Source of the DNA: Thermodesulfobacteriota bacterium
GTDB taxonomy: Bacteria; Desulfobacterota; GWC2-55-46; JADFVP01
Length of the DNA stretch: 64,000 nt
Assembly: GCA_046754225.1 (NCBI GenBank)
Contig: JBHHVI010000001.1
Coordinates: 5,776 to 69,775 of the forward strand
Reading direction: 5' to 3'
Below, piece by piece: positions 1 through 64,000 of this stretch (positions within the stretch are counted from its first letter, which is position 1; each line of letters begins with the position of its first letter). The notes beneath the pieces were generated by a model. The model ran no database searches, was not told where the DNA came from, and saw nothing but the letters and a program-made list of their open reading frames with translations. The translations under genes and the position numbers were made by a program.

Positions 1-465
1 GACACGCTGGCCCAGAAACTGGGCATCGGATACGACAAGCATCAGTTTTACAACGAATACCATCCCAAGTTGAAGCCGGTGGAGACGGTAACGGCGGGCA
101 TATACCTCGCCGGCACCTGCATGGGGCCCATGGATATACCCGAGAGCGTGGCGCAGGGCAGCGCCACGGCGAGCAAGGTCCTCGCCCTCTTCAGCGCCGA
201 CGAGATGGCGAGAGAGCCCATTACGGCCCTTGTGAACGAGCAGACCTGCAACGCCTGCTGGGACTGCGTCGTCGCCTGCCCCTACACGGCCATTGAAAAG
301 ACAGAAGTAAAGGACAGGCAGGGTAACGTCATAAGGATGCTCGCCCATGTGAACGAGGGGGTCTGCACGGGGTGCGGCACATGCGTCTGCGCCTGCAGGA
401 GCAAGGCCATAGACCTGAAGGGCTACACCGACGAACAGGTCTACGAGGCGTTGGCGGCCTTTTAA
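1..465 (+). CDS. hdrA: Heterodisulfide reductase subunit A (HdrA), C-terminal fragment; the 5' end is cut off by the window edge
   Basis: The reading frame is open from nt 1 (DTLAQKLGIGYDKHQF...). The C-terminus has a two-[4Fe-4S] ferredoxin domain (CNACWDCVVACP and CTGCGTCVCAC) typical of HdrA. The MvhD gene lies immediately downstream. Confidence 0.8.
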   Translation, partial: DTLAQKLGIGYDKHQFYNEYHPKLKPVETVTAGIYLAGTCMGPMDIPESVAQGSATASKVLALFSADEMAREPITALVNEQTCNACWDCVVACPYTAIEKTEVKDRQGNVIRMLAHVNEGVCTGCGTCVCACRSKAIDLKGYTDEQVYEALAAF

Positions 466-509
466 GGGGCCTGCTACGAATGCTGAATAAAAAACGGGAT
501 TAATAAAAA

Positions 510-974
510 ATGGCTACAGATAAAATAACGGAAGAAAAGGCGGCTGAGCCCGCCGAGGGCTTTGAGCCGAAGATAATGGCCTTTGTCTGCAACTGGTGCA
601 CCTATGCCGGGGCGGACCTCGCCGGGACTTCAAGGATGGAGTACAGGCCCAACGTCAGGATAGTAAAACTACCATGCACGGGGAGAATTGACCCGCTATT
701 TATTATAAAGGCCTTTGAGAACGGGGCCGACGGCGTGCTCGTGTCAGGATGCCACCCCGGGGACTGCCACTACACAGCCGGGAACTACCACGCCCGGAGG
801 CGCTGGATAGCCTTCAGGAGCTTAATGGAATTCACAGGCATAGACATGAAGAGGCTCCACTTCTCATGGATATCGGCCTCTGAGGCGATAAAATGGGTGG
901 ACCTCATAAATAACGTCACCGACGAAGTAAAGAAACTGGGGCCCTTCATGGAGTATAAGGGGCTGAGGGAATAA
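510..974 (+). CDS. mvhD: Methyl-viologen-reducing hydrogenase delta subunit-like protein (MvhD/FlxD family)
   Basis: 154 aa with the conserved Cys pattern FVCNWCTYAGADLAG...KLPCTGR...SGCHPGDCHY of MvhD. It follows hdrA. Confidence 0.8.
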   Translation: MATDKITEEKAAEPAEGFEPKIMAFVCNWCTYAGADLAGTSRMEYRPNVRIVKLPCTGRIDPLFIIKAFENGADGVLVSGCHPGDCHYTAGNYHARRRWIAFRSLMEFTGIDMKRLHFSWISASEAIKWVDLINNVTDEVKKLGPFMEYKGLRE

Positions 975-975
975 C

Positions 976-1884
976 ATGGATATGGAAGATACCTTAAGAA
1001 AAAAGGCCGCCGAACTACTCGCCTCCGGTGAGGTAAAGGTCGTAATAGGATACGGGTGGAACAGGAATAAGACTTACGTGACGCCCGTCTTCATCACAAA
1101 GCCCGAGGAAACGGGCAAACTCGTCTTCAACGCGCTTTGCGTCAACAACCTCTCCGTCTATCTTACGCGGAAGTACAAGGACATCCAGGCCATGGGAAGG
1201 CCCGCAATAGTCGCCAAGGGGTGCGACATAAAGAACATCGCAGTCCTTATCTCCGAAAGCCAGGTAAAGAGAGAGGACGTCTATATCATAGGCATGACCT
1301 GCACAGGCGTCGCATACAAGCAGGAACTCCTGAAGGGGGCCAAGGGGGAGCTCGCCCCTGAGATAATGCCCGTAAAATGCCATAACTGCGACGTACGTAA
1401 CCCCCACGTGACGGACTTCGTCGTGGGCGAGAAGGTCGACTTCACGCCTCCCGAAGAGCCCGCGGGCATGGTATTCGACAAGATAAAGGAGCTGGACAAG
1501 ATGGACACGGCCGGGCGCTGGTCCTTCTGGATGGAGGAGTTCACGAGGTGCATAAAATGCTACGCATGCAGGCAGGTCTGCTCGCTCTGCTACTGCGAGA
1601 GGTGCATCACCGAGAAGAACATGCCCCAGTGGGTGGAGACGAGCGCGCACCCCAGGGGCAACCTCTCATGGAACCTGATACGGGCCATGCATCTGGCCGG
1701 CAGATGCACATTCTGCGGGGAGTGCGAGAGGGCCTGTCCGGCCAACATAAAACTGAACCTCGTGAACCAGAAACTTGTCCTCACCGTAAAGGACGCCTTT
1801 GATTACAGTTCGGGAATGGACGAAAAGATCCACCCGCCCATGATAGTCTACAGCCCCGACGACACTGATAACTTTATAAAGTAA
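976..1884 (+). CDS. Fe-S protein of the F420-hydrogenase/dehydrogenase beta (FrhB/FlxC-like) family
   Basis: 302 aa. The C-terminus carries two ferredoxin-type clusters (CIKCYACRQVCSLCYCERC and CTFCGECERACP). It sits between MvhD and the AsrA-like gene, 1 nt after the mvhD stop. Confidence 0.5.
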   Translation: MDMEDTLRKKAAELLASGEVKVVIGYGWNRNKTYVTPVFITKPEETGKLVFNALCVNNLSVYLTRKYKDIQAMGRPAIVAKGCDIKNIAVLISESQVKREDVYIIGMTCTGVAYKQELLKGAKGELAPEIMPVKCHNCDVRNPHVTDFVVGEKVDFTPPEEPAGMVFDKIKELDKMDTAGRWSFWMEEFTRCIKCYACRQVCSLCYCERCITEKNMPQWVETSAHPRGNLSWNLIRAMHLAGRCTFCGECERACPANIKLNLVNQKLVLTVKDAFDYSSGMDEKIHPPMIVYSPDDTDNFIK

Positions 1885-1916
1885 GAGCTAACCCTTATAG
1901 AGACCTTATAGAGATA

Positions 1917-2939
1917 ATGACCGAAAAGATATTAAAGAAAGCGGATATAGATAAACTCCGCGCCTCCGTGACAGGTTCGGGGGGAGTATTTGTCGCCCCC
2001 GCCGTAAAGGCGCGCCAGGTGGTCTATAAAGAGATAACCGGCGCCGGGGATATGGCAGGGCAGTACATAATCCCCGAGAACTCCTACAAGGAGGTAGTAT
2101 TCCCGCAGACGGAGGTGGTGGCACGGTTCGCCATCAATAAGGACGGAATAGACCTCGCCGGCACTCAGCTCTCCCCGCCCGATACCGTCGTCTTCGGTGC
2201 GAGGCCCTGCGAGGCGGCGAGTCTTAAGTCCCTGAAGAGCGTCTTCACCTGGGACTTTATCGACGAGTTCTACACGAGGCGGGAAGAGAAACTCGTTGTA
2301 ATAACCATAGGCTGCGTCAAGGCCGACGAGGAGTGTTTCTGCACCACCGTGGAGCTGTCGCCTGAGACGACTGACGGGGCCGATATCTATTTGAGAGAGG
2401 ATGAAAAAGGGGATTTTTTAGCGAAAGCCGTAACCGACACGGGCAAGGCCTTCCTTGAAAAGCACGGAGACGTCTTCACCGATAAACCGAAAGCAAAAGC
2501 GAAGCTGAAGGACCTCATAATGCCCGAGAGGATAGAAGGCGTTGACCATGAGAAGATAAGCGCCTGGCTCGCCGACAAAGAGAATTACGAAGCCCCCCTC
2601 TGGGCGGAGCTTACGAGAAAATGCATAGGCTGCGGCGCCTGCACCTTCAGTTGCCCCACATGCCACTGCTTCGACATCACCGACGAGGGCGCGGCCTTCG
2701 AGGGCGAGAGGAGGAAGAACTGGGACGCGTGCCAGTTCGACCACTTTACGCTCCACGCGACGGGCCATAACCCCAGGGACGCCCAGTTCAAGAGGTGGCG
2801 GAACCGCTTCATGTGCAAATTCAACTTCTATCCCAACAAGTTCAAGTCAACGGGCTGCGTGGGCTGCGGCCGCTGCATAAGGGTCTGCCCCGTAAGGCTC
2901 GACATAACAGAGGTAATGGAAGAGATTTCAAAGGCGTAA
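1917..2939 (+). CDS. 4Fe-4S dicluster protein of the AsrA/HydB/FlxB-like family (sulfhydrogenase beta / anaerobic sulfite reductase A-like)
   Basis: 340 aa with CxxCxxCxxxCP motifs (CIGCGACTFSCPTC, CVGCGRCIRVCP). It is followed by its usual FAD/NAD partner. Confidence 0.55.
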   Translation: MTEKILKKADIDKLRASVTGSGGVFVAPAVKARQVVYKEITGAGDMAGQYIIPENSYKEVVFPQTEVVARFAINKDGIDLAGTQLSPPDTVVFGARPCEAASLKSLKSVFTWDFIDEFYTRREEKLVVITIGCVKADEECFCTTVELSPETTDGADIYLREDEKGDFLAKAVTDTGKAFLEKHGDVFTDKPKAKAKLKDLIMPERIEGVDHEKISAWLADKENYEAPLWAELTRKCIGCGACTFSCPTCHCFDITDEGAAFEGERRKNWDACQFDHFTLHATGHNPRDAQFKRWRNRFMCKFNFYPNKFKSTGCVGCGRCIRVCPVRLDITEVMEEISKA

Positions 2940-2956
2940 AGGGACGACATATTCTC

Positions 2957-3805
2957 ATGAACGTTAAGACCATGGAAAACTTATACCTGCCGAAACTCGT
3001 AACGATAGAGGACCTCTACGAAGAGACGCCCGACGTAAAGAGTTTCAGGCTCGTCTTCCATGACGAAAAACTCCGCGAGAGCTTTGATTTCAAGACCGGC
3101 CAGTTCGGACTCTACTCGGCCTTCGGCCTCGGGGAGTCTACCTTCTGCATATCATCGGCGCCCACCCGGAAGGGGTATATCCAGTGCACCTTCAGAAAGA
3201 CGGGGCGCGTCACCGGCGGACTCTTCAACCTCGGCATCGGCGACACCCTGGGCTTCAGGGGCCCCTTCGGCAACCACTTCCCCATCGAACAGTGGAAGGG
3301 CAAGGACATCGTATTCGTGGCCGGTGGCATCGGGCTGCCTCCCGTCCGCTCGGTAATATGGAACTGTCTCGACAGAAGAGAGGAGTTCGGTGAGATTACC
3401 GTTGTATACGGCGCGCGGACGGTGGCGGACCTCGTCTACAAGAACGAACTCTCCCACTGGGACGACCGTTCCGACGTAAACATCCACCAGACGGTGGACC
3501 CCGGCGGGGAGACGCCCGACTGGGGTGGCCAGGTCGGCTTCGTCCCCAAGGTCCTTGAGGAGGTGGCCCCGAAACCGGATAATACCGTGGCCGTAATATG
3601 CGGCCCCCCCATAATGATAAAGTTTTCCCTCAACGTACTTGAGGAGCTCGGCTTTTCGGATGAAAACGTATACACCACCCTTGAGAACAAAATGAAGTGC
3701 GGTGTGGGCAAGTGCGGCAGATGCAACGTGGGCGATATCTACATCTGCAAGGAAGGGCCCGTCTATACTGCGGCAGAGATAAAAAAGATGTACAACGATT
3801 TTTAG
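2957..3805 (+). CDS. FAD/NAD(P)-binding oxidoreductase with a C-terminal 2Fe-2S domain (AsrB/HydG/FlxA/PyrK-like)
   Basis: It has the ferredoxin-NADP-reductase fold motifs (RLVFHDEK..., GGIGLPPVRS) and a C-terminal CGVGKCGRCNVGDIYICKEGP motif. The start was placed at the ATG at 2957; the six-frame ORF extends back to 2795 and overlaps the upstream gene. Confidence 0.65.
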   Translation: MNVKTMENLYLPKLVTIEDLYEETPDVKSFRLVFHDEKLRESFDFKTGQFGLYSAFGLGESTFCISSAPTRKGYIQCTFRKTGRVTGGLFNLGIGDTLGFRGPFGNHFPIEQWKGKDIVFVAGGIGLPPVRSVIWNCLDRREEFGEITVVYGARTVADLVYKNELSHWDDRSDVNIHQTVDPGGETPDWGGQVGFVPKVLEEVAPKPDNTVAVICGPPIMIKFSLNVLEELGFSDENVYTTLENKMKCGVGKCGRCNVGDIYICKEGPVYTAAEIKKMYNDF

Positions 3806-3981
3806 TTTTTACGGAAAAACCGCCCCTTGGCGCCTGACAAGGCCCCTGGTAGTCAAAAGGAGCGCAGAGGCGGTCTTTTCAAAAACATATGCGCTCAAGA
3901 AAAACGTCAATAAAAGGAAATAGGGGTATATTTTTCAGGGTTTTTCATGTATCATTAGTACCCCTTCCGGCCTGAAATTCT

Positions 3982-4785
3982 ATGGAGAAGACAATGGGCG
4001 ACAGTAAAACAAAAAAAACAAAACCGTTGACCACGGGTGACAGGACCATCCCCCCCGAAGGCGCGAAGATGATAACCATCTATATAATGGGCAGGGAGTA
4101 TCAGGTCCCCGAGACGCTGACCATTATGAAGGCCATCGAATACGCCGGCTACAAGTATGTAAGGGGCTGCGGGTGCAGGGGCGGAATATGCGGCGCCTGC
4201 GCGACATTTTACCGTTTTACGGGGGACTACAGGCTTAAGACGGGGCTCGCCTGCCAGACGGTGGCCCAGCCCGACATGATAATAATGCAGCTCCCCTTCT
4301 TTCCGTCAAACAGGCCCGATTACGACCTCGAAAAAATCAAAAGCACCCCTCATGAAGAGCTGAGGAGCCTGTACCCCGAGGTCTTCAAGTGCGTGGGCTG
4401 CGGCACATGCACGAGGACCTGCCCCATGGATATAGACGTTATGGACTATATAGCCCTCATGAAGAGGGGCGATCTCAAGGGCGCGGCTCTTAAGAGTTTT
4501 GACTGCGTCCTCTGCGGGCTTTGCGCATCGAGGTGCCCGGCCCAAATTTCCCAGTTCACGGCGGCCATGTACGTAAGAAGGCTTTACGCCAAGGTGATGA
4601 CACCCGCGGCCGCGCACCTGAAGAAGCGCGTCGATGAGATTGAGGGCGGAAAATACGTGGAGTTGCTCTCGAAGCTTACCGCCATGAACCCCGATGACGT
4701 GAGAAAGCTTTATGTGGAGAGGGAAAGGGAGCCGGATATGTCCGAGCCGGGCGAATGGATGCCCGAGGACAAGGAGAATCTTTAA
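3982..4785 (+). CDS. Succinate dehydrogenase/fumarate reductase iron-sulfur subunit-like protein (2Fe-2S followed by two CxxCxxCxxxCP clusters)
   Basis: 267 aa with CGCRGGICGACA, then CVGCGTCTRTCP and CVLCGLCASRCP. An alternative start lies at 4069 (MITIY). It is paired with the flavoprotein downstream. Confidence 0.6.
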   Translation: MEKTMGDSKTKKTKPLTTGDRTIPPEGAKMITIYIMGREYQVPETLTIMKAIEYAGYKYVRGCGCRGGICGACATFYRFTGDYRLKTGLACQTVAQPDMIIMQLPFFPSNRPDYDLEKIKSTPHEELRSLYPEVFKCVGCGTCTRTCPMDIDVMDYIALMKRGDLKGAALKSFDCVLCGLCASRCPAQISQFTAAMYVRRLYAKVMTPAAAHLKKRVDEIEGGKYVELLSKLTAMNPDDVRKLYVEREREPDMSEPGEWMPEDKENL

Positions 4786-4838
4786 AGGGTCGATGATTAT
4801 CGGCATAAAAAATATTTCTTTTTAGTCAAGGAGTAAAG

Positions 4839-6488
4839 ATGAGCGGATATTCGGCTTCTTTGATGGAGCTTATAAAAAAAGTTGAGGCCACGAGGCCAGC
4901 GCGGGTTGAGCAGGCCCGAAAGGGCGAGCACTTCCCTTCCCTCACCATGGACGAAAGGCAGGACCGTCTGGGTAAATACCACCCGGACTTTAAGGAAGAG
5001 GGGCGGAGAAAGGTCCTTGTAGGGCCTAATAAAGGGAACGTCCTTCCCGAAGAGGTGGCCGGAGTGCTCGAATCGAAGTCGAGGCTCGACCCCTCGAAGA
5101 TAGACCTCTCCAAAGCGGACTATGAGACGGACGTGCTCGTAATAGGCGCGGGCGGGGCCGGAACGGCGGCGGCGCTGACGGCGGCGGAGGCGGGGCGTAA
5201 GGTTATCGTCTCGACAAAACTCCGCCACGGCGACTCGAACACGGTCATGGCCGAAGGCGGCATACAGGCGGCGGACCAGGAATGCGACTCGCCCTATTTT
5301 CACTACCTCGACGTAATCGGCGGCGGCCATTTCTCCAACCAGACGGGGCTCGTGGCGGCACTCACAAACGACGCCCCTCTTATAATACACTGGCTCGAGG
5401 GTCTCGGCATGATGTTCGACAAGCACCCCGGCGGCCGCATGAGGGTGCGTCACGGCGGGGGCACTTCAAGGAAGAGGATGCACTCATCGGGGGATATGAC
5501 GGGGGCCGAGATAATGAGGGTCTTGAGGGACGAGGCCCGTAACAGGACCGAAGGGATAAAGATACTCGAGTTCACCCCGGCCGTGGAACTCCTCCTCGAC
5601 GAAAAGGGGCGCGTAGCCGGAGCCGTACTCTACAACCTGGAGACGAAGGAATATTATATTGTAAAGGCCGGGTCCGTGATAATCGCCACAGGGGGCTTCG
5701 GCAGGCTCCACATCCAGGGTTTCCCCACTACAAACCATTACGGCGCCACCGCTGACGGTGTCGTCATAGCCTACAGGGCCGGGGCGAAACTTTCCGACAT
5801 GGACTCCACACAGTACCACCCCACGGGCGCGGTATTCCCCGAGCAGAACGTGGGGCTCCTTATTACGGAGAAGGTCAGGGGCCTCGGCGCCCAGCTTGTG
5901 AACATTAAGGGCGAGCAGTTCTGCTTCCCCCTTGAGCCGAGGGACGTGGAATCGTCGTGCATCATAAGGGAATGCCTCGATGTGGGTTCAGGCGTAATGA
6001 CGCCCACGGGGCGCTACGGCGTCTGGCTTGACTCGCCCATGATTGACCTCCTCCACGGCGAGGGTACGGTGAGGAGTGAACTCCCGGCGAAATACATACA
6101 GTTCAAACGTTACAACATCGACATAACGAGGCTCCCCATGCTCATCTATCCCACCCTCCATTACCAGAACGGCGGGCTCGGTATCGACGACACGGGCAGG
6201 GCGGACGTAGAGGGGCTCTTCGCCGCCGGAGAGGTGGCGGGGGGAGTGCACGGCAGGAACCGCCTCATGGGCAACTCGCTCCTCGACATACTCGTCTTCG
6301 GAAGGAGGGCCGGAAGGGCAGCGGCCGAATACGCCGCCGGGACAAAACCCGGCAAAAGACTTTCACTCAGCCACGTCGAGGCCTTCGATAAGGAGCTCCG
6401 CAAGGCCGGCATTAAAGGAGCCCAGGCCGGCCCCGTGCTCCTGCCGGACTACTCCCCCGAGCATGTCGCTACGAGACAGTGGGACTGA
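4839..6488 (+). CDS. FAD-dependent flavoprotein of the fumarate reductase/succinate dehydrogenase/AprA/NadB superfamily (anchor-less, probably soluble)
   Basis: The FAD dinucleotide motif VLVIGAGGAGTAAAL is present, with RHGDSNTVMAEGGIQAA near the position of the covalent-FAD His loop, and a conserved C-terminal GEVAGGVHGRNRLMGNSLLD. An AAGGAG ribosome-binding site sits 9 nt before the ATG. Confidence 0.7.
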   Translation: MSGYSASLMELIKKVEATRPARVEQARKGEHFPSLTMDERQDRLGKYHPDFKEEGRRKVLVGPNKGNVLPEEVAGVLESKSRLDPSKIDLSKADYETDVLVIGAGGAGTAAALTAAEAGRKVIVSTKLRHGDSNTVMAEGGIQAADQECDSPYFHYLDVIGGGHFSNQTGLVAALTNDAPLIIHWLEGLGMMFDKHPGGRMRVRHGGGTSRKRMHSSGDMTGAEIMRVLRDEARNRTEGIKILEFTPAVELLLDEKGRVAGAVLYNLETKEYYIVKAGSVIIATGGFGRLHIQGFPTTNHYGATADGVVIAYRAGAKLSDMDSTQYHPTGAVFPEQNVGLLITEKVRGLGAQLVNIKGEQFCFPLEPRDVESSCIIRECLDVGSGVMTPTGRYGVWLDSPMIDLLHGEGTVRSELPAKYIQFKRYNIDITRLPMLIYPTLHYQNGGLGIDDTGRADVEGLFAAGEVAGGVHGRNRLMGNSLLDILVFGRRAGRAAAEYAAGTKPGKRLSLSHVEAFDKELRKAGIKGAQAGPVLLPDYSPEHVATRQWD

Positions 6489-6544
6489 AGAAGCCATGTT
6501 ACGTGATCCGTAAAATTGGCAAAAATCTTTAAAGGGGATTATTT

Positions 6545-7714
6545 ATGAACATCCACGAGTATCAGGCGAAGGAGATTCTCGCGAGGTTCGGCGTACCTGT
6601 ACCGAAAGGCCGTATCGCCTTCACCCCCGCCGAGGCCGAAGAGGCGTCAAGGGAATTTTTTGAAGAAGGGACAAGCGGCGTATGCGTGGTCAAGGCCCAG
6701 ATACACGCCGGAGGAAGGGGCAAGGCCGGTGGAGTAAAACTCGCCAAGTCGCGTGAGGAGGCCGCAGGCTTCGCAAAGGAAATCCTCGGCGCCACCCTCG
6801 TCACGCACCAGACCGGACCGGCCGGAAAAGAGGTTAAAAAGGTCCTCATAGAGCAAGGGTGCCGCATAAAAAAAGAGTTTTACCTGAGCCTTGTCGTTGA
6901 CAGGTCCACTGACAGGGTTACCGTAATGGCCTCAAGGGAGGGCGGCGTCGAGATAGAAGAGGTGGCGGCCCGGAGCCCTGAAAAGATATTAAAGGAATCA
7001 ATCGACCCGGCCACGGGGCTCATACCATTTCAGGGAAGAAAAATAGCCTTCGCCCTGGGACTCGACAAGAAGGCCGTGGGCAAGGCCGTCAAACTCATCT
7101 CGGGACTTTATAATGCCTTTGTGGAGAGCGACTGCTCGCTCCTTGAGATAAACCCCCTCGTCCTCACCGAAGAGGGGGACCTCCTCGCCATCGACGCGAA
7201 GATTTCGCTCGACGACAGCGCCCTCTTCAGGCACAAGGATATCGAGGGCATGCGTGACCTCGACGAGGAGGACCCGGGCGAGATAGAGGCCTCGAGACAC
7301 GGCCTGAACTACGTATCCCTTGACGGGCATATCGGCTGCATGGTAAACGGCGCCGGCCTCGCCATGGCCACCATGGACATAATAAAACTCTACGGAGGAA
7401 ACCCTGCCAACTTCCTCGACGTGGGAGGAGGCGCCACGAAGGAGCAGGTCACGGCCGCCTTCAAGATACTCGTGGCCGACCCCCGCGTTAAATGCATCTT
7501 CGTAAACATATTCGGAGGCATAATGCGCTGCGACATAATAGCCGAGGGCATTGCGGCGGCGGCGAAGGAAGTGGGGCTAAGCGTCCCCCTCGTAGTGAGA
7601 CTACAGGGCACCAATGTGGAAAAGGGCAGAGAGATATTGTCGAATTCGGGCATCGACATCATCACGGCCGAGCATATGGACGAGGCGGCTGAAAAGGCAG
7701 TGGCGGCGGGTTAG
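6545..7714 (+). CDS. sucC: Succinyl-CoA synthetase beta subunit
   Basis: [22 protein letters not shown]..., the ATP-grasp N-terminus typical of SucC. It is followed by sucD. Confidence 0.9.
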
Positions 7715-7753
7715 TTTTTTAATATCGAACTGAAAAAAGCGGAGCATTTTATA

Positions 7754-8629
7754 ATGAGCATTCTCGTAAATCAGGACACAAAGGTAATCTGTCAGGGCAT
7801 CACCGGCGAACAGGGCACGTTCCATACCCGCCAGATGGTGGAATACGGCACCAATATGGTGGGGGGCGTAACTCCGGGCAAGGGCGGCGTCGAGGTGGAC
7901 GGCATACCGGTCTTCAACACGGTGGACGAGGCGGTCAGGAAGACGGGCGCCGACGCCACTGTAATATATGTGCCGGCCCCCTTCGCCGCCGACGCCGTAA
8001 TGGAGGCCGTAGACGCCGGCGTACGTCTCGTTATCTGCATAACCGAGGGCATACCCGTGGTGGACATGGTTAAGGTCAAGAGGTTCATGGACGGCACGCT
8101 CTCAAGGCTTGTGGGGCCGAATTGTCCCGGCGTGATAACCCCGGGCGAGTGTAAAATAGGCATTATGCCCGGCCACATCCACAAAAAGGGCAAGGTGGGG
8201 GTCGTGTCAAGGAGCGGCACCCTCACCTACGAGGCCGTAGACCAGCTCACAAGAACGGGGCTCGGTCAATCCACCTGCGTGGGCATAGGCGGAGACCCGG
8301 TGAACGGAACGAATTTTATAGACGTACTTGAGATGTTTGAAAAGGACGCCGATACCGAGGCCGTTGTGATGATAGGGGAGATCGGCGGCACCGCCGAGGA
8401 AGAGGCGTCTGTATTCATAAAAGAAAATATGACGAAACCCGTCGTCGGGTATATAGCGGGCGTTACCGCCCCGAAGGGAAAGAGGATGGGACACGCCGGG
8501 GCTATAATATCCGGCGGGAAGGGCACGGCGGCGGAAAAGATGGCCGCTATGGAGGAGGCAGGCATCAGCGTCACGAAAAGCCCGGCGGATATAGGCAAGA
8601 CCATAGTTGAAGTCCTTAAAAAAGTCTAA
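7754..8629 (+). CDS. sucD: Succinyl-CoA synthetase alpha subunit
   Basis: [24 protein letters not shown]..., a CoA-binding domain with the conserved phosphohistidine region. Confidence 0.9.
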
Positions 8630-8645
8630 TTTCGCTCATTAGCGG

Positions 8646-8674
8646 TTGACGCGCGCCGGGGTTCGTGATAAAAA
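8646..8674 (+). promoter_or_regulatory. Candidate sigma70-type promoter (TTGACG-N17-TAAAAA) upstream of korD
   Basis: Hexamers were read by eye in the sucD-korD intergenic region. The -10 hexamer is weak. Confidence 0.25.
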
Positions 8675-8764
8675 AGAAATTCGCAAAAATATCGATTTAA
8701 GCAAAAAAAGCGGCCTGTTATAATAAAAAAACTCACCAGCCAAACATTACGGGGTTATGGGGTC

Positions 8765-8971
8765 ATGATGGTAGAAGCGGCGAAAAAACTTCCAAACATA
8801 GTAATAAACGAAAAGTTCTGTAAGGGATGCAGTATCTGTGTGGACTTCTGCCCCACCAACGTACTTGAGATGAAGGGTTCCATATGCGCTGTAAAGGACC
8901 TTGATGCCTGCACAAGATGCCAGCTCTGCGATCTCCGCTGTCCGGACTTCGCCATCCAGGTATTTGATTGA
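8765..8971 (+). CDS. korD: 2-oxoglutarate:ferredoxin oxidoreductase delta subunit (2x[4Fe-4S] ferredoxin)
   Basis: 68 aa with CKGCSICVDFCP and CTRCQLCDLRCP. It immediately precedes korA. Confidence 0.75.
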   Translation: MMVEAAKKLPNIVINEKFCKGCSICVDFCPTNVLEMKGSICAVKDLDACTRCQLCDLRCPDFAIQVFD

Positions 8972-9022
8972 TCTTTAATGACAGAGCCTTACCATTACCA
9001 TTCTTGAGGGGTTTAAGAAAAC

Positions 9023-10159
9023 ATGTCAAAAAAAAGAATGAAAAAACTTTTGCAGGGCAACGAGGCCTGCGCCGAAGGGGCGCTTTACGCCGGTTGCAAG
9101 TTCTTTGCCGGTTACCCCATAACACCTTCCACTGAAATAGCCGAGATTATGAGCGTAAGGCTTCCCAAGGTGGGCGGCAAGTTCATACAGATGGAGGACG
9201 AGATAGCATCGTTAGGTGCGGTCCTCGGGGCCTCACTTGCCGGAAAAAAGAGCCTCACCGCCACTTCCGGGCCGGGCTTGTCACTCAAGCAGGAGGCCCT
9301 GGGCTACGGATGTATAGCCGAGATACCCTGTGTCATAGTTGATGTCATGAGGGGCGGCCCTTCGACGGGATACCCCACGGGGCCTTCCCAGTCCGACATT
9401 ATGCAGGCCAAGTGGGGCACCCACGGAGACCACCCGGCGGTGGCCATAACACCGGCCTACGTTCAGGAGATACTTACCGAGACTATAAGGGCCTTTAATA
9501 TAGCGGAAAAATACAGAACCCCCGTCATCATTCTTTACGACGAGGTGGTGGGGCACATGAGGGAGCCCATAGAGATACCCGAGCCCGGAGACTACGAGGT
9601 CGTAGACAGGGCCAGGCCCGATTGCTCACCCGAAGATTACCTCCCTTACGACGAAAAATACCTCGTCCCCCCGCTCGCCCCCTTCGGTGAAGGGTACCGT
9701 TTCCATGTGACCGGACTCAACCATAAGGCCGACGGGTTCCCCGTCAACGACTCCAATGTCATAGACGCGAACAACCGCAAAATCATGAGAAAGATCGATG
9801 ACAACATCGACGATATCGCCAAGAACGAAGAGATCTGTCTCGATGACGCCGAGATCGTTGTATTCACCGTAGGCTCCACTTCAAGGTCTGCGCGCTACGC
9901 CGTGAACGCCGCGAGGGAGAAGGGCATAAAAGCGGGCCTCCTGAGGCCGCTCACCATATGGCCCTTCCCTGACAGGATTGTGGGCGAACTGGCGAAGAGG
10001 GTAAAGGCCTTCATAGTGCCGGAGATGAACCTCGGGCAGATGGTCCTCGAAGTAAAGCGCGCCTCAGAGGGCGCCTGCGCGGTAGAGGGGATACACCGCG
10101 TGGACGGTGAGATGATAAACCCCGCGCAGATTCTTGACGTCATAAATAAATACACCTAA
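9023..10159 (+). CDS. korA: 2-oxoacid:ferredoxin oxidoreductase alpha subunit
   Basis: 378 aa. The N-terminus MSKKRMKKLLQGNEACAEGALYAGCKFFAGYPITPS is typical of KorA/PorA. Confidence 0.85.
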   Translation: MSKKRMKKLLQGNEACAEGALYAGCKFFAGYPITPSTEIAEIMSVRLPKVGGKFIQMEDEIASLGAVLGASLAGKKSLTATSGPGLSLKQEALGYGCIAEIPCVIVDVMRGGPSTGYPTGPSQSDIMQAKWGTHGDHPAVAITPAYVQEILTETIRAFNIAEKYRTPVIILYDEVVGHMREPIEIPEPGDYEVVDRARPDCSPEDYLPYDEKYLVPPLAPFGEGYRFHVTGLNHKADGFPVNDSNVIDANNRKIMRKIDDNIDDIAKNEEICLDDAEIVVFTVGSTSRSARYAVNAAREKGIKAGLLRPLTIWPFPDRIVGELAKRVKAFIVPEMNLGQMVLEVKRASEGACAVEGIHRVDGEMINPAQILDVINKYT

Positions 10160-10185
10160 CTAACGAAGAAAGGTCGGAGGTAATT

Positions 10186-11040
10186 ATGGGTGCACCGGCG
10201 GTCAAACAGAAAGTAAGCGTACCCTTTGATTATAATAAGTACTTAAGGAAGGATAAACTCCCCCATATATGGTGCCCGGGCTGCGGTCACGGGATCGTGC
10301 TGAAGTCGCTTTTGAGGGCCATAGACAAGGGCGGACTCAAAAAGGACGATATATGCATGGTCTCCGGCATCGGGTGTTCGAGCAGGACCCCGGGGTACGT
10401 GGACTTCAACACCCTCCATACGATCCACGGACGCGCCTTTGCCTTCGCCACCGGCGTGAAACTGGCGAAACCGGAACTTAACGTCATGGTGGTCTCAGGC
10501 GACGGAGACGCCCTCGCCATAGGCGGAAACCACTTCATACATGTCTGTAGAAGAAATATCGACATGACCATCCTCGTATACAGCAACTCCATCTACGGCA
10601 TGACCGGGGGCCAGTACTCGCCCACGACGCCAGAGGGTTCCGTGGCCACTACAAGCCGCTACGGCAACATAGAGCCGCCCTTCGACTGCTGTGAGATGGC
10701 CAAGGCCGCCGGCGCCACATTCGTCGCCAGGGGGACCGCCTACCATACGCTTGAGCTGGAGAAGATCCTCCTTGAGGCCATAAACCACAAGGGCACATCC
10801 GTCGTGGAGATAATCGACTCATGCCCCATATATTACGGCCGCATGAACAAGTTCAAGAGCGCGAGCCAGATGATGGAAATAATCGAAAAAGAAGGCACCG
10901 TATCGGTTAAACAGGCCGACAGACTCCCCCCTGAGAAGGTCGAGGGCAAAGACCTCCGGGGTATTCTTCACAGGGCTGAAAGGCCGGAATATTGCGAAAA
11001 TTACGACAACCTTATCGTCGGCAAGGCAACGGCAAAATAG
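10186..11040 (+). CDS. korB: 2-oxoacid:ferredoxin oxidoreductase beta subunit (TPP-binding)
   Basis: It has CPGCGHG and the GDG...N TPP-binding motif. Confidence 0.85.
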   Translation: MGAPAVKQKVSVPFDYNKYLRKDKLPHIWCPGCGHGIVLKSLLRAIDKGGLKKDDICMVSGIGCSSRTPGYVDFNTLHTIHGRAFAFATGVKLAKPELNVMVVSGDGDALAIGGNHFIHVCRRNIDMTILVYSNSIYGMTGGQYSPTTPEGSVATTSRYGNIEPPFDCCEMAKAAGATFVARGTAYHTLELEKILLEAINHKGTSVVEIIDSCPIYYGRMNKFKSASQMMEIIEKEGTVSVKQADRLPPEKVEGKDLRGILHRAERPEYCENYDNLIVGKATAK

Positions 11041-11168
11041 TGCCTTTTAAGAGGGAGCGCTTACGATAGCCGCATTTACGATAAGGCCGCATTGGTCTCA
11101 GGCGACAGTCTAAATAGAGTGGTTCGCCGGGTTCACCGTTTATCATTAAGAGGAGGTCTTTAAATACA

Positions 11169-11720
11169 ATGGGCGCGAGATACGAGATACGCTTCAGCGG
11201 ATCAGGCGGCCAGGGCATGATACTCGCCGGTATCGTCATGGCCGAAGCCGCATCCATTTACAGCGACAAGAACGCGGCGCAGAGCCAGTCCTACGGGCCT
11301 GAATCAAGGGGCGGAGCGAGCAAGGCCGAGGTCATTATAAGCGACCAGGCCATAGACTACCCCAAGGCCACCTCCATAGATTGCATGCTCGCCCTTACGC
11401 AGCAGGCCTGCAGTAAATACCATGGGGACATCAAAAAGGGCGGCATCCTGCTTATAGATTCCGACGAGGTGAAGGACGTTCCCCAGGGGGACTTCAAGCT
11501 TATGAGTTTCCCCATCATAGAGACTGCGCGCACGGCACTTGGAAAGACCATCGTCGCCAACATCATATCTCTGGGCATGATAACGGAGCTCACAGGCGTA
11601 GTCACCCACGAGGCCATGGAACAGGCCGTTCTTTCCAGGGTGCCCAAGCCATTCCTCGACCTCAACAAGAAGGCTCTTCAGATAGGCTTTGAAAAGGCCA
11701 GGGAGTTGAAAGGCTCTTAG
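11169..11720 (+). CDS. korC: 2-oxoacid:ferredoxin oxidoreductase gamma subunit
   Basis: 183 aa. IRFSGSGGQGMILAG is the start typical of a gamma subunit. Confidence 0.8.
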   Translation: MGARYEIRFSGSGGQGMILAGIVMAEAASIYSDKNAAQSQSYGPESRGGASKAEVIISDQAIDYPKATSIDCMLALTQQACSKYHGDIKKGGILLIDSDEVKDVPQGDFKLMSFPIIETARTALGKTIVANIISLGMITELTGVVTHEAMEQAVLSRVPKPFLDLNKKALQIGFEKARELKGS

Positions 11721-11893
11721 CCGGCACTTATCACTCCGGGCCGGAATAACCTCCGGCCTTTTTTACATAAAACCCCTTTTGTAAATTCAGTGAACTCTCG
11801 GTAAAGATTTTTCATACAAAAGAATTGAAATACATCCTTGACACAGAGCAGTGAGAGTCCCGGGAGGTTATTCTGGTTATCCATGATCTCATA

Positions 11894-13543
11894 GTGGTCG
11901 GAGGGGGGCTCGCAGGGATGAGGGCCGCCATAGAGGCCGCAAAGGGCGGACTCAACGTGGCTCTCGTCACCAAGGTCTATCCCGTAAGGAGCCATTCCGT
12001 GGCCGCACAGGGGGGGATAAACGCCGCCCTCAAGGCCGAGGACTCCTGGCAGGACCACATGCACGACACCGTAAAGGGGAGCGATTTCCTCGCCGACCAG
12101 GACGCCGTGGAGGTCCTCTGCAAGGAGGCCCCAGAGGATATCCTCGAGATAGAGTCCATGGGCGGCATCTTCAGCCGCGACCCTTCCGGCGACATAGCCC
12201 AGAGGCCTTTCGGCGCCGCGAGTTTTCCCAGGACCTGTTATCTCTCCGACAGGACGGGGCACAGTCTCGTCCACGTCCTCTACGAACAACTCCTTAAATA
12301 CGCCGTCGTTGTGTACGAGGAATGGTACGTTATAAAACTCGTCGTCGAGGAGAATATAACACGCGGCATAATCGCCTATGAGCTCTCGAGCGGGAAACTC
12401 CACCGCCTCCACTCAAAGGCGGTCCTTCTCGCCACAGGGGGCTACGGCCGGGTTTATAAAACTACGACCAACGCCCTCACCTCAACGGGTGACGGCATGG
12501 GGCTCGCGCTGACTGCCGGGGCCGAGCTCATGGATATGGAGTTCGTCCAGTTCCATCCCACGGTGCTGAAACGCACGGGCATACTTATGACCGAGGGGGC
12601 AAGGGGCGAGGGAGGATACCTCCTTAACTCAAAGGGTGAGCGGTTCATGGAGCGCTACGCCCCCCATGCCCTCGAGCTGGCAAGCCGCGACGTGGTATCA
12701 AGGGCGGAGCAGACCGAGATAGAGGAAGGCAGGGGCGTTGACGGCTGCGTGCTCCTCGATATCAGGCATCTCGGAAGAGAAAAAATACTGGAGCGCCTCA
12801 GCCAGATCCGCGACCTCGCCATCGACTTCGCCGGGGTAGACCCCGTGGAGGAGCCTATCCCCGTACGGCCCGGAGCACATTATTCCATGGGCGGCATCAA
12901 GACGGACGTGGACGGGGCCACGTCCGTTACAGGGCTCTACGCCGCGGGTGAATGCGCATGTGTGAGCGTACACGGCGCCAACAGGTTAGGGGGCAACTCG
13001 CTCCTTGAAACGATCGTCTTCGGCAGGCGCGCCGGGGCGAAGGCCGTGGAGTTCGCAGAGAACTCTCCCCTCTCGGACTTCCCTGAAAGCTTCCTGAAGG
13101 ATACGGCCAATGAAATCGCCGACATGGTAAAGGTTGAAAACGGGGAGACCGCCTACTTGATAATGAATGAACTGAAAGAGACGATGGAGGAATGCTGCGG
13201 CGTCTTCAGGGACAGAGAAAGGGTCACGAGGGGGCTTAACAAGGTAAAAGAACTGAAGGAGCGTTTCCCGCGTATTTCGCTCTCGGACAGGAACGACTAT
13301 TTCAATACCGAGCTCCCCGGTCTCATCGAACTTAAAAACATGCTCGACATCTCCGAGGCGATCCTCATGGGCGCCGTTGAGAGGAGAGAGTCCAGGGGCT
13401 CTCACTGCAGGACAGGTTTTCCAGGTCGTGACGACAAGAACTGGCTCAAGCATACCACGATAAAAAAAGAAGGCGGCGGGTATAAACTTGGATACCGCGA
13501 GGTAACCATAACAAAATTCCAGCCTGAGGAAAGAAAATACTAA
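11894..13543 (+). CDS. frdA: Fumarate reductase/succinate dehydrogenase flavoprotein subunit
   Basis: [12 protein letters not shown]...[14 protein letters not shown] (covalent-FAD His) ...HYSMGGI...[12 protein letters not shown]. Nt 11894 is GTG. The frame stays open upstream as HDLIVVGGG, so the true start is probably a non-ATG codon near 11870-11880, downstream of a GGGAGG at 11862-11867. Confidence 0.85.
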
Positions 13544-13573
13544 GCCGGTATAATTAATAAATTCTTCTGAACA

Positions 13574-14536
13574 ATGAAAATACAGATAAAGATAAAACGC
13601 TTCAACCCCTCGGAAGGCGAATCCAGTGAGCCTTACATACAGGCCTATAACGTAAAAGCGGCCGCCGGGATGAGTATCCTTGAAGCGCTCCTGAAGATCG
13701 CCGAAGAGGAAGACCCCACCCTCGGCTTCAGAAGGTCCTGCAGGTCCGCCATATGCGGGTCCTGCGCCGTAAAGATAAACGGCTTCTCGAAACTCGCCTG
13801 CAAGACGCAGATAATCCCGGAATACAAAAAGCAGGGAGCGCTCCTCATAGAGCCCCTCGCAAACTACCCGGTCCTTAAAGACCTTATAGTGGGCTTTGAC
13901 AGGTTCTGGAATAACATGGGTAAGGTTACGCCCTACCTGACGCCGGCGGCCGGGGCCCTGCACATGGAAAAAATAACCAAAGAGGACGCCGACAGGATAG
14001 ACAGTTCTCAGAAATGCATCATGTGCGGCTCGTGCAACTCCGAGTGTAACGCCCTTGAAATCGACTCCCATTATATAGGCCCCTCGGCGCTGGCCAAGGC
14101 GTGGAGGTTCGTAGGCGACGTGCGGGAGGGGGCGCCGGAAAAGAGGCTCAGGCGCATGAGCGCCGAGCACGGCATGTGGGACTGCGTGAGATGCGTGCAC
14201 TGCACCCAGTACTGCCCCAAACAGGTGGCGCCTTTAAAACAGATAGAGAGACTCCGCTCGGGGGCCATAAAGAAGGGGCTCCATGACAACCCCGGGGCCA
14301 AGCACGTCCTCTCCATGTCGAACTCCATAAAGCGCGTGGGACGCCTCGACGAGGCGGCTATGACCTTCAAGACCCTCGGGTTTCTAAGGTCTCTGGGCAT
14401 GATACCCTTCGGGATAAAGATGGAGATCCACGGCAAGATGCCCAAGCCCCTCATATTTTCCCAGATAGGCGGTATCGATGAAGTCAAAAAGATATATGAA
14501 GAGATTGAAGGGGCAGAGGCGGAGGAGAAAAAATAG
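13574..14536 (+). CDS. frdB: Fumarate reductase/succinate dehydrogenase iron-sulfur subunit
   Basis: A 2Fe-2S motif (CRSAICGSCAVKING) is followed by CIMCGSCNSEC and CVRCVHCTQYCP. Confidence 0.85.
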   Translation: MKIQIKIKRFNPSEGESSEPYIQAYNVKAAAGMSILEALLKIAEEEDPTLGFRRSCRSAICGSCAVKINGFSKLACKTQIIPEYKKQGALLIEPLANYPVLKDLIVGFDRFWNNMGKVTPYLTPAAGALHMEKITKEDADRIDSSQKCIMCGSCNSECNALEIDSHYIGPSALAKAWRFVGDVREGAPEKRLRRMSAEHGMWDCVRCVHCTQYCPKQVAPLKQIERLRSGAIKKGLHDNPGAKHVLSMSNSIKRVGRLDEAAMTFKTLGFLRSLGMIPFGIKMEIHGKMPKPLIFSQIGGIDEVKKIYEEIEGAEAEEKK

Positions 14537-14542
14537 GTTACA

Positions 14543-15415
14543 ATGGATAAACTGAAGTACGCATATTATCCCGGCTGCGCCTCCAGTGAGATGACCAAAG
14601 AGGCCAACGATACGACACGGCTGGTGGCCTCGGCCCTCGGCATTGAACTTCGTGATATGCCCAGGGCGAACTGCTGCGGCGCCGGGCTCATGAAGGACTA
14701 CGACTATGACCTCAACATAGCGCTTAACGCCCGCATCTTCGCCGAGGCCGAGGTGATGGGCCTTGATATCATGACCATATGCTCAACGTGTCTCATGGTG
14801 ATGAGTACGGCCAACAGGGACTTGAAGCGCGACGCCGGGCTCCTCGAAAGGACAAACCTGATACTTGAAAGGGCCGGGCTCCATTACAGCGGAAAGGTTG
14901 AGGTAACGCAGCTTCTCTGGGTCCTCGCGAAGGATTACGGTCTTGAAAACCTCAAGCGGCAGGTGACCAAGCCGCTCAACTGGCTCAAGGTAGCGCCCTT
15001 TTACGGTTGCCACAGCCTGAGGCCATCGGACGCCCTCGGCTTTGACGACCCGGAAAAACCTGAGTCTCTCGAGTCGGTCATAAAGGCCGTGGGGGCCGAT
15101 GTGGTGGATTACAAGGGAAAGACCAAATGCTGCGGTTTTCAGATTAACCTTGTAAGTGAGGATACGGCGGTGGGCATGACGGGAACGAGGCTGCTTGACG
15201 CCAAGGCAGGCGGCGCAAGGTGCGTGGTGACCCCATGCCCTTTCTGCCACATAAACCTCGATAACTACCAGGGGTTGGCGGAGAAAAAGGTAATGCATAT
15301 GATAGGCCTGCCCGTATTTCACCTGCCCCAGCTTGTGGGCCTGGCGATGGGGCTCACGGCCGAGGAGATGGGGCTCTCGCGCCACCTCGTAAGCATGGAA
15401 GGGATTTACAGGTAA
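14543..15415 (+). CDS. HdrB-like CCG-domain subunit (SdhE/FrdE of type-E succinate:quinone oxidoreductases)
   Basis: 290 aa with two cysteine-rich CCG-type domains (YYPGCAS...CCGAG and YGCHS...CCGF...CPFCHINLD), directly after frdAB. Confidence 0.75.
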   Translation: MDKLKYAYYPGCASSEMTKEANDTTRLVASALGIELRDMPRANCCGAGLMKDYDYDLNIALNARIFAEAEVMGLDIMTICSTCLMVMSTANRDLKRDAGLLERTNLILERAGLHYSGKVEVTQLLWVLAKDYGLENLKRQVTKPLNWLKVAPFYGCHSLRPSDALGFDDPEKPESLESVIKAVGADVVDYKGKTKCCGFQINLVSEDTAVGMTGTRLLDAKAGGARCVVTPCPFCHINLDNYQGLAEKKVMHMIGLPVFHLPQLVGLAMGLTAEEMGLSRHLVSMEGIYR

Positions 15416-15506
15416 CCCCCCCCTTCTTCCCCCCGGAGACACCAGAGAAGCGAAAGACTTTTCAGACTTCCCGCGCCTTTTTCAGCCCCCTTGCTCCGGG
15501 CAAAAA

Positions 15507-16172
15507 CTAATACTTCGAGATATTCAACTCCTCCATCTTACCCGTTACCATGTAGACCACCCTTTCGGCTATGTTGGTAACCCTGTCGGCTATTCTCTCG
15601 AGGTTGTGCGCGGCCCATATAAGGTGCGTGGCGCCCTCGATTATCTTCGGGTTTTCTATCATCATCAGGAGAAGCTCCCTGTAAATCTGGTCGTAGAGAG
15701 CGTCAACCTTATCATCGTCACCGCAGACCTTGCGCGCCGACTTTACGTCTTTCGCCATAAAGGCCTCCATTGTCCTGCTGAGCATGTCTCCCGCTATCTC
15801 GGCCATCCTGGGCAGGTCTATAAGGGGCTTGACGAGGGGGTCGTCCCCTATGAGTATGCTTATCTTCGCTATCCCTTCGGCATGGTCGCCTATCCTCTCG
15901 AGGTCGGTTATTATGTTTATCACGGCTCCGAGCATCCTCAAGTCCTTTGCCATGGGCTGCTGCGTGGCGATAAGCATCATGCACTCTTTCTCTATATTAA
16001 AGCGCAACTTGTTTATACGGGCGTCGTCCTTGACGACCTTCTTGGAAGCCGCCAGATCGCGCGTCTTGAGCGCCTCCATCGCTTTATTCAGCGCCACGCC
16101 GACCATCTCGCCCATCTTAAGGAGTTCTTCCCGAAGGTCCTTAAGCGCCTTATGGTACGCCTTTCTCGTCAT
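15507..16172 (-). CDS. phoU: Phosphate signalling complex protein PhoU
   Basis: 221 aa with PhoU repeats (…ITDLERIGDHAEGIAK… and …LERIADRVTNIAERV…). Confidence 0.9.
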   Translation of the reverse strand: MTRKAYHKALKDLREELLKMGEMVGVALNKAMEALKTRDLAASKKVVKDDARINKLRFNIEKECMMLIATQQPMAKDLRMLGAVINIITDLERIGDHAEGIAKISILIGDDPLVKPLIDLPRMAEIAGDMLSRTMEAFMAKDVKSARKVCGDDDKVDALYDQIYRELLLMMIENPKIIEGATHLIWAAHNLERIADRVTNIAERVVYMVTGKMEELNISKY

Positions 16173-16210
16173 CTCTCCTCCATTGTCTTAAAAAGATTTA
16201 CCTTTATCTC

Positions 16211-16975
16211 TTAGCCGAACCTTCCCGTTATATAACTTTCAGTAAGTTTGTTACCGGGGGTGGTGAATATCTTCTGCGTCTTGTCGAATTCCACAAGTTC
16301 CCCGAGCATGAAAAAACCGGTATACTCCGAGACCCTCGCCGCCTGCTGCATGTTGTGCGTGACGATTACAATGGTGTAGTTCTCCTTCAATTCCGCCATA
16401 AGGTCCTCGATCCTCGATGTGGAGACCGGGTCAAGGGCCGAGCACGGCTCGTCAAAGAGTATTGTGTCCGGCCTCACTGCCACGGCCCGCGCTATGCAGA
16501 GCCTCTGCTGCTGGCCCCCGGAGAGCGCCTGTGATGACTTCATGAGCCTGTCCTTTGTCTCATCCCAGAGGTAGGTGTCCTTGAGGGCCTTCTCCACCCT
16601 GTCCCGGAGCTCGCTTTTGTTCTTAAGGCCCCTTAAGCGGAGTCCGAACGCGATATTTTCGAAGATGGACAGGGGGAAAGGCGTGGGCTTCTGAAAGACC
16701 ATGCCGATTATGGTCCTGAGCTTCATAAGGTCGGTGCCGGGCCCGAGGATGTCCTTGCCGTCAAGGAGTATCTCGCCTTCATAACGGTTGCCGTGGTAGA
16801 GGTCGTGCATCCTGTTAAGACACCTTAAAAAGGTGGTCTTTCCGCACCCCGACGGCCCTATAAGGGCCGTCACCTCGTTCTTGTGCACGGGCATGGAGAT
16901 GCCCTTCAGGGCGTGGACGCCCCCGGCGTAGTAGAAGCTGAGGTCTTTTATCTCTATCTTTATGTCCTTTTTCAT
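16211..16975 (-). CDS. pstB: Phosphate ABC transporter ATP-binding protein
   Basis: Walker [10 protein letters not shown], signature LSGGQQQRL. The start was placed at MKKDIK, giving an ATGA overlap with the pstA stop. Confidence 0.9.
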
Positions 16976-17817
16976 CCCGCCCTGTACTTCCATTTTATGA
17001 TAAATCTCCCTAATATGGTCAGCGCTAAGATGAAGAGCGCTATAATAAGCGAGGCGGCCCAGGCCTGGGCGTGCCAGGAGTCGTAAGGGCCCATGGCGTA
17101 CTGGAATATGGTCACCGTAAGGGACGCCATGGGCTCGTTCATGTTGGTGGAAAAGAAGGAGCTGTTAAAAGACGTAAAGAGAAGCGGCGCCGTCTCGCCC
17201 ACTATCCTTGATATGGACAGGAGTATCCCCGTAAGGATGCCGGCCGATGCGCCCCTGTAGACGACCTTGAATATGACCTTGTAGTACGGGGCGCCGAGGG
17301 CGAAGGCCGCCTCCCTCAATGACCAGGGCACGAGGCGCAGCATGTCCTCGGTGGTTCTGATGACGACGGGCACCATTATAACGGCGAGGGCAACAGCGCC
17401 GGCCCAGCCGCTGAAGTGCCCCATGGGCTTTACGAGTATGGCGTATATGAAGGTCCCTATGACGATGGAAGGGACGCTCACCATGGTATCGGAAAGCACG
17501 CTTACCACCCTGGCGTAAAAGCTGCCACGGGCGTATTCGGAGATAAAAGTGCCTCCCAGGAGCCCCAGGGGCACGCCTATGATGGTGGCGAAGAATACTA
17601 TGATAAGCTGGCCCACGAGGGCGTTCCTGAGCCCCCCGCCCTCAAGCCCGGCCGGAGCGGGGTCGTTAAGGAAGAGGGCCGGCCCCAGGGCGCCTATGCC
17701 CTGGACCACCACATCGAAGAGTATGAAAAAGAGCCAGAAGAGCCCCAGGAGCGTGGCGAGGGTGCAGAGCGTCAGCACTGTGTAGTTTACTATCTTCCTC
17801 CTCGTCACAACAGTCAT
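16972..17817 (-). CDS. pstA: Phosphate ABC transporter permease PstA
   Basis: A polytopic permease carrying the EAA-like loop ([11 protein letters not shown]). Confidence 0.85.
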
Positions 17818-17818
17818 A

Positions 17819-18754
17819 TCAGGACCTCCTCTCAGCCCTCAGCACAAGCATCTTCGCCGCGGCCAGTACGATAAAACTGAAGACAAAGAGGATGAGTGCG
17901 AGGTAAAAGAGCGAGGAAAGGTATATGTCCGTATCGGCCTCCGTAAACTCATTGGCGAGAGTTACGGTTATGGTCGAGGCAACGTCAATGAGCGACCATG
18001 TTATCTTGTGGTCCCCGCCAAGGACAAAGGCCACGGCCATGGTCTCTCCAATGGCGCGGCCGAGGGAAAGGATTACGCCTCCAAGCACCCCTATCTTCGA
18101 GTGCGGTATGACGACGTTCCTTATGACCTCCCATTTGGTGGCCCCGAGGCCGTAGGCCGACTCCTTTACGACAGGGGGCGTGAGGTTAAAGGCGTCCCTT
18201 GAGATGCTCGCCGTAAAGGGGATAATCATGATGCTCAAGACCACGGAGGCCGTGAGGATGTCTATCCCCATAGGCGTGCCCTCAAAGAGAACGCCCACAA
18301 ACGGCAGCGTCCCGAAGGTGCTTTGAAGCATGGGCTCTATATAGTCGGCCATTATGGGGGCGAGGGTAAAGAGCCCCCACATACCGTAGACTATACTCGG
18401 TATGGCCGCGAGAAGCTCTATGGCCACGCCGGCGGGACCTTTGAGAAACTTGGGAGAGAGCTCCGTGATGAAGATCGCTACCCCTATGGCCACGGGAACG
18501 GCGAGAACGAGGGCGAGTACGGTGGTGACAATAGTGCCAAAAAGGGCCGTAGCCCCTCCGAAGACCTCTCTCACCGGGTCCCAGTCCGTGGATATGATAA
18601 AGCGCCATACGCCGAACCGTTCAATGGCGAGGGAAGACTCTGAAAGGAGGACATAAAAGATGCCGATAATCAAGAAAACCACGGATAAAGAGGCCGCACC
18701 CGTCAACAGATAAGCGGTCAGGTCCCCCGGGTCCCTTTTAAGCTTTAAGGCCAA
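17819..18754 (-). CDS. pstC: Phosphate ABC transporter permease PstC
   Basis: A polytopic permease (ESAYGLGATKWE loop), second permease of the pst operon. Confidence 0.85.
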   Translation of the reverse strand: MALKLKRDPGDLTAYLLTGAASLSVVFLIIGIFYVLLSESSLAIERFGVWRFIISTDWDPVREVFGGATALFGTIVTTVLALVLAVPVAIGVAIFITELSPKFLKGPAGVAIELLAAIPSIVYGMWGLFTLAPIMADYIEPMLQSTFGTLPFVGVLFEGTPMGIDILTASVVLSIMIIPFTASISRDAFNLTPPVVKESAYGLGATKWEVIRNVVIPHSKIGVLGGVILSLGRAIGETMAVAFVLGGDHKITWSLIDVASTITVTLANEFTEADTDIYLSSLFYLALILFVFSFIVLAAAKMLVLRAERRS

Positions 18755-18911
18755 CTCCCCTCCATAACAGAGAAAATTCTGAGCGAATACACAAGAAATA
18801 CCACATAGCTTATAATTTTTGTAGTATAAAAATCAGTAAATCTCCCTGCCAAAGAGAGGCGTCCACCGCGAATCCCCTTACACCACCCTTTATACGCCTC
18901 AGAAAAGTATA

Positions 18912-18946
18912 GGGCGGGCCTTCAAGTAGCCAGCCCGCCCTTTTTT
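18912..18946. terminator. GC-rich hairpin (GGGCGGGC...GCCCGCCC) with a T6 run between pstS and pstCAB; probable intercistronic attenuator
   Basis: Seen directly: an 8-bp stem with a T-run on the + strand. The flanking genes are on the - strand, where the U-run is weaker (UAUACUUUUCUG). Confidence 0.35.
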
Positions 18947-18981
18947 AAAGAGCCGTCCGAGCCTGCCTCAAGGAAAGAGGC

Positions 18982-19998
18982 TCAGTATATCCCCTTCGCC
19001 TTCCAGTACTCCCTCACCTTCTTCTTGAGCGAATCGGGCAGCGGCACATAGACGAGCCTCTCGGCGGTCTTGTCGCCGTTTTCATAGGCCCAGTCATAAA
19101 ACTTCACCACCAGTCTGTTCGAGTCTTTTTTCTCTTTGGCGAGGAGGATAAAGGTGGCCCCGGCAATGGGCCAGGCCTTTTTCCCGGGTGCGTTTACGAG
19201 CCATAGGTAAAAGTGCTTATCAGGGTCGAAGCTGGCAGAGGCGGCGGCGGCCTTGAAGCTGGTGAAGTCGGGCTTTACGAATCTACCGGCCGAATTTTTG
19301 AGAGAGACGTAGTTCATGCGGCTCTGCTTGGCGTAGGCGAATTCAACGTAGCCTATGGAGTTCTTTACCCTTTTTACATAGTTGGCGACCCCCTCGTTGC
19401 CCTTTCCGCCTATGCCCACAGGCCATTTAACGGCCTTGCCGGCCCCGACTGTCTCTTTCCAGTCGTTGCAGACATTGCTTAAGTAGCTCGTATATATGGC
19501 GGTCGTGCCCGAGCCGTCGGAGCGCCTTACAACGGTTATCTTTTTATGGCCGACGTTAAGGCCCGGGTTCAGCTTCTTTATCGCGACGTTATCCCAGTAT
19601 TTGATATTACCGAGGAATATGGAGCAGAGCAGCCCGGAGTCCAGTTTCATCTGCCCCGTTTTTACGCCCTTAATATTTATTACAGGCACAACCCCGCCGA
19701 TTACAGCCGGGAACTGGAGAAGTTTCTTCGCGGCGAGTTTGGAAGGCTTTAAAGGGGCGTCGGAGGCGCCGAAGTCCACCGTCCTGTTGGATATCTGCCT
19801 CTGCCCGCCCCCCGAGCCTATGGACTGGTAGTTGAGCTTAACGCCCGTATCCTTATAATAAGCCTGCCCCCACGCCGAATAGACGGGGTATGGGAATGAC
19901 GCCCCGGCGCCGTTCAACATCCCTTTGGCGTAGCTGTCGGTTACACCGGAAAAACCTATAAAGATCGTTACTATGGCAACAATTAATGACCTCAACAT
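18982..19998 (-). CDS. pstS: Phosphate ABC transporter substrate-binding protein
   Basis: 338 aa with a signal peptide and PBP motifs (GAGASFPYPVY...GSGGG). Confidence 0.85.
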   Translation of the reverse strand: MLRSLIVAIVTIFIGFSGVTDSYAKGMLNGAGASFPYPVYSAWGQAYYKDTGVKLNYQSIGSGGGQRQISNRTVDFGASDAPLKPSKLAAKKLLQFPAVIGGVVPVINIKGVKTGQMKLDSGLLCSIFLGNIKYWDNVAIKKLNPGLNVGHKKITVVRRSDGSGTTAIYTSYLSNVCNDWKETVGAGKAVKWPVGIGGKGNEGVANYVKRVKNSIGYVEFAYAKQSRMNYVSLKNSAGRFVKPDFTSFKAAAASASFDPDKHFYLWLVNAPGKKAWPIAGATFILLAKEKKDSNRLVVKFYDWAYENGDKTAERLVYVPLPDSLKKKVREYWKAKGIY

Positions 19999-20226
19999 CT
20001 TTTTTTCTCCTGATTTAGATTGAAGGCTGAAAAGAAACTGTCTATTTTTAACATGGATACCGCTTTTCTTTATCTTATACGCCCGCGCTCGGCGAGGCGA
20101 TTTTTTTTAATTAGGGGCGGGGATGAGCCGCCCCCGGAGGTGGATGAAGAGCCGTCCAGTATTATATACCGGGACGGCATTTACGGGGTTTTTTTATGCA
20201 CTCCCCGTAAATTCCTTTAACCGGCC

Positions 20227-21420
20227 CTAAAAAACATACTGGGCCTGAACAAACAGTTCATTCTCATCCGTGCCGGTAACGCCCTTGAGGTCCTTGCCTA
20301 TCCTGTAAGTGGCCTGGGCCTTGATGTCGTGCCCGTGCAAAAAGAGGTTCGCGCCGAAGGAGGTCCTGGTCCACTCAGTGGCGTAGTTGTCCGCGTCCTG
20401 CGACTGGTACCCGGCTACGACCTCGAGCCTGCCGGGAACAACCATATAGCCGCCCTCTACGGCAAAGTTCGTAAGTTCGGTGGTTCCGTTCCTGTATATC
20501 CCGCCGGTAAAGGTATCGTCAACGGTGTCGGCGTTGAAGATATTGTACTCCGCGTCAAGGGATGCGCCCATGTAACGGATGGCCCCGCTTGCCTCAAACC
20601 CCGTGACACTATCGACATCCGGCTTTCCGGAACCGTTATCAACGCCGGCGGTGGTGTAGGTGTTGTTGTCGCCGTCGTTGTTCCATCCGAAGCCGGCTAC
20701 GGTGACGGTGCCCTTTAAATCACCCTTCTTAAGGTCACCCTGCGACAGACCGAGGTGCCCGAAGGGATGAAAACTTACGCGCGCGCCGTACATCCAGCCC
20801 TGATTGAAGTCCGAGCTCTTGTTTATAGGCGAATCAAAGTCGAGCTTGTTCTGGTCCGGGTCTACATCGGCCGCGGCCACCGAGACTCCGTACTCTATCT
20901 TTTTGTCCATCTGCGTGCCGAGTACGGCGACGCCCGCGTTCCTGTCCGGGCTCCCGTAGTTGTGGTCTCCCACAAAGGTCCTCTCGATTAATTCCTGCTT
21001 CTTCGAGGATGTAAGCGCCTCTCTTGAGAAGCGGAAGTATGTGTTGCCCAACTGTACCTTTACGTCCTTAAAACCCCTGTACTCGATATAGGCGTCCTTT
21101 ATGGCGATCTCGTTGTCTCCGCTCGCCTCTCCCATGTCCCACTGGAACTTGCCGATCCAGTCCTTATGGACGCTCCCCTCTATAAAGGGCCTCAGGCGCC
21201 TGAAAAATATCTTGTCCGAGGAAGTCCCTGCGTCGGGGTCGGTTAGGTGGTATTGGAGCTGAATCCGCCCGCCGACCTTGACGAATTTCTCGCCGTTCTG
21301 ATACACCGTTATGCCGGACGCCTCGGCCCTTTGCGGGATGACAACCGAAGCCGTATTAAATATAACCGCGCCTCCTAAAATACCCGCCAACAGACATGTT
21401 GCTCTCCTTTTCATGCTCAT
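20227..21420 (-). CDS. Phosphate-selective porin (OprO/OprP family)
   Basis: 397 aa with a signal peptide, beta-strand-rich sequence and a C-terminal ...AQYVF, in a Pho-regulon context. Confidence 0.7.
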   Translation of the reverse strand: MSMKRRATCLLAGILGGAVIFNTASVVIPQRAEASGITVYQNGEKFVKVGGRIQLQYHLTDPDAGTSSDKIFFRRLRPFIEGSVHKDWIGKFQWDMGEASGDNEIAIKDAYIEYRGFKDVKVQLGNTYFRFSREALTSSKKQELIERTFVGDHNYGSPDRNAGVAVLGTQMDKKIEYGVSVAAADVDPDQNKLDFDSPINKSSDFNQGWMYGARVSFHPFGHLGLSQGDLKKGDLKGTVTVAGFGWNNDGDNNTYTTAGVDNGSGKPDVDSVTGFEASGAIRYMGASLDAEYNIFNADTVDDTFTGGIYRNGTTELTNFAVEGGYMVVPGRLEVVAGYQSQDADNYATEWTRTSFGANLFLHGHDIKAQATYRIGKDLKGVTGTDENELFVQAQYVF

Positions 21421-21469
21421 TCCTTTTTTCCTTTCAGGTTTTTGTTTAGAAAACTTTTTGCAATAAATA

Positions 21470-21670
21470 TCAGAAACCCGCCGCCTTTTTCACCTGCCCC
21501 TTTGCCGCACCCGCTCCGCCCCTCAAAAGATATGCGAGCATGGTGGGACAACAAAAATACTCCACCGACAGGCAGTACTTACGCACATCATTCTCGCCCG
21601 GCGTCATGAGGGTAACAGAGGCATTGCATATTCTGTTTTTTTTAACTCCACCGAGATAGGGACATTCCAT
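21470..21670 (-). CDS. Small cysteine-rich protein of unknown function (66 aa, MECPYLGG...YFCCPTML...)
   Basis: A GGAGG ribosome-binding site lies 8 nt before the ATG at 21670. It sits 50 bp upstream of the porin gene and downstream of the Pho-box-like repeats. The six-frame ORF extends to 21706, but that start would lie at or upstream of the predicted transcription start. Confidence 0.45.
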   Translation of the reverse strand: MECPYLGGVKKNRICNASVTLMTPGENDVRKYCLSVEYFCCPTMLAYLLRGGAGAAKGQVKKAAGF

Positions 21671-21720
21671 ATTCCTTCCTCCTTTTTTCATTCTTTTTAA
21701 AGGCAATATACAGCGCCAAC

Positions 21721-21760
21721 GTTACAGCATTATGTCGGCTCAGTTACATTTATGTTACAG
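21721..21760 (-). promoter_or_regulatory. Pho-box-like array: four 7-nt direct repeats with 11-bp periodicity (minus-strand CTGTAAC/ATGTAAC/CCGACAT/CTGTAAC), followed by a TATATT -10 hexamer
   Basis: Seen directly. It resembles the E. coli PhoB box (CTGTCAT repeats with 4-nt spacers) and lies about 10 bp upstream of a -10-like hexamer at 21705-21710. Confidence 0.45.
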
Positions 21761-21941
21761 TTTTTGAGTCAAGCCGACCGGTCCCGTTGACGGGTAAACG
21801 CTCCTTGCCATACAAAAACAAGAACCTCGAAGGAAATAATGTTATGGAGAGAAACGTATCTTTGGAAAAGTTGTGCGTAAGCTGGGTCTTAATGGACAGG
21901 GCGGGGCAAATTTCAGCCCCCGTGAGACAAGTTATAAAAAA

Positions 21942-22979
21942 CTACTCCATCTTCAAAAGGTCGGGTATCCTCACACCCTTCCTGGCGCCTACCCCGCCGA
22001 AGACCGTCCCGGTCTTCCTCATATCGAACCTCTTCCGGGCGAGTTTATAGAGATCATCGGGTAGCGGTATGTAGCCCACCTCGACGCCAAGCCTTCCCGC
22101 GTTCTTGATGTAAAACTTTACGTAATCACCTATCTCCTCCCTTGAGGCGGCCTTTTTATTCACGTATATGAAGAGCGGCCTTGAAAGAGGCTGATAGGTG
22201 CCGTTGTCAACCGTCTCCCTCGTAGGATAGACGGCGCCTTTTCCGTTGGTGTCGTCCCCGTCGTCTATGGGGACGAGTTTTAATTTGTCCTTGTTCTTCT
22301 CGTAGTAGGCGAGGCCGAAAAAGCCGAGTGCGTATTTATCCCCGGCTACGGCCTTGGCAAGGACGTTGTAGTCATCGCTCTCGGTGTAGTCGGTCCGGCT
22401 TGCGCCCTGCTCGCCCACTATCGCCTTTGTGAAGTAATCGAAGGTGCCGTGACCTAAGCCAGGGGCGTAAAGGTGAACCTTCCTGTAAGGCCAGCCCTTC
22501 TTCAGCTGGCTCCACCTCGTCACCTTCTTCTCCGCCGCAGGCTCCCAGAGTTTTTCAAGGTCATTGACCTTCATGGACCTTACCCAGTTGTTCGAGGGGT
22601 TGACCACGACGGCTATTCCGTCGTACGCCACGGGGATTTCGATATACTCAATCCCGTTCTTTTCGCACTCAACGACCTCCTCAGGCTTTATGGGCCTCGA
22701 TGCGTCGGTTATGTCAACGTCGCCGCGGCAGAACCTTTTAAAACCTCCTCCGGTGCCGGAAATCCCCACCGTCACCAGGGTTCGGCCCTTCTTCGCTATT
22801 TGAAACTCCTCGGCCACGGCCTCTGTTATGGGGTAAACCGTCGACGAACCGTCAACTTTTACTATCTTACGGTCCGCCCCTGCGCTCTCCCGGGCAGTGG
22901 GAGCAAGGATAAACGCTACAGCCGCCATAAGGCACAGCGCATTTAAAAAACCGGGCCTGCCGGACATCTTTGTTCTCAT
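21942..22979 (-). CDS. Second PstS-family phosphate-binding protein
   Basis: 345 aa with a signal peptide and KVDGSSTVYPITEAVAEEF...GISGTGGGF, a type-2 PstS-like periplasmic binding protein. Confidence 0.75.
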   Translation of the reverse strand: MRTKMSGRPGFLNALCLMAAVAFILAPTARESAGADRKIVKVDGSSTVYPITEAVAEEFQIAKKGRTLVTVGISGTGGGFKRFCRGDVDITDASRPIKPEEVVECEKNGIEYIEIPVAYDGIAVVVNPSNNWVRSMKVNDLEKLWEPAAEKKVTRWSQLKKGWPYRKVHLYAPGLGHGTFDYFTKAIVGEQGASRTDYTESDDYNVLAKAVAGDKYALGFFGLAYYEKNKDKLKLVPIDDGDDTNGKGAVYPTRETVDNGTYQPLSRPLFIYVNKKAASREEIGDYVKFYIKNAGRLGVEVGYIPLPDDLYKLARKRFDMRKTGTVFGGVGARKGVRIPDLLKME

Positions 22980-23285
22980 CTCAACATACTCCAGCCTTTA
23001 AATTTTGACTGATTCAGCTAACAGCCTCACACCTTCCACCCCTTATATGACACATTTAACCCCACTTTTCAACTGGACTCTTATACAGGGTATGTGGAAG
23101 GCCTCCGCGCTTATTAACGGACAACACGCGCCGGGGCCGGCGCCCCTATGTCTTCATACCGGCCAGGCTGTCTTCATTCAGGATTTTTCATGAAAAATCG
23201 ATTTGGCGTTGACAGACAAACTTCATATCAGTTAGGATATAGCCGTTTTACCACTAAAATTAACATCTTAAAAGGAGTTTTAGTC

Positions 23286-24578
23286 ATGGCGGGAAAGAGC
23301 ACGAAAAAATCAGCGATCCTGATGAGAAAGGCCGTAAAGTTCATACCCGGGGGGGTTAACAGCCCCGTAAGGGCCTTTAGCGCCGTGGGCGGAAGGCCGG
23401 TCTTTATAAAGAGAGCCCGGGGGTCAAAGATATACGACGCCGACAAAAACTCCTACATAGACTACATAGGCTCATGGGGCCCCATGATACTGGGCCACGC
23501 CCATCCGAGAGTCGCCTCGGCCATTAAGAAGGCCGTTGACAGCGGCACCAGTTTCGGCGCGCCCACGGAGCTTGAAGTAACGCTCGCGGAGATGACCGTT
23601 AAGGCCTTCCCCTCCATGGAGATGGTCAGGTTCGTAAGTTCGGGGACCGAGGCCACGATGAGCGCGCTGAGGCTCGCCCGCGCCTATACCAAAAGGGACA
23701 GGATTATAAAATTCGAGGGCTGCTACCACGGACACGGCGACAGCCTTCTTGTAAAGGCCGGCAGCGGCGCGGCCACCCTCGGAGTGCCAACGAGCCCCGG
23801 AGTGCCGGCGGCCCTCGCCAAAAACACCTATACCGCCGTTTATAACGACATCGATTCCGTAAAAAAGATATTCAAGAAAGACCCGGGGGGAGTCGCCTGC
23901 GTTATAGTAGAGGGGATACCCGGGAACATGGGGGTGGTGCTCCCTAAAAACGGCTTTATTGAAGGGCTAAAGACGCTCTGCAGGAAATACAAGGCGCTCC
24001 TTATAATGGACGAGGTTATGAGCGGCTTCAGGCTATGCTACGGCGGCGCCCATCAGACATACAACGTCGAACCCGACCTGATATGCCTCGGTAAAGTGAT
24101 AGGCGGAGGGCTTCCCGTAGGGGCCTTCGGAGGCAGGCGTAAGATAATGGAGATGCTCGCGCCCACGGGGCCGGTATACCAGGCTGGGACCCTTTCCGGA
24201 AACCCCATAGCCATGACCGCCGGCATAGAGACATTAAAACTGCTTCAAAGGAAAGGCACGTACAAAAAACTATTCAATACGACGGTAAGGCTCACAGACG
24301 GCATAGAAAAAATCGCCAAAAAGAGAAAAGTCCCATGCCACACCGCAGTCGCAGGGTCCATGTTCACCGTCTTCTTCTCGGAAAAACCGGTCAGTAACTA
24401 CGGCGACGCCGCCGCCTGCAACTTGAAGAGGTTTTCAAGATATTTTACGAGGATGCTATCGGCGGGAGTAATGCTTCCACCCTCTCAGTTCGAGGCGAAC
24501 TTCGTAAGCCTCGCCCACACAAGAGAGGATATAGATAAGACCCTTGAGGCGGTGGAGAAGAGTTTCACGAGGCTTTAA
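23286..24578 (+). CDS. hemL: Glutamate-1-semialdehyde 2,1-aminomutase
   Basis: ILMRKAVKFIPGGVNSPVRAF...SWGPMILGH; AAKGGAG ribosome-binding site before the ATG at 23286. The six-frame ORF starts earlier at 23148. Confidence 0.9.
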   Translation: MAGKSTKKSAILMRKAVKFIPGGVNSPVRAFSAVGGRPVFIKRARGSKIYDADKNSYIDYIGSWGPMILGHAHPRVASAIKKAVDSGTSFGAPTELEVTLAEMTVKAFPSMEMVRFVSSGTEATMSALRLARAYTKRDRIIKFEGCYHGHGDSLLVKAGSGAATLGVPTSPGVPAALAKNTYTAVYNDIDSVKKIFKKDPGGVACVIVEGIPGNMGVVLPKNGFIEGLKTLCRKYKALLIMDEVMSGFRLCYGGAHQTYNVEPDLICLGKVIGGGLPVGAFGGRRKIMEMLAPTGPVYQAGTLSGNPIAMTAGIETLKLLQRKGTYKKLFNTTVRLTDGIEKIAKKRKVPCHTAVAGSMFTVFFSEKPVSNYGDAAACNLKRFSRYFTRMLSAGVMLPPSQFEANFVSLAHTREDIDKTLEAVEKSFTRL

Positions 24579-24603
24579 TAAAACCGGGCGGAGGACCTTT
24601 GAT

Positions 24604-25662
24604 TCAGGCGAGGTTAAGGGGCAGCTTTTCTGGATGCTTCTGGGCCGTCTTTAAAACAAGTCCGGCGTAACGGGCCTCGACCTTCATCTCTAATTTTTCG
24701 GCCCTCTTGAGCGCCTTCTTTACCTTCATGAGGCCCCTTGCCGGGTCTACCCCGAATTCAATCTCCCCCGTTGATATGAGACAATAGATGACGCCCCTCC
24801 TGTCCCCCGTCTCCTTGAAGAGCCTTAAGGCCTCGATAAAATCCTTTTCAGCCCTTTTGACCCTGCCGAGCATCTGCAGACTCGTCCCCTCGGCCCAGAG
24901 CGTATAGGCGTAACTCACTCGGTCTCCAATCTTTTTGTAATTGCTCCGCGCCTTCCTGAAAAATTCGAGAGAGCCCTTATAATCCCCCTTCATCCTCATG
25001 GAATTGGCGATGCCGCAGTATGAATAGGCGAGGCCGAAGGTGTCCTTAAGTGAGGTAAATTGCCTGTTGGCCGACCTGTAATACTTGCCCGACGCCTTAA
25101 AATCCCCCATTACCCTCGAAACACCCCCGAGGCCCGTAAGACAGTAGGCCGCCCCGCTTCGGTCCTTGATCCGTGAAAATATCTTTTTCGCCGCGTGAAA
25201 ATCTCTTACGGAGCCCTTTAAATCGCCCATAAGCCTCAAGACCCCGCCCCTCGCCCATAATAAAAACCCCTCACCCTCACAGTCGGCGCGGCTCCTGTAA
25301 AACCTGAGGCAGTCGTTAAAGATGACCCTGGCCTCCTTTAGCCTGCCCGTAGCCCGTAAACTCAGCCCGAGGCCGGCCATGGCGTCAGAGGCCCTCACCT
25401 CATCGCCCATCTTCAGGAAAAGTTTATGCGCCCTGCGATAACACATCGAAGCCTTTGAAAAATCCCCGGTGAGCCTGTAGCAGTCGCCGAGGGAAAAAGA
25501 GCATTCGGCCCTCAAGTCCACATCAACGCCCGCGAGCTTCGATGCCTCGAGATAAAGGGCGGCGGCCTCTATAAACCTTGACCGCCTTCTCCTCGCTTCG
25601 GCCTTTAAAAAGATGGAATAGGGGTCGAAGGCGGCAGAGGGTCTTTCAGGTTTTTTCGTCAT
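24604..25662 (-). CDS. TPR-repeat protein
   Basis: 352 aa with repeated 34-aa-like units (…GDFKASGKYYRSA…, …GDYKGSLEFFRKA…). Confidence 0.7.
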   Translation of the reverse strand: MTKKPERPSAAFDPYSIFLKAEARRRRSRFIEAAALYLEASKLAGVDVDLRAECSFSLGDCYRLTGDFSKASMCYRRAHKLFLKMGDEVRASDAMAGLGLSLRATGRLKEARVIFNDCLRFYRSRADCEGEGFLLWARGGVLRLMGDLKGSVRDFHAAKKIFSRIKDRSGAAYCLTGLGGVSRVMGDFKASGKYYRSANRQFTSLKDTFGLAYSYCGIANSMRMKGDYKGSLEFFRKARSNYKKIGDRVSYAYTLWAEGTSLQMLGRVKRAEKDFIEALRLFKETGDRRGVIYCLISTGEIEFGVDPARGLMKVKKALKRAEKLEMKVEARYAGLVLKTAQKHPEKLPLNLA

Positions 25663-25696
25663 TTAAACCTTTAAAGGAAATTTTTTTGGGTACGGT

Positions 25697-26572
25697 CTAA
25701 AAAGATTTTTCAAGGAGGGGGAAACCGAGCTCCTCGCGCCCCTTCAAGTACCCCTCGGCCGAGGCCCTCGAAAGCTTCCTGACCCTTCCGATAAAGGCCG
25801 TCCTCTCGGCCACGCTTATGGCCCCCCTCGCGTCGAGGAGGTTAAAGGTATGGGAGCATTTAAGACAAAAATCATAGGCCGGCAGCACGAGGCCCAACCC
25901 GACAAGTCTCAGGCACTCCGCCTCGTACAGGTCGAAGAGTTTTAAGAGCATCTTTACGTCGGCCTCTTCAAAGTTGTAGCGTGAATACTCCACCTCTCCC
26001 CTCAGGTGGACGTCCCCGTACTTTAACGTACTGTTCCATTTAAGGTCAAAGACGTTGTCGACATCCTGCAGGTACATGGCTATCCTCTCAATCCCGTAGG
26101 TAATCTCCCCGGAAACGGGCTTCAGGTCAATGCCCCCTGCCTGCTGGAAATAGGTGAACTGCGTGATCTCCATGCCGTCAAGCCATACCTCCCAACCGAG
26201 ACCCCAGGCGCCCAGTGTGGGAGACTCCCAGTCGTCCTCCACAAACCTTATATCGTGTTCCATGGGGTTCAGGCCAAGGGCCTTGAGGCTCTCAAGGTAA
26301 ATGTCCTGTATGTCGTCGGGCGAGGGTTTCAGTATGACCTGAAACTGGTAATAATGCTGTAGCCTGTTGGGGTTCTCCCCGTAGCGGCCGTCGGTGGGAC
26401 GCCTTGAGGGCTCAACATAGGCCGCGCGCCAGGGCTCTGGGCCGAGGACCCTCAAAAAAGTAGCCGGGTGGAAGGTGCCCGCCCCCTTTTCCATATCATA
26501 GGGCTGCTGGATGACACACCCAAGCTCCGCCCAGAATTTCTGGAGGTTTAAAATAAGGTCCTGAAAATACAT
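25697..26572 (-). CDS. glyQ: Glycine--tRNA ligase alpha subunit
   Basis: [26 protein letters not shown]... No glyS gene is adjacent. Confidence 0.9.
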
Positions 26573-26659
26573 CTCCCCATACTCCTTTTATCCGATTTTT
26601 TCGTTATAAAAACTTTTAAAATACCCCGCCGTGGGGAGAAAAACCTTTGCCAAAAAGCT

Positions 26660-27445
26660 CTAATAAGTCGCGTTCTTCAATCTGGAGATAAACTTCCTGG
26701 TCTTGAGTTCACGGCCGGTCTGCAGCTTTATGAACCTGTCGAGGAGTTCGCCCGCCTCCCTGACGAAGTGTTCGCCCGGCTTGAGTCTCGTCAACTTCGA
26801 AGCGTCCATCCTTTCCGCAGTCTCCAGAAACCTTGCCGTACCCTGCGTAAGAGCGATGAGCCCCACGCCGTCCACGGCGCAACGGCCGCATAGCACCCCG
26901 CCTTTTTCAGGGCTGAAAAGGATATTATTACCTCCGTCCCCGTCCCCCCGGCCCATAACCTCGCCGCAGGCCACGCACACGCCGAGCCTGGGCATATATC
27001 CCGCAAGGGAGAGAAGTTTTATCTCGAAGAACCTGCTCACCGGTCCGGCGGCGTCGCCCCGGTTCAGCATCGTGAGAAAATCAACAAGAAGGCCGTAGAC
27101 GCCGTGGGGGTTTTGACCCGGACGCGTCAGGACATCTACAAGTTCAATGAGATAGCACGCCTCTGAGTAGCCCTCGATATCAGCCCTCAGATTTGGAAAG
27201 CCTTCCTCGAGGGCCGCGCTCTCCACCCTCACCAGCTCACTCTTCTCGTTGCAGTGAAACAGAAGTTTTATTAGAGAGGCCGGCTCCAGGTTCCCCACGA
27301 ACCGTTTTCTGCTCCTTCGGGCGCCCTTGGCAATCCCCTTTACTTTACCGTAGCCCCCGGTATAGAAGGTAAGTATCCTGTCGGACTCGCCGTAGTCAAA
27401 GGAGCCGAGCACCACGGCATCCGTCTCATAGAGGCCCCTCTTCAT
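26660..27445 (-). CDS. recO: DNA repair protein RecO
   Basis: MKRGLYETDAVVLGSFDYGESDRIL..., with a C-terminal zinc motif CVACG...CGRC. Its ATG overlaps the mgtE stop (ATGA). Confidence 0.75.
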   Translation of the reverse strand: MKRGLYETDAVVLGSFDYGESDRILTFYTGGYGKVKGIAKGARRSRKRFVGNLEPASLIKLLFHCNEKSELVRVESAALEEGFPNLRADIEGYSEACYLIELVDVLTRPGQNPHGVYGLLVDFLTMLNRGDAAGPVSRFFEIKLLSLAGYMPRLGVCVACGEVMGRGDGDGGNNILFSPEKGGVLCGRCAVDGVGLIALTQGTARFLETAERMDASKLTRLKPGEHFVREAGELLDRFIKLQTGRELKTRKFISRLKNATY

Positions 27446-28800
27446 AAAAGCCCCCCCTTCATGAATACGGTGGCGAGCCCGAGAAAGCTTAAGAACCCGC
27501 CTATGTCCGTGCAGGTCGTGACGAAGATACCCGAGGAGATGGCCGGGTCGAATTTGAACCATTTAAGCACAAGGGGTATAAGCGAGCCGGTCAGACCCGC
27601 TATGATAAGGTTAGATATCATGGCGAGAAAGATAAGGAGGCCCAGCATGGGCTCCGCCCCTACGAGATAGGCGATAACCGCGGCCCCGAGGCCGAAGAGA
27701 ATGCCGTTGAAAAAACCTACCAACGCCTCCTTTATAAGCACCCTCCTGGCGTCCTTGAGGGTCAGCTCCCCGAGGGCGAGCCCCCTTACCACAACGGTGA
27801 TGGTCTGGATGCCGGCGTTCCCGCCCATGCCCGCCACTATGGGCATAAGCACGGCAAGGAGCACCAACTTCTCAATGGTCCCCTCAAAGACCTTTACAAC
27901 GCTGGCGGCCAGAAACGCCGTTAAGAGGTTCACCATAAGCCAGGGCAGCCTCATGCGTATGGAACGGGCCGCCGGGTCGAGCACCCGCTCCTCCTTGTTG
28001 AGGCCGGCCATCCTGTAAAAGTCCTCGAATATCTCCTCCTCTATTACGTCAACCACGTCGTCTACGGTAATACGCCCCACCAGCCTTCCGCCCTCGTCCA
28101 CAACGGGCAGGCTCAGGAGGTCATACCTTTCAAAAAGCCTCGCCACCTCCTCCTGGTCCACGTCGGTGGTGACCTTTAGAGGCTCTTTATCCATTATGTC
28201 GCCCATGCGCATTGAGGGCTCTTCAAATATGAGCTTATCGAGGGGGACGACACCTGTGAGCCTGCCGGCGGAGTCGACTACGAATATGTTGGATATATGC
28301 TCAAGACCCCGGCTCTTTTCCCTCAATACCTGAATGGCCCTCTCAACGGTCTCGTTATCGGGCACTGCGACAAGTTCGGCCTGCATCTTGCCGCCAGCCG
28401 TATCCTCGGGGTATGCGAGAAGTTTCTGTACCTCTATGGACTCCTCTTTGTCTATGCCGTCCAGGACATGGCGGGCGTGCTCGTCGGGAAGCTCGGAGAT
28501 GATATCCGCGGCGTCGTCGCTCTCCATCTTTTCAACGACGTTGACGAGCCTTTCGGGCCTGATGGAAGAGAGGAGCCTGTCCCTCATGTGCTCGTCAAGC
28601 TCAAGGAGCACTTCAGAGGCCATGATATCGGTAAGCATCCTGAAAAGGGCAAGGGCCTCTTCCTCGTCAAGCCCCTTGAACATCCTTCCGATGTCGGAGG
28701 CATGGAGCCCGGAGAGGAGTTTTTCCACAGCCTCCCTGTCACGGCTCTCGAGGAGCTCTTTTATCTCCTCGACATGATTCTCTGTGAGCTCAACGGTCAT
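27442..28800 (-). CDS. mgtE: Magnesium transporter MgtE
   Basis: 452 aa with an N-domain, tandem CBS domains, and a C-terminal transmembrane region carrying the GNAGIQ motif. Confidence 0.9.
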   Translation of the reverse strand: MTVELTENHVEEIKELLESRDREAVEKLLSGLHASDIGRMFKGLDEEEALALFRMLTDIMASEVLLELDEHMRDRLLSSIRPERLVNVVEKMESDDAADIISELPDEHARHVLDGIDKEESIEVQKLLAYPEDTAGGKMQAELVAVPDNETVERAIQVLREKSRGLEHISNIFVVDSAGRLTGVVPLDKLIFEEPSMRMGDIMDKEPLKVTTDVDQEEVARLFERYDLLSLPVVDEGGRLVGRITVDDVVDVIEEEIFEDFYRMAGLNKEERVLDPAARSIRMRLPWLMVNLLTAFLAASVVKVFEGTIEKLVLLAVLMPIVAGMGGNAGIQTITVVVRGLALGELTLKDARRVLIKEALVGFFNGILFGLGAAVIAYLVGAEPMLGLLIFLAMISNLIIAGLTGSLIPLVLKWFKFDPAISSGIFVTTCTDIGGFLSFLGLATVFMKGGLL

Positions 28801-29054
28801 GGTCTCTTAAGCTTCCCCGGGCAAATGACAGGTTAAGCCATATTGTCCCGTAACGGGTCGTGGTATGCCGGAGTTTTAATCTGAAGGCGGGTTATTTGAA
28901 AAAAGACCTCCGGGACGAGGGTTTTCCCCCGGCCCGGCTCCGGCGTAAGATTATTACGCTAATAGGGAAAATTAACACAGATAAAAAAGGTAAGTCAATA
29001 TCTAATGGACGGCCCGGCTGGGAAAGCGCGGGAGTTTACGTTACGGCGGGGGCT

Positions 29055-29891
29055 CTATCTTACGATAAAGAAGGGACCCTTTACGGCCCTCATCACGGAC
29101 TCGGCGGTGCTTCCGAGGACCATCTCAACCACCCTTGAACGGTGGGTAGCGCCCATAAAGAGGAGGTCGTATCCCTTCTCCTCGTAATACCCGGCGATAC
29201 GGGCCGGCGCGTTATCGCCCTTGAGTTCGACAAAATCGGTCTTTATGTTGTAGGGTTTTAGATAGTCTGCGGCGTCAACCTGGCTCCGGTCGTCGGCCCC
29301 TTCCTTCGAGACCGTAGCAACCGTCAAGGGTAGCTCACACGCCTTCACAAGCTCGGCAGCCAGGTGCATCGCGTCGCTCGCGTTAGGGCTTCCGTCATAG
29401 GCGAGAAGAGGGTTTTCCGGGGCCTCGAACTTACCCGGCGCCACGAGGACCGGCTTGGCGGACTTCCTTAACACCGCCTCGGTAACGGAGCCGAGAAGCC
29501 CTGAGTCGAACTCCTCGTTCGCGCCCCTCGCCCCGAGGACGACAAGGTCGGCGAGCGTGGCGCTCTCACAGATCTCGTTCGCGACTATACCCGATTTAAG
29601 CAGTGTTTGTGCGGGGATTGAGGCGTCTTTAGAGGCCTCCTCAAAGGAAGCGAGCACGGTCTTTCCCCTTGCCTCGAGGATCTCCTTCATCTTCGTGGAA
29701 AAATTCAAAAAAGGCTCAAAACCTATAGAGGCGGAAATGTCGTGCAGAAATGGGCCTTCGAGAGACACTATGTCAACGACATAAAGCCCCGTTAGAGAGG
29801 CCTTGAATTTTCCGGCGAGCCAGACTGCGTATTTGAGCGCAGAGAGGCTGTGCCTGGAGCCGTCCTGGGGAACAAGTATGTTTTTTATCAT
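29055..29891 (-). CDS. Tandem-domain universal stress protein (UspA family)
   Basis: 278 aa with two Usp domains (ILVPQDGSRHS... and PVLVAPG...). Confidence 0.75.
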   Translation of the reverse strand: MIKNILVPQDGSRHSLSALKYAVWLAGKFKASLTGLYVVDIVSLEGPFLHDISASIGFEPFLNFSTKMKEILEARGKTVLASFEEASKDASIPAQTLLKSGIVANEICESATLADLVVLGARGANEEFDSGLLGSVTEAVLRKSAKPVLVAPGKFEAPENPLLAYDGSPNASDAMHLAAELVKACELPLTVATVSKEGADDRSQVDAADYLKPYNIKTDFVELKGDNAPARIAGYYEEKGYDLLFMGATHRSRVVEMVLGSTAESVMRAVKGPFFIVR

Positions 29892-32173
29892 ATGAGAACG
29901 GGCTCCGCGGAAACCTCTGATTCAACGGCCACTTCTCCTCCGACAAAGATCACGTTAAAGAAGTCTCCTTCTTTCCATTTAAGGGTTATGGGGACCTTGA
30001 CCGTCTCGTCTATGTGCCTCTTTAAAAACCTCGCGCCGTACTTCTTGTTGTATCCCGACTCCACAAGGGCCTCCACCGCCTTATCCTCCACGGCCATGTC
30101 CTTACCGTACTCCTGCAAATGCTCCCTTATCCTTTCAAGATACATCTCCGTCAGTTCCTTTACCTCGGCCATGGTAAGGGGAGAGAATACGATAATATCG
30201 TCTATGCGGTTCAGGAACTCGGGGGAAAAGGTGCTTTCAAGGTCCTTCAGGATATCCTTCTTCAAGACGGCCGTACTCTGGCCCTCGGGGAGGAAACCCA
30301 GGGGTTTTACGTACTTCTTGAATATGTCGGCGCCTATGTTGCTTGTCATTATGATGACGGTGTCGCTGAAGTAGACCCTCTTGCCGCGGCCGTCGGTAAG
30401 CCAGCCCTCGTCAAAGACCTGCAGGAAGAGATTCAAGACAAGGGGGTGCGCCTTCTCCACCTCGTCGAGAAGCACTACTGAATAGGGGTTTTCCCTCAGG
30501 GGGTTGGTGAGGAGCCCGCCCCGCTCCGAGCCCACAATGCCTCTGGGCATGCCTATGAGCTTGTCAACGGCCACGCCTGAATCCTTGTACTCGCTCATAT
30601 CGAGCCTTATTATCTTTTTCTCATCGCCGAAGAGAAACTCGGCAAGGGATTTGGCGAGCTCCGTCTTGCCCACGCCAGTGGGACCGAGGAAAAGGAGCAC
30701 CCCGTCGGGCCTTGAATAATTCTCCTTCAAAGGGCCTTTATTGAGCCGGAGTCTCCTCGAAAGCGCCTCAATAGCCTCTTTCTGGCCTATTATCCTCCTT
30801 GCGATGACCTTCTCCATATCCTTGAACCGCGCCGTCGTATCCCTGAAGACCATGTCCCTTGGAATCTTCGTCTCCTGAGAGATAACCTCCACGACATCAG
30901 TGACCTTTACCGGTTCATCGGGCCTGTTTATTTCCACCTTTACGCAGGCCGTGTCGAGCCAGCCTATGACCTTATCGGGCATCTTGAGGCTCCGCATATA
31001 ACGTTTGCTCATATCAAGGGCCGTATTGATGGCGGAGTCCTCTATCTTTACGGAATAATTCTTCTCGAGCCTCGGCTTTATCCCGGTAAGTATCCTCTTC
31101 GTCTCCTCTACGGTCGGCTCCGGTACGTTTACGAGGCGGAAACGCCTTGCGAGCGCCTCGTCTTCGGCTATAAATTCCTTGTATTCGGAGAGCGTCGTCG
31201 CGCCTATTATCTGCACCTCGCCGCGGGCGAGAGTGGACTTCAGGATATTCGCTGCGTCGGAGGGCACGCCCATGGCGCTCCCGGCGCCTATAAGGGTATG
31301 GGCCTCGTCGACAAAGAAGATTATATTCTTCTTCTCCTTTATCTCCTTTATTATCTTCTCAATCCTGTCCTCGAACATGCCCCGGAAGATGGTGCCGGCC
31401 ACTATGGAGTTCATCTGGATGTTTACTATCTGCTTTCCGCGAAGCCTCTTGGGCACCCGCTCCGGCTCAAGCTCTATTATGCGCGCGAGCCCCTCCACGA
31501 CGGCGGTCTTGCCCACGCCCGGCTCACCCACCACCATGACGGAGTTGGACCTGTCCACGTGGCAGAGTATCTCCATTACCTGCCCTATCTCGGCCTCCCT
31601 GCCTATAATGAGAGGGAGCTTATCGAACCGCGCGAGCTTGTTGAGGTTGACGGCGAAGTGCTTGAGGTTGGGGGGGAGCTCGTACTTCTTCAAGAGTTCC
31701 TCCTCCATCTCCTCCTTGCTCCTGACCTTAACGGCTATGCGGCGCATAACATAATCCGGGTCAAGGCCGAAGCTTCTGAAGACCTTTGAAGGCAGGCTGT
31801 GATTTTCCTGGAATATGGCTATAAAGAGGTCCGTGGAGTCGAGTTCGTCACGGCCCCACCTGTGGGCCTCTTCACGGGCGAGCCTGAAGACGTTTTTTGT
31901 GGCAGGGGGGATCTTGAGACCGAACCCTATGTACTGGCGTGAGATATTAAGGTGTTCGTTCAGGAAACTGATGACGTGGTCGTTATCGAGGTTCAGGTCC
32001 TCCATCACCTCTCTGAAAAACTTTTTTTCGACTATGGAAAAGGCTATAAAAAGATGTTCAACACCGAGGTAATAATGCTGACGGTTCTTACTCTCCTCAA
32101 TGGCTACGTCGAGGATCCTTCTGGCCTTATCTGAAAGCCTGTCCCTTATCTCTTTCAAATCGGTCATCTCCAC
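29888..32173 (-). CDS. clpA: ATP-dependent Clp protease ATP-binding subunit (ClpA-type, two AAA+ modules)
   Basis: 761 aa with Clp-N repeats, Walker A GEPGVGKT and GPTGVGKT, and a ClpP-docking LGF loop (KPLGFLPEG). Confidence 0.85.
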   Translation of the reverse strand: MEMTDLKEIRDRLSDKARRILDVAIEESKNRQHYYLGVEHLFIAFSIVEKKFFREVMEDLNLDNDHVISFLNEHLNISRQYIGFGLKIPPATKNVFRLAREEAHRWGRDELDSTDLFIAIFQENHSLPSKVFRSFGLDPDYVMRRIAVKVRSKEEMEEELLKKYELPPNLKHFAVNLNKLARFDKLPLIIGREAEIGQVMEILCHVDRSNSVMVVGEPGVGKTAVVEGLARIIELEPERVPKRLRGKQIVNIQMNSIVAGTIFRGMFEDRIEKIIKEIKEKKNIIFFVDEAHTLIGAGSAMGVPSDAANILKSTLARGEVQIIGATTLSEYKEFIAEDEALARRFRLVNVPEPTVEETKRILTGIKPRLEKNYSVKIEDSAINTALDMSKRYMRSLKMPDKVIGWLDTACVKVEINRPDEPVKVTDVVEVISQETKIPRDMVFRDTTARFKDMEKVIARRIIGQKEAIEALSRRLRLNKGPLKENYSRPDGVLLFLGPTGVGKTELAKSLAEFLFGDEKKIIRLDMSEYKDSGVAVDKLIGMPRGIVGSERGGLLTNPLRENPYSVVLLDEVEKAHPLVLNLFLQVFDEGWLTDGRGKRVYFSDTVIIMTSNIGADIFKKYVKPLGFLPEGQSTAVLKKDILKDLESTFSPEFLNRIDDIIVFSPLTMAEVKELTEMYLERIREHLQEYGKDMAVEDKAVEALVESGYNKKYGARFLKRHIDETVKVPITLKWKEGDFFNVIFVGGEVAVESEVSAEPVLI

Positions 32174-32333
32174 ACCTCGGAGGTTAAGATGGTTAGAACC
32201 AGTTTGATCTTTTTTAGCGTCTGCCCTTCTCTCTAAAACTCCTCTTGACGACCAGGTCGGCCGATTAGAATATTATAACGTAAAAACAAAAAAATATAAG
32301 TAAAAGTTTAACCACCGGAATTACGCCTTTATT

Positions 32334-33257
32334 TTACCATAAACCCTTTCTCGGTTCATAGGGATTTGTTCTGTCGAACTCCTCTATAAGCTCGGCCGAC
32401 TTCTTACTGAGCCCCCTGGGAACGCTTATATTTACCACTACGTACTGGTCCCCCCTTGCCCTTCCGCGGGCCCGGCTCACGCCCTTGCCCTTTATCCTGA
32501 ATTTCTGCCCCCCCTGCGTGCCGGGCGGGATCTTTATCTTTGTGGCGGCGTCTATGGCAGGGACCTTTATCTCTGCCCCGAGAAGCGCCTCTTTTATTGT
32601 TATGGGCACATTTATGTAAATATCCGCTCCCACCCTCTTGAAGTATGGATGGGGTTTGACCCTGGTGATAATATACAGGTCTCCGGGAGGGCCTCCAGCC
32701 GAGCCCTCGTGCCCCTTTCCGGCCACCCTGACCCTTGACCCGTCATGTACGCCGGGAGGAATCTTTATGGTAATCCTCTCAGAGGCGCCGCTCCGCCTCG
32801 TTACAGTTATCTTGACCTCGCTGCCCTTTACGGCCTTGAGGAAATCAAGTGTCATGGTGTATTCAAGGTCCGCTCCCCTCTGGGGCCCCCTTCTCGCTCC
32901 CCTCCCGCCCCTTGCTCCCCTCTCTCCAAAGACCTCACTGAAAAGGTCCTCGAACCCACCCATCCGCCCGAAGCCCATATCCCCGATGTCAAACCCCCCG
33001 GCCCCGGGCGGCCAGCCCCCGCCCATGCCGGGCTCAAAGGTTACCCTGCCGGTAAGGTCGTAATCGGCGCGCTTCTTGGAGTCACTTAAAACATGGTAGG
33101 CCTCGTTTATCTCCTTGAACTTAGCCTCCATCTGTTTATCACCTGGATGAAGGTCAGGGTGATATTTTCTGGCAAGCGTCCTGTATGCCTTCTTTATATC
33201 ATCGTCGGAGGCGTCCCTCGATACCCCGAGTATCTCATAGTAGTCTTTTTTAGCCAT
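32334..33257 (-). CDS. cbpA: J-domain protein without a zinc finger (CbpA-type DnaJ homologue)
   Basis: Contains [22 protein letters not shown]...HPD, a Gly-rich linker and C-terminal substrate-binding domains. There is no CxxCxGxG motif. Confidence 0.8.
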
Positions 33258-33517
33258 GGCTTTTGTGAGGGCAGGCGCTCAGCGCTTACCACATCATATG
33301 AAATCCCGGGCCGGGTTACCTTGACTTAAGTTACAGGGGCCTTTAACGGGGCGCCGTGGGGCTATCGTTAAAGTAGAAGGTTGAAAAAAGGGGGGATGAG
33401 GCTTTTTTGAGGAGATACCGGATGGCTCAAAGACCATCCCCCCTTGTAAAGAAAGGCCGCGCAAAACGGTTCGTCCTATCATGAAAGGGGCGGGTGAAGC
33501 AAGGCGTAAAAAAACCC

Positions 33518-35449
33518 TTAACCCGCGCTGTTCTCCTTATCGTCCACGACCTCGGCGTCCACCACCTCGCCTTCCTCTTTTCCGCCGGCGCCTTCCTCCG
33601 GCGCGCCCGGAGCCTCGGCCCCGGCCTGAGCCTGAGCCTCAGAGGCCTTTTTGTACATCTCTTCGGCCAGCTTATTGGAAACGGCGGTTATGGCCTCCAC
33701 CGCCTTCTTCAGCTCCGCGATATCCTTATCGCCTTCGAGCGCCTTCCGGCCTTCTTCTATGGCCTCTTCAGCCGTCTTGACTTCCGGCTCCGGAAGTTTA
33801 TCCTTGTTTTCGTTCAGGAGTTTTCTCGTGGAATAAACAAGACCGTCGAGCTGGTTCCTCGTGTCTATCAATTCCTTACGCTCTTTGTCCTCGTCGGCGT
33901 GTCCCTCGGCCTCTTTCACCATCTTTTCCACCTCATCCTTGCTGAGCCCGCTCGACGCCGTTATGGTTATGTTCTGCACCTTGCCCGTGGCCGTGTCCTT
34001 GGCCGAGACGTTCAATATGCCGTTGGCGTCTATATCAAAGGCGACCTCTATCTGCGGTATTCCCCTCGGCGCCGGGGGTATGCCTATCAAGTGGAACCTG
34101 CCGAGCGTCCTGTTGTCCTGCGCCATGGGCCTCTCGCCCTGGAGCACGTGTATCTCCACCTGCGTCTGGCTGTCGGCTGCCGTTGTGAAGACCTCCTGTT
34201 TCTTCGTGGGTATGGTGGTATTGCGCTGAATGAGAGGCGTCATAACGCCTCCAAGGGTCTCGACGCCGAGTGAGAGGGGAGTTACGTCGAGGAGCACCAC
34301 CTCTTTGACCTCTCCGGCGAGCACCCCGCCCTGAATGGCCGCGCCGATGGCCACCACCTCATCGGGGTTAACACCCTTGTGGGGGTCTTTACCGAAGACC
34401 TCCCTCACGAACTTCTGTATGGCCGGCATCCTCGTCATTCCTCCGACGAGCACTACCTCGTTCACATCAGAAGAACTCAGACCCGCGTCCTTCATGGCCT
34501 GCTCGCAGGGCTTTCTGCTCCTCTGCACAAGGTCATCCACAATTTGTTCGAGCTTTGCCCTTGAAAGCCTCATGACAAGGTGTTTGGGCCCCGAGGCGTC
34601 AGCCGTGATAAAGGGGAGGTTTATCTCCGTCTCCATGGTGCTTGAAAGCTCTATCTTGGCCTTTTCCGCCGCCTCCTTGAGCCTCTGCAGGGCCATCCTG
34701 TCCTTGGAAAGGTCAACGCCCTGGTCCTTCTTGAACTCCTCCACAAGCCAGTCTATGATGCGCTGGTCGAAGTTGTCCCCGCCGAGGTGCGTGTCGCCGT
34801 TCGTGGCCTTCACCTCAAAGACGCCCTCACCCACCTCAAGGATGGAGACATCGAAGGTGCCGCCGCCGAAGTCATAGACGACTATCAGCTCTTCCTTTTT
34901 CTTATCGAGGCCGTAGGCGAGAGACGAGGCCGTGGGCTCGTTTATTATCCTCTTTACGTCGAGGCCGGCTATCTTGCCCGCGTCTTTTGTCGCCTGGCGC
35001 TGGGAGTCGTTGAAATAGGCGGGCACCGTGATGACCGCCTCTGTCACAGGCTCGCCGAGGTACGCCTCGGCCGCCCTTTTAAGTTTCTGCAGTATGAGGG
35101 CGGAAATCTCCGGGGGAAGGTATTCCTTGCCCATATTTCCGGACTTGACGGCGGCCCTGCCCTGAGCGTCCTTTACCACCTCGAAGGGCACCATCTTCAT
35201 CTCCTCGCTCACCTCGCCGTAGTTCCTTCCCATGAACCTCTTGATGGAGAATATGGTGTTTGTCGGATTTGTAACGGCCTGACGCTTGGCCACCTGCCCC
35301 ACGAGCGTCTCCTTCTCCTTTGTAAAGGCGACGACGGAAGGCGTTATGCGGCTCCCCTCCTCGTTTACAATCACCTTCGGCTCTCCGGCCTCCATTACCG
35401 CCACGGCGGAATTGGTCGTGCCGAGGTCTATCCCTATTATCTTTCCCAT
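33518..35449 (-). CDS. dnaK: Chaperone DnaK (Hsp70)
   Basis: [18 protein letters not shown]...DLGGGTFD..., 643 aa. Confidence 0.95.
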
Positions 35450-35475
35450 CTCTTCCTCCTTAAAACTATTGTCAG

Positions 35476-35504
35476 ATAATATAATATTTCAACATTCGTG
35501 TCAA
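35476..35504 (-). promoter_or_regulatory. Consensus sigma70-type promoter for dnaK (TTGACA-N17-TATTAT on the minus strand)
   Basis: Seen directly: -35 at 35499-35504, -10 at 35476-35481, and the dnaK ATG at 35449. Confidence 0.45.
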
Positions 35505-35658
35505 AATCAACGAAAGCCATGACATTACCAATATAATTTAGGTACGGAGAAGGGCTGTGTCAAGGCGGAGCGGATAAATTTCCGGCACGAGGCGGGATAA
35601 AGACCAAAAAGAGGTTTTAGCTCGAAAAAATACTCAATTTCATCAAGTGAGAAAAGGC

Positions 35659-36393
35659 TTACACGTCGCCGAGCACGTACTGCACGATGGATACGGCGGC
35701 GATGGCGGCGGTCTCGGCCCTCAGGACCCTCGGGCCCAGCCCCACGGGTATGAAGCCCCCGGACTCGGCGAGGATTATCTCTTCAGATGAAAAGCCCCCT
35801 TCAGGGCCTACGAGCAAAATAATCTTATCGATTTTGGGAGGGGCTTTTTTCAGGGCCTCTTCAAGGGGGCCCCCGCCTTCTTCAAAAAGCACTATTCTGA
35901 AACCCTGAGAGGCGCCGCCCATGGCATCCTTTAAACTCTTAGAGGAGCTTATTTCCGGCACAAAGGCCCTGCCGCACTGTTTGGCGGCCTCCACAGCCAC
36001 CCTGTCCCACCTCTTGAGCCTGTTCTTCAACCCCGGCTCACCCGGGGCCGGCACGCTCCTTCCAGCCGGATAATAAACAATCTTTTTTACGCCGAGTTCC
36101 GTGGCCTTCTGTATGACCAGTTCAGGCTTATCACCTTTTATAAAGCCCTGTACGAGTGTAATCTCAAGGGGGCTCTCCGCCCTGCCCTCGAGCATCCCGT
36201 CTATCGTCACCGACGCCGACGCCCTGCCTACGGATTCAATGGTCGCGAGAAGTTCGAGGCCGAGACCGTTAAAGAGGGCTATCTTTTCCCCCTTCTTGAG
36301 TCTCAGGACCTTTTTCAGGTGTACGAACTCGTCGCCCTTAATCAAGGCCTCGAGGGAATTCTCCCGTATGTCAGGCGCGAAAAACCTTCTCAT
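35659..36393 (-). CDS. rsmE: 16S rRNA (uracil1498-N3)-methyltransferase RsmE
   Basis: MRRFFAPDI..., a PUA-like N-domain and a SPOUT C-domain (LLVGPEGGFS). The start was placed at an internal ATG of the longer six-frame ORF. Confidence 0.8.
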   Translation of the reverse strand: MRRFFAPDIRENSLEALIKGDEFVHLKKVLRLKKGEKIALFNGLGLELLATIESVGRASASVTIDGMLEGRAESPLEITLVQGFIKGDKPELVIQKATELGVKKIVYYPAGRSVPAPGEPGLKNRLKRWDRVAVEAAKQCGRAFVPEISSSKSLKDAMGGASQGFRIVLFEEGGGPLEEALKKAPPKIDKIILLVGPEGGFSSEEIILAESGGFIPVGLGPRVLRAETAAIAAVSIVQYVLGDV

Positions 36394-36411
36394 GGCGTTT
36401 TTTGATTGAAC

Positions 36412-36692
36412 AATTAAAAAACCTTGGCAGACCCCCGCGGATAGAATCGGGCAATTAAAACCTTTCGCAGACCCTGGCGGATACAATCGGACAATTAAAA
36501 CCTTTCGCAGACCCCCGCGGATGGAATCGGGCAATTAAAACTTTTCGCAGGCCCTTGCGGATGGAATCGGGCAATTAAAACTTTTCGCAGGCCCTGGCGG
36601 ATGGAATCGGGCAATTAAAACTTTTCGCAGGCCCTTGCGGATGGAATCGGGCAATTAAAACTTTTCGCCGCCCCTTGCGAATACAAGAGCGG
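36412..36692. repeat. Tandem direct repeat of seven 40-bp units (consensus AATTAAAACTTTTCGCAGGCCCTTGCGGATGGAATCGGGC), with terminal units degenerate
   Basis: Seen directly: a 40-bp period from ~36412 to ~36692. It fills the rsmE-prmA intergenic space, and the last unit encodes the prmA C-terminal tail and stop codon. Confidence 0.8.
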
Positions 36693-37593
36693 CCCACTGG
36701 CCGGAAGAAAAAGTTTTTAAAGGTTTAAGCCCGTGGCGTGAGTACGCCTCGGTAACCGCCGGGGCCTGTCCCTTGAGTATCCCCGAGAGGACAAGACGGG
36801 CACCATTACAAAGGGCGAGCCTGCCGGAAAGAGCGCCGGCGAGCCTTACCAGAACCCCGGAGAAGATATTGGCCGTAACAACGTCGTATCTTTTCCTTAT
36901 CCTCTCCACGGCCGCCCCGCTTATTGAGGCCTTAATATTATTGACGCGAACGTTTTCTCTCGCTATCTTCACCGCCCCGGGGTCAATGTCAATGCCTGTA
37001 GCCGCTCCGGCCCCGAGCTTCATGGCCGCTATGGCGAGTATCCCCGTGCCTGTGCCCACGTCGAGCATCTTCTGGCCCGCTCCCCCCGCCCCTTTAGCGC
37101 CCCCTCTTTTCAGGATCATAAGGAGGGCCTTGAGGCAGAGTTTAGTCGTGGCGTGGTGGCCGGTGCCAAAGGCCATGGACGGGTCTATCTCAATAAAAAT
37201 ATCGCCGGGCTTCTTTTCCACCTCTATCCACGGCGGCCTTACTACGACCCTTCGCCCGCCGTAAAAAACCCTTACGGCCCTTATCCCGTCCCTCCATTTT
37301 ACGGACCAGTCACTGTCCCTGTATTCCGAGAGGTTAAACTCCCAGCGGATTTCTTCAAGACCCTTCACCAGGGCGGGCAGCTTCCGCGCGGCATCTTCCT
37401 TCTTCAGGTAGGCGACACAGGCGGTGAGGGGGGTTTCAAGGCATGGCTTTGCCTCAGCGGCGCCCGGTAAAACCTGCACGAGCGAATCATCTTCGAGCAC
37501 ACCGGGGCTTCCGGCGGCGATAAAGAAATCTATAGCCCTCTCTTTCGCCATGGCTTTGCCCCAGGCCCTGATCTCTATCCAGTCTCCTGTCAT
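36655..37593 (-). CDS. prmA: Ribosomal protein L11 methyltransferase
   Basis: 312 aa; SAM-binding motif LDVGTGTGILAIAA. Confidence 0.85.
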   Translation of the reverse strand: MTGDWIEIRAWGKAMAKERAIDFFIAAGSPGVLEDDSLVQVLPGAAEAKPCLETPLTACVAYLKKEDAARKLPALVKGLEEIRWEFNLSEYRDSDWSVKWRDGIRAVRVFYGGRRVVVRPPWIEVEKKPGDIFIEIDPSMAFGTGHHATTKLCLKALLMILKRGGAKGAGGAGQKMLDVGTGTGILAIAAMKLGAGAATGIDIDPGAVKIARENVRVNNIKASISGAAVERIRKRYDVVTANIFSGVLVRLAGALSGRLALCNGARLVLSGILKGQAPAVTEAYSRHGLKPLKTFSSGQWAALVFARGGEKF

Positions 37594-37639
37594 ATTTTTA
37601 ATGAGCAGAAAAATAACGCGCCTTCATCATACACTCAGA

Positions 37640-38128
37640 TCACGACCTCATATTCACGAACTGGAGCGCCACGTCGAGGTCCTTTGATTTAAGCCCGCTT
37701 ATAACGGCCTGAAGGTCATCGAGCTTCTTGCCCGTCACCCTTACCTGCTCGTCCTGTATCTGGGCCTGTACCTTGAGTTTAAGCCCTTTTATTATCTTTA
37801 CAATCTCTTTCGCCTTCTCCGTGGCGATGCCCTGGCGTATCTTTACGTTCTGCTTCTTGAGCCCGCCCGAGGCCTCCTCAATCTTACCGTACTCAAGGGC
37901 CTTTATGGAGATCCCGCGTTTCAAAAGCCTTGTTTCAAGAATATCGGCCACGGTCTTGAGCCTTGAGTCGCTGTCTCCCGTGAGGTTAATCTCTCCGGCT
38001 TTGTCCCACCTTATCTCGCACTTCGAACCCTTGAAGTCATACCTGTTTTCGATCTCCTTTACGGCCTGGTTTACCGCGTTATCCACCTCCTGAAGATTGA
38101 CCTTTGAAACTATATCGAAACTCGCCAT
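37640..38128 (-). CDS. yajQ: YajQ-family nucleotide-binding protein (UPF0234)
   Basis: [34 protein letters not shown]..., 162 aa. Confidence 0.8.
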
Positions 38129-38154
38129 TACCTCTCCTTTCCGTAAAAAGCCCT

Positions 38155-38817
38155 CTATCTTTTTATAACAACCACGCCATCGGGCGCCTTGAACTCGAAG
38201 AGGTCGTCCGCCATATCCCCGTTTATGACGGGGGCCGAAAAATCCACACCGGTCCTGCCACCGAGCCGGTCGGTGACGACAAAACCCAGAACGACAAGGT
38301 CAGACTCCCCTACCTTCAGGGTAAGGCTCTCCATGTCGGGCCGGTCATTTTTCGGCGTCAGTTCGATTGTGTAAACCCCCCCTTTTTTACTGACTTTACG
38401 CTCCCGAAAAACCCTCTCTATACTGCCCACTCCTGAGAGAAAATCCTTCGCGATCCCCGACTCCTCTCCCCTTACCATAGTCTTTACCGCCTGATTGAGG
38501 TCCGGCTGGTAAAACCACAGCACGCGCCCGTTACTGATTATCCTGTCCTTTACGGGAGAGATGTAGTCCCACCTCATACGGCCCGGCTTCTTAAGGTATA
38601 CCCTGCCCTTCGAGGTGGTACTGCCGCCGAAGGCGTCCTTTGTGACCTGTGTGAAACCTGCCTCAATGGACTGTATCTTTTCATACCTCTCCTGAAGTCT
38701 TTTAATTATATCACCGGCGCCACGGGCATAAACAGCACCATAGGCAAGGCAAACGAATAAAAGGGCCGTGACAGGCGCAATAAAATCATTTTTCCCTACT
38801 TTAAAACCTCCGGCCAT
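38155..38817 (-). CDS. lolA: Outer-membrane lipoprotein carrier protein LolA
   Basis: 220 aa with a signal peptide. It lies immediately downstream of ftsK, the same order as in E. coli. Confidence 0.7.
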
Positions 38818-40997
38818 TATCCCTGCCTCCTCTTTAAGACCTCGCGCGGACGGCTCCCCTGCGAGGGGCCCACGATGCCTTCGTGCTCCATACGTTCTAT
38901 AAGGCGGGCTGCGGTGTTGTAGCCTATCCTGAACCGCCTCTGAATATACGACGTGGATATCATCTCCAGGCTCGACGCAAGCTCAACGGCTTCGTCATAA
39001 CGCCTTAAAAATTCCTCGCTCAAATCCTCGTCCTCCTCGCCGGCGGCCTTTTCGCTCTCCTTGATGAGCGTTTCGTCATAAGCGGGGCTGCCCTGCCCCC
39101 TCCAGAACTCCGCCACCTTCTTTATCTCCCCTTCCGAGATATAGACCCCGTGAAGCCTGTGGAGCTTCGATGTATTGGGCGGGAGAAAGAGCATATCGCC
39201 GCTTCCGAGGAGCGTTTCGGCTCCAGTAGAGTCGAGTATGGTGCGCGAATCCGTTCTTGTGGGCAGTTGGAAGGCGATACGGGCCGGGAAGTTCGTTTTT
39301 ATAAGGCCCGTGACAACATCGACGGAGGGCCTCTGCGTGGCCACGATGAGGTGAATACCCGAGGCCCTGGCCATCTGTGAAAGCCTTACCATGCTCTCCT
39401 CCACGTCCTTTCCAGAGGTCATCATGAGGTCGGCGAGTTCGTCTATGATGACGACAATATAGGGCAGCCTCTTATGCTCCCCGTCTTCGGCCTTATTCTC
39501 CTTGATGAGATGGTTGTACATATCTATATTCTTGGCGCCCTTGTCGGTCATGCGCCTGTAACGCTTGACCATCTCCGCCACCAGGCTCTTAAGCGCCGCG
39601 GCCGCCTTCTTCGGCTCTGTTATGACGGGGGTAATAAGATGGGGTATGCCCTCGTAGGCGGTAAGCTCAAGCATCTTGGGGTCGATCATCAGGAGTCTCA
39701 CCTCCTCGGGCGTGGCCTTGAGAAGTATGCTGGCTATCATGGCGTTTACAGCCACGCTCTTTCCGGCGCCCGTGGCCCCGGCTATAAGGAGATGGGGCAT
39801 TTTGGCGAGGTCGGCGACAAAGGGGTTGCCTGCGATATCCTTTCCAAGGGCGAGGCTGAGACGCGAGCGGGATTTGGCGAAGGCGTGCCCCTCGACGAGG
39901 TCCCTGAAAAATATCTTCTCCCTCCCGGCGTTGGGTATCTCAATGCCGACTACCGATTTTCCGGGTATGGGGGCGATGATCCTTATTGAAGGCGCCTTCA
40001 TGGCCAGCGCCAAATCGTTGGAGAGGTTTATAATCCTGCCCACCTTTACGCCCGAGGCGGGCTCGAACTCGTACATGGTTACTATGGGGCCGGGCCTCAC
40101 CTCTATAACGTTACCTGAGATTCCGAAGTCCAGGAGTTTTCTGCTTAAGATCTTGGAGTTCTCAAGAAGGGCGGCGTTATCTATGGCGGCGCCGCTCCCA
40201 TGAGCAGGGTCAAGGAGGTCCGCCGAGGGGAGTTTGAAGCTCCCCCTGGGGCTTGTAATTTCGAGGTGGTCTTCCGATGAGGCAGAGGACGGGGTGGCCG
40301 CTGGGGGCGGGGCCTTTTTCGGGGCCGCCGGGATATCCTTATCCTTTATCTCAGGGGTTATAATGGCGGGATAACCCTTTTCCGGCTCCGACTCTTTCTC
40401 GCCGCCAGCTTTTTCCTTTTTCTTTTTCCTGGCCTTATTACGGGCCTTCCTTGCCCCGGCCTTTGCGGCGATTATTTCCTTAAGCCTCTCTGAGATGGAA
40501 CCTGAAAAGGCTATCGTTGACCTAAATCCGCCAAAGACCGTCTGAACGAGAGAAAGCCCCGTGGTGGCGAGCATGGAGACAAGGACCGCCGAGACAAGCA
40601 CTATAACGGCCCCCGTTACGCCGAGGTACGAGGCGAGGGGCCCGCCGATAGTCCTGCCTATCGACCCCCCCGCCCCTTCGGTATCGGTTATAACCTGAAT
40701 CAGCGCGGATAACGCCGGTATAAACACGATAAAACCGGCGGGAGCGGCGTGAGTGAGCTTAAAAACGCGCCTTAATAAAAACCTTATGGAAAGGATAAAG
40801 AGAAAAAACGGGAATGTGTACGAGGTGTAACCGAGAAAGGTGATGAGCCCCCATGAAAGGAAATCCCCGACGACGCCGCCCCAGTTGGCCGGCTCGCCCC
40901 GCGAGAAAAGGCTTATGGCCGTGTAGAGGGCCATGGCCATGAGCACTATGCCTATGGCCTCCTGCTTGAGGCCCGACTCTTTCTTTTTTTCCGCCAT
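38817..40997 (-). CDS. ftsK: DNA translocase FtsK
   Basis: 726 aa with N-terminal transmembrane segments, a Pro/Ala/Lys-rich linker, and a motor domain with GATGAGKS. Confidence 0.9.
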   Translation of the reverse strand: MAEKKKESGLKQEAIGIVLMAMALYTAISLFSRGEPANWGGVVGDFLSWGLITFLGYTSYTFPFFLFILSIRFLLRRVFKLTHAAPAGFIVFIPALSALIQVITDTEGAGGSIGRTIGGPLASYLGVTGAVIVLVSAVLVSMLATTGLSLVQTVFGGFRSTIAFSGSISERLKEIIAAKAGARKARNKARKKKKEKAGGEKESEPEKGYPAIITPEIKDKDIPAAPKKAPPPAATPSSASSEDHLEITSPRGSFKLPSADLLDPAHGSGAAIDNAALLENSKILSRKLLDFGISGNVIEVRPGPIVTMYEFEPASGVKVGRIINLSNDLALAMKAPSIRIIAPIPGKSVVGIEIPNAGREKIFFRDLVEGHAFAKSRSRLSLALGKDIAGNPFVADLAKMPHLLIAGATGAGKSVAVNAMIASILLKATPEEVRLLMIDPKMLELTAYEGIPHLITPVITEPKKAAAALKSLVAEMVKRYRRMTDKGAKNIDMYNHLIKENKAEDGEHKRLPYIVVIIDELADLMMTSGKDVEESMVRLSQMARASGIHLIVATQRPSVDVVTGLIKTNFPARIAFQLPTRTDSRTILDSTGAETLLGSGDMLFLPPNTSKLHRLHGVYISEGEIKKVAEFWRGQGSPAYDETLIKESEKAAGEEDEDLSEEFLRRYDEAVELASSLEMISTSYIQRRFRIGYNTAARLIERMEHEGIVGPSQGSRPREVLKRRQG

Positions 40998-41072
40998 ATC
41001 TTTTTATTAAAAACCGCCTGCAACCCGTTTTTTAAGTCCCGGCAGACCCGTTTCTAAAATAACCTGAAAAAC

Positions 41073-42212
41073 TCAGGGGTTCTTGAACTGCTTGCTGAGC
41101 GTTATGCCCTGAAACTGATAAGAAGACCCTATCTTCGGCCCGTAGACCTTCTCCGGGACCTCTCTCATCTTTTCATAGGTAAGCTTGCAGAATGTCTGGC
41201 CGTGGGCGATCATGAAAGGCGCGTCATGGGCCCTCACCTCAAGGACGGCCTTCGTGCCCTTTACCTCGCCGCCTGGCCCGTAGCCGAAGCCCGGGTCGAA
41301 GAAACCGGCGTAGTGGGTGCGGAGTTCCCCGGAGCCCGCCTCGTAGGCGGCCATCTCGGCGGCGTATTCAGGGGGTATGCGTATCTTCTCCTTGGACGAG
41401 AGTATGTAGAAGTCCTCCGGTTCGAGTATGAGTGTGCCCTTCTCGTTCCGGTAGATGGGTTCCCAGAAGTCCTTGATATTATAATGGTTTCTCTTCGTAA
41501 GGTCAACGACGTGGCTGTTCTTCCTGGACTTATACCCTATGACGCCGCCGGGGCCGTCCCCCTCGAGGTCGACTCCCATGAAGAGCCCCTTTGAAATTTT
41601 TACGTTCTCGGCAGGCACCCCTTCTTCGCCTTCATAGAGTATCCCCGGACTTAAGTGGAGCCCTTTCAACTCCTCATCGCTAAGGACGCAGTCCCCGCCC
41701 ATAAGACGGAGTTGGACAAGGCTCAGCCCCTCTCTTACCTTGATGGTAAATGACCTCGGCAGGACCTCAAGAAAAAGCCTTCCGCCATAACCATCAGCGA
41801 TGTCGTCAAAACGGGGGTTCCTGTCCGTCAGTACCCTCGCGAATATATCAAGTCGACCTGTTGTTGACTTCGGGTTCGCCCTCGCCGAGACGCCTTCGGG
41901 GAGTCTCAATTCCTCGATTAGGGGTATAAGGTATACGTGCCCCTTTTCAAGTATCCCTCCGCCTGATATATCGGTCTCATACATTACAAGGTCCGAGCCG
42001 TAAAGGTCGGGGGCGTGCAATTGCTCCATAACCTCATGGCTCTCGGGCAGAAAACTGGAGACGAGCCTGTAGGCCTTTGAGCCGAGCCGGAGGTCCATGC
42101 TCGCCGGCTGGATCTGAACCTCGCCTATTGGGGCGCCCTTTGAGGATATAACCCCTTTTTCAACGCAATCCTTAAGGGCCTGCCAGCTGTAGACTCCGCT
42201 CTTTTTCTTCAA
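41073..42212 (-). CDS. Long-form 2'-deoxycytidine 5'-triphosphate deaminase-like protein (DCD family)
   Basis: 379 aa; the QPASMDLRLG motif resembles the dCTP deaminase/dUTPase fold. Confidence 0.55.
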   Translation of the reverse strand: MKKKSGVYSWQALKDCVEKGVISSKGAPIGEVQIQPASMDLRLGSKAYRLVSSFLPESHEVMEQLHAPDLYGSDLVMYETDISGGGILEKGHVYLIPLIEELRLPEGVSARANPKSTTGRLDIFARVLTDRNPRFDDIADGYGGRLFLEVLPRSFTIKVREGLSLVQLRLMGGDCVLSDEELKGLHLSPGILYEGEEGVPAENVKISKGLFMGVDLEGDGPGGVIGYKSRKNSHVVDLTKRNHYNIKDFWEPIYRNEKGTLILEPEDFYILSSKEKIRIPPEYAAEMAAYEAGSGELRTHYAGFFDPGFGYGPGGEVKGTKAVLEVRAHDAPFMIAHGQTFCKLTYEKMREVPEKVYGPKIGSSYQFQGITLSKQFKNP

Positions 42213-42464
42213 CCGCTCTCCTTAAATCGATTATCCCTTGTATTCCGAAATCCCTTTATACCAAACGAAAAAAGGGCGGGCTGAGCAAAAAAAACCGCCG
42301 CTAAGATGTTATAGCAGTAAAACCCGAAGGTCAAGATTTTATATGTCTTGATATAAAAACGGTAATTTTCCGGAAGGATGTAAACTGCCGGGGATTAAGG
42401 ATTTAAATAGCCGGGGATATTGAGGGGTTAAGAGGTTGGTCTTAAAAAAAGCGGGGCGGCTTAA

Positions 42465-42833
42465 TCAGCAGAATTTGAGTCCGGCCTTGGAAATGCCGTA
42501 TATCTTCTTGGCCCATACTATACGGGCGCTCTTTTCCATTTTGGATTTCCTGATATAGATCCTCACCGTATCATCCTCGTCAAAGGGGAGATAGCCCTTC
42601 ATCCTGATACCGAGGCCGTCCCGGGATATATCCATCAGCCTGACCGGCACCCTGACATCGCCCTTCATGAGATCGCAGTGGTCATGCGTAATATCCCTCT
42701 TGGCCCCCCTCTTATCCTCATATGCGGCTATAGAGGCGAATCCGCAATAAGGACAGGGCATCTTCGACTCATTTGCGGCGCTGTAATAAGGATTACTGCA
42801 TCTCGCGCATTCCTGTCTTTTCATGTCAGCCAT
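42465..42833 (-). CDS. PilZ-domain protein with an N-terminal zinc ribbon
   Basis: Contains CARCSNPYY...CPYCGF, then RGAKRDITH...DISRDGLGI (RxxxR...D/NxSxxG). Confidence 0.6.
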   Translation of the reverse strand: MADMKRQECARCSNPYYSAANESKMPCPYCGFASIAAYEDKRGAKRDITHDHCDLMKGDVRVPVRLMDISRDGLGIRMKGYLPFDEDDTVRIYIRKSKMEKSARIVWAKKIYGISKAGLKFC

Positions 42834-43086
42834 AAATTCTCAAGAAGCATTCAAAAAACATGATGAATGTTATATTAAACGACGCGGCAGTTTTGATTAT
42901 AATAAGATTGGTTTGATTTTGTCAAATAATTTTTAAAAAAAATGTTCTATGTAAATATTAAGTTTATTTTATCAACCATATATTAATCAATTCCTCCGCT
43001 CCGCTCCACAACAAAAAAACCTCTCAAAAGCCTGTAAAAACCCGCCTCCCCTTGACATTCCCCCCCCTCTCTGATAAACGGTAAAT

Positions 43087-43395
43087 GTGAAAAAGAGCCG
43101 TGGAAAACAACCGGGGCTGAGGTTCAAGGCCGTTTATATCTTTGGCGCCGTAATCTTAGCCATAACCCTCTTTACCGTATTCGGCGACAAGGGGCTTATC
43201 GACGTCTACAGGATCAAAAAAGACAGGAACAATATTTTAAGATACAACAGCGAGCTTGAAAAAGAGAACGCCGGCCTCGAAAGAAGGATAGCCCTTTTAA
43301 AGAAAGACAGGCGATACATAGAAGATATCGCCAAAAAAGAACTGGGCATGATAAGAAAAGACGAGGTCGTCTACAGGTTCGAAGCATTGGATTAG
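43087..43395 (+). CDS. ftsB: Septum formation initiator (FtsB/DivIC family)
   Basis: 102 aa with a GTG start, a single transmembrane segment, and a coiled coil (LEKENAGLERRIALLKKD). Confidence 0.6.
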   Translation: MKKSRGKQPGLRFKAVYIFGAVILAITLFTVFGDKGLIDVYRIKKDRNNILRYNSELEKENAGLERRIALLKKDRRYIEDIAKKELGMIRKDEVVYRFEALD

Positions 43396-43620
43396 CCCCT
43401 CCCGGAAACGCCCCGCCTCATTTTTGTGACCCCCCCTTTTTAAATCACCCTTTTTAAATCCAGGAAAAGGATATTTTTGTTGAACCGCTGAAAGTAGCGG
43501 CAGGGCCGTCTACATTCAGCCCCCTTTCATGGAAACGCCTTTTGGGGCCCGGCGTAGCAGAGCCCCTCTCCACCTCTCATAAGGGGCCGGCCGGGTTAAA
43601 AGACAAAAAAACAGACATAA

Positions 43621-43649
43621 TTGACTAACCCCATAAAAAAGGTTATAAG
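43621..43649 (+). promoter_or_regulatory. Candidate sigma70-type promoter (TTGACT-N17-TATAAG) ending 9 nt before the CN-hydrolase ATG, implying a leaderless or near-leaderless mRNA
   Basis: Seen directly. Confidence 0.35.
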
Positions 43650-43658
43650 TTTTTTCCT

Positions 43659-44507
43659 ATGGAAAGAATCATAAAGACCGCCGGCATCCAGATAGCCCCA
43701 ACAGGGGACGGGGAAAAAACCCTTAAAAAGACCGGGGAGCTTATAGCGCTCGCCGCCGACGAGGGGGCGGCTATCGTGGCGCTTCCCGAACTCTTCAACA
43801 CCCCCTGGTTCCCGGCGGCCATCGACAAAACGAATTTCTCCCTCGCAGAGGAGGCCGACGGAAGGACCATCTCCTCACTAAGGGAGACCGCCGCCAGTAA
43901 AAAGGTCTATATAGTGGCGACGATTTTCGAAAAGGACGGGGCGGACCACTTCAACACCGCCTTTGTAATAGGCAACGACGGCTCCATCAAAGGTAAATAC
44001 AGGAAAATACATGTGCCGGGGATACCGCTCTGGGAGGAGAAGAGCTACTTCAAGCCCGGCGACCTCGGTTTTCCCGTTTTCAAGACCCCGCTGGCCACGA
44101 TCGGGGTCCAGATATGCTGGGACGTCTTCTTCCCCGAGGGTTTCAGGGTCCTCGCCCTGAAGGGCGCCGAGATAATATTCACGCCGACGGCGTCGGCCTT
44201 TTACCATTCACACAAAAAATGGGAGCGCGCCATTTCCGCCGCCGCCCACTCTAACGGCCTTTTTATCTTCAGGGTCAACAGGGTGGGAGAGGAAGAGCGC
44301 CAGGAATTTTACGGCAGGAGTTTCTGCACCAAGCCCGACGGCGAGCTCCTTATGCCGCCGAGCGGGGCCTCCGAGGGGATAGTCCTCGCCGAGATAGATT
44401 TAAGCGAAATCGATTCCACGAGACAGGAATGGGTCTTTTTAAAGGACAGAAGGCCCGGGGAATACGGCAAGATTACGGAGGAGACGGGTGAAGGCAAGGG
44501 TTCGTGA
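43659..44507 (+). CDS. Carbon-nitrogen hydrolase family protein (nitrilase superfamily)
   Basis: Glu-Lys-Cys triad context (ALPELF, YRKIH, QICWD), 282 aa. Confidence 0.8.
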   Translation: MERIIKTAGIQIAPTGDGEKTLKKTGELIALAADEGAAIVALPELFNTPWFPAAIDKTNFSLAEEADGRTISSLRETAASKKVYIVATIFEKDGADHFNTAFVIGNDGSIKGKYRKIHVPGIPLWEEKSYFKPGDLGFPVFKTPLATIGVQICWDVFFPEGFRVLALKGAEIIFTPTASAFYHSHKKWERAISAAAHSNGLFIFRVNRVGEEERQEFYGRSFCTKPDGELLMPPSGASEGIVLAEIDLSEIDSTRQEWVFLKDRRPGEYGKITEETGEGKGS

Positions 44508-46155
44508 GATAATAGAGGATGCCCTCGACGGGCTCATAAAAGACGGCGTCTTCAAGGGTATGGAGGAGAGGCCCGGGATAATCGTTGAAAGGCCGAAGCA
44601 AAAAGAATTCGGAGACGCCTCCACCAATATAGCCATGCTCCTCGCGAAACCTCTCAGGAAAAAACCCCGCGATATAGCAGAAAAAATTGCCCGGAAGGCC
44701 GGAGCTGCCGGGGACGTTGAAAGATGCGAGGTGGCGGGGCCGGGTTTCATAAATGTCTTTTTGAATAAGACCTACTGGCCTTCGAGGCTCAAGGAGATAC
44801 TCGCAGACGGCTCCGGCGTCGGCAAACTCGACGTGGGGGCGGGCAAAAAGGTCCAGGTCGAGTTCGTGAGCGCCAACCCCACGGGCCCCCTGCATATAGG
44901 CCACGGCCGGGGCGCGGCCGTGGGGGACTCCATGGCCAATATCCTGAAGGCCGCGGGCTTTGATGTGACGAAAGAGTTTTACATAAACGACGTGGGCCGT
45001 CAGGTGGAGGTCCTTGGCCGCTCCGTATACCTGCGCTATCTCGAACTCCTCGGCCGCGTGGTAGTCATGCCAGAAGAGTCTTACAGGGGCGGGTATATAA
45101 AGGACGTGGCCGGGGAATTTTTGGACGCAAAGGGCGACGCCTTCAAGGAGACGCCCGAAGAAGAGGCCATACCGGTCTTCAGGGACTTCGCAAAAGAAAG
45201 ACTCCTCGAAAGGATAAGAAGGGACCTCCTGGACTTCGGCATTGAGTTCGATGTCTGGTACAGCGAGAAGTCCCTCCATGAAAAGGGTCTCGTTACAAAG
45301 GCCCTCGAAGAACTCAAGGAAAAGGACCTCTCCTACGAGGAGGAAGGCGCGCTCTGGTTCAGGAGTTCCGGCTTCGGTGACGACAAGGACAGGGTCCTTA
45401 TAAAGGCCGACGGCGCCATGACTTATTTCGCCTCGGACATCGCCTACCACCGGGACAAATTAGAGCGGGGTTTCGACACTCTCATAAACGTCTGGGGCGC
45501 CGACCACCACGGCTATGAGTCGAGGGTTCGGGCCTTTATAAAGGCCATGGGCCGCGACGACTCGGCCCTTCATATAATATTCATCCAGCTCGTCTCGCTC
45601 CTCCGGGACGGCGCGCCCGTGGCCATGGGCAAGAGGCAGGGCGAGTTCGTCACCCTGCGCCAGGTCATGGACGAGGTGGGTAGCGACGCGGCCCGTTTCT
45701 TCTTCCTTACGAGGAGGGCCGACGCGCACCTCGACTTCGACCTTGAACTGGCAAAGAAACAGGCCCCTGAAAACCCCGTCTACTATGTCCAGTACTGTTA
45801 CGCGAGGATAAAATCCATCTTCGAATTCGCCGCTGAAAAAGGCGCCGGTATTCCCGAAGAGGCCGACGAAAAAGACCTCGCGAGGCTCGACGGAGAGGAC
45901 GCCGTGGAGTTGATAAAGCACCTCGCATCATTTGACGAGGTAATAGAGAGGAGCGCGCTGGACTATGAGCCCCACAGGGTCACCTTTTATCTAATGGAAC
46001 TGGCCGGCCTCTTCCACCCCTATTACAACCGTAACAGGGTCGTTACCGAAGACGCCGGGCTTACCCGAGCGAGGCTCTTTTTATGCAGGGCCGTGGCGAA
46101 TGTCACGGGGGCGGGCCTTAAACTCCTCGGCATATCGGCCCCTGAGAAGATGTAA
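44488..46155 (+). CDS. argS: Arginine--tRNA ligase
   Basis: 555 aa with a HIGH-like region (ANPTGPLHIGHGRGA) and an anticodon-binding C-terminus. It overlaps the upstream gene by 20 nt. Confidence 0.9.
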   Translation: MKARVREIIEDALDGLIKDGVFKGMEERPGIIVERPKQKEFGDASTNIAMLLAKPLRKKPRDIAEKIARKAGAAGDVERCEVAGPGFINVFLNKTYWPSRLKEILADGSGVGKLDVGAGKKVQVEFVSANPTGPLHIGHGRGAAVGDSMANILKAAGFDVTKEFYINDVGRQVEVLGRSVYLRYLELLGRVVVMPEESYRGGYIKDVAGEFLDAKGDAFKETPEEEAIPVFRDFAKERLLERIRRDLLDFGIEFDVWYSEKSLHEKGLVTKALEELKEKDLSYEEEGALWFRSSGFGDDKDRVLIKADGAMTYFASDIAYHRDKLERGFDTLINVWGADHHGYESRVRAFIKAMGRDDSALHIIFIQLVSLLRDGAPVAMGKRQGEFVTLRQVMDEVGSDAARFFFLTRRADAHLDFDLELAKKQAPENPVYYVQYCYARIKSIFEFAAEKGAGIPEEADEKDLARLDGEDAVELIKHLASFDEVIERSALDYEPHRVTFYLMELAGLFHPYYNRNRVVTEDAGLTRARLFLCRAVANVTGAGLKLLGISAPEKM

Positions 46156-46343
46156 TTTTTTACGCGAAGGAATGACCTTTGGAGCCCCCCGGTCAGGGGT
46201 TGCCGGGCAGGGCCTTTTTATTGACAGTCTTTTAATTTTTATGATAGATTTTTATATTGACGGCGGACGTCCGGGGTTACCTTCCCCTGAGGGAATACCT
46301 CAAGACCCTGAAGGCCAGCCGTTATTGTTAATTAAAAAAATAT

Positions 46344-46421
46344 GGTGGGCGTAGCTCAGCTGGTTAGAGCACTGGATTGTGGTTCCAGGGGTCGGGGGTT
46401 CGAATCCCCTCGTCCACCCCA
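46344..46421 (+). tRNA. tRNA-His (anticodon GTG)
   Basis: Cloverleaf folded by hand: G-1 pairs with C73, a 7-bp acceptor stem, a TTGTGGT anticodon loop, TTCGAAT T-loop, and an encoded CCA. Confidence 0.9.
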
Positions 46422-46792
46422 GTTTTTTTCGCGACAAAATCAAATCCCTATCCTCTTAGCACTTTCCATACCTCGCCTTCCGTTACGCAGGGTGACATCG
46501 TCCGCCTTAAAACCGCCCATGAACTCGTTGAAAAGGGCCAGACGCGCGGGAAGATTGTATTGAGGGTGAGGGAGTGAACTCGGAACTTCAGGCAGAGAAC
46601 AGCCCTGAAGGCTGAATTGATTTTTGATAAAGCCGGGTGGGCACGGCCCACCAAAAAAGCGTGCAAATAAACGGAGAAAGACGGCGGGCAATGCCCGCCC
46701 TACTGAACTCCCATCATGGAGGGTGTTTGTTTTTCACCCCCCCCGCTGAGGACAAGAAATCCCCCCCTTCCCCCCTTTTTTTAAAGGGGCGA

Positions 46793-47191
46793 CTAAAACC
46801 TCTTTAAAAATTCCGCCGGGGTCTGGATCTCGATACTCAGGTACTGCCTTAACGCCACGAGCGCCTTATCGCCGCTGATTATCGCTTCGGCCTTCAACGC
46901 CACGGCGCATTCGACGAACTTGTCGTCATCGGGGTCGCCGTCAACTACCTCTATCTCCGGCGTCTTCGTGGTAAAGACTATATTGAACCCCCTTGAAAAG
47001 AGGGCCAGAAGCTCTCCAAGTTCCTCCTCGTCCTCAAGGCCGACGCGCTTTAAGACCTCGAAGTATTCGTCAAGGATGTCATTGGAGAGGCAAAGCGTCA
47101 CCCGCCCATCCCTCCAGAGGTCTATGACCCCGCGGGGATTGCCGCCGAAGAAGGAAGAGACGAAGACGTTGGTGTCTATGATTGCCCTCAT
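46793..47191 (-). CDS. PIN-domain toxin (VapC-like)
   Basis: Starts IIDTNVF..., with acidic residues of the PIN fold. It overlaps the upstream small gene by 4 nt. Confidence 0.7.
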   Translation of the reverse strand: MRAIIDTNVFVSSFFGGNPRGVIDLWRDGRVTLCLSNDILDEYFEVLKRVGLEDEEELGELLALFSRGFNIVFTTKTPEIEVVDGDPDDDKFVECAVALKAEAIISGDKALVALRQYLSIEIQTPAEFLKRF

Positions 47192-47436
47192 CTCTTTGCC
47201 TTCCGGACCTCCCTTACCGCCCTTTTGACATCCTCCGGGGTCTTTCCTTTGGCCTTGAGTTTCTTACCCACCCTCTCCCAGAGGCCGTCGATGTAGGAAC
47301 TTATATCGTGCTCCTTTACGTACTCCTCGATAAGCTCCCTCACCTTCTCGCTCGTGTTCTTACCCTCGATCCTGGCGAGCCTCGTGATATTTTCCTTAAG
47401 CTCCGGGTCCATCCGGATTATCATCTGTGTAGACAT
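47188..47436 (-). CDS. Ribbon-helix-helix-type antitoxin partner
   Basis: 82 aa; MSTQMIIRMDPELKENITRLARIEG fits an RHH fold. It is paired with the PIN gene. Confidence 0.55.
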   Translation of the reverse strand: MSTQMIIRMDPELKENITRLARIEGKNTSEKVRELIEEYVKEHDISSYIDGLWERVGKKLKAKGKTPEDVKRAVREVRKAKR

Positions 47437-47567
47437 AGCCTGATTCTCCCATGTTATATATTTTGTATATATTGTATATCAGATATAGCAATATGTCAAC
47501 CCCACCTCCCCCCTTTTTCCTGAACCTATTTAAGAGCTTACGACGCCGTAAAAAAACCGCTTCATGG

Positions 47568-47601
47568 GGGGCTTTTTTCTTTGAAAAAAGCCCCTTTTTT
47601 T
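47568..47601 (+). terminator. Strong intrinsic-terminator-like hairpin (12-bp stem GGGGCTTTTTTC/GAAAAAAGCCCC, 3-nt loop, T7 run)
   Basis: Seen directly in the antitoxin-gyrB intergenic region. Confidence 0.5.
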
Positions 47602-47668
47602 GTTGTAAATCTTGATTTTTGATGGTAAAATTTGACAATTTATGTTATTATAAGTTGTTGTTATATAA

Positions 47669-50206
<2,538 letters not shown>

Positions 50207-50235
50207 TTTTTTCCTTATGAAAGGATTTTGATAAA

Positions 50236-51060
50236 ATGACGACACATAGCACGCAGAGAATCGGCCTCTACATAGACGGCGCCAACATCACCCGTAACGG
50301 CGGGTACGGCATGAGGTTCGACGTCTTGAGGGATTTTTCCTGCCGCGCCAGCGGCGAGCCCATAAGGCTTAACGCCTACGTCGTATATGACGAGGAGCGC
50401 GCGAAGACGGACCACGACTACCGGGAGCGCACCTTCAACTTCCATTCCACGCTAAGGGACTACGGCTACAAGGTGATAGAAAAAATCGTCTCGTGGTACG
50501 TGGACGAAAGCGGGAACCGTTTCGGAAAGGCCAACGCCGACCTCGACATGGCCGTTGACGCGCTTTTGCAGTCCGAGAACCTTGACAAGGTGATAATGGC
50601 CACGGGCGACGGGGACTTCATTCAGGTAATCAGGGCGCTTCAAAACAAGGGCTGCAGGGTGGAGGTGGTCGCCTTCCAGAACGTCTCCTCGAACCTCAAA
50701 AGGGAGGCGGACCTCTTCATGTCCGGCTACCTCATACCGAACCTCCTTCCCATTGAGGGGGCGGACCCGAAAAAACACTGGGGCGAGGAGGGCTCGCGCG
50801 TCCGGGGGATCTGCTACACCTTCAACAAAACGAAAAACTTCGGTTTCATGCGTTACATAAAGAACATGGGGCCGGGGCTGTGGATTACCGACACGAGGAG
50901 AAGCGACTCGCCCTACTCCACTGCCTTCGCCCACGAGTCGAACTTCGAATCCCAGTCCGATATAAAAAATCTGCCGAGCCGCGACCTCATCTTCGAATTC
51001 GACATAGTGAAGGGCGAGAAGGGCATGCAGGCCTCGAAGATAAAGCGGGTATATCCGTAA
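50236..51060 (+). CDS. NYN/LabA-like domain protein with a C-terminal cold-shock domain
   Basis: The N-terminus (IGLYIDGANI...MATGDGDFIQVIRALQNKG) has the NYN/PIN-like fold. The C-terminus (GICYTFNKTKNFGFMRYI...FEFDIVKGEKGMQASKIK) has a CSD-like RNP motif. Confidence 0.6.
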   Translation: MTTHSTQRIGLYIDGANITRNGGYGMRFDVLRDFSCRASGEPIRLNAYVVYDEERAKTDHDYRERTFNFHSTLRDYGYKVIEKIVSWYVDESGNRFGKANADLDMAVDALLQSENLDKVIMATGDGDFIQVIRALQNKGCRVEVVAFQNVSSNLKREADLFMSGYLIPNLLPIEGADPKKHWGEEGSRVRGICYTFNKTKNFGFMRYIKNMGPGLWITDTRRSDSPYSTAFAHESNFESQSDIKNLPSRDLIFEFDIVKGEKGMQASKIKRVYP

Positions 51061-51437
51061 GCCGTTCCAGTACCCCCTCTATTAGCATTAGATTCAAAGG
51101 GGTTCTCTTATAGACAGTCTAAAAAAACATCCTCCATACAAATACAAACCCGCCGCCGCGCCCTTTATCCCCATCAACTAATCTTCCTTTAACGTCGTGG
51201 CTGTATAATATAATAACGGCAATTTGTTGACCGCCCCGTCTTCTCCCCATCTTTCCCACATCTCCTCATCGGTGCGCGTCAATTTAGACGGGCGCTAAAA
51301 AAAGGACGGATAGACGAAGAGGCCGCTTCCGGCGAAATGAATCGTTGAATATATTTTTTTATTCTGGTACGTGTTAAAATATTGGCGTTTATTTAATTAA
51401 GCCCGTCATTGAACCTATCGCGGGAGGTTTATCGGTC

Positions 51438-51899
51438 ATGGAAGTTAACGGAAAAAAGAGGACTTCTTTTTTAGGGATTCTCAACCTCGTCTTTACCGTC
51501 GCCGATTACGCCATACTTATAATCGTGGCGGTGGGAATCATCTACCTGGCGGCCCAGCTCCTCTTCGACGCTTTCTACGACGCCGTATTCTTATGGACCA
51601 GACATACCATACCGCACCTCTTAAGCGAACTGATGTTCACACTAATCATCATGGAGCTTTTCAGGCAGGTGCACAGGCAGATCAACAAACATAGATTCTC
51701 CCTCAATCCATTCCTCTATATCGGTTTCATAGCAAGCGTGCGGGGGCTTCTCCTTACCCAGATGGCGGTCACAATGGGCGACACGGAATGGTTTCAGGGG
51801 ATGATCCAGATAGCGATACACGCGGGGATACTGCTGGTCCTTGTTGTGTGCTACATACTGTACAACAAGACTTACACGAAAAGCGGCGATGAGATCTGA
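51438..51899 (+). CDS. psiE: PsiE-family (phosphate-starvation-inducible) membrane protein
   Basis: 153 aa with four transmembrane segments. The FLYIGFIASVRGLL motif resembles E. coli PsiE FVYIGITAIVRLII. Confidence 0.5.
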   Translation: MEVNGKKRTSFLGILNLVFTVADYAILIIVAVGIIYLAAQLLFDAFYDAVFLWTRHTIPHLLSELMFTLIIMELFRQVHRQINKHRFSLNPFLYIGFIASVRGLLLTQMAVTMGDTEWFQGMIQIAIHAGILLVLVVCYILYNKTYTKSGDEI

Positions 51900-51948
51900 G
51901 CCTTGAGCCCATTTTTCAACAGCACCTGGAGTTTTTCCTGTCAATGTT

Positions 51949-52296
51949 ATGTATAAAACCCTCAACCATTTCAGCGCCCCCTCTCTACGATACGGAAGGT
52001 CGAAGAGGATAGTAATCCACTGCGCGCTCTTCTCAGCCCTTGCCCTCATGACCGCCGGTTGTGAGACGAGAACCCTGCCTGAGGCCGACTCTCCTCCCGC
52101 CGTCCTTTACGCGGCAAAGTGCGGCCTGTGCCACCCGCCACGCCACCCTCAGGTACATACCTATACGGGGTGGAAAAAGGTCGTTTCCGTCATGGAGGAA
52201 AGGGCGGAGGACAAGGGCATAAAGCCCTTGTTAAGCAAGCAGGAAAAAACCGTCATACTCGACTATCTGAAAAAAAACGCAAGGAAGGGCTTTTAG
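51949..52296 (+). CDS. Small lipoprotein with a single CxxCH haem-c motif (putative monohaem cytochrome c)
   Basis: Signal peptide plus lipobox (ALMTAGC), and AAKCGLCH. Confidence 0.4.
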   Translation: MYKTLNHFSAPSLRYGRSKRIVIHCALFSALALMTAGCETRTLPEADSPPAVLYAAKCGLCHPPRHPQVHTYTGWKKVVSVMEERAEDKGIKPLLSKQEKTVILDYLKKNARKGF

Positions 52297-52398
52297 TCCG
52301 GCACAGGCTCAACCTGCGGAGTCGGCCGCGCATTAGAAAAAGGGGCGATGATAACCGGCGGGTGCTGTTATCGTCCTGTGTTTTATTATTCCTCACCC

Positions 52399-53202
52399 TT
52401 ACTCTACATCCTCGTCCCTGTCCTCTGTTTTCCCTTCGTCTGTGCCTTCACCTTCCTCTTCCACCGTCTCCTTCTTCTTTCCGAATACCTTCGCGACGAC
52501 GACCCCCAACGCGTAGAGCACAAGGAGGGGGCCGGCCATAAGGAGCTGGTTGAAGATGTCGGGCGTGGGTGTGAGGACCGCCGCGGCAGTGACTATTGCA
52601 AGGACGGCGTATCTCCACCACGACACCAACTGGCCCGCCGTAACCAACCCCATCCTCGCCAGTACGAGTATGGCCAGGGGGAGCTGATAAACTATGCCGA
52701 AGGCGAGAAGGAGCCTCGTGACGAGAGAGAAGTAACTGTTCATGGAGAGTATGGGCCTTAAGTCCTCGCTCGCGTAGCTTAAAAGGTATTTGAAGGCGAA
52801 GGGAAAGACTACGAAGAAGGCGAAGATGACGCCGGAGAGGAAAAGGAGAAGGGAAACGACAACCAGCGCTATGAACCAGCGCCTTTCGTTCCCGTAAAGC
52901 CCTGGGGCTACAAAGGCCCATGCCTCGTAAAGGATAACGGGGCTCGCGAGAACAACGGCGCCGAGGAAGCCTACCTTTATATACACGAAAAAAGGTTCCA
53001 CAACGCCGGTAAAGGCGATGAAATCGAAACCCTCGGGCATGGCGGGGATAAGGGGGCCGGTCAAGAGATGGTACAATTTGTCTGAAAAGGCGTAGGATAT
53101 GATAAAACCCGCGGCAAGGGCCGCTATGGAGATGATTATCCTTTTTCTCAGCTCCCTTAAGTGCGCGGTCAAACTCGCGGTTGTCGCCCGGTCTTCGGCC
53201 AT
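52399..53202 (-). CDS. tatC: Twin-arginine translocase subunit TatC
   Basis: 267 aa with 6 transmembrane segments, and an acidic C-terminal tail. Confidence 0.9.
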   Translation of the reverse strand: MAEDRATTASLTAHLRELRKRIIISIAALAAGFIISYAFSDKLYHLLTGPLIPAMPEGFDFIAFTGVVEPFFVYIKVGFLGAVVLASPVILYEAWAFVAPGLYGNERRWFIALVVVSLLLFLSGVIFAFFVVFPFAFKYLLSYASEDLRPILSMNSYFSLVTRLLLAFGIVYQLPLAILVLARMGLVTAGQLVSWWRYAVLAIVTAAAVLTPTPDIFNQLLMAGPLLVLYALGVVVAKVFGKKKETVEEEGEGTDEGKTEDRDEDVE

Positions 53203-53204
53203 AA

Positions 53205-53543
53205 TCAGTCCGCCGGCCCGGCCTTACGGCCCTTTGCGGTTTTTGTTTTTTTTGTAGCGCCGCCCTTCGCCTTCCTCGCACGTCTTTTAGGCGCGGCGGC
53301 TTCTTTTTCAAGCGGCCCCGTTGACGGGACTTCGGTTTCAGGCTCACTCGCCGGGGGCCCGCTTCCGGCGAGGTCTATGCCGCTTACCGTCCTCTTTATG
53401 TCGTGCGTCGTCCTCTTGAATTCGTTAAAGGCCTTTGCGAGAGTCCTCGCCACCTCGGGTAGCTTATCGGGCCCGATTACAAGGAGCGCCACCACGAGGA
53501 CGACAAGGAGTTCTGCGAATCCGATACCGAACATTGGGGACAC
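53205..53543 (-). CDS. tatA: Twin-arginine translocase TatA/TatB-family protein
   Basis: MFGIGFAELLVVLVVALLVIGPDKLPE..., 112 aa with a Lys-rich tail. Confidence 0.8.
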   Translation of the reverse strand: MSPMFGIGFAELLVVLVVALLVIGPDKLPEVARTLAKAFNEFKRTTHDIKRTVSGIDLAGSGPPASEPETEVPSTGPLEKEAAAPKRRARKAKGGATKKTKTAKGRKAGPAD

Positions 53544-53561
53544 CTTTTCTGTTTAACTGGA

Positions 53562-54029
53562 TTAACTCGAAGGAGGGATTACGAGAACCGGCACAGTCGA
53601 TTTCTTCAAAACCTTCTCGGCGGTGGAGCCGAAGAAGAGCCTGTCAACGCCCCCTCTCGCGCCCGACCCCATGACTATTACGTCGATATCCTTTTCATCC
53701 GCCACCTTTAAGATTTCTTTATGGGGCTCCCCTGAAAGGATTATACTCTCAAACTCCATGAACCCACGAAAAACCCTGGCGCAATATTTTCTGAGCAACT
53801 TCGCCTCGGCGGACTCTCCTTCCTTATCGAGTTTTTCGTAAGACATGTGGGGGACGTAAAAACCGGATGGCTCAAGAGAGATATCCACCACGTGGAGGAC
53901 AAAGAGCTTTGCACCGTACGCTCCGGCGAGACTCAGGGCGCATGCGGCCGCCCCCTCAGATCCTTCGGAACAATCGGTGGGGAAAAGTATATTCTTAAAG
54001 ACCAATGCATCCTTGTCATGCGTTGCCAT
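53562..54029 (-). CDS. Universal stress protein (single UspA domain)
   Basis: ILFPTDCSEGSEGA...VLVIPPSS. Confidence 0.75.
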   Translation of the reverse strand: MATHDKDALVFKNILFPTDCSEGSEGAAACALSLAGAYGAKLFVLHVVDISLEPSGFYVPHMSYEKLDKEGESAEAKLLRKYCARVFRGFMEFESIILSGEPHKEILKVADEKDIDVIVMGSGARGGVDRLFFGSTAEKVLKKSTVPVLVIPPSS

Positions 54030-54268
54030 GGCGTCTCCTTATAAAAAATCGGAATGATTCTTATATTAGTATAATAAAAGACCATTTTTCAATAACTTTA
54101 TATTTTTTTTAAATTCAGGGAAAAGGGGTTGACCTTTTCCCTGAATGGTGATAGAGTCCGTGACGAAATCAACCTTTGCTGAAGATTGTTTTCGATACGC
54201 ATACCCGCTTCTTGAAACGGCCGGAGGAAATGACCGCTACTGCTCTTCTGAATCTTCTGCGTCATAAA

Positions 54269-55324
54269 ATGAGGTTTAAGGTAATTTTTTTTATCCTGAC
54301 CTCCATGCTCCTGCTATTCCCTGAAATACACGCAGGCGGACTTTCTGAAAACCAAGAACCCGCCGCGGCTCCAGCAAATTTTCCCGAAGGAAATTTAAAA
54401 GACAAAGATTCCGCCGCAATTGCCCCCTCCGCATATACTCCCCCCGCCAAACCGGCCGTCTACAGGGATGACCCCTACAAACAGGTCCCGCGGGACGTTA
54501 CAAGGGGTGACAGGTACGGCACCATGATATCAGTCACCTTCGACGGAGGTATAAACGGCAAAGAGGCCGGAGAGATACTCGACATCCTTAAAAAGAGGAG
54601 AATCAAAACCACCATCTTCTTAAGCGGCATCTTTATCAGAAGATACCCTGAGATTACAAGGAGGATAGTAGCGGAAGGTCACGAGGTGGGCAACCACACC
54701 ATGTGGCATCCCCACCTTACCTCTTATGAAAAGACATTTCGTCAGACCACGCTCCCCGGCGTTACAAGGGAATTTCTAACAAAACAGTTAAAACGCGCGG
54801 AACTCCTTTTCCAACAGGTTACTGGCACCGAAATGGCCCCCATCTGGAGGGCGCCCTACGGCGAGGTAAACAGGCAGCTCCGTGCCTGGGCCTTCGAAAT
54901 AGGTTATCTCCATGTGGGCTGGACAATGAACCATAAGGAAAGAACGAGCCTCGACACCCTTGACTGGGTCTCGGATAAATCATCGAGGTTTTATCTCACC
55001 CCTCGTGAGATCGAAGAAAAGATACTTTCCTTCGATAAAAACGGCGGGTTTCTCGGAGGCGGTATCGTACTCATGCATCTGGGTACGGAAAGGGAATCCG
55101 ACAGGGCTGCGACGGTCCTCGGAGAGATGCTCGACAACCTTATAGCGAGAGGTTTCACCCCTGTAAAGGTCTCTGATATTATCGAAAACAAGGGGGCGCT
55201 GAAGGCCGCCCAGTTTAACAAGGACCGGTTTTTCCAGACCAGAAGGCTGGCAATGGCGTCAGAGCCTGACAAGGCGCCGGAGCGCAGCCCGGCAGGGACG
55301 CCGACCGCTCATCCTTTAGATTGA
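54269..55324 (+). CDS. Secreted polysaccharide deacetylase (NodB homology domain)
   Basis: Signal peptide MRFKVIFFILTSMLLLFPEIHAG; NodB motifs TFDGG..., HEVGNHTMWHP. The six-frame ORF begins earlier at a TTG (54176), and another candidate ATG lies at 54230. Confidence 0.65.
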   Translation: MRFKVIFFILTSMLLLFPEIHAGGLSENQEPAAAPANFPEGNLKDKDSAAIAPSAYTPPAKPAVYRDDPYKQVPRDVTRGDRYGTMISVTFDGGINGKEAGEILDILKKRRIKTTIFLSGIFIRRYPEITRRIVAEGHEVGNHTMWHPHLTSYEKTFRQTTLPGVTREFLTKQLKRAELLFQQVTGTEMAPIWRAPYGEVNRQLRAWAFEIGYLHVGWTMNHKERTSLDTLDWVSDKSSRFYLTPREIEEKILSFDKNGGFLGGGIVLMHLGTERESDRAATVLGEMLDNLIARGFTPVKVSDIIENKGALKAAQFNKDRFFQTRRLAMASEPDKAPERSPAGTPTAHPLD

Positions 55325-55505
55325 ACGCCGCCGGTTTCTCCCGCTTTTTTCTCAAAACCCTCTCTTAAAGTTGCTCATCCTTGAGTTCAGCCCGCATATT
55401 ATTTATTGCTCTTTTTTATCCCAATCCCATGGCCCGCCGTGATAAAATCCATAGCGGGATAAGTAACCGTGCCTGAAAAGTTTGAAACCTCACGGGGCTG
55501 GAAAA

Positions 55506-56297
55506 ATGAATCCAAAAAAATTTTTTTTGTCGGCCGCCGCCGCCGCGGCGCTCGTCGTTACATCCCCATTACTGTCAGACTGCGTGCCGGCTGAACCGGC
55601 GGCGCTGTCTCGTGAAAGGGCGGCGAAGATACTCAAAGTGGTTGATGACCTGTGGCGTGGGGTCTCGTCACACGGGATAATTTCCATGAAGATACAGACG
55701 CGCCATTACACGAGGAATATGCGCTTGGAGGCGTGGTCCAAGGGCAAGGCCCTCACCTTTGTAAGGATTATCGCGCCCCTTAAAGAGAAGGGAACCGCCA
55801 CGCTCAAGTCAGGCGGCGACGTCTACACCTACCTGCCCAAGACGGACCGCACCATAAAGATAACATCGGGAATGATGATGAGTTCATGGATGGGAAGCCA
55901 TTTTACGAACGACGACCTCGTAAAAGAATCCCGCTTAAGCGATGATTACGACGCCGAAGTATCCTTTGAGGGGAGTAAAAATGGCACCGGTGTTATTGAG
56001 CTTACGCTCAGACCGAAGGAAGAGTCGGCCGTCGTATGGGGGGCGATAAAGATAACTGTGAGAAGGAAAGACTATATACCCGTTGTGGGCGTTTACTATG
56101 ATGAGGACCTTAACCCCGTGAGAACGATGGAATTCGCCGTAATCAGGAAGATGGGTGGGCGCCTTATCCCAACGCTCCTGCGCTTAACGCCCAGAGACAA
56201 ACCGGAAGAGTTTACGGAACTCATATATGAGAAGATGGCCTTTGATATCAGCATACCGGACTCGTTCTTCACCATCTCGAGGATCAGAAGGAAATGA
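55506..56297 (+). CDS. LolA-like outer-membrane lipoprotein-sorting family protein (periplasmic)
   Basis: Signal peptide MNPKKFFLSAAAAAALVV, about 260 aa. It is adjacent to FtsX-type permease genes. The six-frame ORF starts at a TTG at 55482. Confidence 0.55.
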   Translation: MNPKKFFLSAAAAAALVVTSPLLSDCVPAEPAALSRERAAKILKVVDDLWRGVSSHGIISMKIQTRHYTRNMRLEAWSKGKALTFVRIIAPLKEKGTATLKSGGDVYTYLPKTDRTIKITSGMMMSSWMGSHFTNDDLVKESRLSDDYDAEVSFEGSKNGTGVIELTLRPKEESAVVWGAIKITVRRKDYIPVVGVYYDEDLNPVRTMEFAVIRKMGGRLIPTLLRLTPRDKPEEFTELIYEKMAFDISIPDSFFTISRIRRK

Positions 56298-56334
56298 TCT
56301 TTCAACCCTCAAGGCGGCTTAAAATTCAGAAACC

Positions 56335-57552
56335 ATGATCCTGTCCATAGCGCTCCGTAACCTGGGAAGAAACAGACCAAGGACCGTCGTGACGACCCTT
56401 GCCACGGCCTTTGCCGGCCTTGTCATGATCTTTTACGTATCCCTCATGAACGGGATGTTCTCCATGCTTGAAAAGAACATCGTCTCCATGGACCTGGGCG
56501 ACATCCAGATACACTCCCCGGGATACCTTGACGACCCGGACCTTTATAGCAGGATTAAGGACTATGAGGGGCTCATGAGGAGACTCGAAAAAAAAGGGTT
56601 TTACGCCTCGCCGCGTCTTTACGCCTACGCGCTGGGAGCGACGGGTGCGGCGTCCTCAGGCGTCGAGTTACGGGGCGTTGAGCCCGCGAGGGAGAAAAAG
56701 GTAACAGAGCTTGACAGGCATATCTCCCGGGGGGCCTGGCTTGACGCGAAAGACCCGGGCGGTGTGGTCATAGGGGGGAAACTCTCAGGCGTTCTCGATA
56801 TCGGGCCGGGTGGTGAAATAGTGGTGGTGGGCCGGGCCACTGACGGCTCCACCGCGAACGAGGTCTACCATGTGCGCGGCGTCCTGAAGGCCGTGGGCCA
56901 CGCCATGGACAGCTCCGCGCTCTTTATGACGGCCGGGGCCTTCAGGTCTCTTATGGTTATGCCGTCGGGCGCGCACGAGATAGCCCTCGCAAGGTCTTCC
57001 AGGGATACGGGCCTCCATGAGGCCACTCTTGAAGCGAGCTCCGTTGCACGAGGCCTTGAAGTAAAAAACTGGCGGGAGCTAAAACCCCTTGTGGCGAGGT
57101 TATTCGACGTAAGCGTATACTCCATGTATTTCATGTATATCGTCACCTATGCCGCCATCGGCATAGTCATCTCCAACGCCACCCTCATGAGCGTATTCGA
57201 GAGGATACACGAGCTGGGACTTTTGAAGGCCCTCGGCGTGGGCCCCGCCCCGGTAGCCGCCATGGTATTCATAGAGATAATTGTCCAGACGGCTATCGCC
57301 GGTCTTCTGGCCGTGGCCGCAGGGCTTCCGCTCTCGCTCTACTTCGAGGCCCACGGCATAAACCTCACGCGCCTCGTCGGCGCGGGCTCGCTTTACGGGG
57401 TGGCCATCGACCCGGTATGGTACTGCAACGTGACCGTACGGTCAGTGGCCGAGCCCATAGTCTTTCTATTCGCCATGGTAATTTTAGGCGTCATCTACCC
57501 GGTACTGAAGGCGGCCTTCATGACGCCTTTGGACGCCCTTTATTACAGATAA
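56335..57552 (+). CDS. ABC transporter permease, FtsX/MacB/LolCE type (1 TM, large periplasmic domain, 3 TM)
   Basis: Topology and the C-terminal FtsX region were read from the sequence. Confidence 0.8.
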   Translation: MILSIALRNLGRNRPRTVVTTLATAFAGLVMIFYVSLMNGMFSMLEKNIVSMDLGDIQIHSPGYLDDPDLYSRIKDYEGLMRRLEKKGFYASPRLYAYALGATGAASSGVELRGVEPAREKKVTELDRHISRGAWLDAKDPGGVVIGGKLSGVLDIGPGGEIVVVGRATDGSTANEVYHVRGVLKAVGHAMDSSALFMTAGAFRSLMVMPSGAHEIALARSSRDTGLHEATLEASSVARGLEVKNWRELKPLVARLFDVSVYSMYFMYIVTYAAIGIVISNATLMSVFERIHELGLLKALGVGPAPVAAMVFIEIIVQTAIAGLLAVAAGLPLSLYFEAHGINLTRLVGAGSLYGVAIDPVWYCNVTVRSVAEPIVFLFAMVILGVIYPVLKAAFMTPLDALYYR

Positions 57553-57591
57553 TTTTTTTCTTCATGAGCGCGGCGTAAAATACGCCGCAAA

Positions 57592-58836
57592 ATGGATAAC
57601 GAGGTCTCGGGTGTGCTTATAAAGATGTCCTGGAGAAATATCTGGAGGAATAAAAGGCGGACGCTAATCACCGCCGCCTCCGTCGCCATGGGAATATTTC
57701 TCTCCGTTACCTTTACCGCCACGGGGGATTTTTCTTACACGAACATAATAAACACCGGTGCCCTTATGGGCTCCGGCCACGTTACCATAGAGGCTAAAGG
57801 GTACAACAAAAACCCTTCCCTCGATAAAAGGATCGACGACGGTGAGCGTATAAGGTCCATCGCCTTAAAGACCCCCGGCGTCAAGGAGGCCGTGGTGAGG
57901 ATCTCGGGCCGGGCCGTCTTCTCAACCGCCGTGAAGACGGTGGGCGGTCTTTTTATAGCCATAGACCCGAAGAGGGAAACCGGCGAAACTAACTTCTTCC
58001 TCAAGGCGATAAAAGAGGGCGAGGTGTTCAGGGATAAAAAAGGACGCTACGCCGTAATAGGGGCCGGGATGGCTAAAAAGCTGAAGCTCCGTCCGGGCAA
58101 AAAACTGATATACACCGTATCGGACTTGAGCGGCGATATAGTTGCCGACGCGGTAAGGGTCACGGGCATATTCAGAACAGGCGTCGAGGATGTGGACTCG
58201 GGTGTTGTGCTCCTTCCTCTGGACAGAATGGGAAGGACCCTCGGCTACGCCCCCGGCGAGGCCACGGGAGTCGCCGTATTTATACTCGACCAGAGACGCG
58301 CCGACGAAGTGCGTGAGAGGCTTGCCGGAAAGGTCGGCGGCGGCGTTGAAGTGCTTACATGGAAGAAGACGCGCTCGGAGATGGCCGGAGTTGTGGCCAT
58401 GGACAGAGGCATTAATTATATCTTCCAGTTCCTTATAGGGCTCATAATCGCCGCCGGAATATTGAATACCATACTCATGGGCGTGCTTGAGAGAAAAAGG
58501 GAGTTCGGTATAATGGTCGCGCTTGGCTTTTCGCCGGCGAGGCTCATCTCGCTCGTCCTCCTTGAGTCTTTCTGGATAGCCCTCGCGGGTCTCATCGCAG
58601 GAATAATCATCACGGCCCCGTGGTACGCTTATATGAGCGCGCACGGGATAAACTTCAGCGGCATCGAGGGCGCAAGCGCGGGCATGGTCCCCATTGAGCC
58701 GGTTATAAAATTCAAACTCTACAGAACGAGCGCCATGGCCATAATTTCGGCCATATTCACGCTTACGCTCGCCTCGGGGCTCTACCCGGCCTTCAAGGCC
58801 TCGCGCACCAACCCCGTTGAGAGCATCAAGTACTGA
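57592..58836 (+). CDS. ABC transporter permease, FtsX/MacB/LolCE type (second copy)
   Basis: It has the same architecture as the preceding gene. Confidence 0.8.
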   Translation: MDNEVSGVLIKMSWRNIWRNKRRTLITAASVAMGIFLSVTFTATGDFSYTNIINTGALMGSGHVTIEAKGYNKNPSLDKRIDDGERIRSIALKTPGVKEAVVRISGRAVFSTAVKTVGGLFIAIDPKRETGETNFFLKAIKEGEVFRDKKGRYAVIGAGMAKKLKLRPGKKLIYTVSDLSGDIVADAVRVTGIFRTGVEDVDSGVVLLPLDRMGRTLGYAPGEATGVAVFILDQRRADEVRERLAGKVGGGVEVLTWKKTRSEMAGVVAMDRGINYIFQFLIGLIIAAGILNTILMGVLERKREFGIMVALGFSPARLISLVLLESFWIALAGLIAGIIITAPWYAYMSAHGINFSGIEGASAGMVPIEPVIKFKLYRTSAMAIISAIFTLTLASGLYPAFKASRTNPVESIKY

Positions 58837-58864
58837 GAGGGCCGTTAATAGGGCGGTTTTATTT

Positions 58865-59560
58865 ATGAGCGACAAAAAAACAGTCATAATGAAAGAAGTC
58901 ACTAAGGTGTACGGAAGCGGCCCTTCCGCCGTTATTGCCGTGGACAACGTCACCCTCGACATAAGGGCGGGAGAGTTCACCGCCCTCTCGGGCCCGTCCG
59001 GTTCAGGAAAGACCACCATCATGAACCTTATCGGGGCCCTCGACTCCCCTACGGCGGGAAAAATTTTTGTGGAGGATAAACTCCTCTCAGCTCTCACGAG
59101 AACGGAGCAGTCGAGGCTCAGAAGAGACCGTATCGGCTTCGTATTCCAGGCCTATAACCTTATCCCAGTTTTCACCGCCTTTGAGAACGCGGACTTCGTA
59201 TTGGCCTTAAAGGGCGTCTGCCTTGACGAAAGGAGAAGGACCATAAAAAAAATCTTCAGGGAGGTGGGAATCGAGGGGCTTGAAGACCGGCGGCCCGATG
59301 AGCTTTCAGGGGGCCAGCAACAGAGGGTGGCCATAGCCCGCGCCATTGCCTCTGAGCCGGCCATCGTGCTCGCCGACGAGCCAACGGCCAACGTGGACTC
59401 GGCTGCCGCCGACTCCATACTCGACTGCATGGAAAGGCTTAACCGGGTGGGGGGCGTTACCTTTCTCTTCTCCACCCACGACCCCCGCGTACTGGAGCGC
59501 GCGAGACGGATCATAAATTTGAGGGACGGCCGTGTTGAAAGCGACGAGGCCACGAGTTGA
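58865..59560 (+). CDS. ABC transporter ATP-binding protein (LolD/MacB-like)
   Basis: Walker A GPSGSGKTT, signature [14 protein letters not shown], Walker B LADEP. Confidence 0.85.
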   Translation: MSDKKTVIMKEVTKVYGSGPSAVIAVDNVTLDIRAGEFTALSGPSGSGKTTIMNLIGALDSPTAGKIFVEDKLLSALTRTEQSRLRRDRIGFVFQAYNLIPVFTAFENADFVLALKGVCLDERRRTIKKIFREVGIEGLEDRRPDELSGGQQQRVAIARAIASEPAIVLADEPTANVDSAAADSILDCMERLNRVGGVTFLFSTHDPRVLERARRIINLRDGRVESDEATS

Positions 59561-60828
59561 ACACCTTTATCAGTACCGGCAAATTTTTTCTGCTCGCCGC
59601 CGTGCTTCTCGCGCTTTGGCCCCAGGAGGCCCCGGCCTTCTACGAATTCACGTCGGCTGAAAACTCCTATGAGTTGAAGGGGACGGTGCGCGCCATAGGG
59701 GGGATTAACTTCAACCCCGATAACAGGGATTTTTACGACAGGGAGCTGAGCGCGTCGGGAGGCCTTGTGGCGAGGATTCTCCTTGACGTCAGGGCCGGCG
59801 AGAGCGCCGCCTTTGAATTTAACGCCTACGAGTTCATATATTATTCCGGTATAGGCGCGGCGGGTTCAACGGATTTTCTCGGCGTAACTCCGGGAGGAGC
59901 AAACCGCTCTTCAGCCCTTTCATGGGTCAGCGGGAGGAGTGCGCGCACTCACGGTATCTTCGCCGTAGACAGGCTGAACATTCGATTGAACCTCGACCCC
60001 GTAGACATAACCCTGGGCCGCCAGGCCATAAACCTCTCCACGGCCCTGTATTTCACGCCCAACGACTTTTTCGCCCCCTTCAGCGCCCAGAGTTTTTTTA
60101 GAATCTATAAACCCGGCGTGGACGCCCTAAGGGCCGCAGCCGGCCTCGGCCCCTTGAGCGAGGTCTCCCTCATAGGCGTACTTGGCTACGATCCGTCAAG
60201 GGGGAGTTCCAACGGATGGAGCTCTGAGCCGTCTCTTAAAGACACCTCTCTTCTCTTGAGGCTTACGACCACGGCGGGTAACCTTGGCTGGGGAATAATA
60301 ACAGGAACGGTGACGGACAAAAGAATCCTCGGGGGCTCTCTTCAGGGCGAGGTCTTAAAGGGGGTGGACCTGAGGGCCGAGGGGCACTACGCAGTGCCAG
60401 AGGACAACTCCCTTGACGCGTTCACTGAATTGACCATAGGCATAGCCCACAACTTCCCCAATGACTTCGATGTAAAAGGCGAGTTCTTTTACCACGGCGC
60501 CGGTATCGGGGACAGGGACAATTACGGGAGCGCCCTCTTCAGCGCTGCCTCAACACTACCGTACCTCGCGAGGCGCTATCTCGCCCTCGGCGCCGGCTAT
60601 AAGGTAAACCCCCTGCTGAGACTCGACGGCGTGGCTATAACAAATCTCGTCGACTGGTCCACTCTTGCCGCCGTGAACGCCCTTTATTCCCTCTCCGACG
60701 AAACCGAGTTTTCTTTCAGCCTTATTATCCCCGCCGGACGCGGCACCTCCACGGGCTCTTCGAAGATAGAATCCGAGTTCGGCCTCTACCCGGTATCAGG
60801 CGTCCTTGAGTTCAGGGCATATTTTTAG
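59557..60828 (+). CDS. Outer-membrane beta-barrel protein of unknown family
   Basis: TTG start overlapping the ATPase stop. It has a signal peptide, alternating beta-strand pattern and a C-terminal ...EFRAYF (aromatic terminal residue). Confidence 0.5.
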   Translation: MNTFISTGKFFLLAAVLLALWPQEAPAFYEFTSAENSYELKGTVRAIGGINFNPDNRDFYDRELSASGGLVARILLDVRAGESAAFEFNAYEFIYYSGIGAAGSTDFLGVTPGGANRSSALSWVSGRSARTHGIFAVDRLNIRLNLDPVDITLGRQAINLSTALYFTPNDFFAPFSAQSFFRIYKPGVDALRAAAGLGPLSEVSLIGVLGYDPSRGSSNGWSSEPSLKDTSLLLRLTTTAGNLGWGIITGTVTDKRILGGSLQGEVLKGVDLRAEGHYAVPEDNSLDAFTELTIGIAHNFPNDFDVKGEFFYHGAGIGDRDNYGSALFSAASTLPYLARRYLALGAGYKVNPLLRLDGVAITNLVDWSTLAAVNALYSLSDETEFSFSLIIPAGRGTSTGSSKIESEFGLYPVSGVLEFRAYF

Positions 60829-60882
60829 CGTGGAGCTTGATCAATCTAATTTACCGCCACCGGCGAAGAATGCATGAAAATC

Positions 60883-62043
60883 TCAAGCGAGCTCCAACCC
60901 CTCTATCCTCTTCAAGACGTAATCTCTTATCTCACGCGGCTTCAAGAGTTCCCTTGTCACCGCTCCCTTTTCTATAAGGGGCGTAAAGAGACTCTCCAGC
61001 GCACCTCCGCATGAGCATTTATCAGGCCTCTTACCGAGGGGAATGACCAGCCTTTCAGCGCATTCGCGGCACCTGAGCACGTCCTTGGCGCCAGACCACT
61101 TGCCCCGCTTGGCCAGTGGTTTACCTTCAACCTCCATTATGTCCATCGCAAAATCAATAACCGGGGCGTTGCTTATGGAAGTGCCGACGCCGAAGGCGTC
61201 CACCACGGGCTTCAGCTCCGTCACCTCTTTTTCGTCGAGGCCGCCGCTGGCGAAAAGCTTTACGTGATTAAACCCCCTCAAGTCCAGTTCCCACCTCACC
61301 TCCTCGAAGATGCGGTAGAAATCCCCACGCCGCGTCGAGGGCGTATCGAGCCTTACGGCGTGGAGCTTATCGCCAAAAGCCTCGGCCACTCGGAGCGCCT
61401 CGAACTTTTCGTCGTTAAATGTGTCTATGAGCGCCACCCTCTTTATCTTCTTGTCAATAACCTCGTCAAAGGCCCTTACCGCCTCGACGGTATCGCCTAA
61501 AACGAGTATGAGGGCATGGGGCATCGTCCCCATGGGGTCTTCCTCGATAAGCTCGGCGCTCTCTACAACCGCCACGCCGTCGCAGCCGCCGATGAAGGCG
61601 GACCTCTCGACCATGGGGGCTATGGCCGGATGCATGCGCCTTGCCCCGAAACTCGCCACCGTCCTATCACCGGCGGCTATCCTTATGCGCGCGGCCTTTG
61701 TCGCCACGCCCGAGGCCTGACAGATAAGCCCGAGCATGGATGTCTCAAATACGGAGAATTCCCTGTACACCCCCTCTATCTCCATCACCGGCTCCCAGGG
61801 GGAAAAGACCTCTCCTTCCCTGAGTGACCTTATATTCACGTCGCGCCCATCCATCAACCGGGCGACCTCTTCTATTCCGGCCAGCACCCCCCATCCGTAT
61901 TGGTCCGGCAGGGTCTTGGCGAAAAATTCCGCCCTCACCCTCGTATCTACACCCTTCGCCTCAAGTATCTCAAGGGTCCTTCTGAAATACACGTCAGTAA
62001 CCCTACCCTCCCTGATATCCTCCGGCTTCGCAATATGGAACAT
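60883..62043 (-). CDS. Nicotinate phosphoribosyltransferase (archaeal/Thermus-type) with a C-terminal zinc ribbon
   Basis: 386 aa; the conserved N-terminus is DVYF...; CRECAERL...CSCGG at the C-terminus. Confidence 0.7.
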   Translation of the reverse strand: MFHIAKPEDIREGRVTDVYFRRTLEILEAKGVDTRVRAEFFAKTLPDQYGWGVLAGIEEVARLMDGRDVNIRSLREGEVFSPWEPVMEIEGVYREFSVFETSMLGLICQASGVATKAARIRIAAGDRTVASFGARRMHPAIAPMVERSAFIGGCDGVAVVESAELIEEDPMGTMPHALILVLGDTVEAVRAFDEVIDKKIKRVALIDTFNDEKFEALRVAEAFGDKLHAVRLDTPSTRRGDFYRIFEEVRWELDLRGFNHVKLFASGGLDEKEVTELKPVVDAFGVGTSISNAPVIDFAMDIMEVEGKPLAKRGKWSGAKDVLRCRECAERLVIPLGKRPDKCSCGGALESLFTPLIEKGAVTRELLKPREIRDYVLKRIEGLELA

Positions 62044-62062
62044 ATCCGCCTCCCGTATATTT

Positions 62063-62746
62063 TCAGGTTTTTATATGGATTTGACTGTTTCGTATAAGGG
62101 GACCAAAGAGTTTTATACCGAGGGCCCCGGCAACGAACCCTCCTATGTGGGCGTACCATGCCACGGAGCCGCCGGTGCCTGAACCGAGCAACTGAAAAAA
62201 GAACCAGACGGCGAGAAAAAAGACGGCCGGCACCCTTACGAGCGTTACAAAAAACACAAGGAATATAAGTGTAATGACACGGGCCCTCGGAAAGAGCATG
62301 AAATATGCCCCCAGGACCCCGGCTATGGCGCCGCTCGCCCCTATCATGGGCATCATGGAAGAAGGGCCGGCGAGCAGTATGTGGACAAGGCTCGCGATAA
62401 GCCCCATGAGGAGATAGAAGATGATAAACTTGACATGGCCCAGGCTGTCCTCTATATTATCGCCGAATATCCACAGGAACAGCATGTTCCCCCCCACATG
62501 GAAGAGCCCCCCGTGAACGAACATTGCCGTAAAGAGAGTAAACGGCGGCGGCACTACCGCCCTTGGGCCGATATCAACAAAATGCGTGACCTCATAGGGT
62601 ATGGCCGCCGTGGAGTATACGAACCTCTCCATGCCCCTGTAGCCGAGGGCGAGTTGATAGACAAATACCAGCGCGTTTATAACGATTATGGCGATTGTAA
62701 CATAGGGGAACGTATATCTGGGCGTATCGTCTTTTAAAGGTATCAT
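62063..62746 (-). CDS. Rhomboid-family intramembrane serine protease
   Basis: GASGAIAG (catalytic Ser) and HIGGF (His), 227 aa with 6 transmembrane segments. Confidence 0.8.
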   Translation of the reverse strand: MIPLKDDTPRYTFPYVTIAIIVINALVFVYQLALGYRGMERFVYSTAAIPYEVTHFVDIGPRAVVPPPFTLFTAMFVHGGLFHVGGNMLFLWIFGDNIEDSLGHVKFIIFYLLMGLIASLVHILLAGPSSMMPMIGASGAIAGVLGAYFMLFPRARVITLIFLVFFVTLVRVPAVFFLAVWFFFQLLGSGTGGSVAWYAHIGGFVAGALGIKLFGPLIRNSQIHIKT

Positions 62747-62927
62747 GCAGAGACCTTCTCTCTAAGAAGGTTTTAATTAAAAAACTCTTTCGGGTGAAGG
62801 GAGCAAAACGAAAAGGTCTAAACCCGCCTGGGCCTCTTACACATTAACCATAACCCAGAATATAAGGCTTTTCAAGCGACGGGTCCTGACCATCTAAAAG
62901 TCGGAAGGAAGTTTTTGAGCGGGTCCA

Positions 62928-63800
62928 CTAAGGCTTGTAACTCATGAGTTCTCTCGCATAGGGAGAGATGAAGGCCGTGAGCCTTTCCACCTCCTTTAAC
63001 TTGAGACGCATAAATGAGGCGGCTATCTCCGCGTTCTCTTTAACCTGCTCCACTGTATCGCAGCCTATAACGGCCGTAGTCACGGGCTGGGTCAGGGCGT
63101 AACAGAAGAGGAGCTTTTTCGGCGCGTCGAGCCTGCCCCTCAAATAGACCTTCATCCCTATTATCCCCATGTCCTTCGCGCTCGCCAGGGGGGCCACCTC
63201 GTCTATGAAGGGTTTGTGAGAGGGCTCCGCCGGGTTCACCGGGATGAGGACGGTATCGAAATCAAAGACCTCTATGCACTTTTTTATTATCGCCGGATCG
63301 TGGTGGCCCGTAACACCGAGAAACCTCACGAGCCCCTTTTCCTTCGCCTCTAAAAAGGCCTCGGCCGCCCCGCCCGGCCCGAAGATGGCCTCAACATCCC
63401 CGGCGGACCTTACGTCGTGAATTTGCCAGAGGTCGAGGTGGCCGGTCTTCATGTTTTTAAGCGTCTCGTGAAGGTGTTTTTGAGCGCCCTCCTTATCCCT
63501 CGCATGACTCTTGCCGGCCAGAAAAATCTTATCCCGTCTCCCCCTAAGGGCTTTGCCGTAATAGGACTCGCTCCCATCATAGGCCCTTGCCGATTCCATA
63601 TAGTTAACGCCCAGGTCTATGGCCGTGTTTATAAGGCGGTCAGCCTCGGCCTCCCTACCCCGGGACCTCAACAGCCCCTCGCCACCGAGCCCCAATATGG
63701 TCACATCAACGCCCGTACGGCCGAGCCTTCTCACGGGTATTTCAGGCTTATTCCCCTTTTCGACAGCGGGGGTCTCTTTTTCCGGATTTCCCTTTTCCAT
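62928..63800 (-). CDS. Aldo/keto reductase
   Basis: VRRLGRTGVDVTILGLG..., the AKR fold, 290 aa. Confidence 0.8.
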   Translation of the reverse strand: MEKGNPEKETPAVEKGNKPEIPVRRLGRTGVDVTILGLGGEGLLRSRGREAEADRLINTAIDLGVNYMESARAYDGSESYYGKALRGRRDKIFLAGKSHARDKEGAQKHLHETLKNMKTGHLDLWQIHDVRSAGDVEAIFGPGGAAEAFLEAKEKGLVRFLGVTGHHDPAIIKKCIEVFDFDTVLIPVNPAEPSHKPFIDEVAPLASAKDMGIIGMKVYLRGRLDAPKKLLFCYALTQPVTTAVIGCDTVEQVKENAEIAASFMRLKLKEVERLTAFISPYARELMSYKP

Positions 63801-64000
63801 GGTGCGATTATAGCAGTTTTTCCGTTATTTTTAAAAGTTATTAAGCGCGCCGGTTTGAATTACTCTATTCGAAATAGTAACATACAAGCAAAAAACGTTT
63901 CAAGATGTTAAGAGGCTGTAAGCGTTATCCGGCCACCGCCGGAGAATTTGTGCTTAAAACCCTTTAGCGTGTATATTCATAAAGATGGAAGACAGGATAA

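Follow-up and report, generated by a model that had tools for sequence, protein, structure and literature searches.

We propose that the genes at the start of the window—the 64,000-nucleotide stretch of Thermodesulfobacteriota DNA analyzed here—make up the last two-thirds of an operon for a soluble redox system. It is moderately probable, judging from gene content and neighborhood, that this operon joins an NADH-oxidizing, bifurcating Flx-Hdr module to a TfrAB-like fumarate reductase devoid of a membrane anchor. A soluble, NADH-linked and possibly bifurcating fumarate reductase, as the original prediction had put it, is the best reading of the gene block. Most likely, the product is an NADH-fed soluble system for the reduction of fumarate, which may also charge ferredoxin for CO2 fixation.

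Seven co-directional genes, from the 3′ end of hdrA through the gene for a 549-aa flavoprotein, occupy positions 1-6488 of the + strand. The open reading frames confirm the predicted content and layout, with intergenic gaps of 44, 1, 32, 17, 176, and 53 nt, and the block continues downstream into sucCD and then korDABC. The features are as follows.

1-465, + strand: hdrA 3′ end; the last 154 codons, covering the end of the FAD domain and a C-terminal 2x[4Fe-4S] ferredoxin domain
510-974, + strand: mvhD/flxD, MvhD-type [2Fe-2S] electron-transfer subunit, 154 aa; full-length Pfam FlpD match, E 5.8e-52
976-1884, + strand: flxC-like Fe-S protein, 302 aa; Fer4 motifs; adjoins mvhD in relatives too
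1917-2939, + strand: flxB-like (HydB/AsrA-type) Fe-S protein, 340 aa; Fer4_22, E 9e-31
2957 (or 2972)-3805, + strand: flxA-like NAD(P)H:FAD oxidoreductase with a C-terminal 2Fe-2S site, about 280 aa; profile matches
3982-4785, + strand: Fe-S subunit of the putative reductase, 267 aa; Fer2, Fer4_9, and Fer4_7 matches
4839-6488, + strand: FrdA/TfrA-like flavoprotein, 549 aa; FAD_binding_2, E 2.5e-76, residues 98-481
6545-8629, + strand: sucC and sucD, succinyl-CoA synthetase (the next pathway step); ATP-grasp_2, Ligase_CoA, and CoA_binding in the orthologues of relative L001
8765-11720, + strand: korD (8765-8971), korA, korB, and korC, four-subunit 2-oxoglutarate:ferredoxin oxidoreductase; POR_N, TPP_enzyme_C, and POR in orthologues
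11738-11759, + strand: terminator-like GC-rich hairpin (8 pairs, 6 G-C) followed by TTTTTT, just past korC
11873-15415, + strand: canonical frdA, frdB (Fer2_3), and a CCG-domain SdhE/HdrB-like subunit; profile matches

The transcription unit probably ends at the hairpin past korC. Consistent with the claim that no terminators separate the genes, a scan of the + strand from 1 to 11737 gave only weak matches inside genes. No membrane segments were predicted in any subunit of the block, in agreement with the description of the Fe-S/flavoprotein pair as anchor-less.

The individual subunits are largely what they had been taken for. The hdrA fragment matches NCBIfam HdrA2 (E 2.5e-37, model positions 498-638), and is near-identical to the C-terminus of the complete 657-aa HdrA of relative L004; the FlpD match identifies MvhD. 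The 302-aa protein had been called an FrhB-like Fe-S protein: the Fer4 motifs are present, but the FrhB resemblance is weak (FrhB_FdhB_C, PF04432, E 0.0015, under the Pfam cut-off). The 340-aa protein is AsrA/HydB-like as predicted, and matches the HydB, ShyB, and AsrA models with E-values of 1e-39 to 1e-44, each under its own cut-off. The predicted AsrB/HydG-like subunit is recognized by NAD_binding_1 (E 2.6e-17), DHODB_Fe-S_bind (E 2.2e-8), and the PRK08345, HydG, and AsrB models (E 1e-57 to 1e-75). Its start is ATG 2957 or ATG 2972, as the listed frame from 2795 overlaps the upstream gene; the L004 orthologue begins MENLY.

All of the downstream genes named in the original prediction (sucC, sucD, korDABC, and canonical frdA-frdB) were found, together with sdhE. 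The canonical frdA probably starts at CTG 11873, preceded by a GGGAGG Shine-Dalgarno sequence, and its product retains the covalent-FAD histidine and the Succ_DH_flav_C domain and passes the TIGR01812 cut-off with 777 bits; the adjacent CCG-domain subunit scores 253 bits with the MFR SdhE-like model. By these profile assignments, frdAB-sdhE is a type-E (non-classical) succinate:quinone/fumarate reductase, and probably a unit separate from the Hdr-Flx block. Located 5 kb downstream, it could be the main fumarate reductase of the cell. No ATP-citrate lyase gene was found among the larger open reading frames scanned in the rest of the window, and a full autotrophic reductive TCA cycle is therefore not established for the window.

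Does the operon include hdrB and hdrC, which the original prediction held to be absent? The window opens about 500 codons into hdrA, and the region upstream of this gene lies outside it. Among the five closest relatives with sequence upstream of hdrA, four (L001/L002, L004, L006, and L007; flavoproteins 75-81% identical to that of the window) carry fumAB-hdrC-hdrB directly upstream of hdrA. Because of this arrangement and the position at which the window starts, the claimed absence is probably wrong. The possibility that the two genes lie just outside the window, raised as a counter-case at the outset, is thus borne out by four relatives but not by L005, which has no hdrC-hdrB upstream of hdrA. 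The gene order in the close relatives is (mdh)-fumAB-hdrCBA-flxDCBA-(Fe-S + flavoprotein)-sucCD-korDABC; in six related genomes as well as in the window, the order tracks the path malate → fumarate → succinate → succinyl-CoA → 2-oxoglutarate. In the neighboring HdrB proteins (n=55), all 10 cysteines of the two CCG motifs are invariant, a pattern that speaks for the proposed operon but is equally compatible with a working thiol/disulfide site.

The putative reductase is composed of the 267-aa Fe-S protein and the 549-aa flavoprotein. The former, which has no CCG domain, carries a plant-type 2Fe-2S motif along with a pair of CxxCxxCxxxCP motifs; the N-terminal half of TfrB is similar, and the matches of the protein to the TfrB/dhsB models are weak. 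The flavoprotein bears a family-specific N-terminal extension (residues 1-95), and has neither a Succ_DH_flav_C domain nor the covalent-FAD histidine, the position of which is occupied by asparagine (SNT vs SHS). According to published work on E. coli FrdA His44 mutants, loss of this histidine reportedly fits a reductase and not a succinate oxidase, and the asparagine thus fits the former. The NadB residues H244, T259, E260, R263, H351, and R386 align with the family-invariant H327, T343, E344, R347, H441, and R475, and R368 of the PRD motif aligns with the catalytic arginine of the canonical FrdA in the window. These alignments show a fumarate-reductase-type active site with all of the dicarboxylate-binding and catalytic residues kept; since the residues are common to NadB and other dicarboxylate/enoate reductases, they are compatible with fumarate without proving it. 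The flavoprotein falls into a clade separate from NadB, from canonical SdhA/FrdA, and from true TfrA, and every curated family model scores under its cut-off, the best being TfrA with 333 bits against a 718-bit cut-off (model positions 5-410 of 546). Profile searches and clade placement agree in setting it outside both L-aspartate oxidase and AprA. NadB itself was ruled out as its identity: besides the separate clade, the NadB-specific Glu121 aligns with the invariant Gly206, and NadB has no Fe-S partner. For the flavoprotein, the AlphaFold model is only of moderate confidence (pLDDT 67), and a natural Fe-S–flavoprotein fusion occurs (P0122).

We surveyed the co-directional neighbors within 10 kb of the pair in 80 species-level genomes that span many phyla of bacteria and archaea. 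The co-conservation is strong: the Fe-S gene lies immediately upstream of the flavoprotein gene in 77 loci, and at least one hdr/mvhD gene lies near the pair in 63. HdrB, HdrC, HdrA, and MvhD neighbor the pair in 49, 45, 48, and 46 loci, respectively, with hdrCB the most constant partner across phyla, which further contradicts its supposed absence. KorABC (23-25), FumAB (10-14), and SucCD (10-12) also recur, so the predicted linkage of the Hdr/Mvh/Flx genes and the pair in one conserved co-directional block amid reductive-TCA genes holds. The input module varies: FlxAB occurs in 18-19 loci, and 10 carry NiFe hydrogenase subunits of the Mvh/Vhu type; such exchangeable input, Flx/NADH or Mvh hydrogenase/H2, is the pattern expected of an HdrA-centered bifurcating complex. 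In cultured Sporomusa rhizae, hdrBCA-mvhD-flxCBA-FeS-flavoprotein forms a stand-alone nine-gene operon. Eleven loci hold only hdrCB and the pair, hdrA being absent within 10 kb, the pair stands alone in 8 and with FlxAB only in 4, and among the loci without HdrA/MvhD near the pair many contigs end early. The hdrA-less loci suggest that the reductase can work without bifurcation in some organisms.

How might the electrons reach fumarate? If the proteins of the block make up one complex, as we infer, FlxA would oxidize NADH, and the electrons would move on via FlxB, FlxC, and MvhD to the flavin of HdrA. Bifurcation would take place there: the low-potential electron would go to ferredoxin and thence to the neighboring Kor enzyme—the presumed consumer—for the carboxylation of succinyl-CoA. 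The high-potential electron would travel by way of HdrC/HdrB to the 267-aa Fe-S protein and from there to the FAD that the 549-aa flavoprotein would hold non-covalently, presumably directly and not through a free thiol/disulfide couple, and reduce fumarate, the likely substrate, to succinate. The overall reaction would be 2 NADH + Fd(ox) + fumarate → 2 NAD+ + Fd(red) + succinate, which amounts to about -40 kJ/mol from textbook potentials.

Since the HdrB CCG cysteines fit a thiol/disulfide site, the coupling could instead be indirect, via a thiol. Two enzymes would then be at work, an unlikely arrangement but one to be taken seriously: Flx-HdrABC would reduce ferredoxin and a disulfide (DsrC or another thiol carrier), and a separate thiol:fumarate reductase—an HdrB-type CCG site, the Fe-S protein, and the flavoprotein, like methanogen TfrAB with CoM-SH and CoB-SH—would re-oxidize the thiol. 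This is one of the two options given by Rubin-Blum et al. 2019 (PMC6315080). The top rank of the TfrA model, the Fe-S make-up shared with the N-terminal half of TfrB (2Fe-2S plus two [4Fe-4S]), the invariant cysteines, and the minimal hdrC-hdrB-FeS-flavoprotein unit in the 11 hdrA-less loci are consistent with it. However, such a loop requires a thiol-making and a thiol-consuming CCG site, and the single HdrB-like gene in 48 of the 51 loci having any (two in the other 3) argues against two Hdr sites. Moreover, no conserved thiol-carrier gene was found in the surveyed neighborhoods, bacteria are not expected to have CoM and CoB, and the flavoprotein lies outside the true TfrA clade and lacks the C-terminal third of TfrA.

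A non-bifurcating soluble fumarate reductase fed by ferredoxin or NADH, with Hdr/Flx merely delivering electrons or acting independently, is improbable. The pairs found alone or with FlxAB only fit such an enzyme, as does the strongly exergonic NADH:fumarate reaction (-58 kJ/mol in the table of PMC13147460), but 46-48 of the 80 loci have HdrA and MvhD, hallmarks of bifurcating complexes, near the pair, and such an enzyme would leave unexplained why linkage to the ferredoxin-consuming Kor is conserved. Similarly doubtful is another substrate (L-aspartate or another enoate/dicarboxylate), or oxidative operation as a succinate dehydrogenase, with electrons from succinate and reduced ferredoxin confurcated to NAD+: the sub-cut-off scores, the clade separate from every characterized enzyme, and the nearby FrdAB-SdhE, which could handle fumarate and succinate, leave room for it, but Gly206 and the Fe-S partner speak against NadB, fumarase, succinyl-CoA synthetase, and Kor recur as neighbors, the missing histidine disfavors succinate oxidation, and under standard conditions succinate + Fd(red) → 2 NADH would cost about 40 kJ/mol.

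Several known systems come close to the one in the preferred reading, direct NADH-driven bifurcation to ferredoxin and fumarate. Methanothermobacter TfrAB, as later papers describe it (Heim et al. 1998 via PMC6315080, PMC8542988), is likewise a soluble, anchor-less fumarate reductase linked to CCG-type chemistry, with the same set of Fe-S clusters. It differs in that the window flavoprotein has the extra 95-aa N-terminus and falls short of the TfrA cut-off, in that the CCG domains are fused in TfrB but belong to a separate HdrB, accompanied by an HdrC, in the window-type system, and in that CoM and CoB are not expected in bacteria. Desulfovibrio vulgaris FlxABCD-HdrABC, as cited in PMC6315080 (Ramos et al. 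2015), shares the FlxA/B/C/D(MvhD)- and HdrA-like subunits, the presumed donor NADH, and the presumed low-potential acceptor ferredoxin. Its gene order is reversed and its cluster is linked to alcohol dehydrogenase, not to TCA enzymes; the extra Fe-S/flavoprotein module of the window suggests fumarate, not the DsrC disulfide, as the high-potential acceptor. Methanogen MvhAGD-HdrABC (Wagner et al. 2017, as cited in PMC9723716) has the same HdrA/MvhD/HdrBC core, and Mvh/Vhu-type subunits replace Flx in the ten related loci; in the window, the donor module is Flx (NADH) instead of hydrogenase, and the acceptor module differs. The five-subunit soluble NADH-fumarate reductase FrdABCDE of Hydrogenobacter/Aquifex (Miura et al. 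2008) appears distinct, as predicted: in the published Aquifex subunit list, FrdC is a 60-kDa protein, FrdD a Nox-like flavoprotein, and FrdE a DmsB-like ferredoxin; their genes are dispersed, and HdrA, MvhD, and Flx subunits are absent (PMC10052474).

The novelty implied by the original prediction does not stand, as the cluster type and its interpretation are already known from other bacteria, and the window adds another member. In tubeworm symbionts and Chromatiaceae, Rubin-Blum et al. 2019 (PMC6315080) found korABCD and "tfrAB" intermingled with flxABCD-hdrABC, and there and in the supplement already proposed NADH bifurcation to OGOR/ferredoxin and fumarate reductase. The hosts include Ca. 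Endoriftia persephone, the Escarpia symbiont, Thioflavicoccus mobilis, and other Chromatiaceae (PMC6315080, PMC11636981); co-expression of a homologous cluster was shown by Mitchell et al. 2024 (PMC11636981), and an Mvh-fed version was reported in Cloacimonadota by Williams et al. 2021 (PMC8542988). In the literature, we found no biochemical or genetic characterization of any member. The protein families and the proposed reaction are the same in the window, and the flavoprotein of Thiodictyon, whose contig reads FeS-flavoprotein-hdrC-hdrB-korDABC-hdrA-mvhD-flxC-flxB-flxA, is 58% identical to that of the window. The Chromatiaceae-type cluster places kor between hdrCB and hdrA and a rubrerythrin-like gene after the flavoprotein gene. 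In contrast, aclAB, pntAB, and rnf were not seen in the window, and the window-type order is hdr(CB)A-flxDCBA-FeS-flavoprotein-sucCD-korDABC, in an uncultured Desulfobacterota lineage with a canonical FrdAB-SdhE next door.

Positions 1-6488 of the window comprise seven tightly spaced ORFs on the + strand, separated by gaps of 44, 1, 32, 17, 176, and 53 nt. These ORFs and the features that follow them are listed below.

Features of the Hdr-linked cluster and its downstream genes
1-465, +: 3′ part of hdrA, last 154 codons (NCBIfam HdrA2, E 2.5e-37, model positions 498-638)
510-974, +: complete MvhD/FlpD (FlxD) gene (FlpD, E 5.8e-52)
976-1884, +: FlxC-like Fe-S protein, 302 aa (Fer4; weak, sub-threshold FrhB_FdhB_C similarity)
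1917-2939, +: FlxB-like HydB/AsrA-type protein (Fer4_22)
2957 (or 2972)-3805, +: FlxA-like HydG/AsrB-type NAD(P)H:flavin subunit (NAD_binding_1 and DHODB_Fe-S_bind; C-terminal 2Fe-2S site)
3982-4785, +: Fe-S protein, 267 aa (one plant-type 2Fe-2S motif, two CxxCxxCxxxCP motifs)
4839-6488, +: flavoprotein, 549 aa (full FAD_binding_2, PF00890, E 2.5e-76)
downstream of the flavoprotein gene, +: sucC, sucD, korD (8765-8971), korA, korB, and korC (ORFs)
11738-11759, +: strong terminator-like hairpin, GGGCCGGAATAACCTCCGGCCT followed by TTTTTT, directly 3′ of korC
beyond the hairpin, +: canonical frdA-frdB and a CCG-domain SdhE-like gene (profile matches)

The ORFs and profile searches agree with the gene content given in the original prediction. 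Among the subunit profiles, HdrA, MvhD, Fer4_22, NAD_binding_1 with DHODB_Fe-S_bind, and FAD_binding_2 were matched, while FrhB_FdhB_C stayed below threshold and the 267-aa Fe-S protein gave no match to Fer2_3 (PF13085), with generic Fer2 reaching only E 2.5e-4. By domain profiles, the FlxABCD-type subunit set is complete in the window: FlxA is the NAD(P)-binding flavoprotein with a 2Fe-2S site, FlxB and FlxC are Fe-S proteins, and FlxD is MvhD. The tfrAB-like pair (the Fe-S protein and the flavoprotein), the flxABCD-like genes, hdrA, and korABCD form one co-directional cluster, as in the type described by Rubin-Blum et al. 2019. None of the seven cluster proteins contains a hydrophobic stretch fit for a membrane helix, and the predicted lack of a membrane anchor holds.

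The hairpin at 11738-11759 stands between the hdr-flx-tfr-suc-kor block and the canonical frdAB-sdhE unit. The canonical FrdA scores above the cut-off of the curated SdhA/FrdA subfamily model, and retains the covalent-FAD histidine and the C-terminal domain. No ATG, GTG, or TTG start keeps its whole Rossmann beta1-GxGxxG motif, as the ORF from GTG 11894 opens with ‘VVGGGLAG’ (window 11861-11900); in frame upstream lie a perfect GGGAGG Shine-Dalgarno sequence (11862-11867) and then ATT (11870) and CTG (11873). Because no common start preserves the motif and a Shine-Dalgarno sequence precedes ATT/CTG, translation of this gene probably begins at a rare start codon. The canonical FrdAB-SdhE probably works with quinones, and may run in the oxidative direction. 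Outside the Hdr-linked cluster, the window is ordinary. The ten large ORFs scanned elsewhere in it are unrelated to the Hdr-linked system (phosphate-selective porin, DnaK, ClpB-type AAA+ chaperone, FtsK, GyrB, ArgS, and others), and scanning the window for Rfam families and tRNAs detected only tRNA-His (46345-46421). On the − strand at 15507-21420, phoU- and pstB-like ORFs, recognized by inspection of their translations, adjoin the porin. The region 33518-50206 carries DnaK, the ClpB-type chaperone, FtsK, dCTP deaminase, ArgS, tRNA-His, and GyrB, and the G+C content falls to 0.47 at 42-44 kb.

To which family does the flavoprotein belong? All of the curated family models score it below cut-off: the TfrA equivalog model NF004900 gives 333 bits (cut-off 718) and covers only model positions 5-410 of 546, the SdhA/FrdA subfamily model TIGR01812 gives 281 bits (cut-off 567), and the NadB model TIGR00551 gives 278 bits (cut-off 453). 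A Pfam profile search found no Succ_DH_flav_C domain (PF02910). Residues 1-95 make up an extension kept within the family, with HPDY and GPNxG motifs, and missing from other FAD_binding_2 proteins. Among 1.84 billion cluster representatives, a handful of clusters belong to the full-length family (44-57% identity); beneath them the identity falls to about 40%, in generic relatives aligning from residue 95. In a neighbour-joining tree built from BLOSUM distances, whose outgroups carry NCBIfam labels and whose deep branching order is not reliable, the family forms a clade separate from NadB, canonical SdhA/FrdA, and bona fide TfrA.

Three identities were rejected. AprA is absent from the best 25 of 79 NCBIfam matches and AprA-like proteins are essentially unrelated, the only sulfonucleotide-reductase-type chain among the solved-structure matches being the PAPS reductase alpha subunit at 35 bits. 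True TfrA membership is ruled out by score, coverage, and tree position; a true TfrA from the sequence searches (P0183) scores 765 bits on the TfrA model and sits in a different clade. NadB identity fails on the bit score, on an invariant glycine described below, on the adjoining Fe-S partner, and on the tree, where the NadB clade members P0258, P0227, and P0218 pass TIGR00551 and the flavoprotein family lies outside. The original placement of the flavoprotein, apart from L-aspartate oxidase and AprA, is thereby upheld by the profiles and the solved-structure matches, and for NadB also by the tree. Judged by these comparisons, the flavoprotein belongs to a distinct clade that does not qualify as TfrA, SdhA/FrdA, or NadB, and is usually mislabelled TfrA or SdhA. 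An AlphaFold2 model of moderate quality, built on an 18-sequence alignment (pLDDT 67), has FrdA, SdhA, flavocytochrome c3 (Fcc3), and NadB as its nearest solved folds in Foldseek, with no gain over the sequence evidence.

Next, we examined the active site, numbering the residues through alignment to the Salmonella NadB structure. NadB H244, T259, E260, R263, H351, and R386 correspond to H327, T343, E344, R347, H441, and R475 of the flavoprotein, all of which are invariant in the family, as is R368 of the PRD motif, which aligns with the catalytic arginine in the canonical FrdA of the window. The complex II dicarboxylate-binding and catalytic His/Arg/Thr-Glu set is therefore present. The position of NadB Glu121, which we take to be specific to aspartate oxidases, is occupied by the invariant G206. 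At the covalent-FAD histidine position, the flavoprotein has Asn134 (DSNTVMAEGG; SNT, as compared to SHS in the window's canonical FrdA). Work on E. coli FrdA mutants reportedly ties non-covalent FAD to fumarate reduction rather than to the oxidation of succinate.

The third motif of the Fe-S partner is CxxCxxCxxxCP, and its four cysteines predict a second 4Fe-4S cluster instead of the 3Fe-4S cluster of SdhB/FrdB. The N-terminal half of methanogen TfrB has been reported with a matching cluster make-up. However, TfrB carries FrdB-like clusters and two CCG domains on one polypeptide, whereas a Pfam profile search found no CCG domain in the 267-aa protein, and the window's relatives have the CCG domains on a separate HdrB. 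No TfrB-type HdrB–FeS fusion occurs in the best 80 loci of the census described below. In P0122, a 727-aa protein from the representative search, the Fe-S protein (2Fe-2S/2×[4Fe-4S]) is naturally fused to the flavoprotein N-terminus, which shows the two to function as a unit and would offer a handy single chain for structure prediction.

The original prediction held that hdrBC are absent, which cannot be read from the window, because it opens about 500 codons into hdrA. We obtained relatives by exact-protein look-up and a scan of one genome per species. In the closest relatives among the loci kept (L001/L002, L004, L006, and L007), whose flavoproteins are 75-81% identical to the window's, the order is (mdh)-fumA-fumB-hdrC-hdrB-hdrA-mvhD-flxC-flxB-flxA-FeS-flavoprotein-sucCD-korDABC-frdAB-sdhE, and the HdrA C-terminus of L004 nearly matches what the first 154 codons of the window encode. 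In another close relative, L005, hdrA is not preceded by hdrCB, the 1.4 kb upstream holding unrelated small genes. With hdrC-hdrB directly before hdrA in the former loci and not in L005, it is likely, judging from gene order, that hdrCB precede the window's hdrA, and the claimed absence is probably wrong; hdrB and hdrC just outside the window were named in the original prediction itself as grounds for refuting it. In L005, the small ORFs at the hdrCB position (1-1455) include one resembling a GIY-YIG-type protein, and an additional 169-aa ORF lies between mvhD and flxC (4179-4688), which suggests a recent rearrangement or insertion in that operon.

A genome scan yielded at least 600 pattern-matching stretches, at least 573 of which encode a relative of the flavoprotein, and the pair is present in at least 500 species-level genomes (well over that number) from more than 15 bacterial and archaeal phyla. 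The best 80 loci, encoding flavoproteins 54-81% identical along their whole length, span Desulfobacterota, Nitrospirales, Dehalococcoidia, Anaerolineae, Cloacimonadota, Aminicenantes, Bacillota (including the cultured Sporomusa rhizae), Spirochaetota, Gallionellales, Thermoplasmata, Theionarchaea, Culexarchaeia, and others. Neighbours were counted by tblastn in these 80 loci, many of which lie on truncated contigs. The Fe-S gene is immediately 5′ of the flavoprotein gene in 77 loci, and at least one co-directional Hdr/MvhD gene accompanies the pair in 63, despite the truncations; the expected conservation of the neighbourhood is thus borne out. HdrB was found in 49 loci, HdrC in 45, HdrA in 48, and MvhD in 46, followed by KorABC (23-25), FlxA/B (18-19), FumAB (10-14), SucCD (10-12), and malic enzyme (8). 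The smallest recurrent unit, hdrC-hdrB-FeS-flavoprotein, occurs in 11 of the 80, and in 10 the large and small subunits of an Mvh/Vhu-type NiFe hydrogenase take the place of Flx.

These last loci (L022, L034-L036, L049, L052, L059, L069, L074, and L077; Neomarinimicrobiota, Cloacimonadota, Thermoplasmata, Acetothermia, and others) combine both hydrogenase subunits and a maturation protease with hdrCBA-mvhD-FeS-flavoprotein, lack Flx genes, and are an H2-fed version of the Hdr-linked pair system. In a third architecture (L009, L011, L012, L014, L017, L024, L028, L040, L041, L061, and L083), very large HdrA-like proteins of up to about 1,500 aa, with several HdrA-like segments per ORF, are accompanied by mvhD and a protein 22-27% identical to FlxC, and then directly by the Fe-S/flavoprotein pair. 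Sporomusa rhizae has a stand-alone operon of nine genes, hdrB-hdrC-hdrA-mvhD-flxC-flxB-flxA-FeS-flavoprotein, complete in this cultured acetogen (DSM 16652, NZ_CP156925, about 1.572-1.581 Mb; L081 2691-11608), with no TCA genes nearby and a pyruvate:ferredoxin oxidoreductase gene 4 kb downstream; it is a practical carrier for biochemistry. In the Chromatiaceae and Gallionellales versions, the flavoprotein gene is separated from hdrC by a gene for a rubrerythrin-like protein of about 180 aa (L084 3110-3649; L057, L068, and L072 at about 11.7-12.3 kb), which may protect these oxygen-sensitive enzymes in microaerophiles.

The census pattern is most likely that of an HdrA-centred bifurcating complex, in which the donor is exchangeable (Flx for NADH, Mvh for H2) and the acceptor, HdrCB with the pair, is constant. 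We propose that FlxA would oxidize NADH and the HdrA flavin would split the electron pair. One electron would pass to ferredoxin, for the 2-oxoglutarate:ferredoxin oxidoreductase Kor, and the other through HdrC/HdrB and the Fe-S protein to the flavoprotein, presumably reducing fumarate. The gene order in the window's lineage tracks malate → fumarate → succinate → succinyl-CoA → 2-oxoglutarate. With textbook potentials of −320 mV for NADH, about −450 mV for ferredoxin, and +30 mV for fumarate, the overall reaction is calculated to be exergonic by about 40 kJ/mol, and the reverse, confurcating succinate oxidation, is therefore unfavourable. The original functional reading, a soluble NAD(P)H-linked fumarate reductase, is reasonable in the light of this co-conservation: the set of parts, its conservation, the active-site residues, and the missing anchor stand as observed, and complex formation, bifurcation, fumarate as substrate, and direct coupling without a thiol are what we infer from them.

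Does the complex reach fumarate directly? Flx-HdrABC could instead reduce a disulfide, with a separate thiol:fumarate reductase re-oxidizing the thiol with fumarate. The two CCG motifs keep all ten of their cysteines unchanged across 55 neighbouring HdrB proteins, which is compatible with coupling through a free thiol, but loci with HdrB mostly have a single copy (two HdrB-like genes in only 3 of the best 80 loci), and no conserved thiol-carrier gene turned up in a search near the pair; the 73-aa ORF that follows mvhD in L001 is not kept in the window or L004. We consider this thiol-mediated coupling unlikely. Direct coupling is favoured because of the single HdrB, and we tentatively suggest, as a possibility falling a little short of an even chance, that the pair and HdrCB constitute a dedicated terminal module, through which HdrA-based bifurcating complexes would use fumarate directly, with no free thiol and with NADH or H2 as the donor. 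Such a module would supply ferredoxin to 2-oxoglutarate synthase, and would represent a so-far uncharacterized class of electron-bifurcating enzymes and, within the complex II superfamily, a new branch lacking a membrane anchor.

The architecture, put forward as distinct in the original prediction, has already been published. In tubeworm symbionts, in Thioflavicoccus mobilis, and in a gammaproteobacterium from an aquifer, Rubin-Blum et al. 2019 (PMC6315080) reported korABCD and ‘tfrAB’ intermingled with flxABCD-hdrABC, and Mitchell et al. 2024 (PMC11636981) found the Endoriftia genes co-expressed and operon-like, with korABCD between hdrA and hdrBC. The same order is found on a Thiodictyon (Chromatiaceae) contig, whose flavoprotein shares 58% identity with that of the window; therefore, the published ‘tfrAB’ belongs to this flavoprotein family. 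An Mvh-Hdr-TFR-OGOR-fumarase-SCS version was reported in Cloacimonadota (Williams et al. 2021, PMC8542988), and a 2026 survey (PMC13147460) sums up the Hdr-linked fumarate reductase idea. The literature searched contained no biochemical characterization of an Hdr-linked or bifurcating fumarate reductase. The FrdABCDE of Hydrogenobacter/Aquifex appears to be set apart by its subunit types (PMC10052474): its 60-kDa FrdC, Nox-like FrdD, and DmsB-like FrdE are unlike the Flx/Hdr subunits.

The source of ferredoxin reducing enough for 2-oxoglutarate synthase in rTCA autotrophs and anaerobes has been called unresolved (PMC10052474), and fumarate reduction in quinone-poor anaerobes an open question (PMC13147460). 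Both questions would be answered by an Hdr-type complex that pays for ferredoxin reduction with the large free energy released when fumarate is reduced. By its gene content, the window cluster appears as a Desulfobacterota member of the known, still hypothetical Hdr-linked fumarate reductase system, and provides an extra example from this phylum of a module that the census finds to be widespread, with an exchangeable electron input (Flx or Mvh). Beyond the cited literature, our analyses add how broadly the family is distributed, that its donor is modular, and that its flavoprotein is a distinct clade.

Follow-up and report, generated by a model that had tools for sequence, protein, structure and literature searches.

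The 64-kb stretch of DNA analysed here (the window) carries on its minus strand a phosphate-uptake cluster headed by small4C, a gene encoding a four-cysteine protein of 66 residues. Reading downstream, the genes are as follows; the scores in bits refer to a position matrix introduced below.

21942..22979, minus strand: upstream PstS-family gene (TIGR02136), given for context only; no Pho box ahead of it (best upstream matrix score, -0.6 bits)
21470..21670, minus strand: small4C, gene of the 66-residue four-cysteine protein, first cistron; homologues, dN/dS of 0.14, family HMM match at 2.5e-25
20227..21420, minus strand: phosphate-selective porin (Porin_O_P), second cistron; Pfam PF07396, E = 1.2e-15
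18982..19998, minus strand: pstS, phosphate-binding protein; NCBIfam TIGR00975 / NF008171, above curated cut-offs
18754-17819, minus strand: pstC; NCBIfam equivalog
17817-16972, minus strand: pstA; NCBIfam equivalog
16993-16211, minus strand: pstB; NCBIfam equivalog
16172-15507, minus strand: phoU; NCBIfam equivalog

The porin scores 58.1 bits against PF07396, for which the gathering cut-off is 20.9. A hemL gene lies divergent from the upstream PstS-family gene. No phoB, phoR or psiE gene was found anywhere in the 64-kb window and, as both phoB and phoR are missing from it, we infer the regulator of the cluster from its relatives.

Given that the gap between small4C and the porin gene is only 49 nt long, and holds neither a terminator nor notable structure, the two genes are almost certainly co-transcribed, in so far as this can be judged from sequence. 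Elsewhere in the cluster the gaps lack a Pho box: the best matrix scores are 2.6 bits in the 228-nt gap between porin and pstS and 0.7 in the gap between pstS and pstC, and the matrix scan found none in the internal gaps among pstC, pstA, pstB and phoU. The sole Pho box of the window's pst cluster is thus the array at 21721-21760, and because there is no second one, read-through from the porin gene into pstS-pstCAB-phoU is likely. The 228-nt gap does carry hairpins, which could hide a terminator or an unrecognised promoter, and two related loci (L024 and L036) have a Pho box of their own in the porin-pstS gap.

Promoter architecture upstream of small4C

Ahead of small4C, the minus strand reads ...AAAAA CTGTAAC ATAA ATGTAAC TGAG CCGACAT AATG CTGTAAC GTTGGCGCTG TATATT GCCTTTAAAAAGAATGAAAAAAGGAGGAAGGAAT ATG, and comprises the following elements, compared where noted with the related loci L001 and L003.

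21754..21760, minus strand: Pho-box half-site 1, CTGTAAC; part of the distal dimer (16.1 bits), identical in L003, equivalent to the conserved GTAAC block of 31 promoters
21743..21749, minus strand: Pho-box half-site 2, ATGTAAC; starts 11 nt after half-site 1; supported by the matrix, the 31-promoter alignment and the L003 comparison
21732..21738, minus strand: Pho-box half-site 3, CCGACAT; a variant form of CcGTCAT, the family consensus, and of CTGTCAT in E. coli
21721..21727, minus strand: Pho-box half-site 4, CTGTAAC, promoter-proximal and in the place of a -35 element; its proximal dimer, 21721-21738, is the best in the window (19.3 bits)
21705..21710, minus strand: -10 hexamer TATATT, 10 nt downstream of half-site 4; TAnnnT block in 31 aligned promoters
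21678..21682, minus strand: ribosome-binding site GGAGG, 7 nt ahead of the ATG at 21670; kept in L001 and L003

The initial annotation had described direct 7-nt repeats at 11/22-bp spacing, a TATATT hexamer one helical turn from them, and a strong ribosome-binding site before a small open reading frame that comes first, about 50 bp ahead of the porin gene. All of this stands: four 7-nt boxes occupy 21760-21721 and start at 21760, 21749, 21738 and 21727, in exact 11-nt phase (on the plus strand, GTTACAG at 21721-21727, ATGTCGG at 21732-21738, GTTACAT at 21743-21749 and GTTACAG at 21754-21760); the hexamer follows the last box by 10 nt; and small4C is preceded by GGAGG and separated from the porin gene by 49 nt. 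A PhoB promoter calls for two or more direct repeats of 7 nt, spaced at 11 nt, and the array has four. Three of the boxes contain TGTAAC, which fits (c/t)GTnAC, and box 3, CCGACAT, resembles CTGTCAT and aligns with CCGTCAT in six related loci (L005, L007, L015, L021, L023 and L028). The -35 position reads ATAATG, unlike TTGACA, such that the array abuts the -10 hexamer with no -35 hexamer of its own. Together these features point to a genuine double Pho box, the four half-sites of which would seat two PhoB dimers; binding of PhoB at 21721-21760 is predicted accordingly from the match to known sites, and transcription would start near 21698-21696, as predicted from geometry and conservation, leaving a leader of about 27 nt.

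The pstS promoter of Escherichia coli has two tandem Pho boxes, is activated by PhoB, and holds its array in the place of a -35 element, near the -10 hexamer. The window is alike in its 7-nt direct repeats, its 4-nt A/T-rich spacers, its four repeats equal to two dimers, the 10 nt to the -10 hexamer, and the lack of a -35 hexamer; it differs in preferring GTAAC over GTCAT, and in that the first gene encodes a small cysteine protein and is followed by a porin gene, in place of pstS. The E. coli Pho box consensus, CTGTCAT-AxAx-CTGTCAy with 4-nt spacers (PMC3333781), is nearly attained by box 3 and its relatives, for example by CCGTCAT-AATC-CTGTCAC in L005. In Desulfovibrio vulgaris, the PhoB consensus consists of (c/t)GTnAC repeats, and a site validated by EMSA, AGGTTACAGCATAGTTAC (PMC3333781, PMC6456213), reads in reverse complement as GTAAC-TATG-CTGTAAC, with the same core half-site as the window. 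This core is what the box of D. vulgaris PhoB (DVU1083) and the window have in common; the sites described in D. vulgaris are single dimers, and protein and genome searches found no small4C homologue in any cultured Desulfovibrio. The window likewise resembles the PhoB-regulated genes for OprP/OprO, the phosphate and polyphosphate porins of Pseudomonas, in placing a Porin_O_P gene under a Pho box beside pst genes. In Pseudomonas, however, the porin gene directly follows its own Pho box, whereas in the window a conserved small gene stands first, ahead of the porin. The promoter belongs to the ordinary Pho-box class, being like E. coli pstS in type and like Desulfovibrio in its half-site, and the porin and pst genes are equally ordinary.

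The array against chance and in related loci

The dimer pattern CTGTAACN5TGTAAC has a single exact match in the 64-kb window, at the array. We also derived a position matrix, 18 nt wide, solely from sites that precede homologous genes in other loci, so that the window contributed none. Against this matrix the two dimers of the array rank first and second (19.3 and 16.1 bits), the next best site in the window reaching 12.4; in 20 shuffled windows the maxima averaged 13.9, with a largest value of 17.5. Since L003, which is closely related to the window, also supplied sites to the matrix, loci L019-L041 serve as the independent test: in 22 of these 24 independent loci a dimer exceeded the 95th percentile of background, its end usually 37-74 nt short of the start codon.

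Among the homologous loci in which the whole intergenic region is present, the closest is L003, which comes from a metagenome-assembled genome of the Thermodesulfobacteriota and has the same gene order as the window (hemL, a PstS-family gene, the small open reading frame, porin and pstS). The two sequences are identical at 36 of 40 array positions, the four differences falling in spacers or on the first base of box 3, and both the -10 hexamer and the ribosome-binding site are kept. The distal 180 nt of the intergenic region cannot be aligned, and the synonymous sites of the small gene are saturated (pS 0.83). Across a wider sample, 31 non-identical promoters align free of gaps to the consensus GTAAC-N6-TAAC-N4-CtGTcATAaTCCcGTAACA-N9-10-TAtaaT, and this layout of four boxes and a -10 hexamer lies ahead of a small4C homologue in each. 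Within the downstream hexamer, which keeps a fixed distance from the boxes, T1, A2 and T6 are the most conserved positions, as is the signature of a real -10 element.

In about 330 kb of related loci, 57 sites match the matrix at 15 bits or more. None lies inside an annotated gene, and 54 are upstream of and co-oriented with a gene, the other three having no annotated gene downstream. The genes served are small4C (35 matches), psiE (four), PhoB-like regulator genes (four), pstS (three), porin genes (two), receiver-domain genes (two), and DAGK, MIP, pstC and an unknown 120-residue gene (one each). For the regulators of these islands the best match is PhoB (TIGR02154), at scores under NCBIfam's PhoB cut-off, and for the kinases it is PhoR/PnpS. 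From the identity of the downstream genes, and the presence of PhoB- and PhoR-like regulators in the islands, the motif appears to act as the Pho box of this lineage. Agreement with the half-site of D. vulgaris, the L003 footprint of 36 out of 40 positions, and conservation of the small gene beside porins all favour the Pho-box reading that was proposed at the outset.

A different regulator of the OmpR family might nevertheless bind the array, or a constitutive sigma-70 promoter might be repressed via the boxes, in which case the operon would not be under phosphate control. A promoter scan does score GTAACA-18 nt-CATAAT at 9 out of 12, half-sites are alike across the OmpR family, the window lacks phoB, and the PhoB-like regulators of its relatives fall below the cut-off given above. 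The 'hexamers' of the scan are, however, pieces of the boxes, CATAAT being part of the box consensus (GTCATAAT), while in 31 promoters a separate TAnnnT block recurs at a fixed distance past box 4, as an activator working at the -35 position would lead one to expect. As the same motif precedes psiE, pstS, porin and phoB-like genes, which make up a canonical Pho regulon, and its half-site equals the PhoB site of D. vulgaris, we regard control by something other than PhoB as very improbable.

The small4C family and its gene neighbourhoods

The product of small4C has 66 residues, MECPYLGGVKKNRICNASVTLMTPGENDVRKYCLSVEYFCCPTMLAYLLRGGAGAAKGQVKKAAGF, and its gene is a real one under purifying selection: compared with its homologue in L001, which is 85% identical, it has a dN/dS of 0.14, and in the comparison with L003 pN is 0.20 and pS 0.83. 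A profile search of 1.84 billion representative proteins returned 49 members, one of which (P0003, a repeat protein of 1609 residues) was discarded as a spurious match summed over repeats. A word-indexed search with a 50-sequence profile gave 94 clusters at 90% identity, a lower bound for the family; all are unnamed or 'hypothetical', and every cluster with a named source derives from a 'Deltaproteobacteria bacterium' or a Thermodesulfobacteriota metagenome-assembled genome. A genome scan added one genome labelled Nitrospirae and several labelled just 'bacterium'; as the relatives are all metagenome-assembled, such labels are coarse, and since the scan used a subset of eight sequences with TEEHYRCP, its 23 genome loci are biased towards the main subfamily. 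The family HMM found no second copy in the 64-kb window.

Matches range from 45 to 107 residues in length, and the 88 aligned members from 54 to 84. Their consensus is M-x-CPYL-x8-VC-x-AS-x-T-x-M-x-P-x7-YC-x-TEEHYRCP-x-LLA-x2-LR-x-G, with a conserved start, M-x-C-P-Y-L. Five cysteines had been noted initially, and all five are present in the window protein (positions 3, 15, 33, 40 and 41), but only four are conserved in the family, Cys40 being the exception. Cys15 and Cys41 are invariant in 88 sequences, and Cys3 and Cys33 are found in 87 of them; the spacing is C-x11-C-x17-C-x7-C in 56 of the 88, with a first gap of x10 in 17. A further set of about 16 non-cysteine positions is at least 85% conserved in this alignment, and conservation of the amino acid sequence reaches down to about 30% identity with the cysteines near-invariant. 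The acidic core (mean net charge, -2.2) is followed by a variable basic tail (+2.8). In the subfamily of the window, L001 and L003, His38 is replaced by Tyr or Phe, positions 38-39 staying aromatic, and in the window and L001 Arg40 is replaced by Cys, which is the source of the non-conserved fifth cysteine; roles that need His38 and Arg40 therefore do not apply to the window.

Neither a signal peptide nor a lipobox was found in the family, in which M-x-C-P-Y-L starts right after a strong ribosome-binding site, leaving no space for a signal peptide, and hydrophobic segments are absent, the top 17-residue hydropathy averaging 0.76; the protein is predicted to be cytoplasmic. The window protein has no match in Pfam-A or NCBIfam, searches with 50 and with 88 family members gave scattered matches with E above 0.01, and a sequence-profile search of the PDB with the family gave none. 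Two AlphaFold2 runs on the 88-sequence alignment produced models with mean pLDDT of 56.5 and 63.3 and just two helices, so poor that neither a fold nor a metal site can be read from them, and a Foldseek search of the PDB with the better of the two returned no matches. Literature searches on the motif EEHYRCP, and on Pho-regulated small cysteine proteins, found nothing relevant.

Several familiar classes can be set aside. The zinc ribbon raised as a possibility in the initial annotation, in common with the Cys4 zinc finger, needs two CxxC (or CxxH) knuckles, and as the family has no CxxC the protein is not a classical zinc ribbon; metal binding as such, at a site of a non-classical kind, is still plausible. 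Metallothioneins typically contain at least 15% cysteine, clustered as Cys-x-Cys or Cys-Cys, and are otherwise poorly conserved; here cysteine makes up five of 66 residues (7.6%), most members have four, and the non-cysteine positions described above are conserved. Mimicry of a histidine-kinase H-box for phosphotransfer (H-Y-R-C-P-x-L against H-E-L-R-T-P-L) fails since the register is off by one, and Tyr stands where the His should be in the subfamily of the window. A glutaredoxin-like CPYC is discounted because the second cysteine is missing and a thioredoxin fold would need a longer protein.

To describe the neighbourhoods of small4C, genes at 33 non-redundant loci were labelled by BLAST against a small Pfam-labelled reference set and with the family HMM, which falls short of full annotation. 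Homologues do recur beside OprO/P porins, the setting singled out in the initial annotation, among other arrangements:

Co-oriented with a Porin_O_P gene that follows directly: 15 of 33 (window, L001, L003, L015, L019, L020, L023, L024, L026, L027, L032, L034, L035, L036, L038)
Upstream of a porin gene with one unknown small open reading frame between: two of 33 (L005, L033)
Directly before pstS: four of 33 (L021, L028, L031, L039)
Directly before a PhoB-like regulator gene: five of 33 (L007, L009, L022, the second copy of L023, L029)
Heading a DAGK-PAP2-MGDG synthase operon (phosphorus-free lipid remodelling): one (L011), and divergent to one in another (L025)
Divergent to arsR-arsC: two of 33 (L017, L030)

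One or more phosphate-starvation genes are found within 6 kb in 32 of the 33 loci, the exception being L030, in which only ars genes were recognised. In about ten loci, a gene encoding a REC domain plus a kinase is found immediately upstream of small4C, and in several of these it follows psiE; the kinase core matches PhoR best, and small4C often sits between this gene and phoB. Several loci have two copies of small4C, each with a separate Pho box in L009 and L023. Where one genome has paralogues at the head of several operons, a regulatory function explains this no better than a stoichiometric one that calls for high dosage. In L017, small4C stands alone with a convergent gene downstream, which argues for action in trans.

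These data bear on the suggestion, made when the locus was initially annotated, that the small reading frame encodes a regulatory leader peptide. As a cis-acting uORF it would adjust how strongly the porin and pst genes are expressed through its translation, and not through the peptide made. The frame is short, it is the first frame past the promoter and 49 nt from the next gene, and in relatives it heads operons of varied content. Yet a dN/dS of 0.14 and a sequence conserved to about 30% identity, with near-invariant cysteines, indicate selection on the product in a wide family. There is no attenuator or terminator between small4C and the porin gene, the RNA across the frame folds no more stably than shuffled sequences (z = +1.35), Rfam matches on 19900-23300 do not rise above chance level, and the copy in L017 stands alone, with a convergent gene downstream. 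A leader peptide is, on these grounds, scarcely tenable.

Possible functions of small4C

Taken together, the explanation we hold to be probable is that a PhoB-activated promoter drives a small4C-porin(-pst) operon, in which small4C encodes a putative trans-acting accessory protein. When phosphate is scarce, phosphorylated PhoB would bind the array and recruit RNA polymerase, its two dimers on the four half-sites standing in for a -35 element, with the -10 hexamer at 21710-21705. Transcription would then proceed from near 21697 through small4C (21670-21470) and the porin gene, and probably on into pstS-pstCAB-phoU. In the protein, the four conserved cysteines may hold one metal ion (Zn or Fe), thereby folding an acidic core of about 50 residues ahead of the basic tail, and small4C might work in trans within the phosphate-starvation response, as an abundant subunit of an accessory or regulatory kind that binds a conserved partner such as a PhoR-like kinase, PhoU/PstB or PhoB. 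Metal binding and the role in binding a partner are speculative, and we put them forward tentatively. The metal-stabilised, trans-acting reading is favoured because of the roughly 16 conserved non-cysteine positions, the kinase and regulator neighbours, and the stand-alone copy.

More ambitiously, small4C could belong, as a part so far overlooked, to the core of phosphate-starvation signalling in an uncultured Thermodesulfobacteriota/'Deltaproteobacteria' lineage. As a Cys4 mini-protein that senses metal or redox state, encoded between the gene of a sensor-less REC-PhoR-like kinase and phoB, it might give the Pho two-component system, or the Pst/PhoU complex, a second signal to respond to, namely metal, redox state or arsenite; as a specific proposal this is rather unlikely.

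The novelty of the locus lies in its first cistron, which represents a conserved, unannotated family and seems to be a core, and often the most prominent, target of Pho boxes in an uncultured lineage of sulfate-reducer-like bacteria. The Pho regulon is well studied, yet its parts list rests on few cultured models, and across dozens of genomes from the subsurface no gene is driven by Pho boxes more consistently than one for an unnamed protein of 60-70 residues that is absent from curated databases. Should small4C modulate phosphate sensing or transport, or guard against co-imported arsenate, it would be a new part of phosphate homeostasis in the anaerobes of aquifers and sediments, where the cycling of phosphate and of arsenic is coupled. 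The present work provides a family alignment with a fixed cysteine signature, ready for HMM searches, and a clade-specific Pho-box matrix for use with metagenome-assembled genomes, and small4C itself is a small, easily synthesised protein suited to direct biochemistry.

The main rival to the accessory-protein reading casts small4C as a thiol-based binder, buffer or chaperone for arsenite or metals, which, induced through the Pho system and made in large amounts, would capture As(III) or metal ions and pass them to ArsC/MIP or CDF exporters. Arsenate enters the cell along with phosphate when uptake is of high affinity, and the breakdown of polyphosphate frees chelated metals. Operons of the type ArsR-ArsC(LMWPc)(-ACR3) are divergent to or near small4C in seven loci (L017, L018, L030, L026, L027, L032 and L034), the best matches of the LMWPc protein being arsenate reductases; MIP-ArsC pairs are inserted within the pst operons of L020 and L021; and L007, L011 and L013 have Cation_efflux and HMA_2 genes in the vicinity. 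A first cistron with a strong ribosome-binding site, present in several copies per genome, would also suit a stoichiometric protein. Set against this, four or five cysteines per 66 residues amount to a very low capacity, arsenite sites normally consist of three cysteines, the cluster in the window has no ars genes nearby, and the conserved non-cysteine positions point to a specific macromolecular partner and not to a simple chelator. Overall, we judge a role in arsenite or metal handling to be improbable.

A precedent that suits this rival is mtpA of Streptomyces, a gene for a small cysteine-containing metalloprotein that lies beside phoU and is proposed to provide a link to stress sensing (PMC7866108). 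Small4C is likened to it by description, not by sequence, in that both are small cysteine-protein genes embedded in a phosphate-control locus; the phylum and the gene order are different, and small4C is too poor in cysteine for a metallothionein. For the accessory protein that we favour, PhoU offers a functional analogy only, as a non-transport protein co-transcribed with phosphate-uptake genes. The two are unrelated in sequence, small4C is the first gene and not the last, and its product is a quarter of the size of PhoU.

Arsenate and lipid genes in the phosphate islands of relatives

In related loci from metagenome-assembled genomes (L numbers, each with its own coordinates) that carry homologues of small4C, the four-Cys protein gene preceding the porin gene, an aquaporin/MIP gene and an arsenate-reductase-like LMWPc gene are found internal to the pst operon, in the order PstS-MIP-ArsC-PstC-PstA-PstB:

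L020 4748-6066, MIP and LMWPc genes
L021 7601-8787, MIP and LMWPc genes
L029 4573-5647, MIP and LMWPc genes

The phosphate island is flanked by ArsR-ArsC(-ACR3) operons in L017, L018, L026, L027, L030, L032, and L034. Together, these internal genes and flanking operons suggest that, in this lineage, high-affinity phosphate uptake has arsenate detoxification wired into it.

A DAGK-PAP2-MGDG synthase operon with a predicted Pho box upstream was also observed in two loci:

L011 5930-8699, DAGK-PAP2-MGDG synthase operon
L025 3327-5853, DAGK-PAP2-MGDG synthase operon

This looks like PhoB-controlled lipid remodelling under phosphate starvation, from phospholipid to glycolipid. In L011 the first cistron of the operon is small4C itself, which overlaps the DAGK start by ~10 nt.

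Recurrent neighbours of small4C and of the porin gene

Upstream of small4C, many loci share a conserved pair consisting of psiE, with a predicted Pho box of its own, and a gene for a soluble REC-plus-kinase protein of about 356-410 aa:

L007 4283-5799, psiE and REC-plus-kinase gene
L015 4386-5923, psiE and REC-plus-kinase gene
L009 735-2629, psiE and REC-plus-kinase gene
L020, L023, L040, L041, the same pair

The kinase core best matches PhoR/PnpS, and neither a sensor nor a transmembrane domain was detected in the protein, which may represent an unusual sensor-less PhoR variant. Several relatives also have unannotated ORFs of 120-133 aa directly upstream of the porin gene, which found no match in Pfam or NCBIfam:

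L005 6209-6610, pre-porin ORF
L033 5153-5299, pre-porin ORF
L011 11399-11752, pre-porin ORF
L013 3774-4136, pre-porin ORF with its own predicted Pho box

The pst cluster and other genes of the window

21942-22979 (-), upstream PstS-family gene, TIGR02136 type
22980-23147, region upstream of this gene
19999-20226 (-), porin-pstS gap, 228 nt
23148-24578 (+), hemL ORF as listed
24604-25662 (-), TPR protein, 352 aa
3982-15415 (+), cluster of central-metabolism genes

The PstS-family gene adjoins the predicted Pho-controlled operon despite having no recognisable Pho box in its upstream region (top matrix score, -0.6 bits). The porin-pstS gap, likewise devoid of a Pho box, holds three GC-rich hairpins (e.g., TTTACGGGG...CCCCGTAAA and GGGGCGG...CCCGCCCC), all lacking a U-tract.

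The listed hemL ORF is too long at its 5' end by ~50 codons; given that its NCBIfam match starts at residue 52, the true start is probably an internal Met near 23286. The TPR protein has a partial match, well short of the cut-off (E = 2e-32), to HaaT, the TPR protein that takes part in cyclophane-RiPP biosynthesis; generic TPR similarity probably accounts for it. Finally, the central-metabolism cluster, encoding succinyl-CoA synthetase, 2-oxoacid:ferredoxin oxidoreductase subunits, and flavoprotein, Fe-S and CCG subunits of the fumarate reductase/succinate dehydrogenase type, is consistent with the reductive or branched TCA cycle of an anaerobe.

Follow-up and report, generated by a model that had tools for sequence, protein, structure and literature searches.

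Slippage and unequal recombination are the accepted generators of bacterial minisatellites or VNTRs, which are used in MLVA typing. What defines repeats of the REP/BIME, ERIC and MITE types is a stable GC-rich stem-loop or terminal inverted repeats, together with many dispersed copies. The iterons of plasmids and replication origins are direct repeats of 17–22 bp that lie beside a rep gene or an origin and are bound by the initiator.

Some of these elements are found inside operons. REP/BIME, ERIC and MITE-type repeats are short, lie between operon genes and are transcribed with them (PMC3184786). The MIRUs of mycobacteria are tandem units of 40–100 bp that occupy intergenic regions of polycistronic operons and are co-transcribed (Supply et al. 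1997, via PMC3184786). They contain ORFs that overlap the neighbouring genes at their ends, and are dispersed over about 40–50 loci per genome, with direct repeats and empty sites as the signs of insertion. The tandem repeats in promoters of M. tuberculosis can change copy number at high frequency, and this is hidden by short-read assembly (PMC12817950).

In this work we describe a tandem array between prmA and rsmE in a 64-kb stretch of DNA (the window, to which all coordinates refer) from an uncultured Thermodesulfobacteriota MAG. The array is probably a locus-specific minisatellite (VNTR), produced out of the prmA 3′ end through slippage or unequal recombination and transcribed as a weakly structured spacer that would uncouple prmA from rsmE.

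Genomic context

The gene order at the locus is ftsK-lolA-yajQ-prmA-array-rsmE-dnaK, and the minus strand encodes both prmA and rsmE. The sequences next to the array are bounded as follows:

36655–37593, minus strand: prmA, ribosomal protein L11 methyltransferase, 312 aa (PF06325; NCBI MFQ5441128.1)
36394–36405, minus strand: unique remainder of the leader, TCAAAAAACGCC, A-rich, without a Shine-Dalgarno motif, directly 5′ of the rsmE ATG
35659–36393, minus strand: rsmE, 16S rRNA m3U1498 methyltransferase, 244 aa, start MRRFF (PF20260 and PF04452; NCBI MFQ5441127.1)

The NCBI names of the two proteins are 50S ribosomal protein L11 methyltransferase (MFQ5441128.1) and 16S rRNA (uracil1498-N3)-methyltransferase (MFQ5441127.1), and the Pfam domains found on identical proteins in public contigs are PrmA for the former and PUA_4 with Methyltrans_RNA (RsmE) for the latter. 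MFQ5441126.1, of identical sequence to the next product, is named DnaK. All three proteins belong to a MAG contig of 95,529 bp. Since the accessions MFQ5441126.1–MFQ5441128.1 are consecutive, no protein-coding gene is annotated between prmA and rsmE, which are separated here by 261 nt.

Structure of the array

Seven head-to-tail units of 40 bp occupy positions 36406–36686 of the minus strand, between prmA and rsmE; the count of seven is the figure of the MAG contig, for an array inside which the short-read contigs of four runs break. The units were phased on the gene-sense (minus) strand, where they start at TTG or TTC and run from 36686 to 36406:

36406–36686, minus strand: whole array, sense-strand consensus TTCCATCCGCnAGGGnCTGCGAAAAGTTTTAATTGCCCGA (Tandem Repeats Finder, repeat finder, alignment A1)
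36647–36686, minus strand: V1, the founder unit, with the prmA 3′ end and a 7-nt spacer
36607–36646, minus strand: V2
36567–36606, minus strand: V3
36527–36566, minus strand: V4
36487–36526, minus strand: V5
36447–36486, minus strand: V6
36406–36446, minus strand: V7, 41 nt

All seven units could be aligned (alignment A1), with a mean column identity of 89% and 26 invariant columns, among which are the TTTTAATTG block and CGC, GGG and GC positions. Tandem Repeats Finder placed the array at 36427–36679, with period 40, 6.3 copies, 92% matches, 0% indels and a score of 387, and returned no comparable second tandem array in the 64-kb window. The exact 40-mer given in the preliminary description of this DNA is present three times in the window at ≤1 mismatch, while the expectation from shuffles is 0. 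With period 40, seven units and 89–92% identity, the array has the make-up of a minisatellite, that is, at least two head-to-tail copies of a 10–100 bp unit with high identity.

The divergence of the units is graded along the array. V2 and V4 are the same in sequence and V3 is one base off, while V5–V7 are more diverged and have in common the variants GGGTCTGC and AAAGG/AAGG; V1 and V2 are identical at 35 of 40 positions. The sole indel among the seven units is one additional base in V7 (alignment A1). Every unit alternates an A/T tract with a GC-rich half and carries, on the antisense strand, GGAUGGAA and two GGA motifs. The unit also holds the imperfect palindrome CGCAGG/CTTGCG, and CCGCGG is present in two units. 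A higher-order period of 120 bp, to which the CCAGGG of both V3 and V6 would correspond, was rejected, since adjacent units are more identical to each other than units three apart (alignment A1, counted by eye).

In one phase, the units resemble CRISPR direct repeats of about 36–40 bp, starting with GTTTTAAT and with a GAAA-like end, but they abut with zero spacing and have no spacers between them, and the array does not belong to that class. The preliminary description of this DNA had already excluded a CRISPR array for the lack of spacers, and had presented a seven-copy 40-bp tandem repeat between prmA and rsmE, with central units more than 90% identical, degraded ends, the palindrome and CCGCGG in some copies. 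These points agree with the Tandem Repeats Finder result, alignment A1 (V2–V4 differ at 0–1 positions, with greater divergence in the end units), and the Pfam and NCBI gene names. The period, there called perfect, is kept throughout except for the extra base of V7.

Origin of the repeat unit

Unit V1 reads TT GTA TTC GCA AGG GGC GGC GAA AAG TTT TAA TTGCCCGA and encodes (L)VFARGGEKF and the stop, followed by 7 nt (TTGCCCG A); the last ~10 codons of prmA and its TAA are thus contained in it. An alignment of the window PrmA with 59 homologues revealed that the conserved core of the protein ends in ...(E/Q)WAALVF and gives way to a variable tail of 2–10 aa, occasionally longer, which in the window is ARGGEKF. 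The bases TTGTATTCG of V1 are the L-V-F codons, and L-V-F ends the conserved core in all of the 60 aligned sequences. In the DNA of the relatives these codons are recognisable as CTTGTCTTC, CTCGTATTC and CTTGTCTTT. Because conserved L-V-F codons cannot originate from the repeat, the repeat is derived from the end of prmA, and not the reverse.

The first nine bases of the units are TTGTATTCG in V1, TTGTATCCG in V6, TTCTATCCG in V7 and TTCCATCCG in V2–V5, which corresponds to a match with V1 at eight of nine positions for V6, seven for V7 and six for V2–V5. The array grew out of the prmA 3′ end, with V1 as the unit from which the others depart step by step. It is a locus-specific sequence made in situ and not an inserted mobile sequence, as befits a minisatellite. 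The idea that the repeat supplies the C-terminus of PrmA and its TAA therefore holds in so far as V1 contains (L)VFARGGEKF and the stop codon, but the direction of descent has to be reversed.

Past V7, the sequence continues with TTGTTCAAT, then CAAAAAACGCC, then the ATG. Compared with the TTGCCCGAT of the unit, TTGTTCAAT matches at six of nine positions, and the three mismatches are all transitions, which is consistent with the sequence after V7 being the original flank of the ancestral junction. A unit formed by duplication of the prmA tail plus the rsmE head was also considered and rejected: the similarity to the rsmE 5′ end is limited to AAGGTTTTT (9 nt, score 18), below the chance matches found elsewhere in the window. 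For this reason, and because it is simpler and fits, a unit composed of the prmA tail, the stop and the 7-nt spacer is preferred.

These comparisons suggest the following course of events. In the ancestor, as reconstructed, prmA would have ended in its TAA about 20 nt before the ATG of rsmE. A segment of 40 bp, made up of the last ~10 prmA codons, the TAA and, from the short ancestral spacer, 7 nt, would then have undergone tandem duplication through slipped-strand mispairing or unequal recombination, and later amplification to seven copies. V1 would have remained as the working end of prmA and the six downstream copies would be non-coding relics, with the central units still being homogenised and those on the rsmE side decaying.

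Distribution of the unit and the junction in related lineages

No further copy of the unit was detected in the 64-kb window by mismatch search, blastn-short or sliding local alignment, and the best off-target alignment there (score 29, 61891–61925, antisense within a 386-aa ORF) is a chance match. Searches with two degenerate unit patterns gave no matches in 185,579 species genomes, in 241 million JGI metagenome records or in viral contigs, and blastn of the array gave none in plasmids or phages. The translation of the array, read through all three unit frames on both strands, matched no protein among 5.8 billion clusters. A dispersed repeat family or mobile element was rejected, given that none of these sources, from the window and the genomes to the metagenomes, viral contigs, plasmids, phages and protein clusters, holds another copy. 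The unit is known at a single locus, its dispersal having been searched over 64 kb of the source genome and the public collections; identical arrays scattered as a generic family, which the preliminary description had named as grounds for refutation, did not turn up in either.

The nearest PrmA homologues are 45–50% identical and come from uncultured Deltaproteobacteria/Thermodesulfobacteriota MAGs. A PrmA-based scan of the GTDB species genomes revealed no close relative, and near-identical strains were found only as Logan contigs, which break in the array. The synteny ftsK-lolA-yajQ-prmA is kept in six related lineages, as far as their contigs reach, and rsmE comes directly after prmA in five of the six. 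The stop codon of prmA and the start codon of rsmE overlap as ATGA in lineages L004, L005/L006 and L009/L010; the two genes abut in L012 and are 2 nt apart in L007. The rsmE start of the relatives is ATGAGAAGATTTTTC, which encodes MRRFF. None of the five lineages having rsmE after prmA presents a tandem repeat at this junction. Unrelated repeats occur nearby in two lineages: L011, where rsmE is absent, has a 19-bp unit in three copies and a 126-bp unit in three copies directly after prmA, and L010 has a 95-bp unit in two copies after rsmE. This suggests that the group readily forms intergenic tandem arrays.

Since the junction is compact in the relatives, the 261-nt gap in the window is the derived state. 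The junction disrupted by the array is normally of a predicted translational-coupling type. The earlier view of a conserved junction whose coupling would be affected by the array finds support here, the genes of the relatives overlapping or lying 0–2 nt apart and the array removing the ATGA overlap that most of them have.

Comparison with described repeats

The array shares with VNTRs the head-to-tail units of tens of bp, the highly identical centre with degenerate end units, the intergenic location with one end in a gene terminus, the restriction to one locus, and the independence from secondary structure. It differs in two respects. VNTRs are defined by copy-number polymorphism, whereas here there is one assembled array in which short-read contigs break, and the host is an uncultured Thermodesulfobacteriota MAG without a close sequenced relative.

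The mycobacterial MIRU appears to be the closest named analogue, in a comparison made by description and between different host phyla. As in MIRUs, tandem units within the 40–100 bp range lie between genes of a predicted operon. V1 contains the stop codon of prmA, and the potential frames of the units are chained via TAA-TTG into the frame of rsmE, which recalls the MIRU ORFs but follows from the way in which the array arose. On the other hand, the unit is present at one known locus and is derived from the 3′ end of the adjacent gene, not from an insertion, and dispersal, the feature that defines MIRUs, was not found in the 64 kb or in the collections searched. We do not file the array as a MIRU member.

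The promoter repeats of M. tuberculosis resemble the array in being tandem repeats upstream of a gene whose copy number is concealed by short-read assembly, and differ from it in that no promoter is detectable in the array units. A set of iterons was rejected, since the period is 40 with no 20-bp sub-period seen by eye, the context is one of chromosomal housekeeping genes, and there is no plasmid or phage match.

Reading frames and translation of rsmE

The period of 40 is 3n+1, that is, no multiple of 3, and each unit has a single stop, TAA, directly followed by TTG. Two open frames result from the reading of the array:

36535–36654, minus strand: potential mini-ORF of 39 codons, from the TTG directly after the prmA TAA through V2–V4, ending with TAA then TTG (frame reading)
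36394–36534, minus strand: open frame from the TTG at 36534 via V5–V7 and the leader, in frame with the rsmE ATG (frame reading)

The mini-ORF reads V2–V4 in the three frames of the unit. The second frame is listed as part of a 291-aa ORF (35659–36534), whose exact product is absent from a collection of 15 billion proteins, and the corresponding N-terminal extension of RsmE has no counterpart in the relatives, whose RsmE also starts with MRRFF. The genes prmA and rsmE are in one frame and only two TAA codons stand between them. A 7-codon ORF in another frame (36413–36390) is closed by a TGA overlapping the start codon ATG of rsmE, and GAAAGG is found 6 nt 5′ of the TTG at the V5/V6 junctions.

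A TAA-TTG in each unit and the frame shared by prmA and rsmE would look like a coupling device, and were counted against the minisatellite. The array could in this case be a MIRU-like translational coupler, in which a relay of mini-ORFs, each passing from TAA to TTG, carries ribosomes to an rsmE start that has no Shine-Dalgarno motif. As 40 is no multiple of 3, the gain or loss of a unit would switch the coupling of rsmE on or off by phase variation. The immediate succession of stop and start in every unit would serve such a relay, as would the two TAA-TTG junctions that separate the two genes, the TGA overlapping the rsmE ATG and the GAAAGG of the V5/V6 junctions. There are also precedents: MIRUs are intercistronic units of 40–100 bp with ORF ends overlapping the flanking genes (PMC3184786), and the copy number of M. 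tuberculosis tandem repeats acts as a phase-variable expression switch (PMC12817950).

Relay and switch together are nevertheless distinctly unlikely. The stop-start motif and the three-unit period of the ORFs follow automatically once the region around the prmA stop is copied at intervals of 40 nt, and the match between the prmA and rsmE frames is an event of one chance in three. The TTG starts behind GAAAAG are weak. In the window, Shine-Dalgarno motifs are absent for prmA and ftsK as well as for rsmE, and strong for dnaK, yajQ and lolA, so that nothing special has to be invoked for rsmE. A second locus with the unit did not turn up in the window or in any collection searched, and no relative carries the array. 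It is very unlikely, on the sequence features listed, that a MIRU-like device arose independently in Thermodesulfobacteriota, with a TAA-TTG relay running across 261 nt to rsmE and a 3n+1 unit that would make rsmE phase-variable.

As a minisatellite, the array would leave rsmE to be translated by its own initiation at the A-rich leader, without a Shine-Dalgarno motif. Any influence of the array is limited to rsmE, since the downstream dnaK has its own promoter-like TTGACA-17-TAAATT site and a strong Shine-Dalgarno motif.

Transcription, RNA structure and protein binding

Scans of the array sense strand for sigma-70, sigma-32 and sigma-54 sites stayed at background, and a promoter array was rejected for this reason. 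The best sigma-32 match is 10/15, a value reached by 82% of random 340-nt segments, and the TTTAAT hexamer of each unit is accompanied by a −35 element of only 3/6. Terminator-like calls were limited to two weak 5-bp stems in or beside V1, the number expected by chance. As the array has no promoter or convincing terminator, it is most likely co-transcribed, and would be part of the ftsK-lolA-yajQ-prmA-rsmE mRNA as a weakly structured spacer, probably with no dedicated function.

The folding of a 331-nt region gave −87.7 kcal/mol for the sense strand, against a shuffle mean of −100.3 (z = +2.3), and −80.2 kcal/mol for the antisense strand, against −97.3 (z = +3.2), so both strands of the array are less stably folded than shuffles. 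The units V2–V7, folded singly, reached −3.7 to −8.2 kcal/mol, in structures that differ between units, and the 4-bp stem CGCA/UGCG is not intact in V3 or V6. No conserved hairpin was found in the whole-array folds of both strands or in the folds per unit. No Rfam 15 family reached its gathering score in the array; the permissive mode returned only two matches of E=2.9, at the edges of the array or outside it, and none to E=1 inside. With its lack of a stable or conserved hairpin, of inverted terminal repeats and of dispersed copies, the array differs from REP/BIME and MITE elements.

A structured RNA was rejected on the basis of folds weaker than shuffles, inconsistent unit structures and the lack of an Rfam family. 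In a broader sense, the transcript of the array, sense or antisense, might form a structured RNA array, titrate a protein as a sponge, or provide a processing platform through which the prmA and rsmE mRNA would have separate fates. Such a role could make use of the two GGA motifs per unit on the antisense strand, or of the single-stranded A/U-rich tracts between GC-rich segments on the sense strand. It is extremely improbable, considering that both strands fold worse than the shuffled controls, that the folds vary between units and the small hairpin is lost in two of them, that no Rfam family comes to E=1 inside the array, and that neither strand has a promoter or terminator for an independent transcript. 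Of the three options offered in the preliminary description, the structured RNA array is not supported by the folds or by the Rfam result, which is noise only, and the replication-slippage minisatellite is the one that the evidence favours.

The remaining option, an iterated protein-binding platform, would consist of seven phased sites, each with A4-G-T4-AATT, bound by a putative regulator or nucleoid protein, and might control the read-through from prmA to rsmE or the local DNA architecture. The regular 40-bp spacing, the 26 invariant columns with their TTTTAATTG block and CGC/GGG/GC positions, and the A/T tract alternating with a GC-rich half in each unit are what such a platform could present. 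We consider it highly improbable. Invariance is expected from recent duplication alone, V2–V4 being almost identical, and the units have no operator-type dyad symmetry beyond the imperfect palindrome of 4–5 bp. There is no controllable promoter in or beside the array, the relatives regulate nothing at this junction, as their genes overlap there, and the motif occurs nowhere else in the 64 kb.

Assembly support

The array was also sought in Logan contigs of near-identical strains. An identical PrmA was found in runs SRR29324597 and SRR29324588, and a V60I variant in SRR29324610. The contigs on the prmA side, from these three runs, all end 16 nt into V2. This end is the last 31-mer unique to the V1/V2 junction, and the next 31-mer is common to four unit junctions. 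A k=31 graph must branch at that 31-mer if the array of the window is real, and the prmA-side contig ends therefore fit the prediction.

An identical RsmE was found in SRR29324594, and an A162V variant in SRR29324588. The contigs on the rsmE side begin inside V6 and pass through V7 into rsmE, with a sequence identical to that of the window. Their starts lie about 57 nt beyond the point predicted for k=31 by the window sequence alone, which may reflect V5/V6 heterogeneity in those populations. Both ends of the array are real, as they recur in four runs and in two strain variants.

A partial artefact, in which the near-identical central units V2–V4 were collapsed or expanded in the MAG contig, is unlikely. 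It could arise because V2 equals V4 and V3 differs at one base; every short-read Logan contig breaks within the array, and the late start of the rsmE-side contigs hints at heterogeneity or at another V5/V6 arrangement. Against it, the order of the units is non-random and marked by diagnostic variants, the C of V3 and the GG/T of V5 anchor the central block within ~100 nt, a distance that 150-nt reads could resolve, and the prmA-side contigs of three runs end exactly at the predicted k-mer branch. A miscount would moreover concern the number of units and not the nature of the element, and is compatible with a minisatellite. The assembly artefact foreseen in the preliminary description is in this way dismissed for both ends of the array, by the Logan contigs, while the number of central units is open to miscount.

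Conclusions

The significance of the locus is modest: it is another bacterial minisatellite, in an uncultured organism and with no sign of function, and its derivation from a gene end and the splitting of an overlapping pair are elegant without being a surprise. Contigs are interrupted at the locus in every short-read assembly of the population, and it is possibly a strain marker. The array would become interesting only if it were true that the number of units varies and controls the translation of rsmE. As it stands, it is a clean example of the birth of an array, in which the founder unit can still be recognised as the functional 3′ end of a conserved gene, and it indicates that an overlapping pair of genes, predicted to be translationally coupled, such as prmA and rsmE, can be parted by 261 nt with both genes kept.

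Similarity to the array unit and short-read coverage

The seven 40-bp units of the array (V1–V7) lie between prmA and rsmE, and the top off-target match to the unit in the window was TCCGTATTGGTCCGGCAGGGTCTTGGCGAAA (61891-61925, plus strand), which aligned with V6 (36447-36486) at 26/32 positions with gaps. This segment, with a score of 29 and an antisense location within a 386-aa ORF (60883..62043), was judged a chance match and rejected as a further copy.

Two Logan contigs carrying the rsmE side of the array, L003 (SRR29324594) and L014 (SRR29324588), have their first position at approximately 36480-36482 of the window, within V6, and their starts differ by two bases. These starts are located about 57 nt later than predicted by a k=31 graph of the window sequence; V5 (36487-36526) and V6 may be different or heterogeneous in these two samples.

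Tandem repeats in related lineages

Two loci of related lineages also present tandem repeats:

L011:3539-4018, tandem repeats after prmA (ENA ERZ4903125 k141_2913036; relative with PrmA identity of 45%)
L010:3053-3240, 95-bp tandem repeat, two copies, 92% identity (JGI 3300003542 FS900DNA_10031339)

In L011, rsmE is absent, and 19-bp (three copies) and 126-bp (3.0 copies) repeats are found immediately 3′ of prmA. The 126-bp copies are 95% identical and contain long palindromes (TGTGGCGTCAGGAGTTTCCTCCTGACG ... CGTCGGGAGGAAACTCCCGACGCCACA); a 176-aa ORF called across both repeats had zero Pfam matches. Compared by eye, CCATCCG is the sole stretch common to these repeats and the window 40-mer. 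The L010 repeat, located 3′ of rsmE and extending to the end of the contig, is a further unrelated intergenic tandem repeat beside the prmA/rsmE pair in a relative.

Genomic context and translation initiation

The features of the gene cluster considered here are:

35450-35658, minus strand, rsmE-dnaK spacer (209 nt)
37594-37623, minus strand, prmA leader without Shine-Dalgarno motif
36394-36423, minus strand, rsmE leader without Shine-Dalgarno motif
40998-41027, minus strand, ftsK leader without Shine-Dalgarno motif

Genes other than dnaK (COX1/COX3, aminotransferase, acyltransferase) come after rsmE in the examined relatives, and therefore the rsmE-dnaK adjacency is lineage-specific. The spacer contains a near-consensus sigma-70-like site, TTGACA-17-TAAATT (35563..35535, minus strand).

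Regarding base composition, GC skew changes from positive to negative at about 16-18 kb of the window (noted for 14000-18000), and cumulative GC skew declines to about 56 kb. The G+C minimum is at 42-44 kb (42000-44000), with 0.474 vs about 0.55.

Strong Shine-Dalgarno motifs precede dnaK (AAGGAGG, within the rsmE-dnaK spacer), yajQ and lolA, while the other three of the six cluster genes, those listed above, present A/T-rich leaders. The organism seems to use both initiation modes, with and without Shine-Dalgarno motifs.
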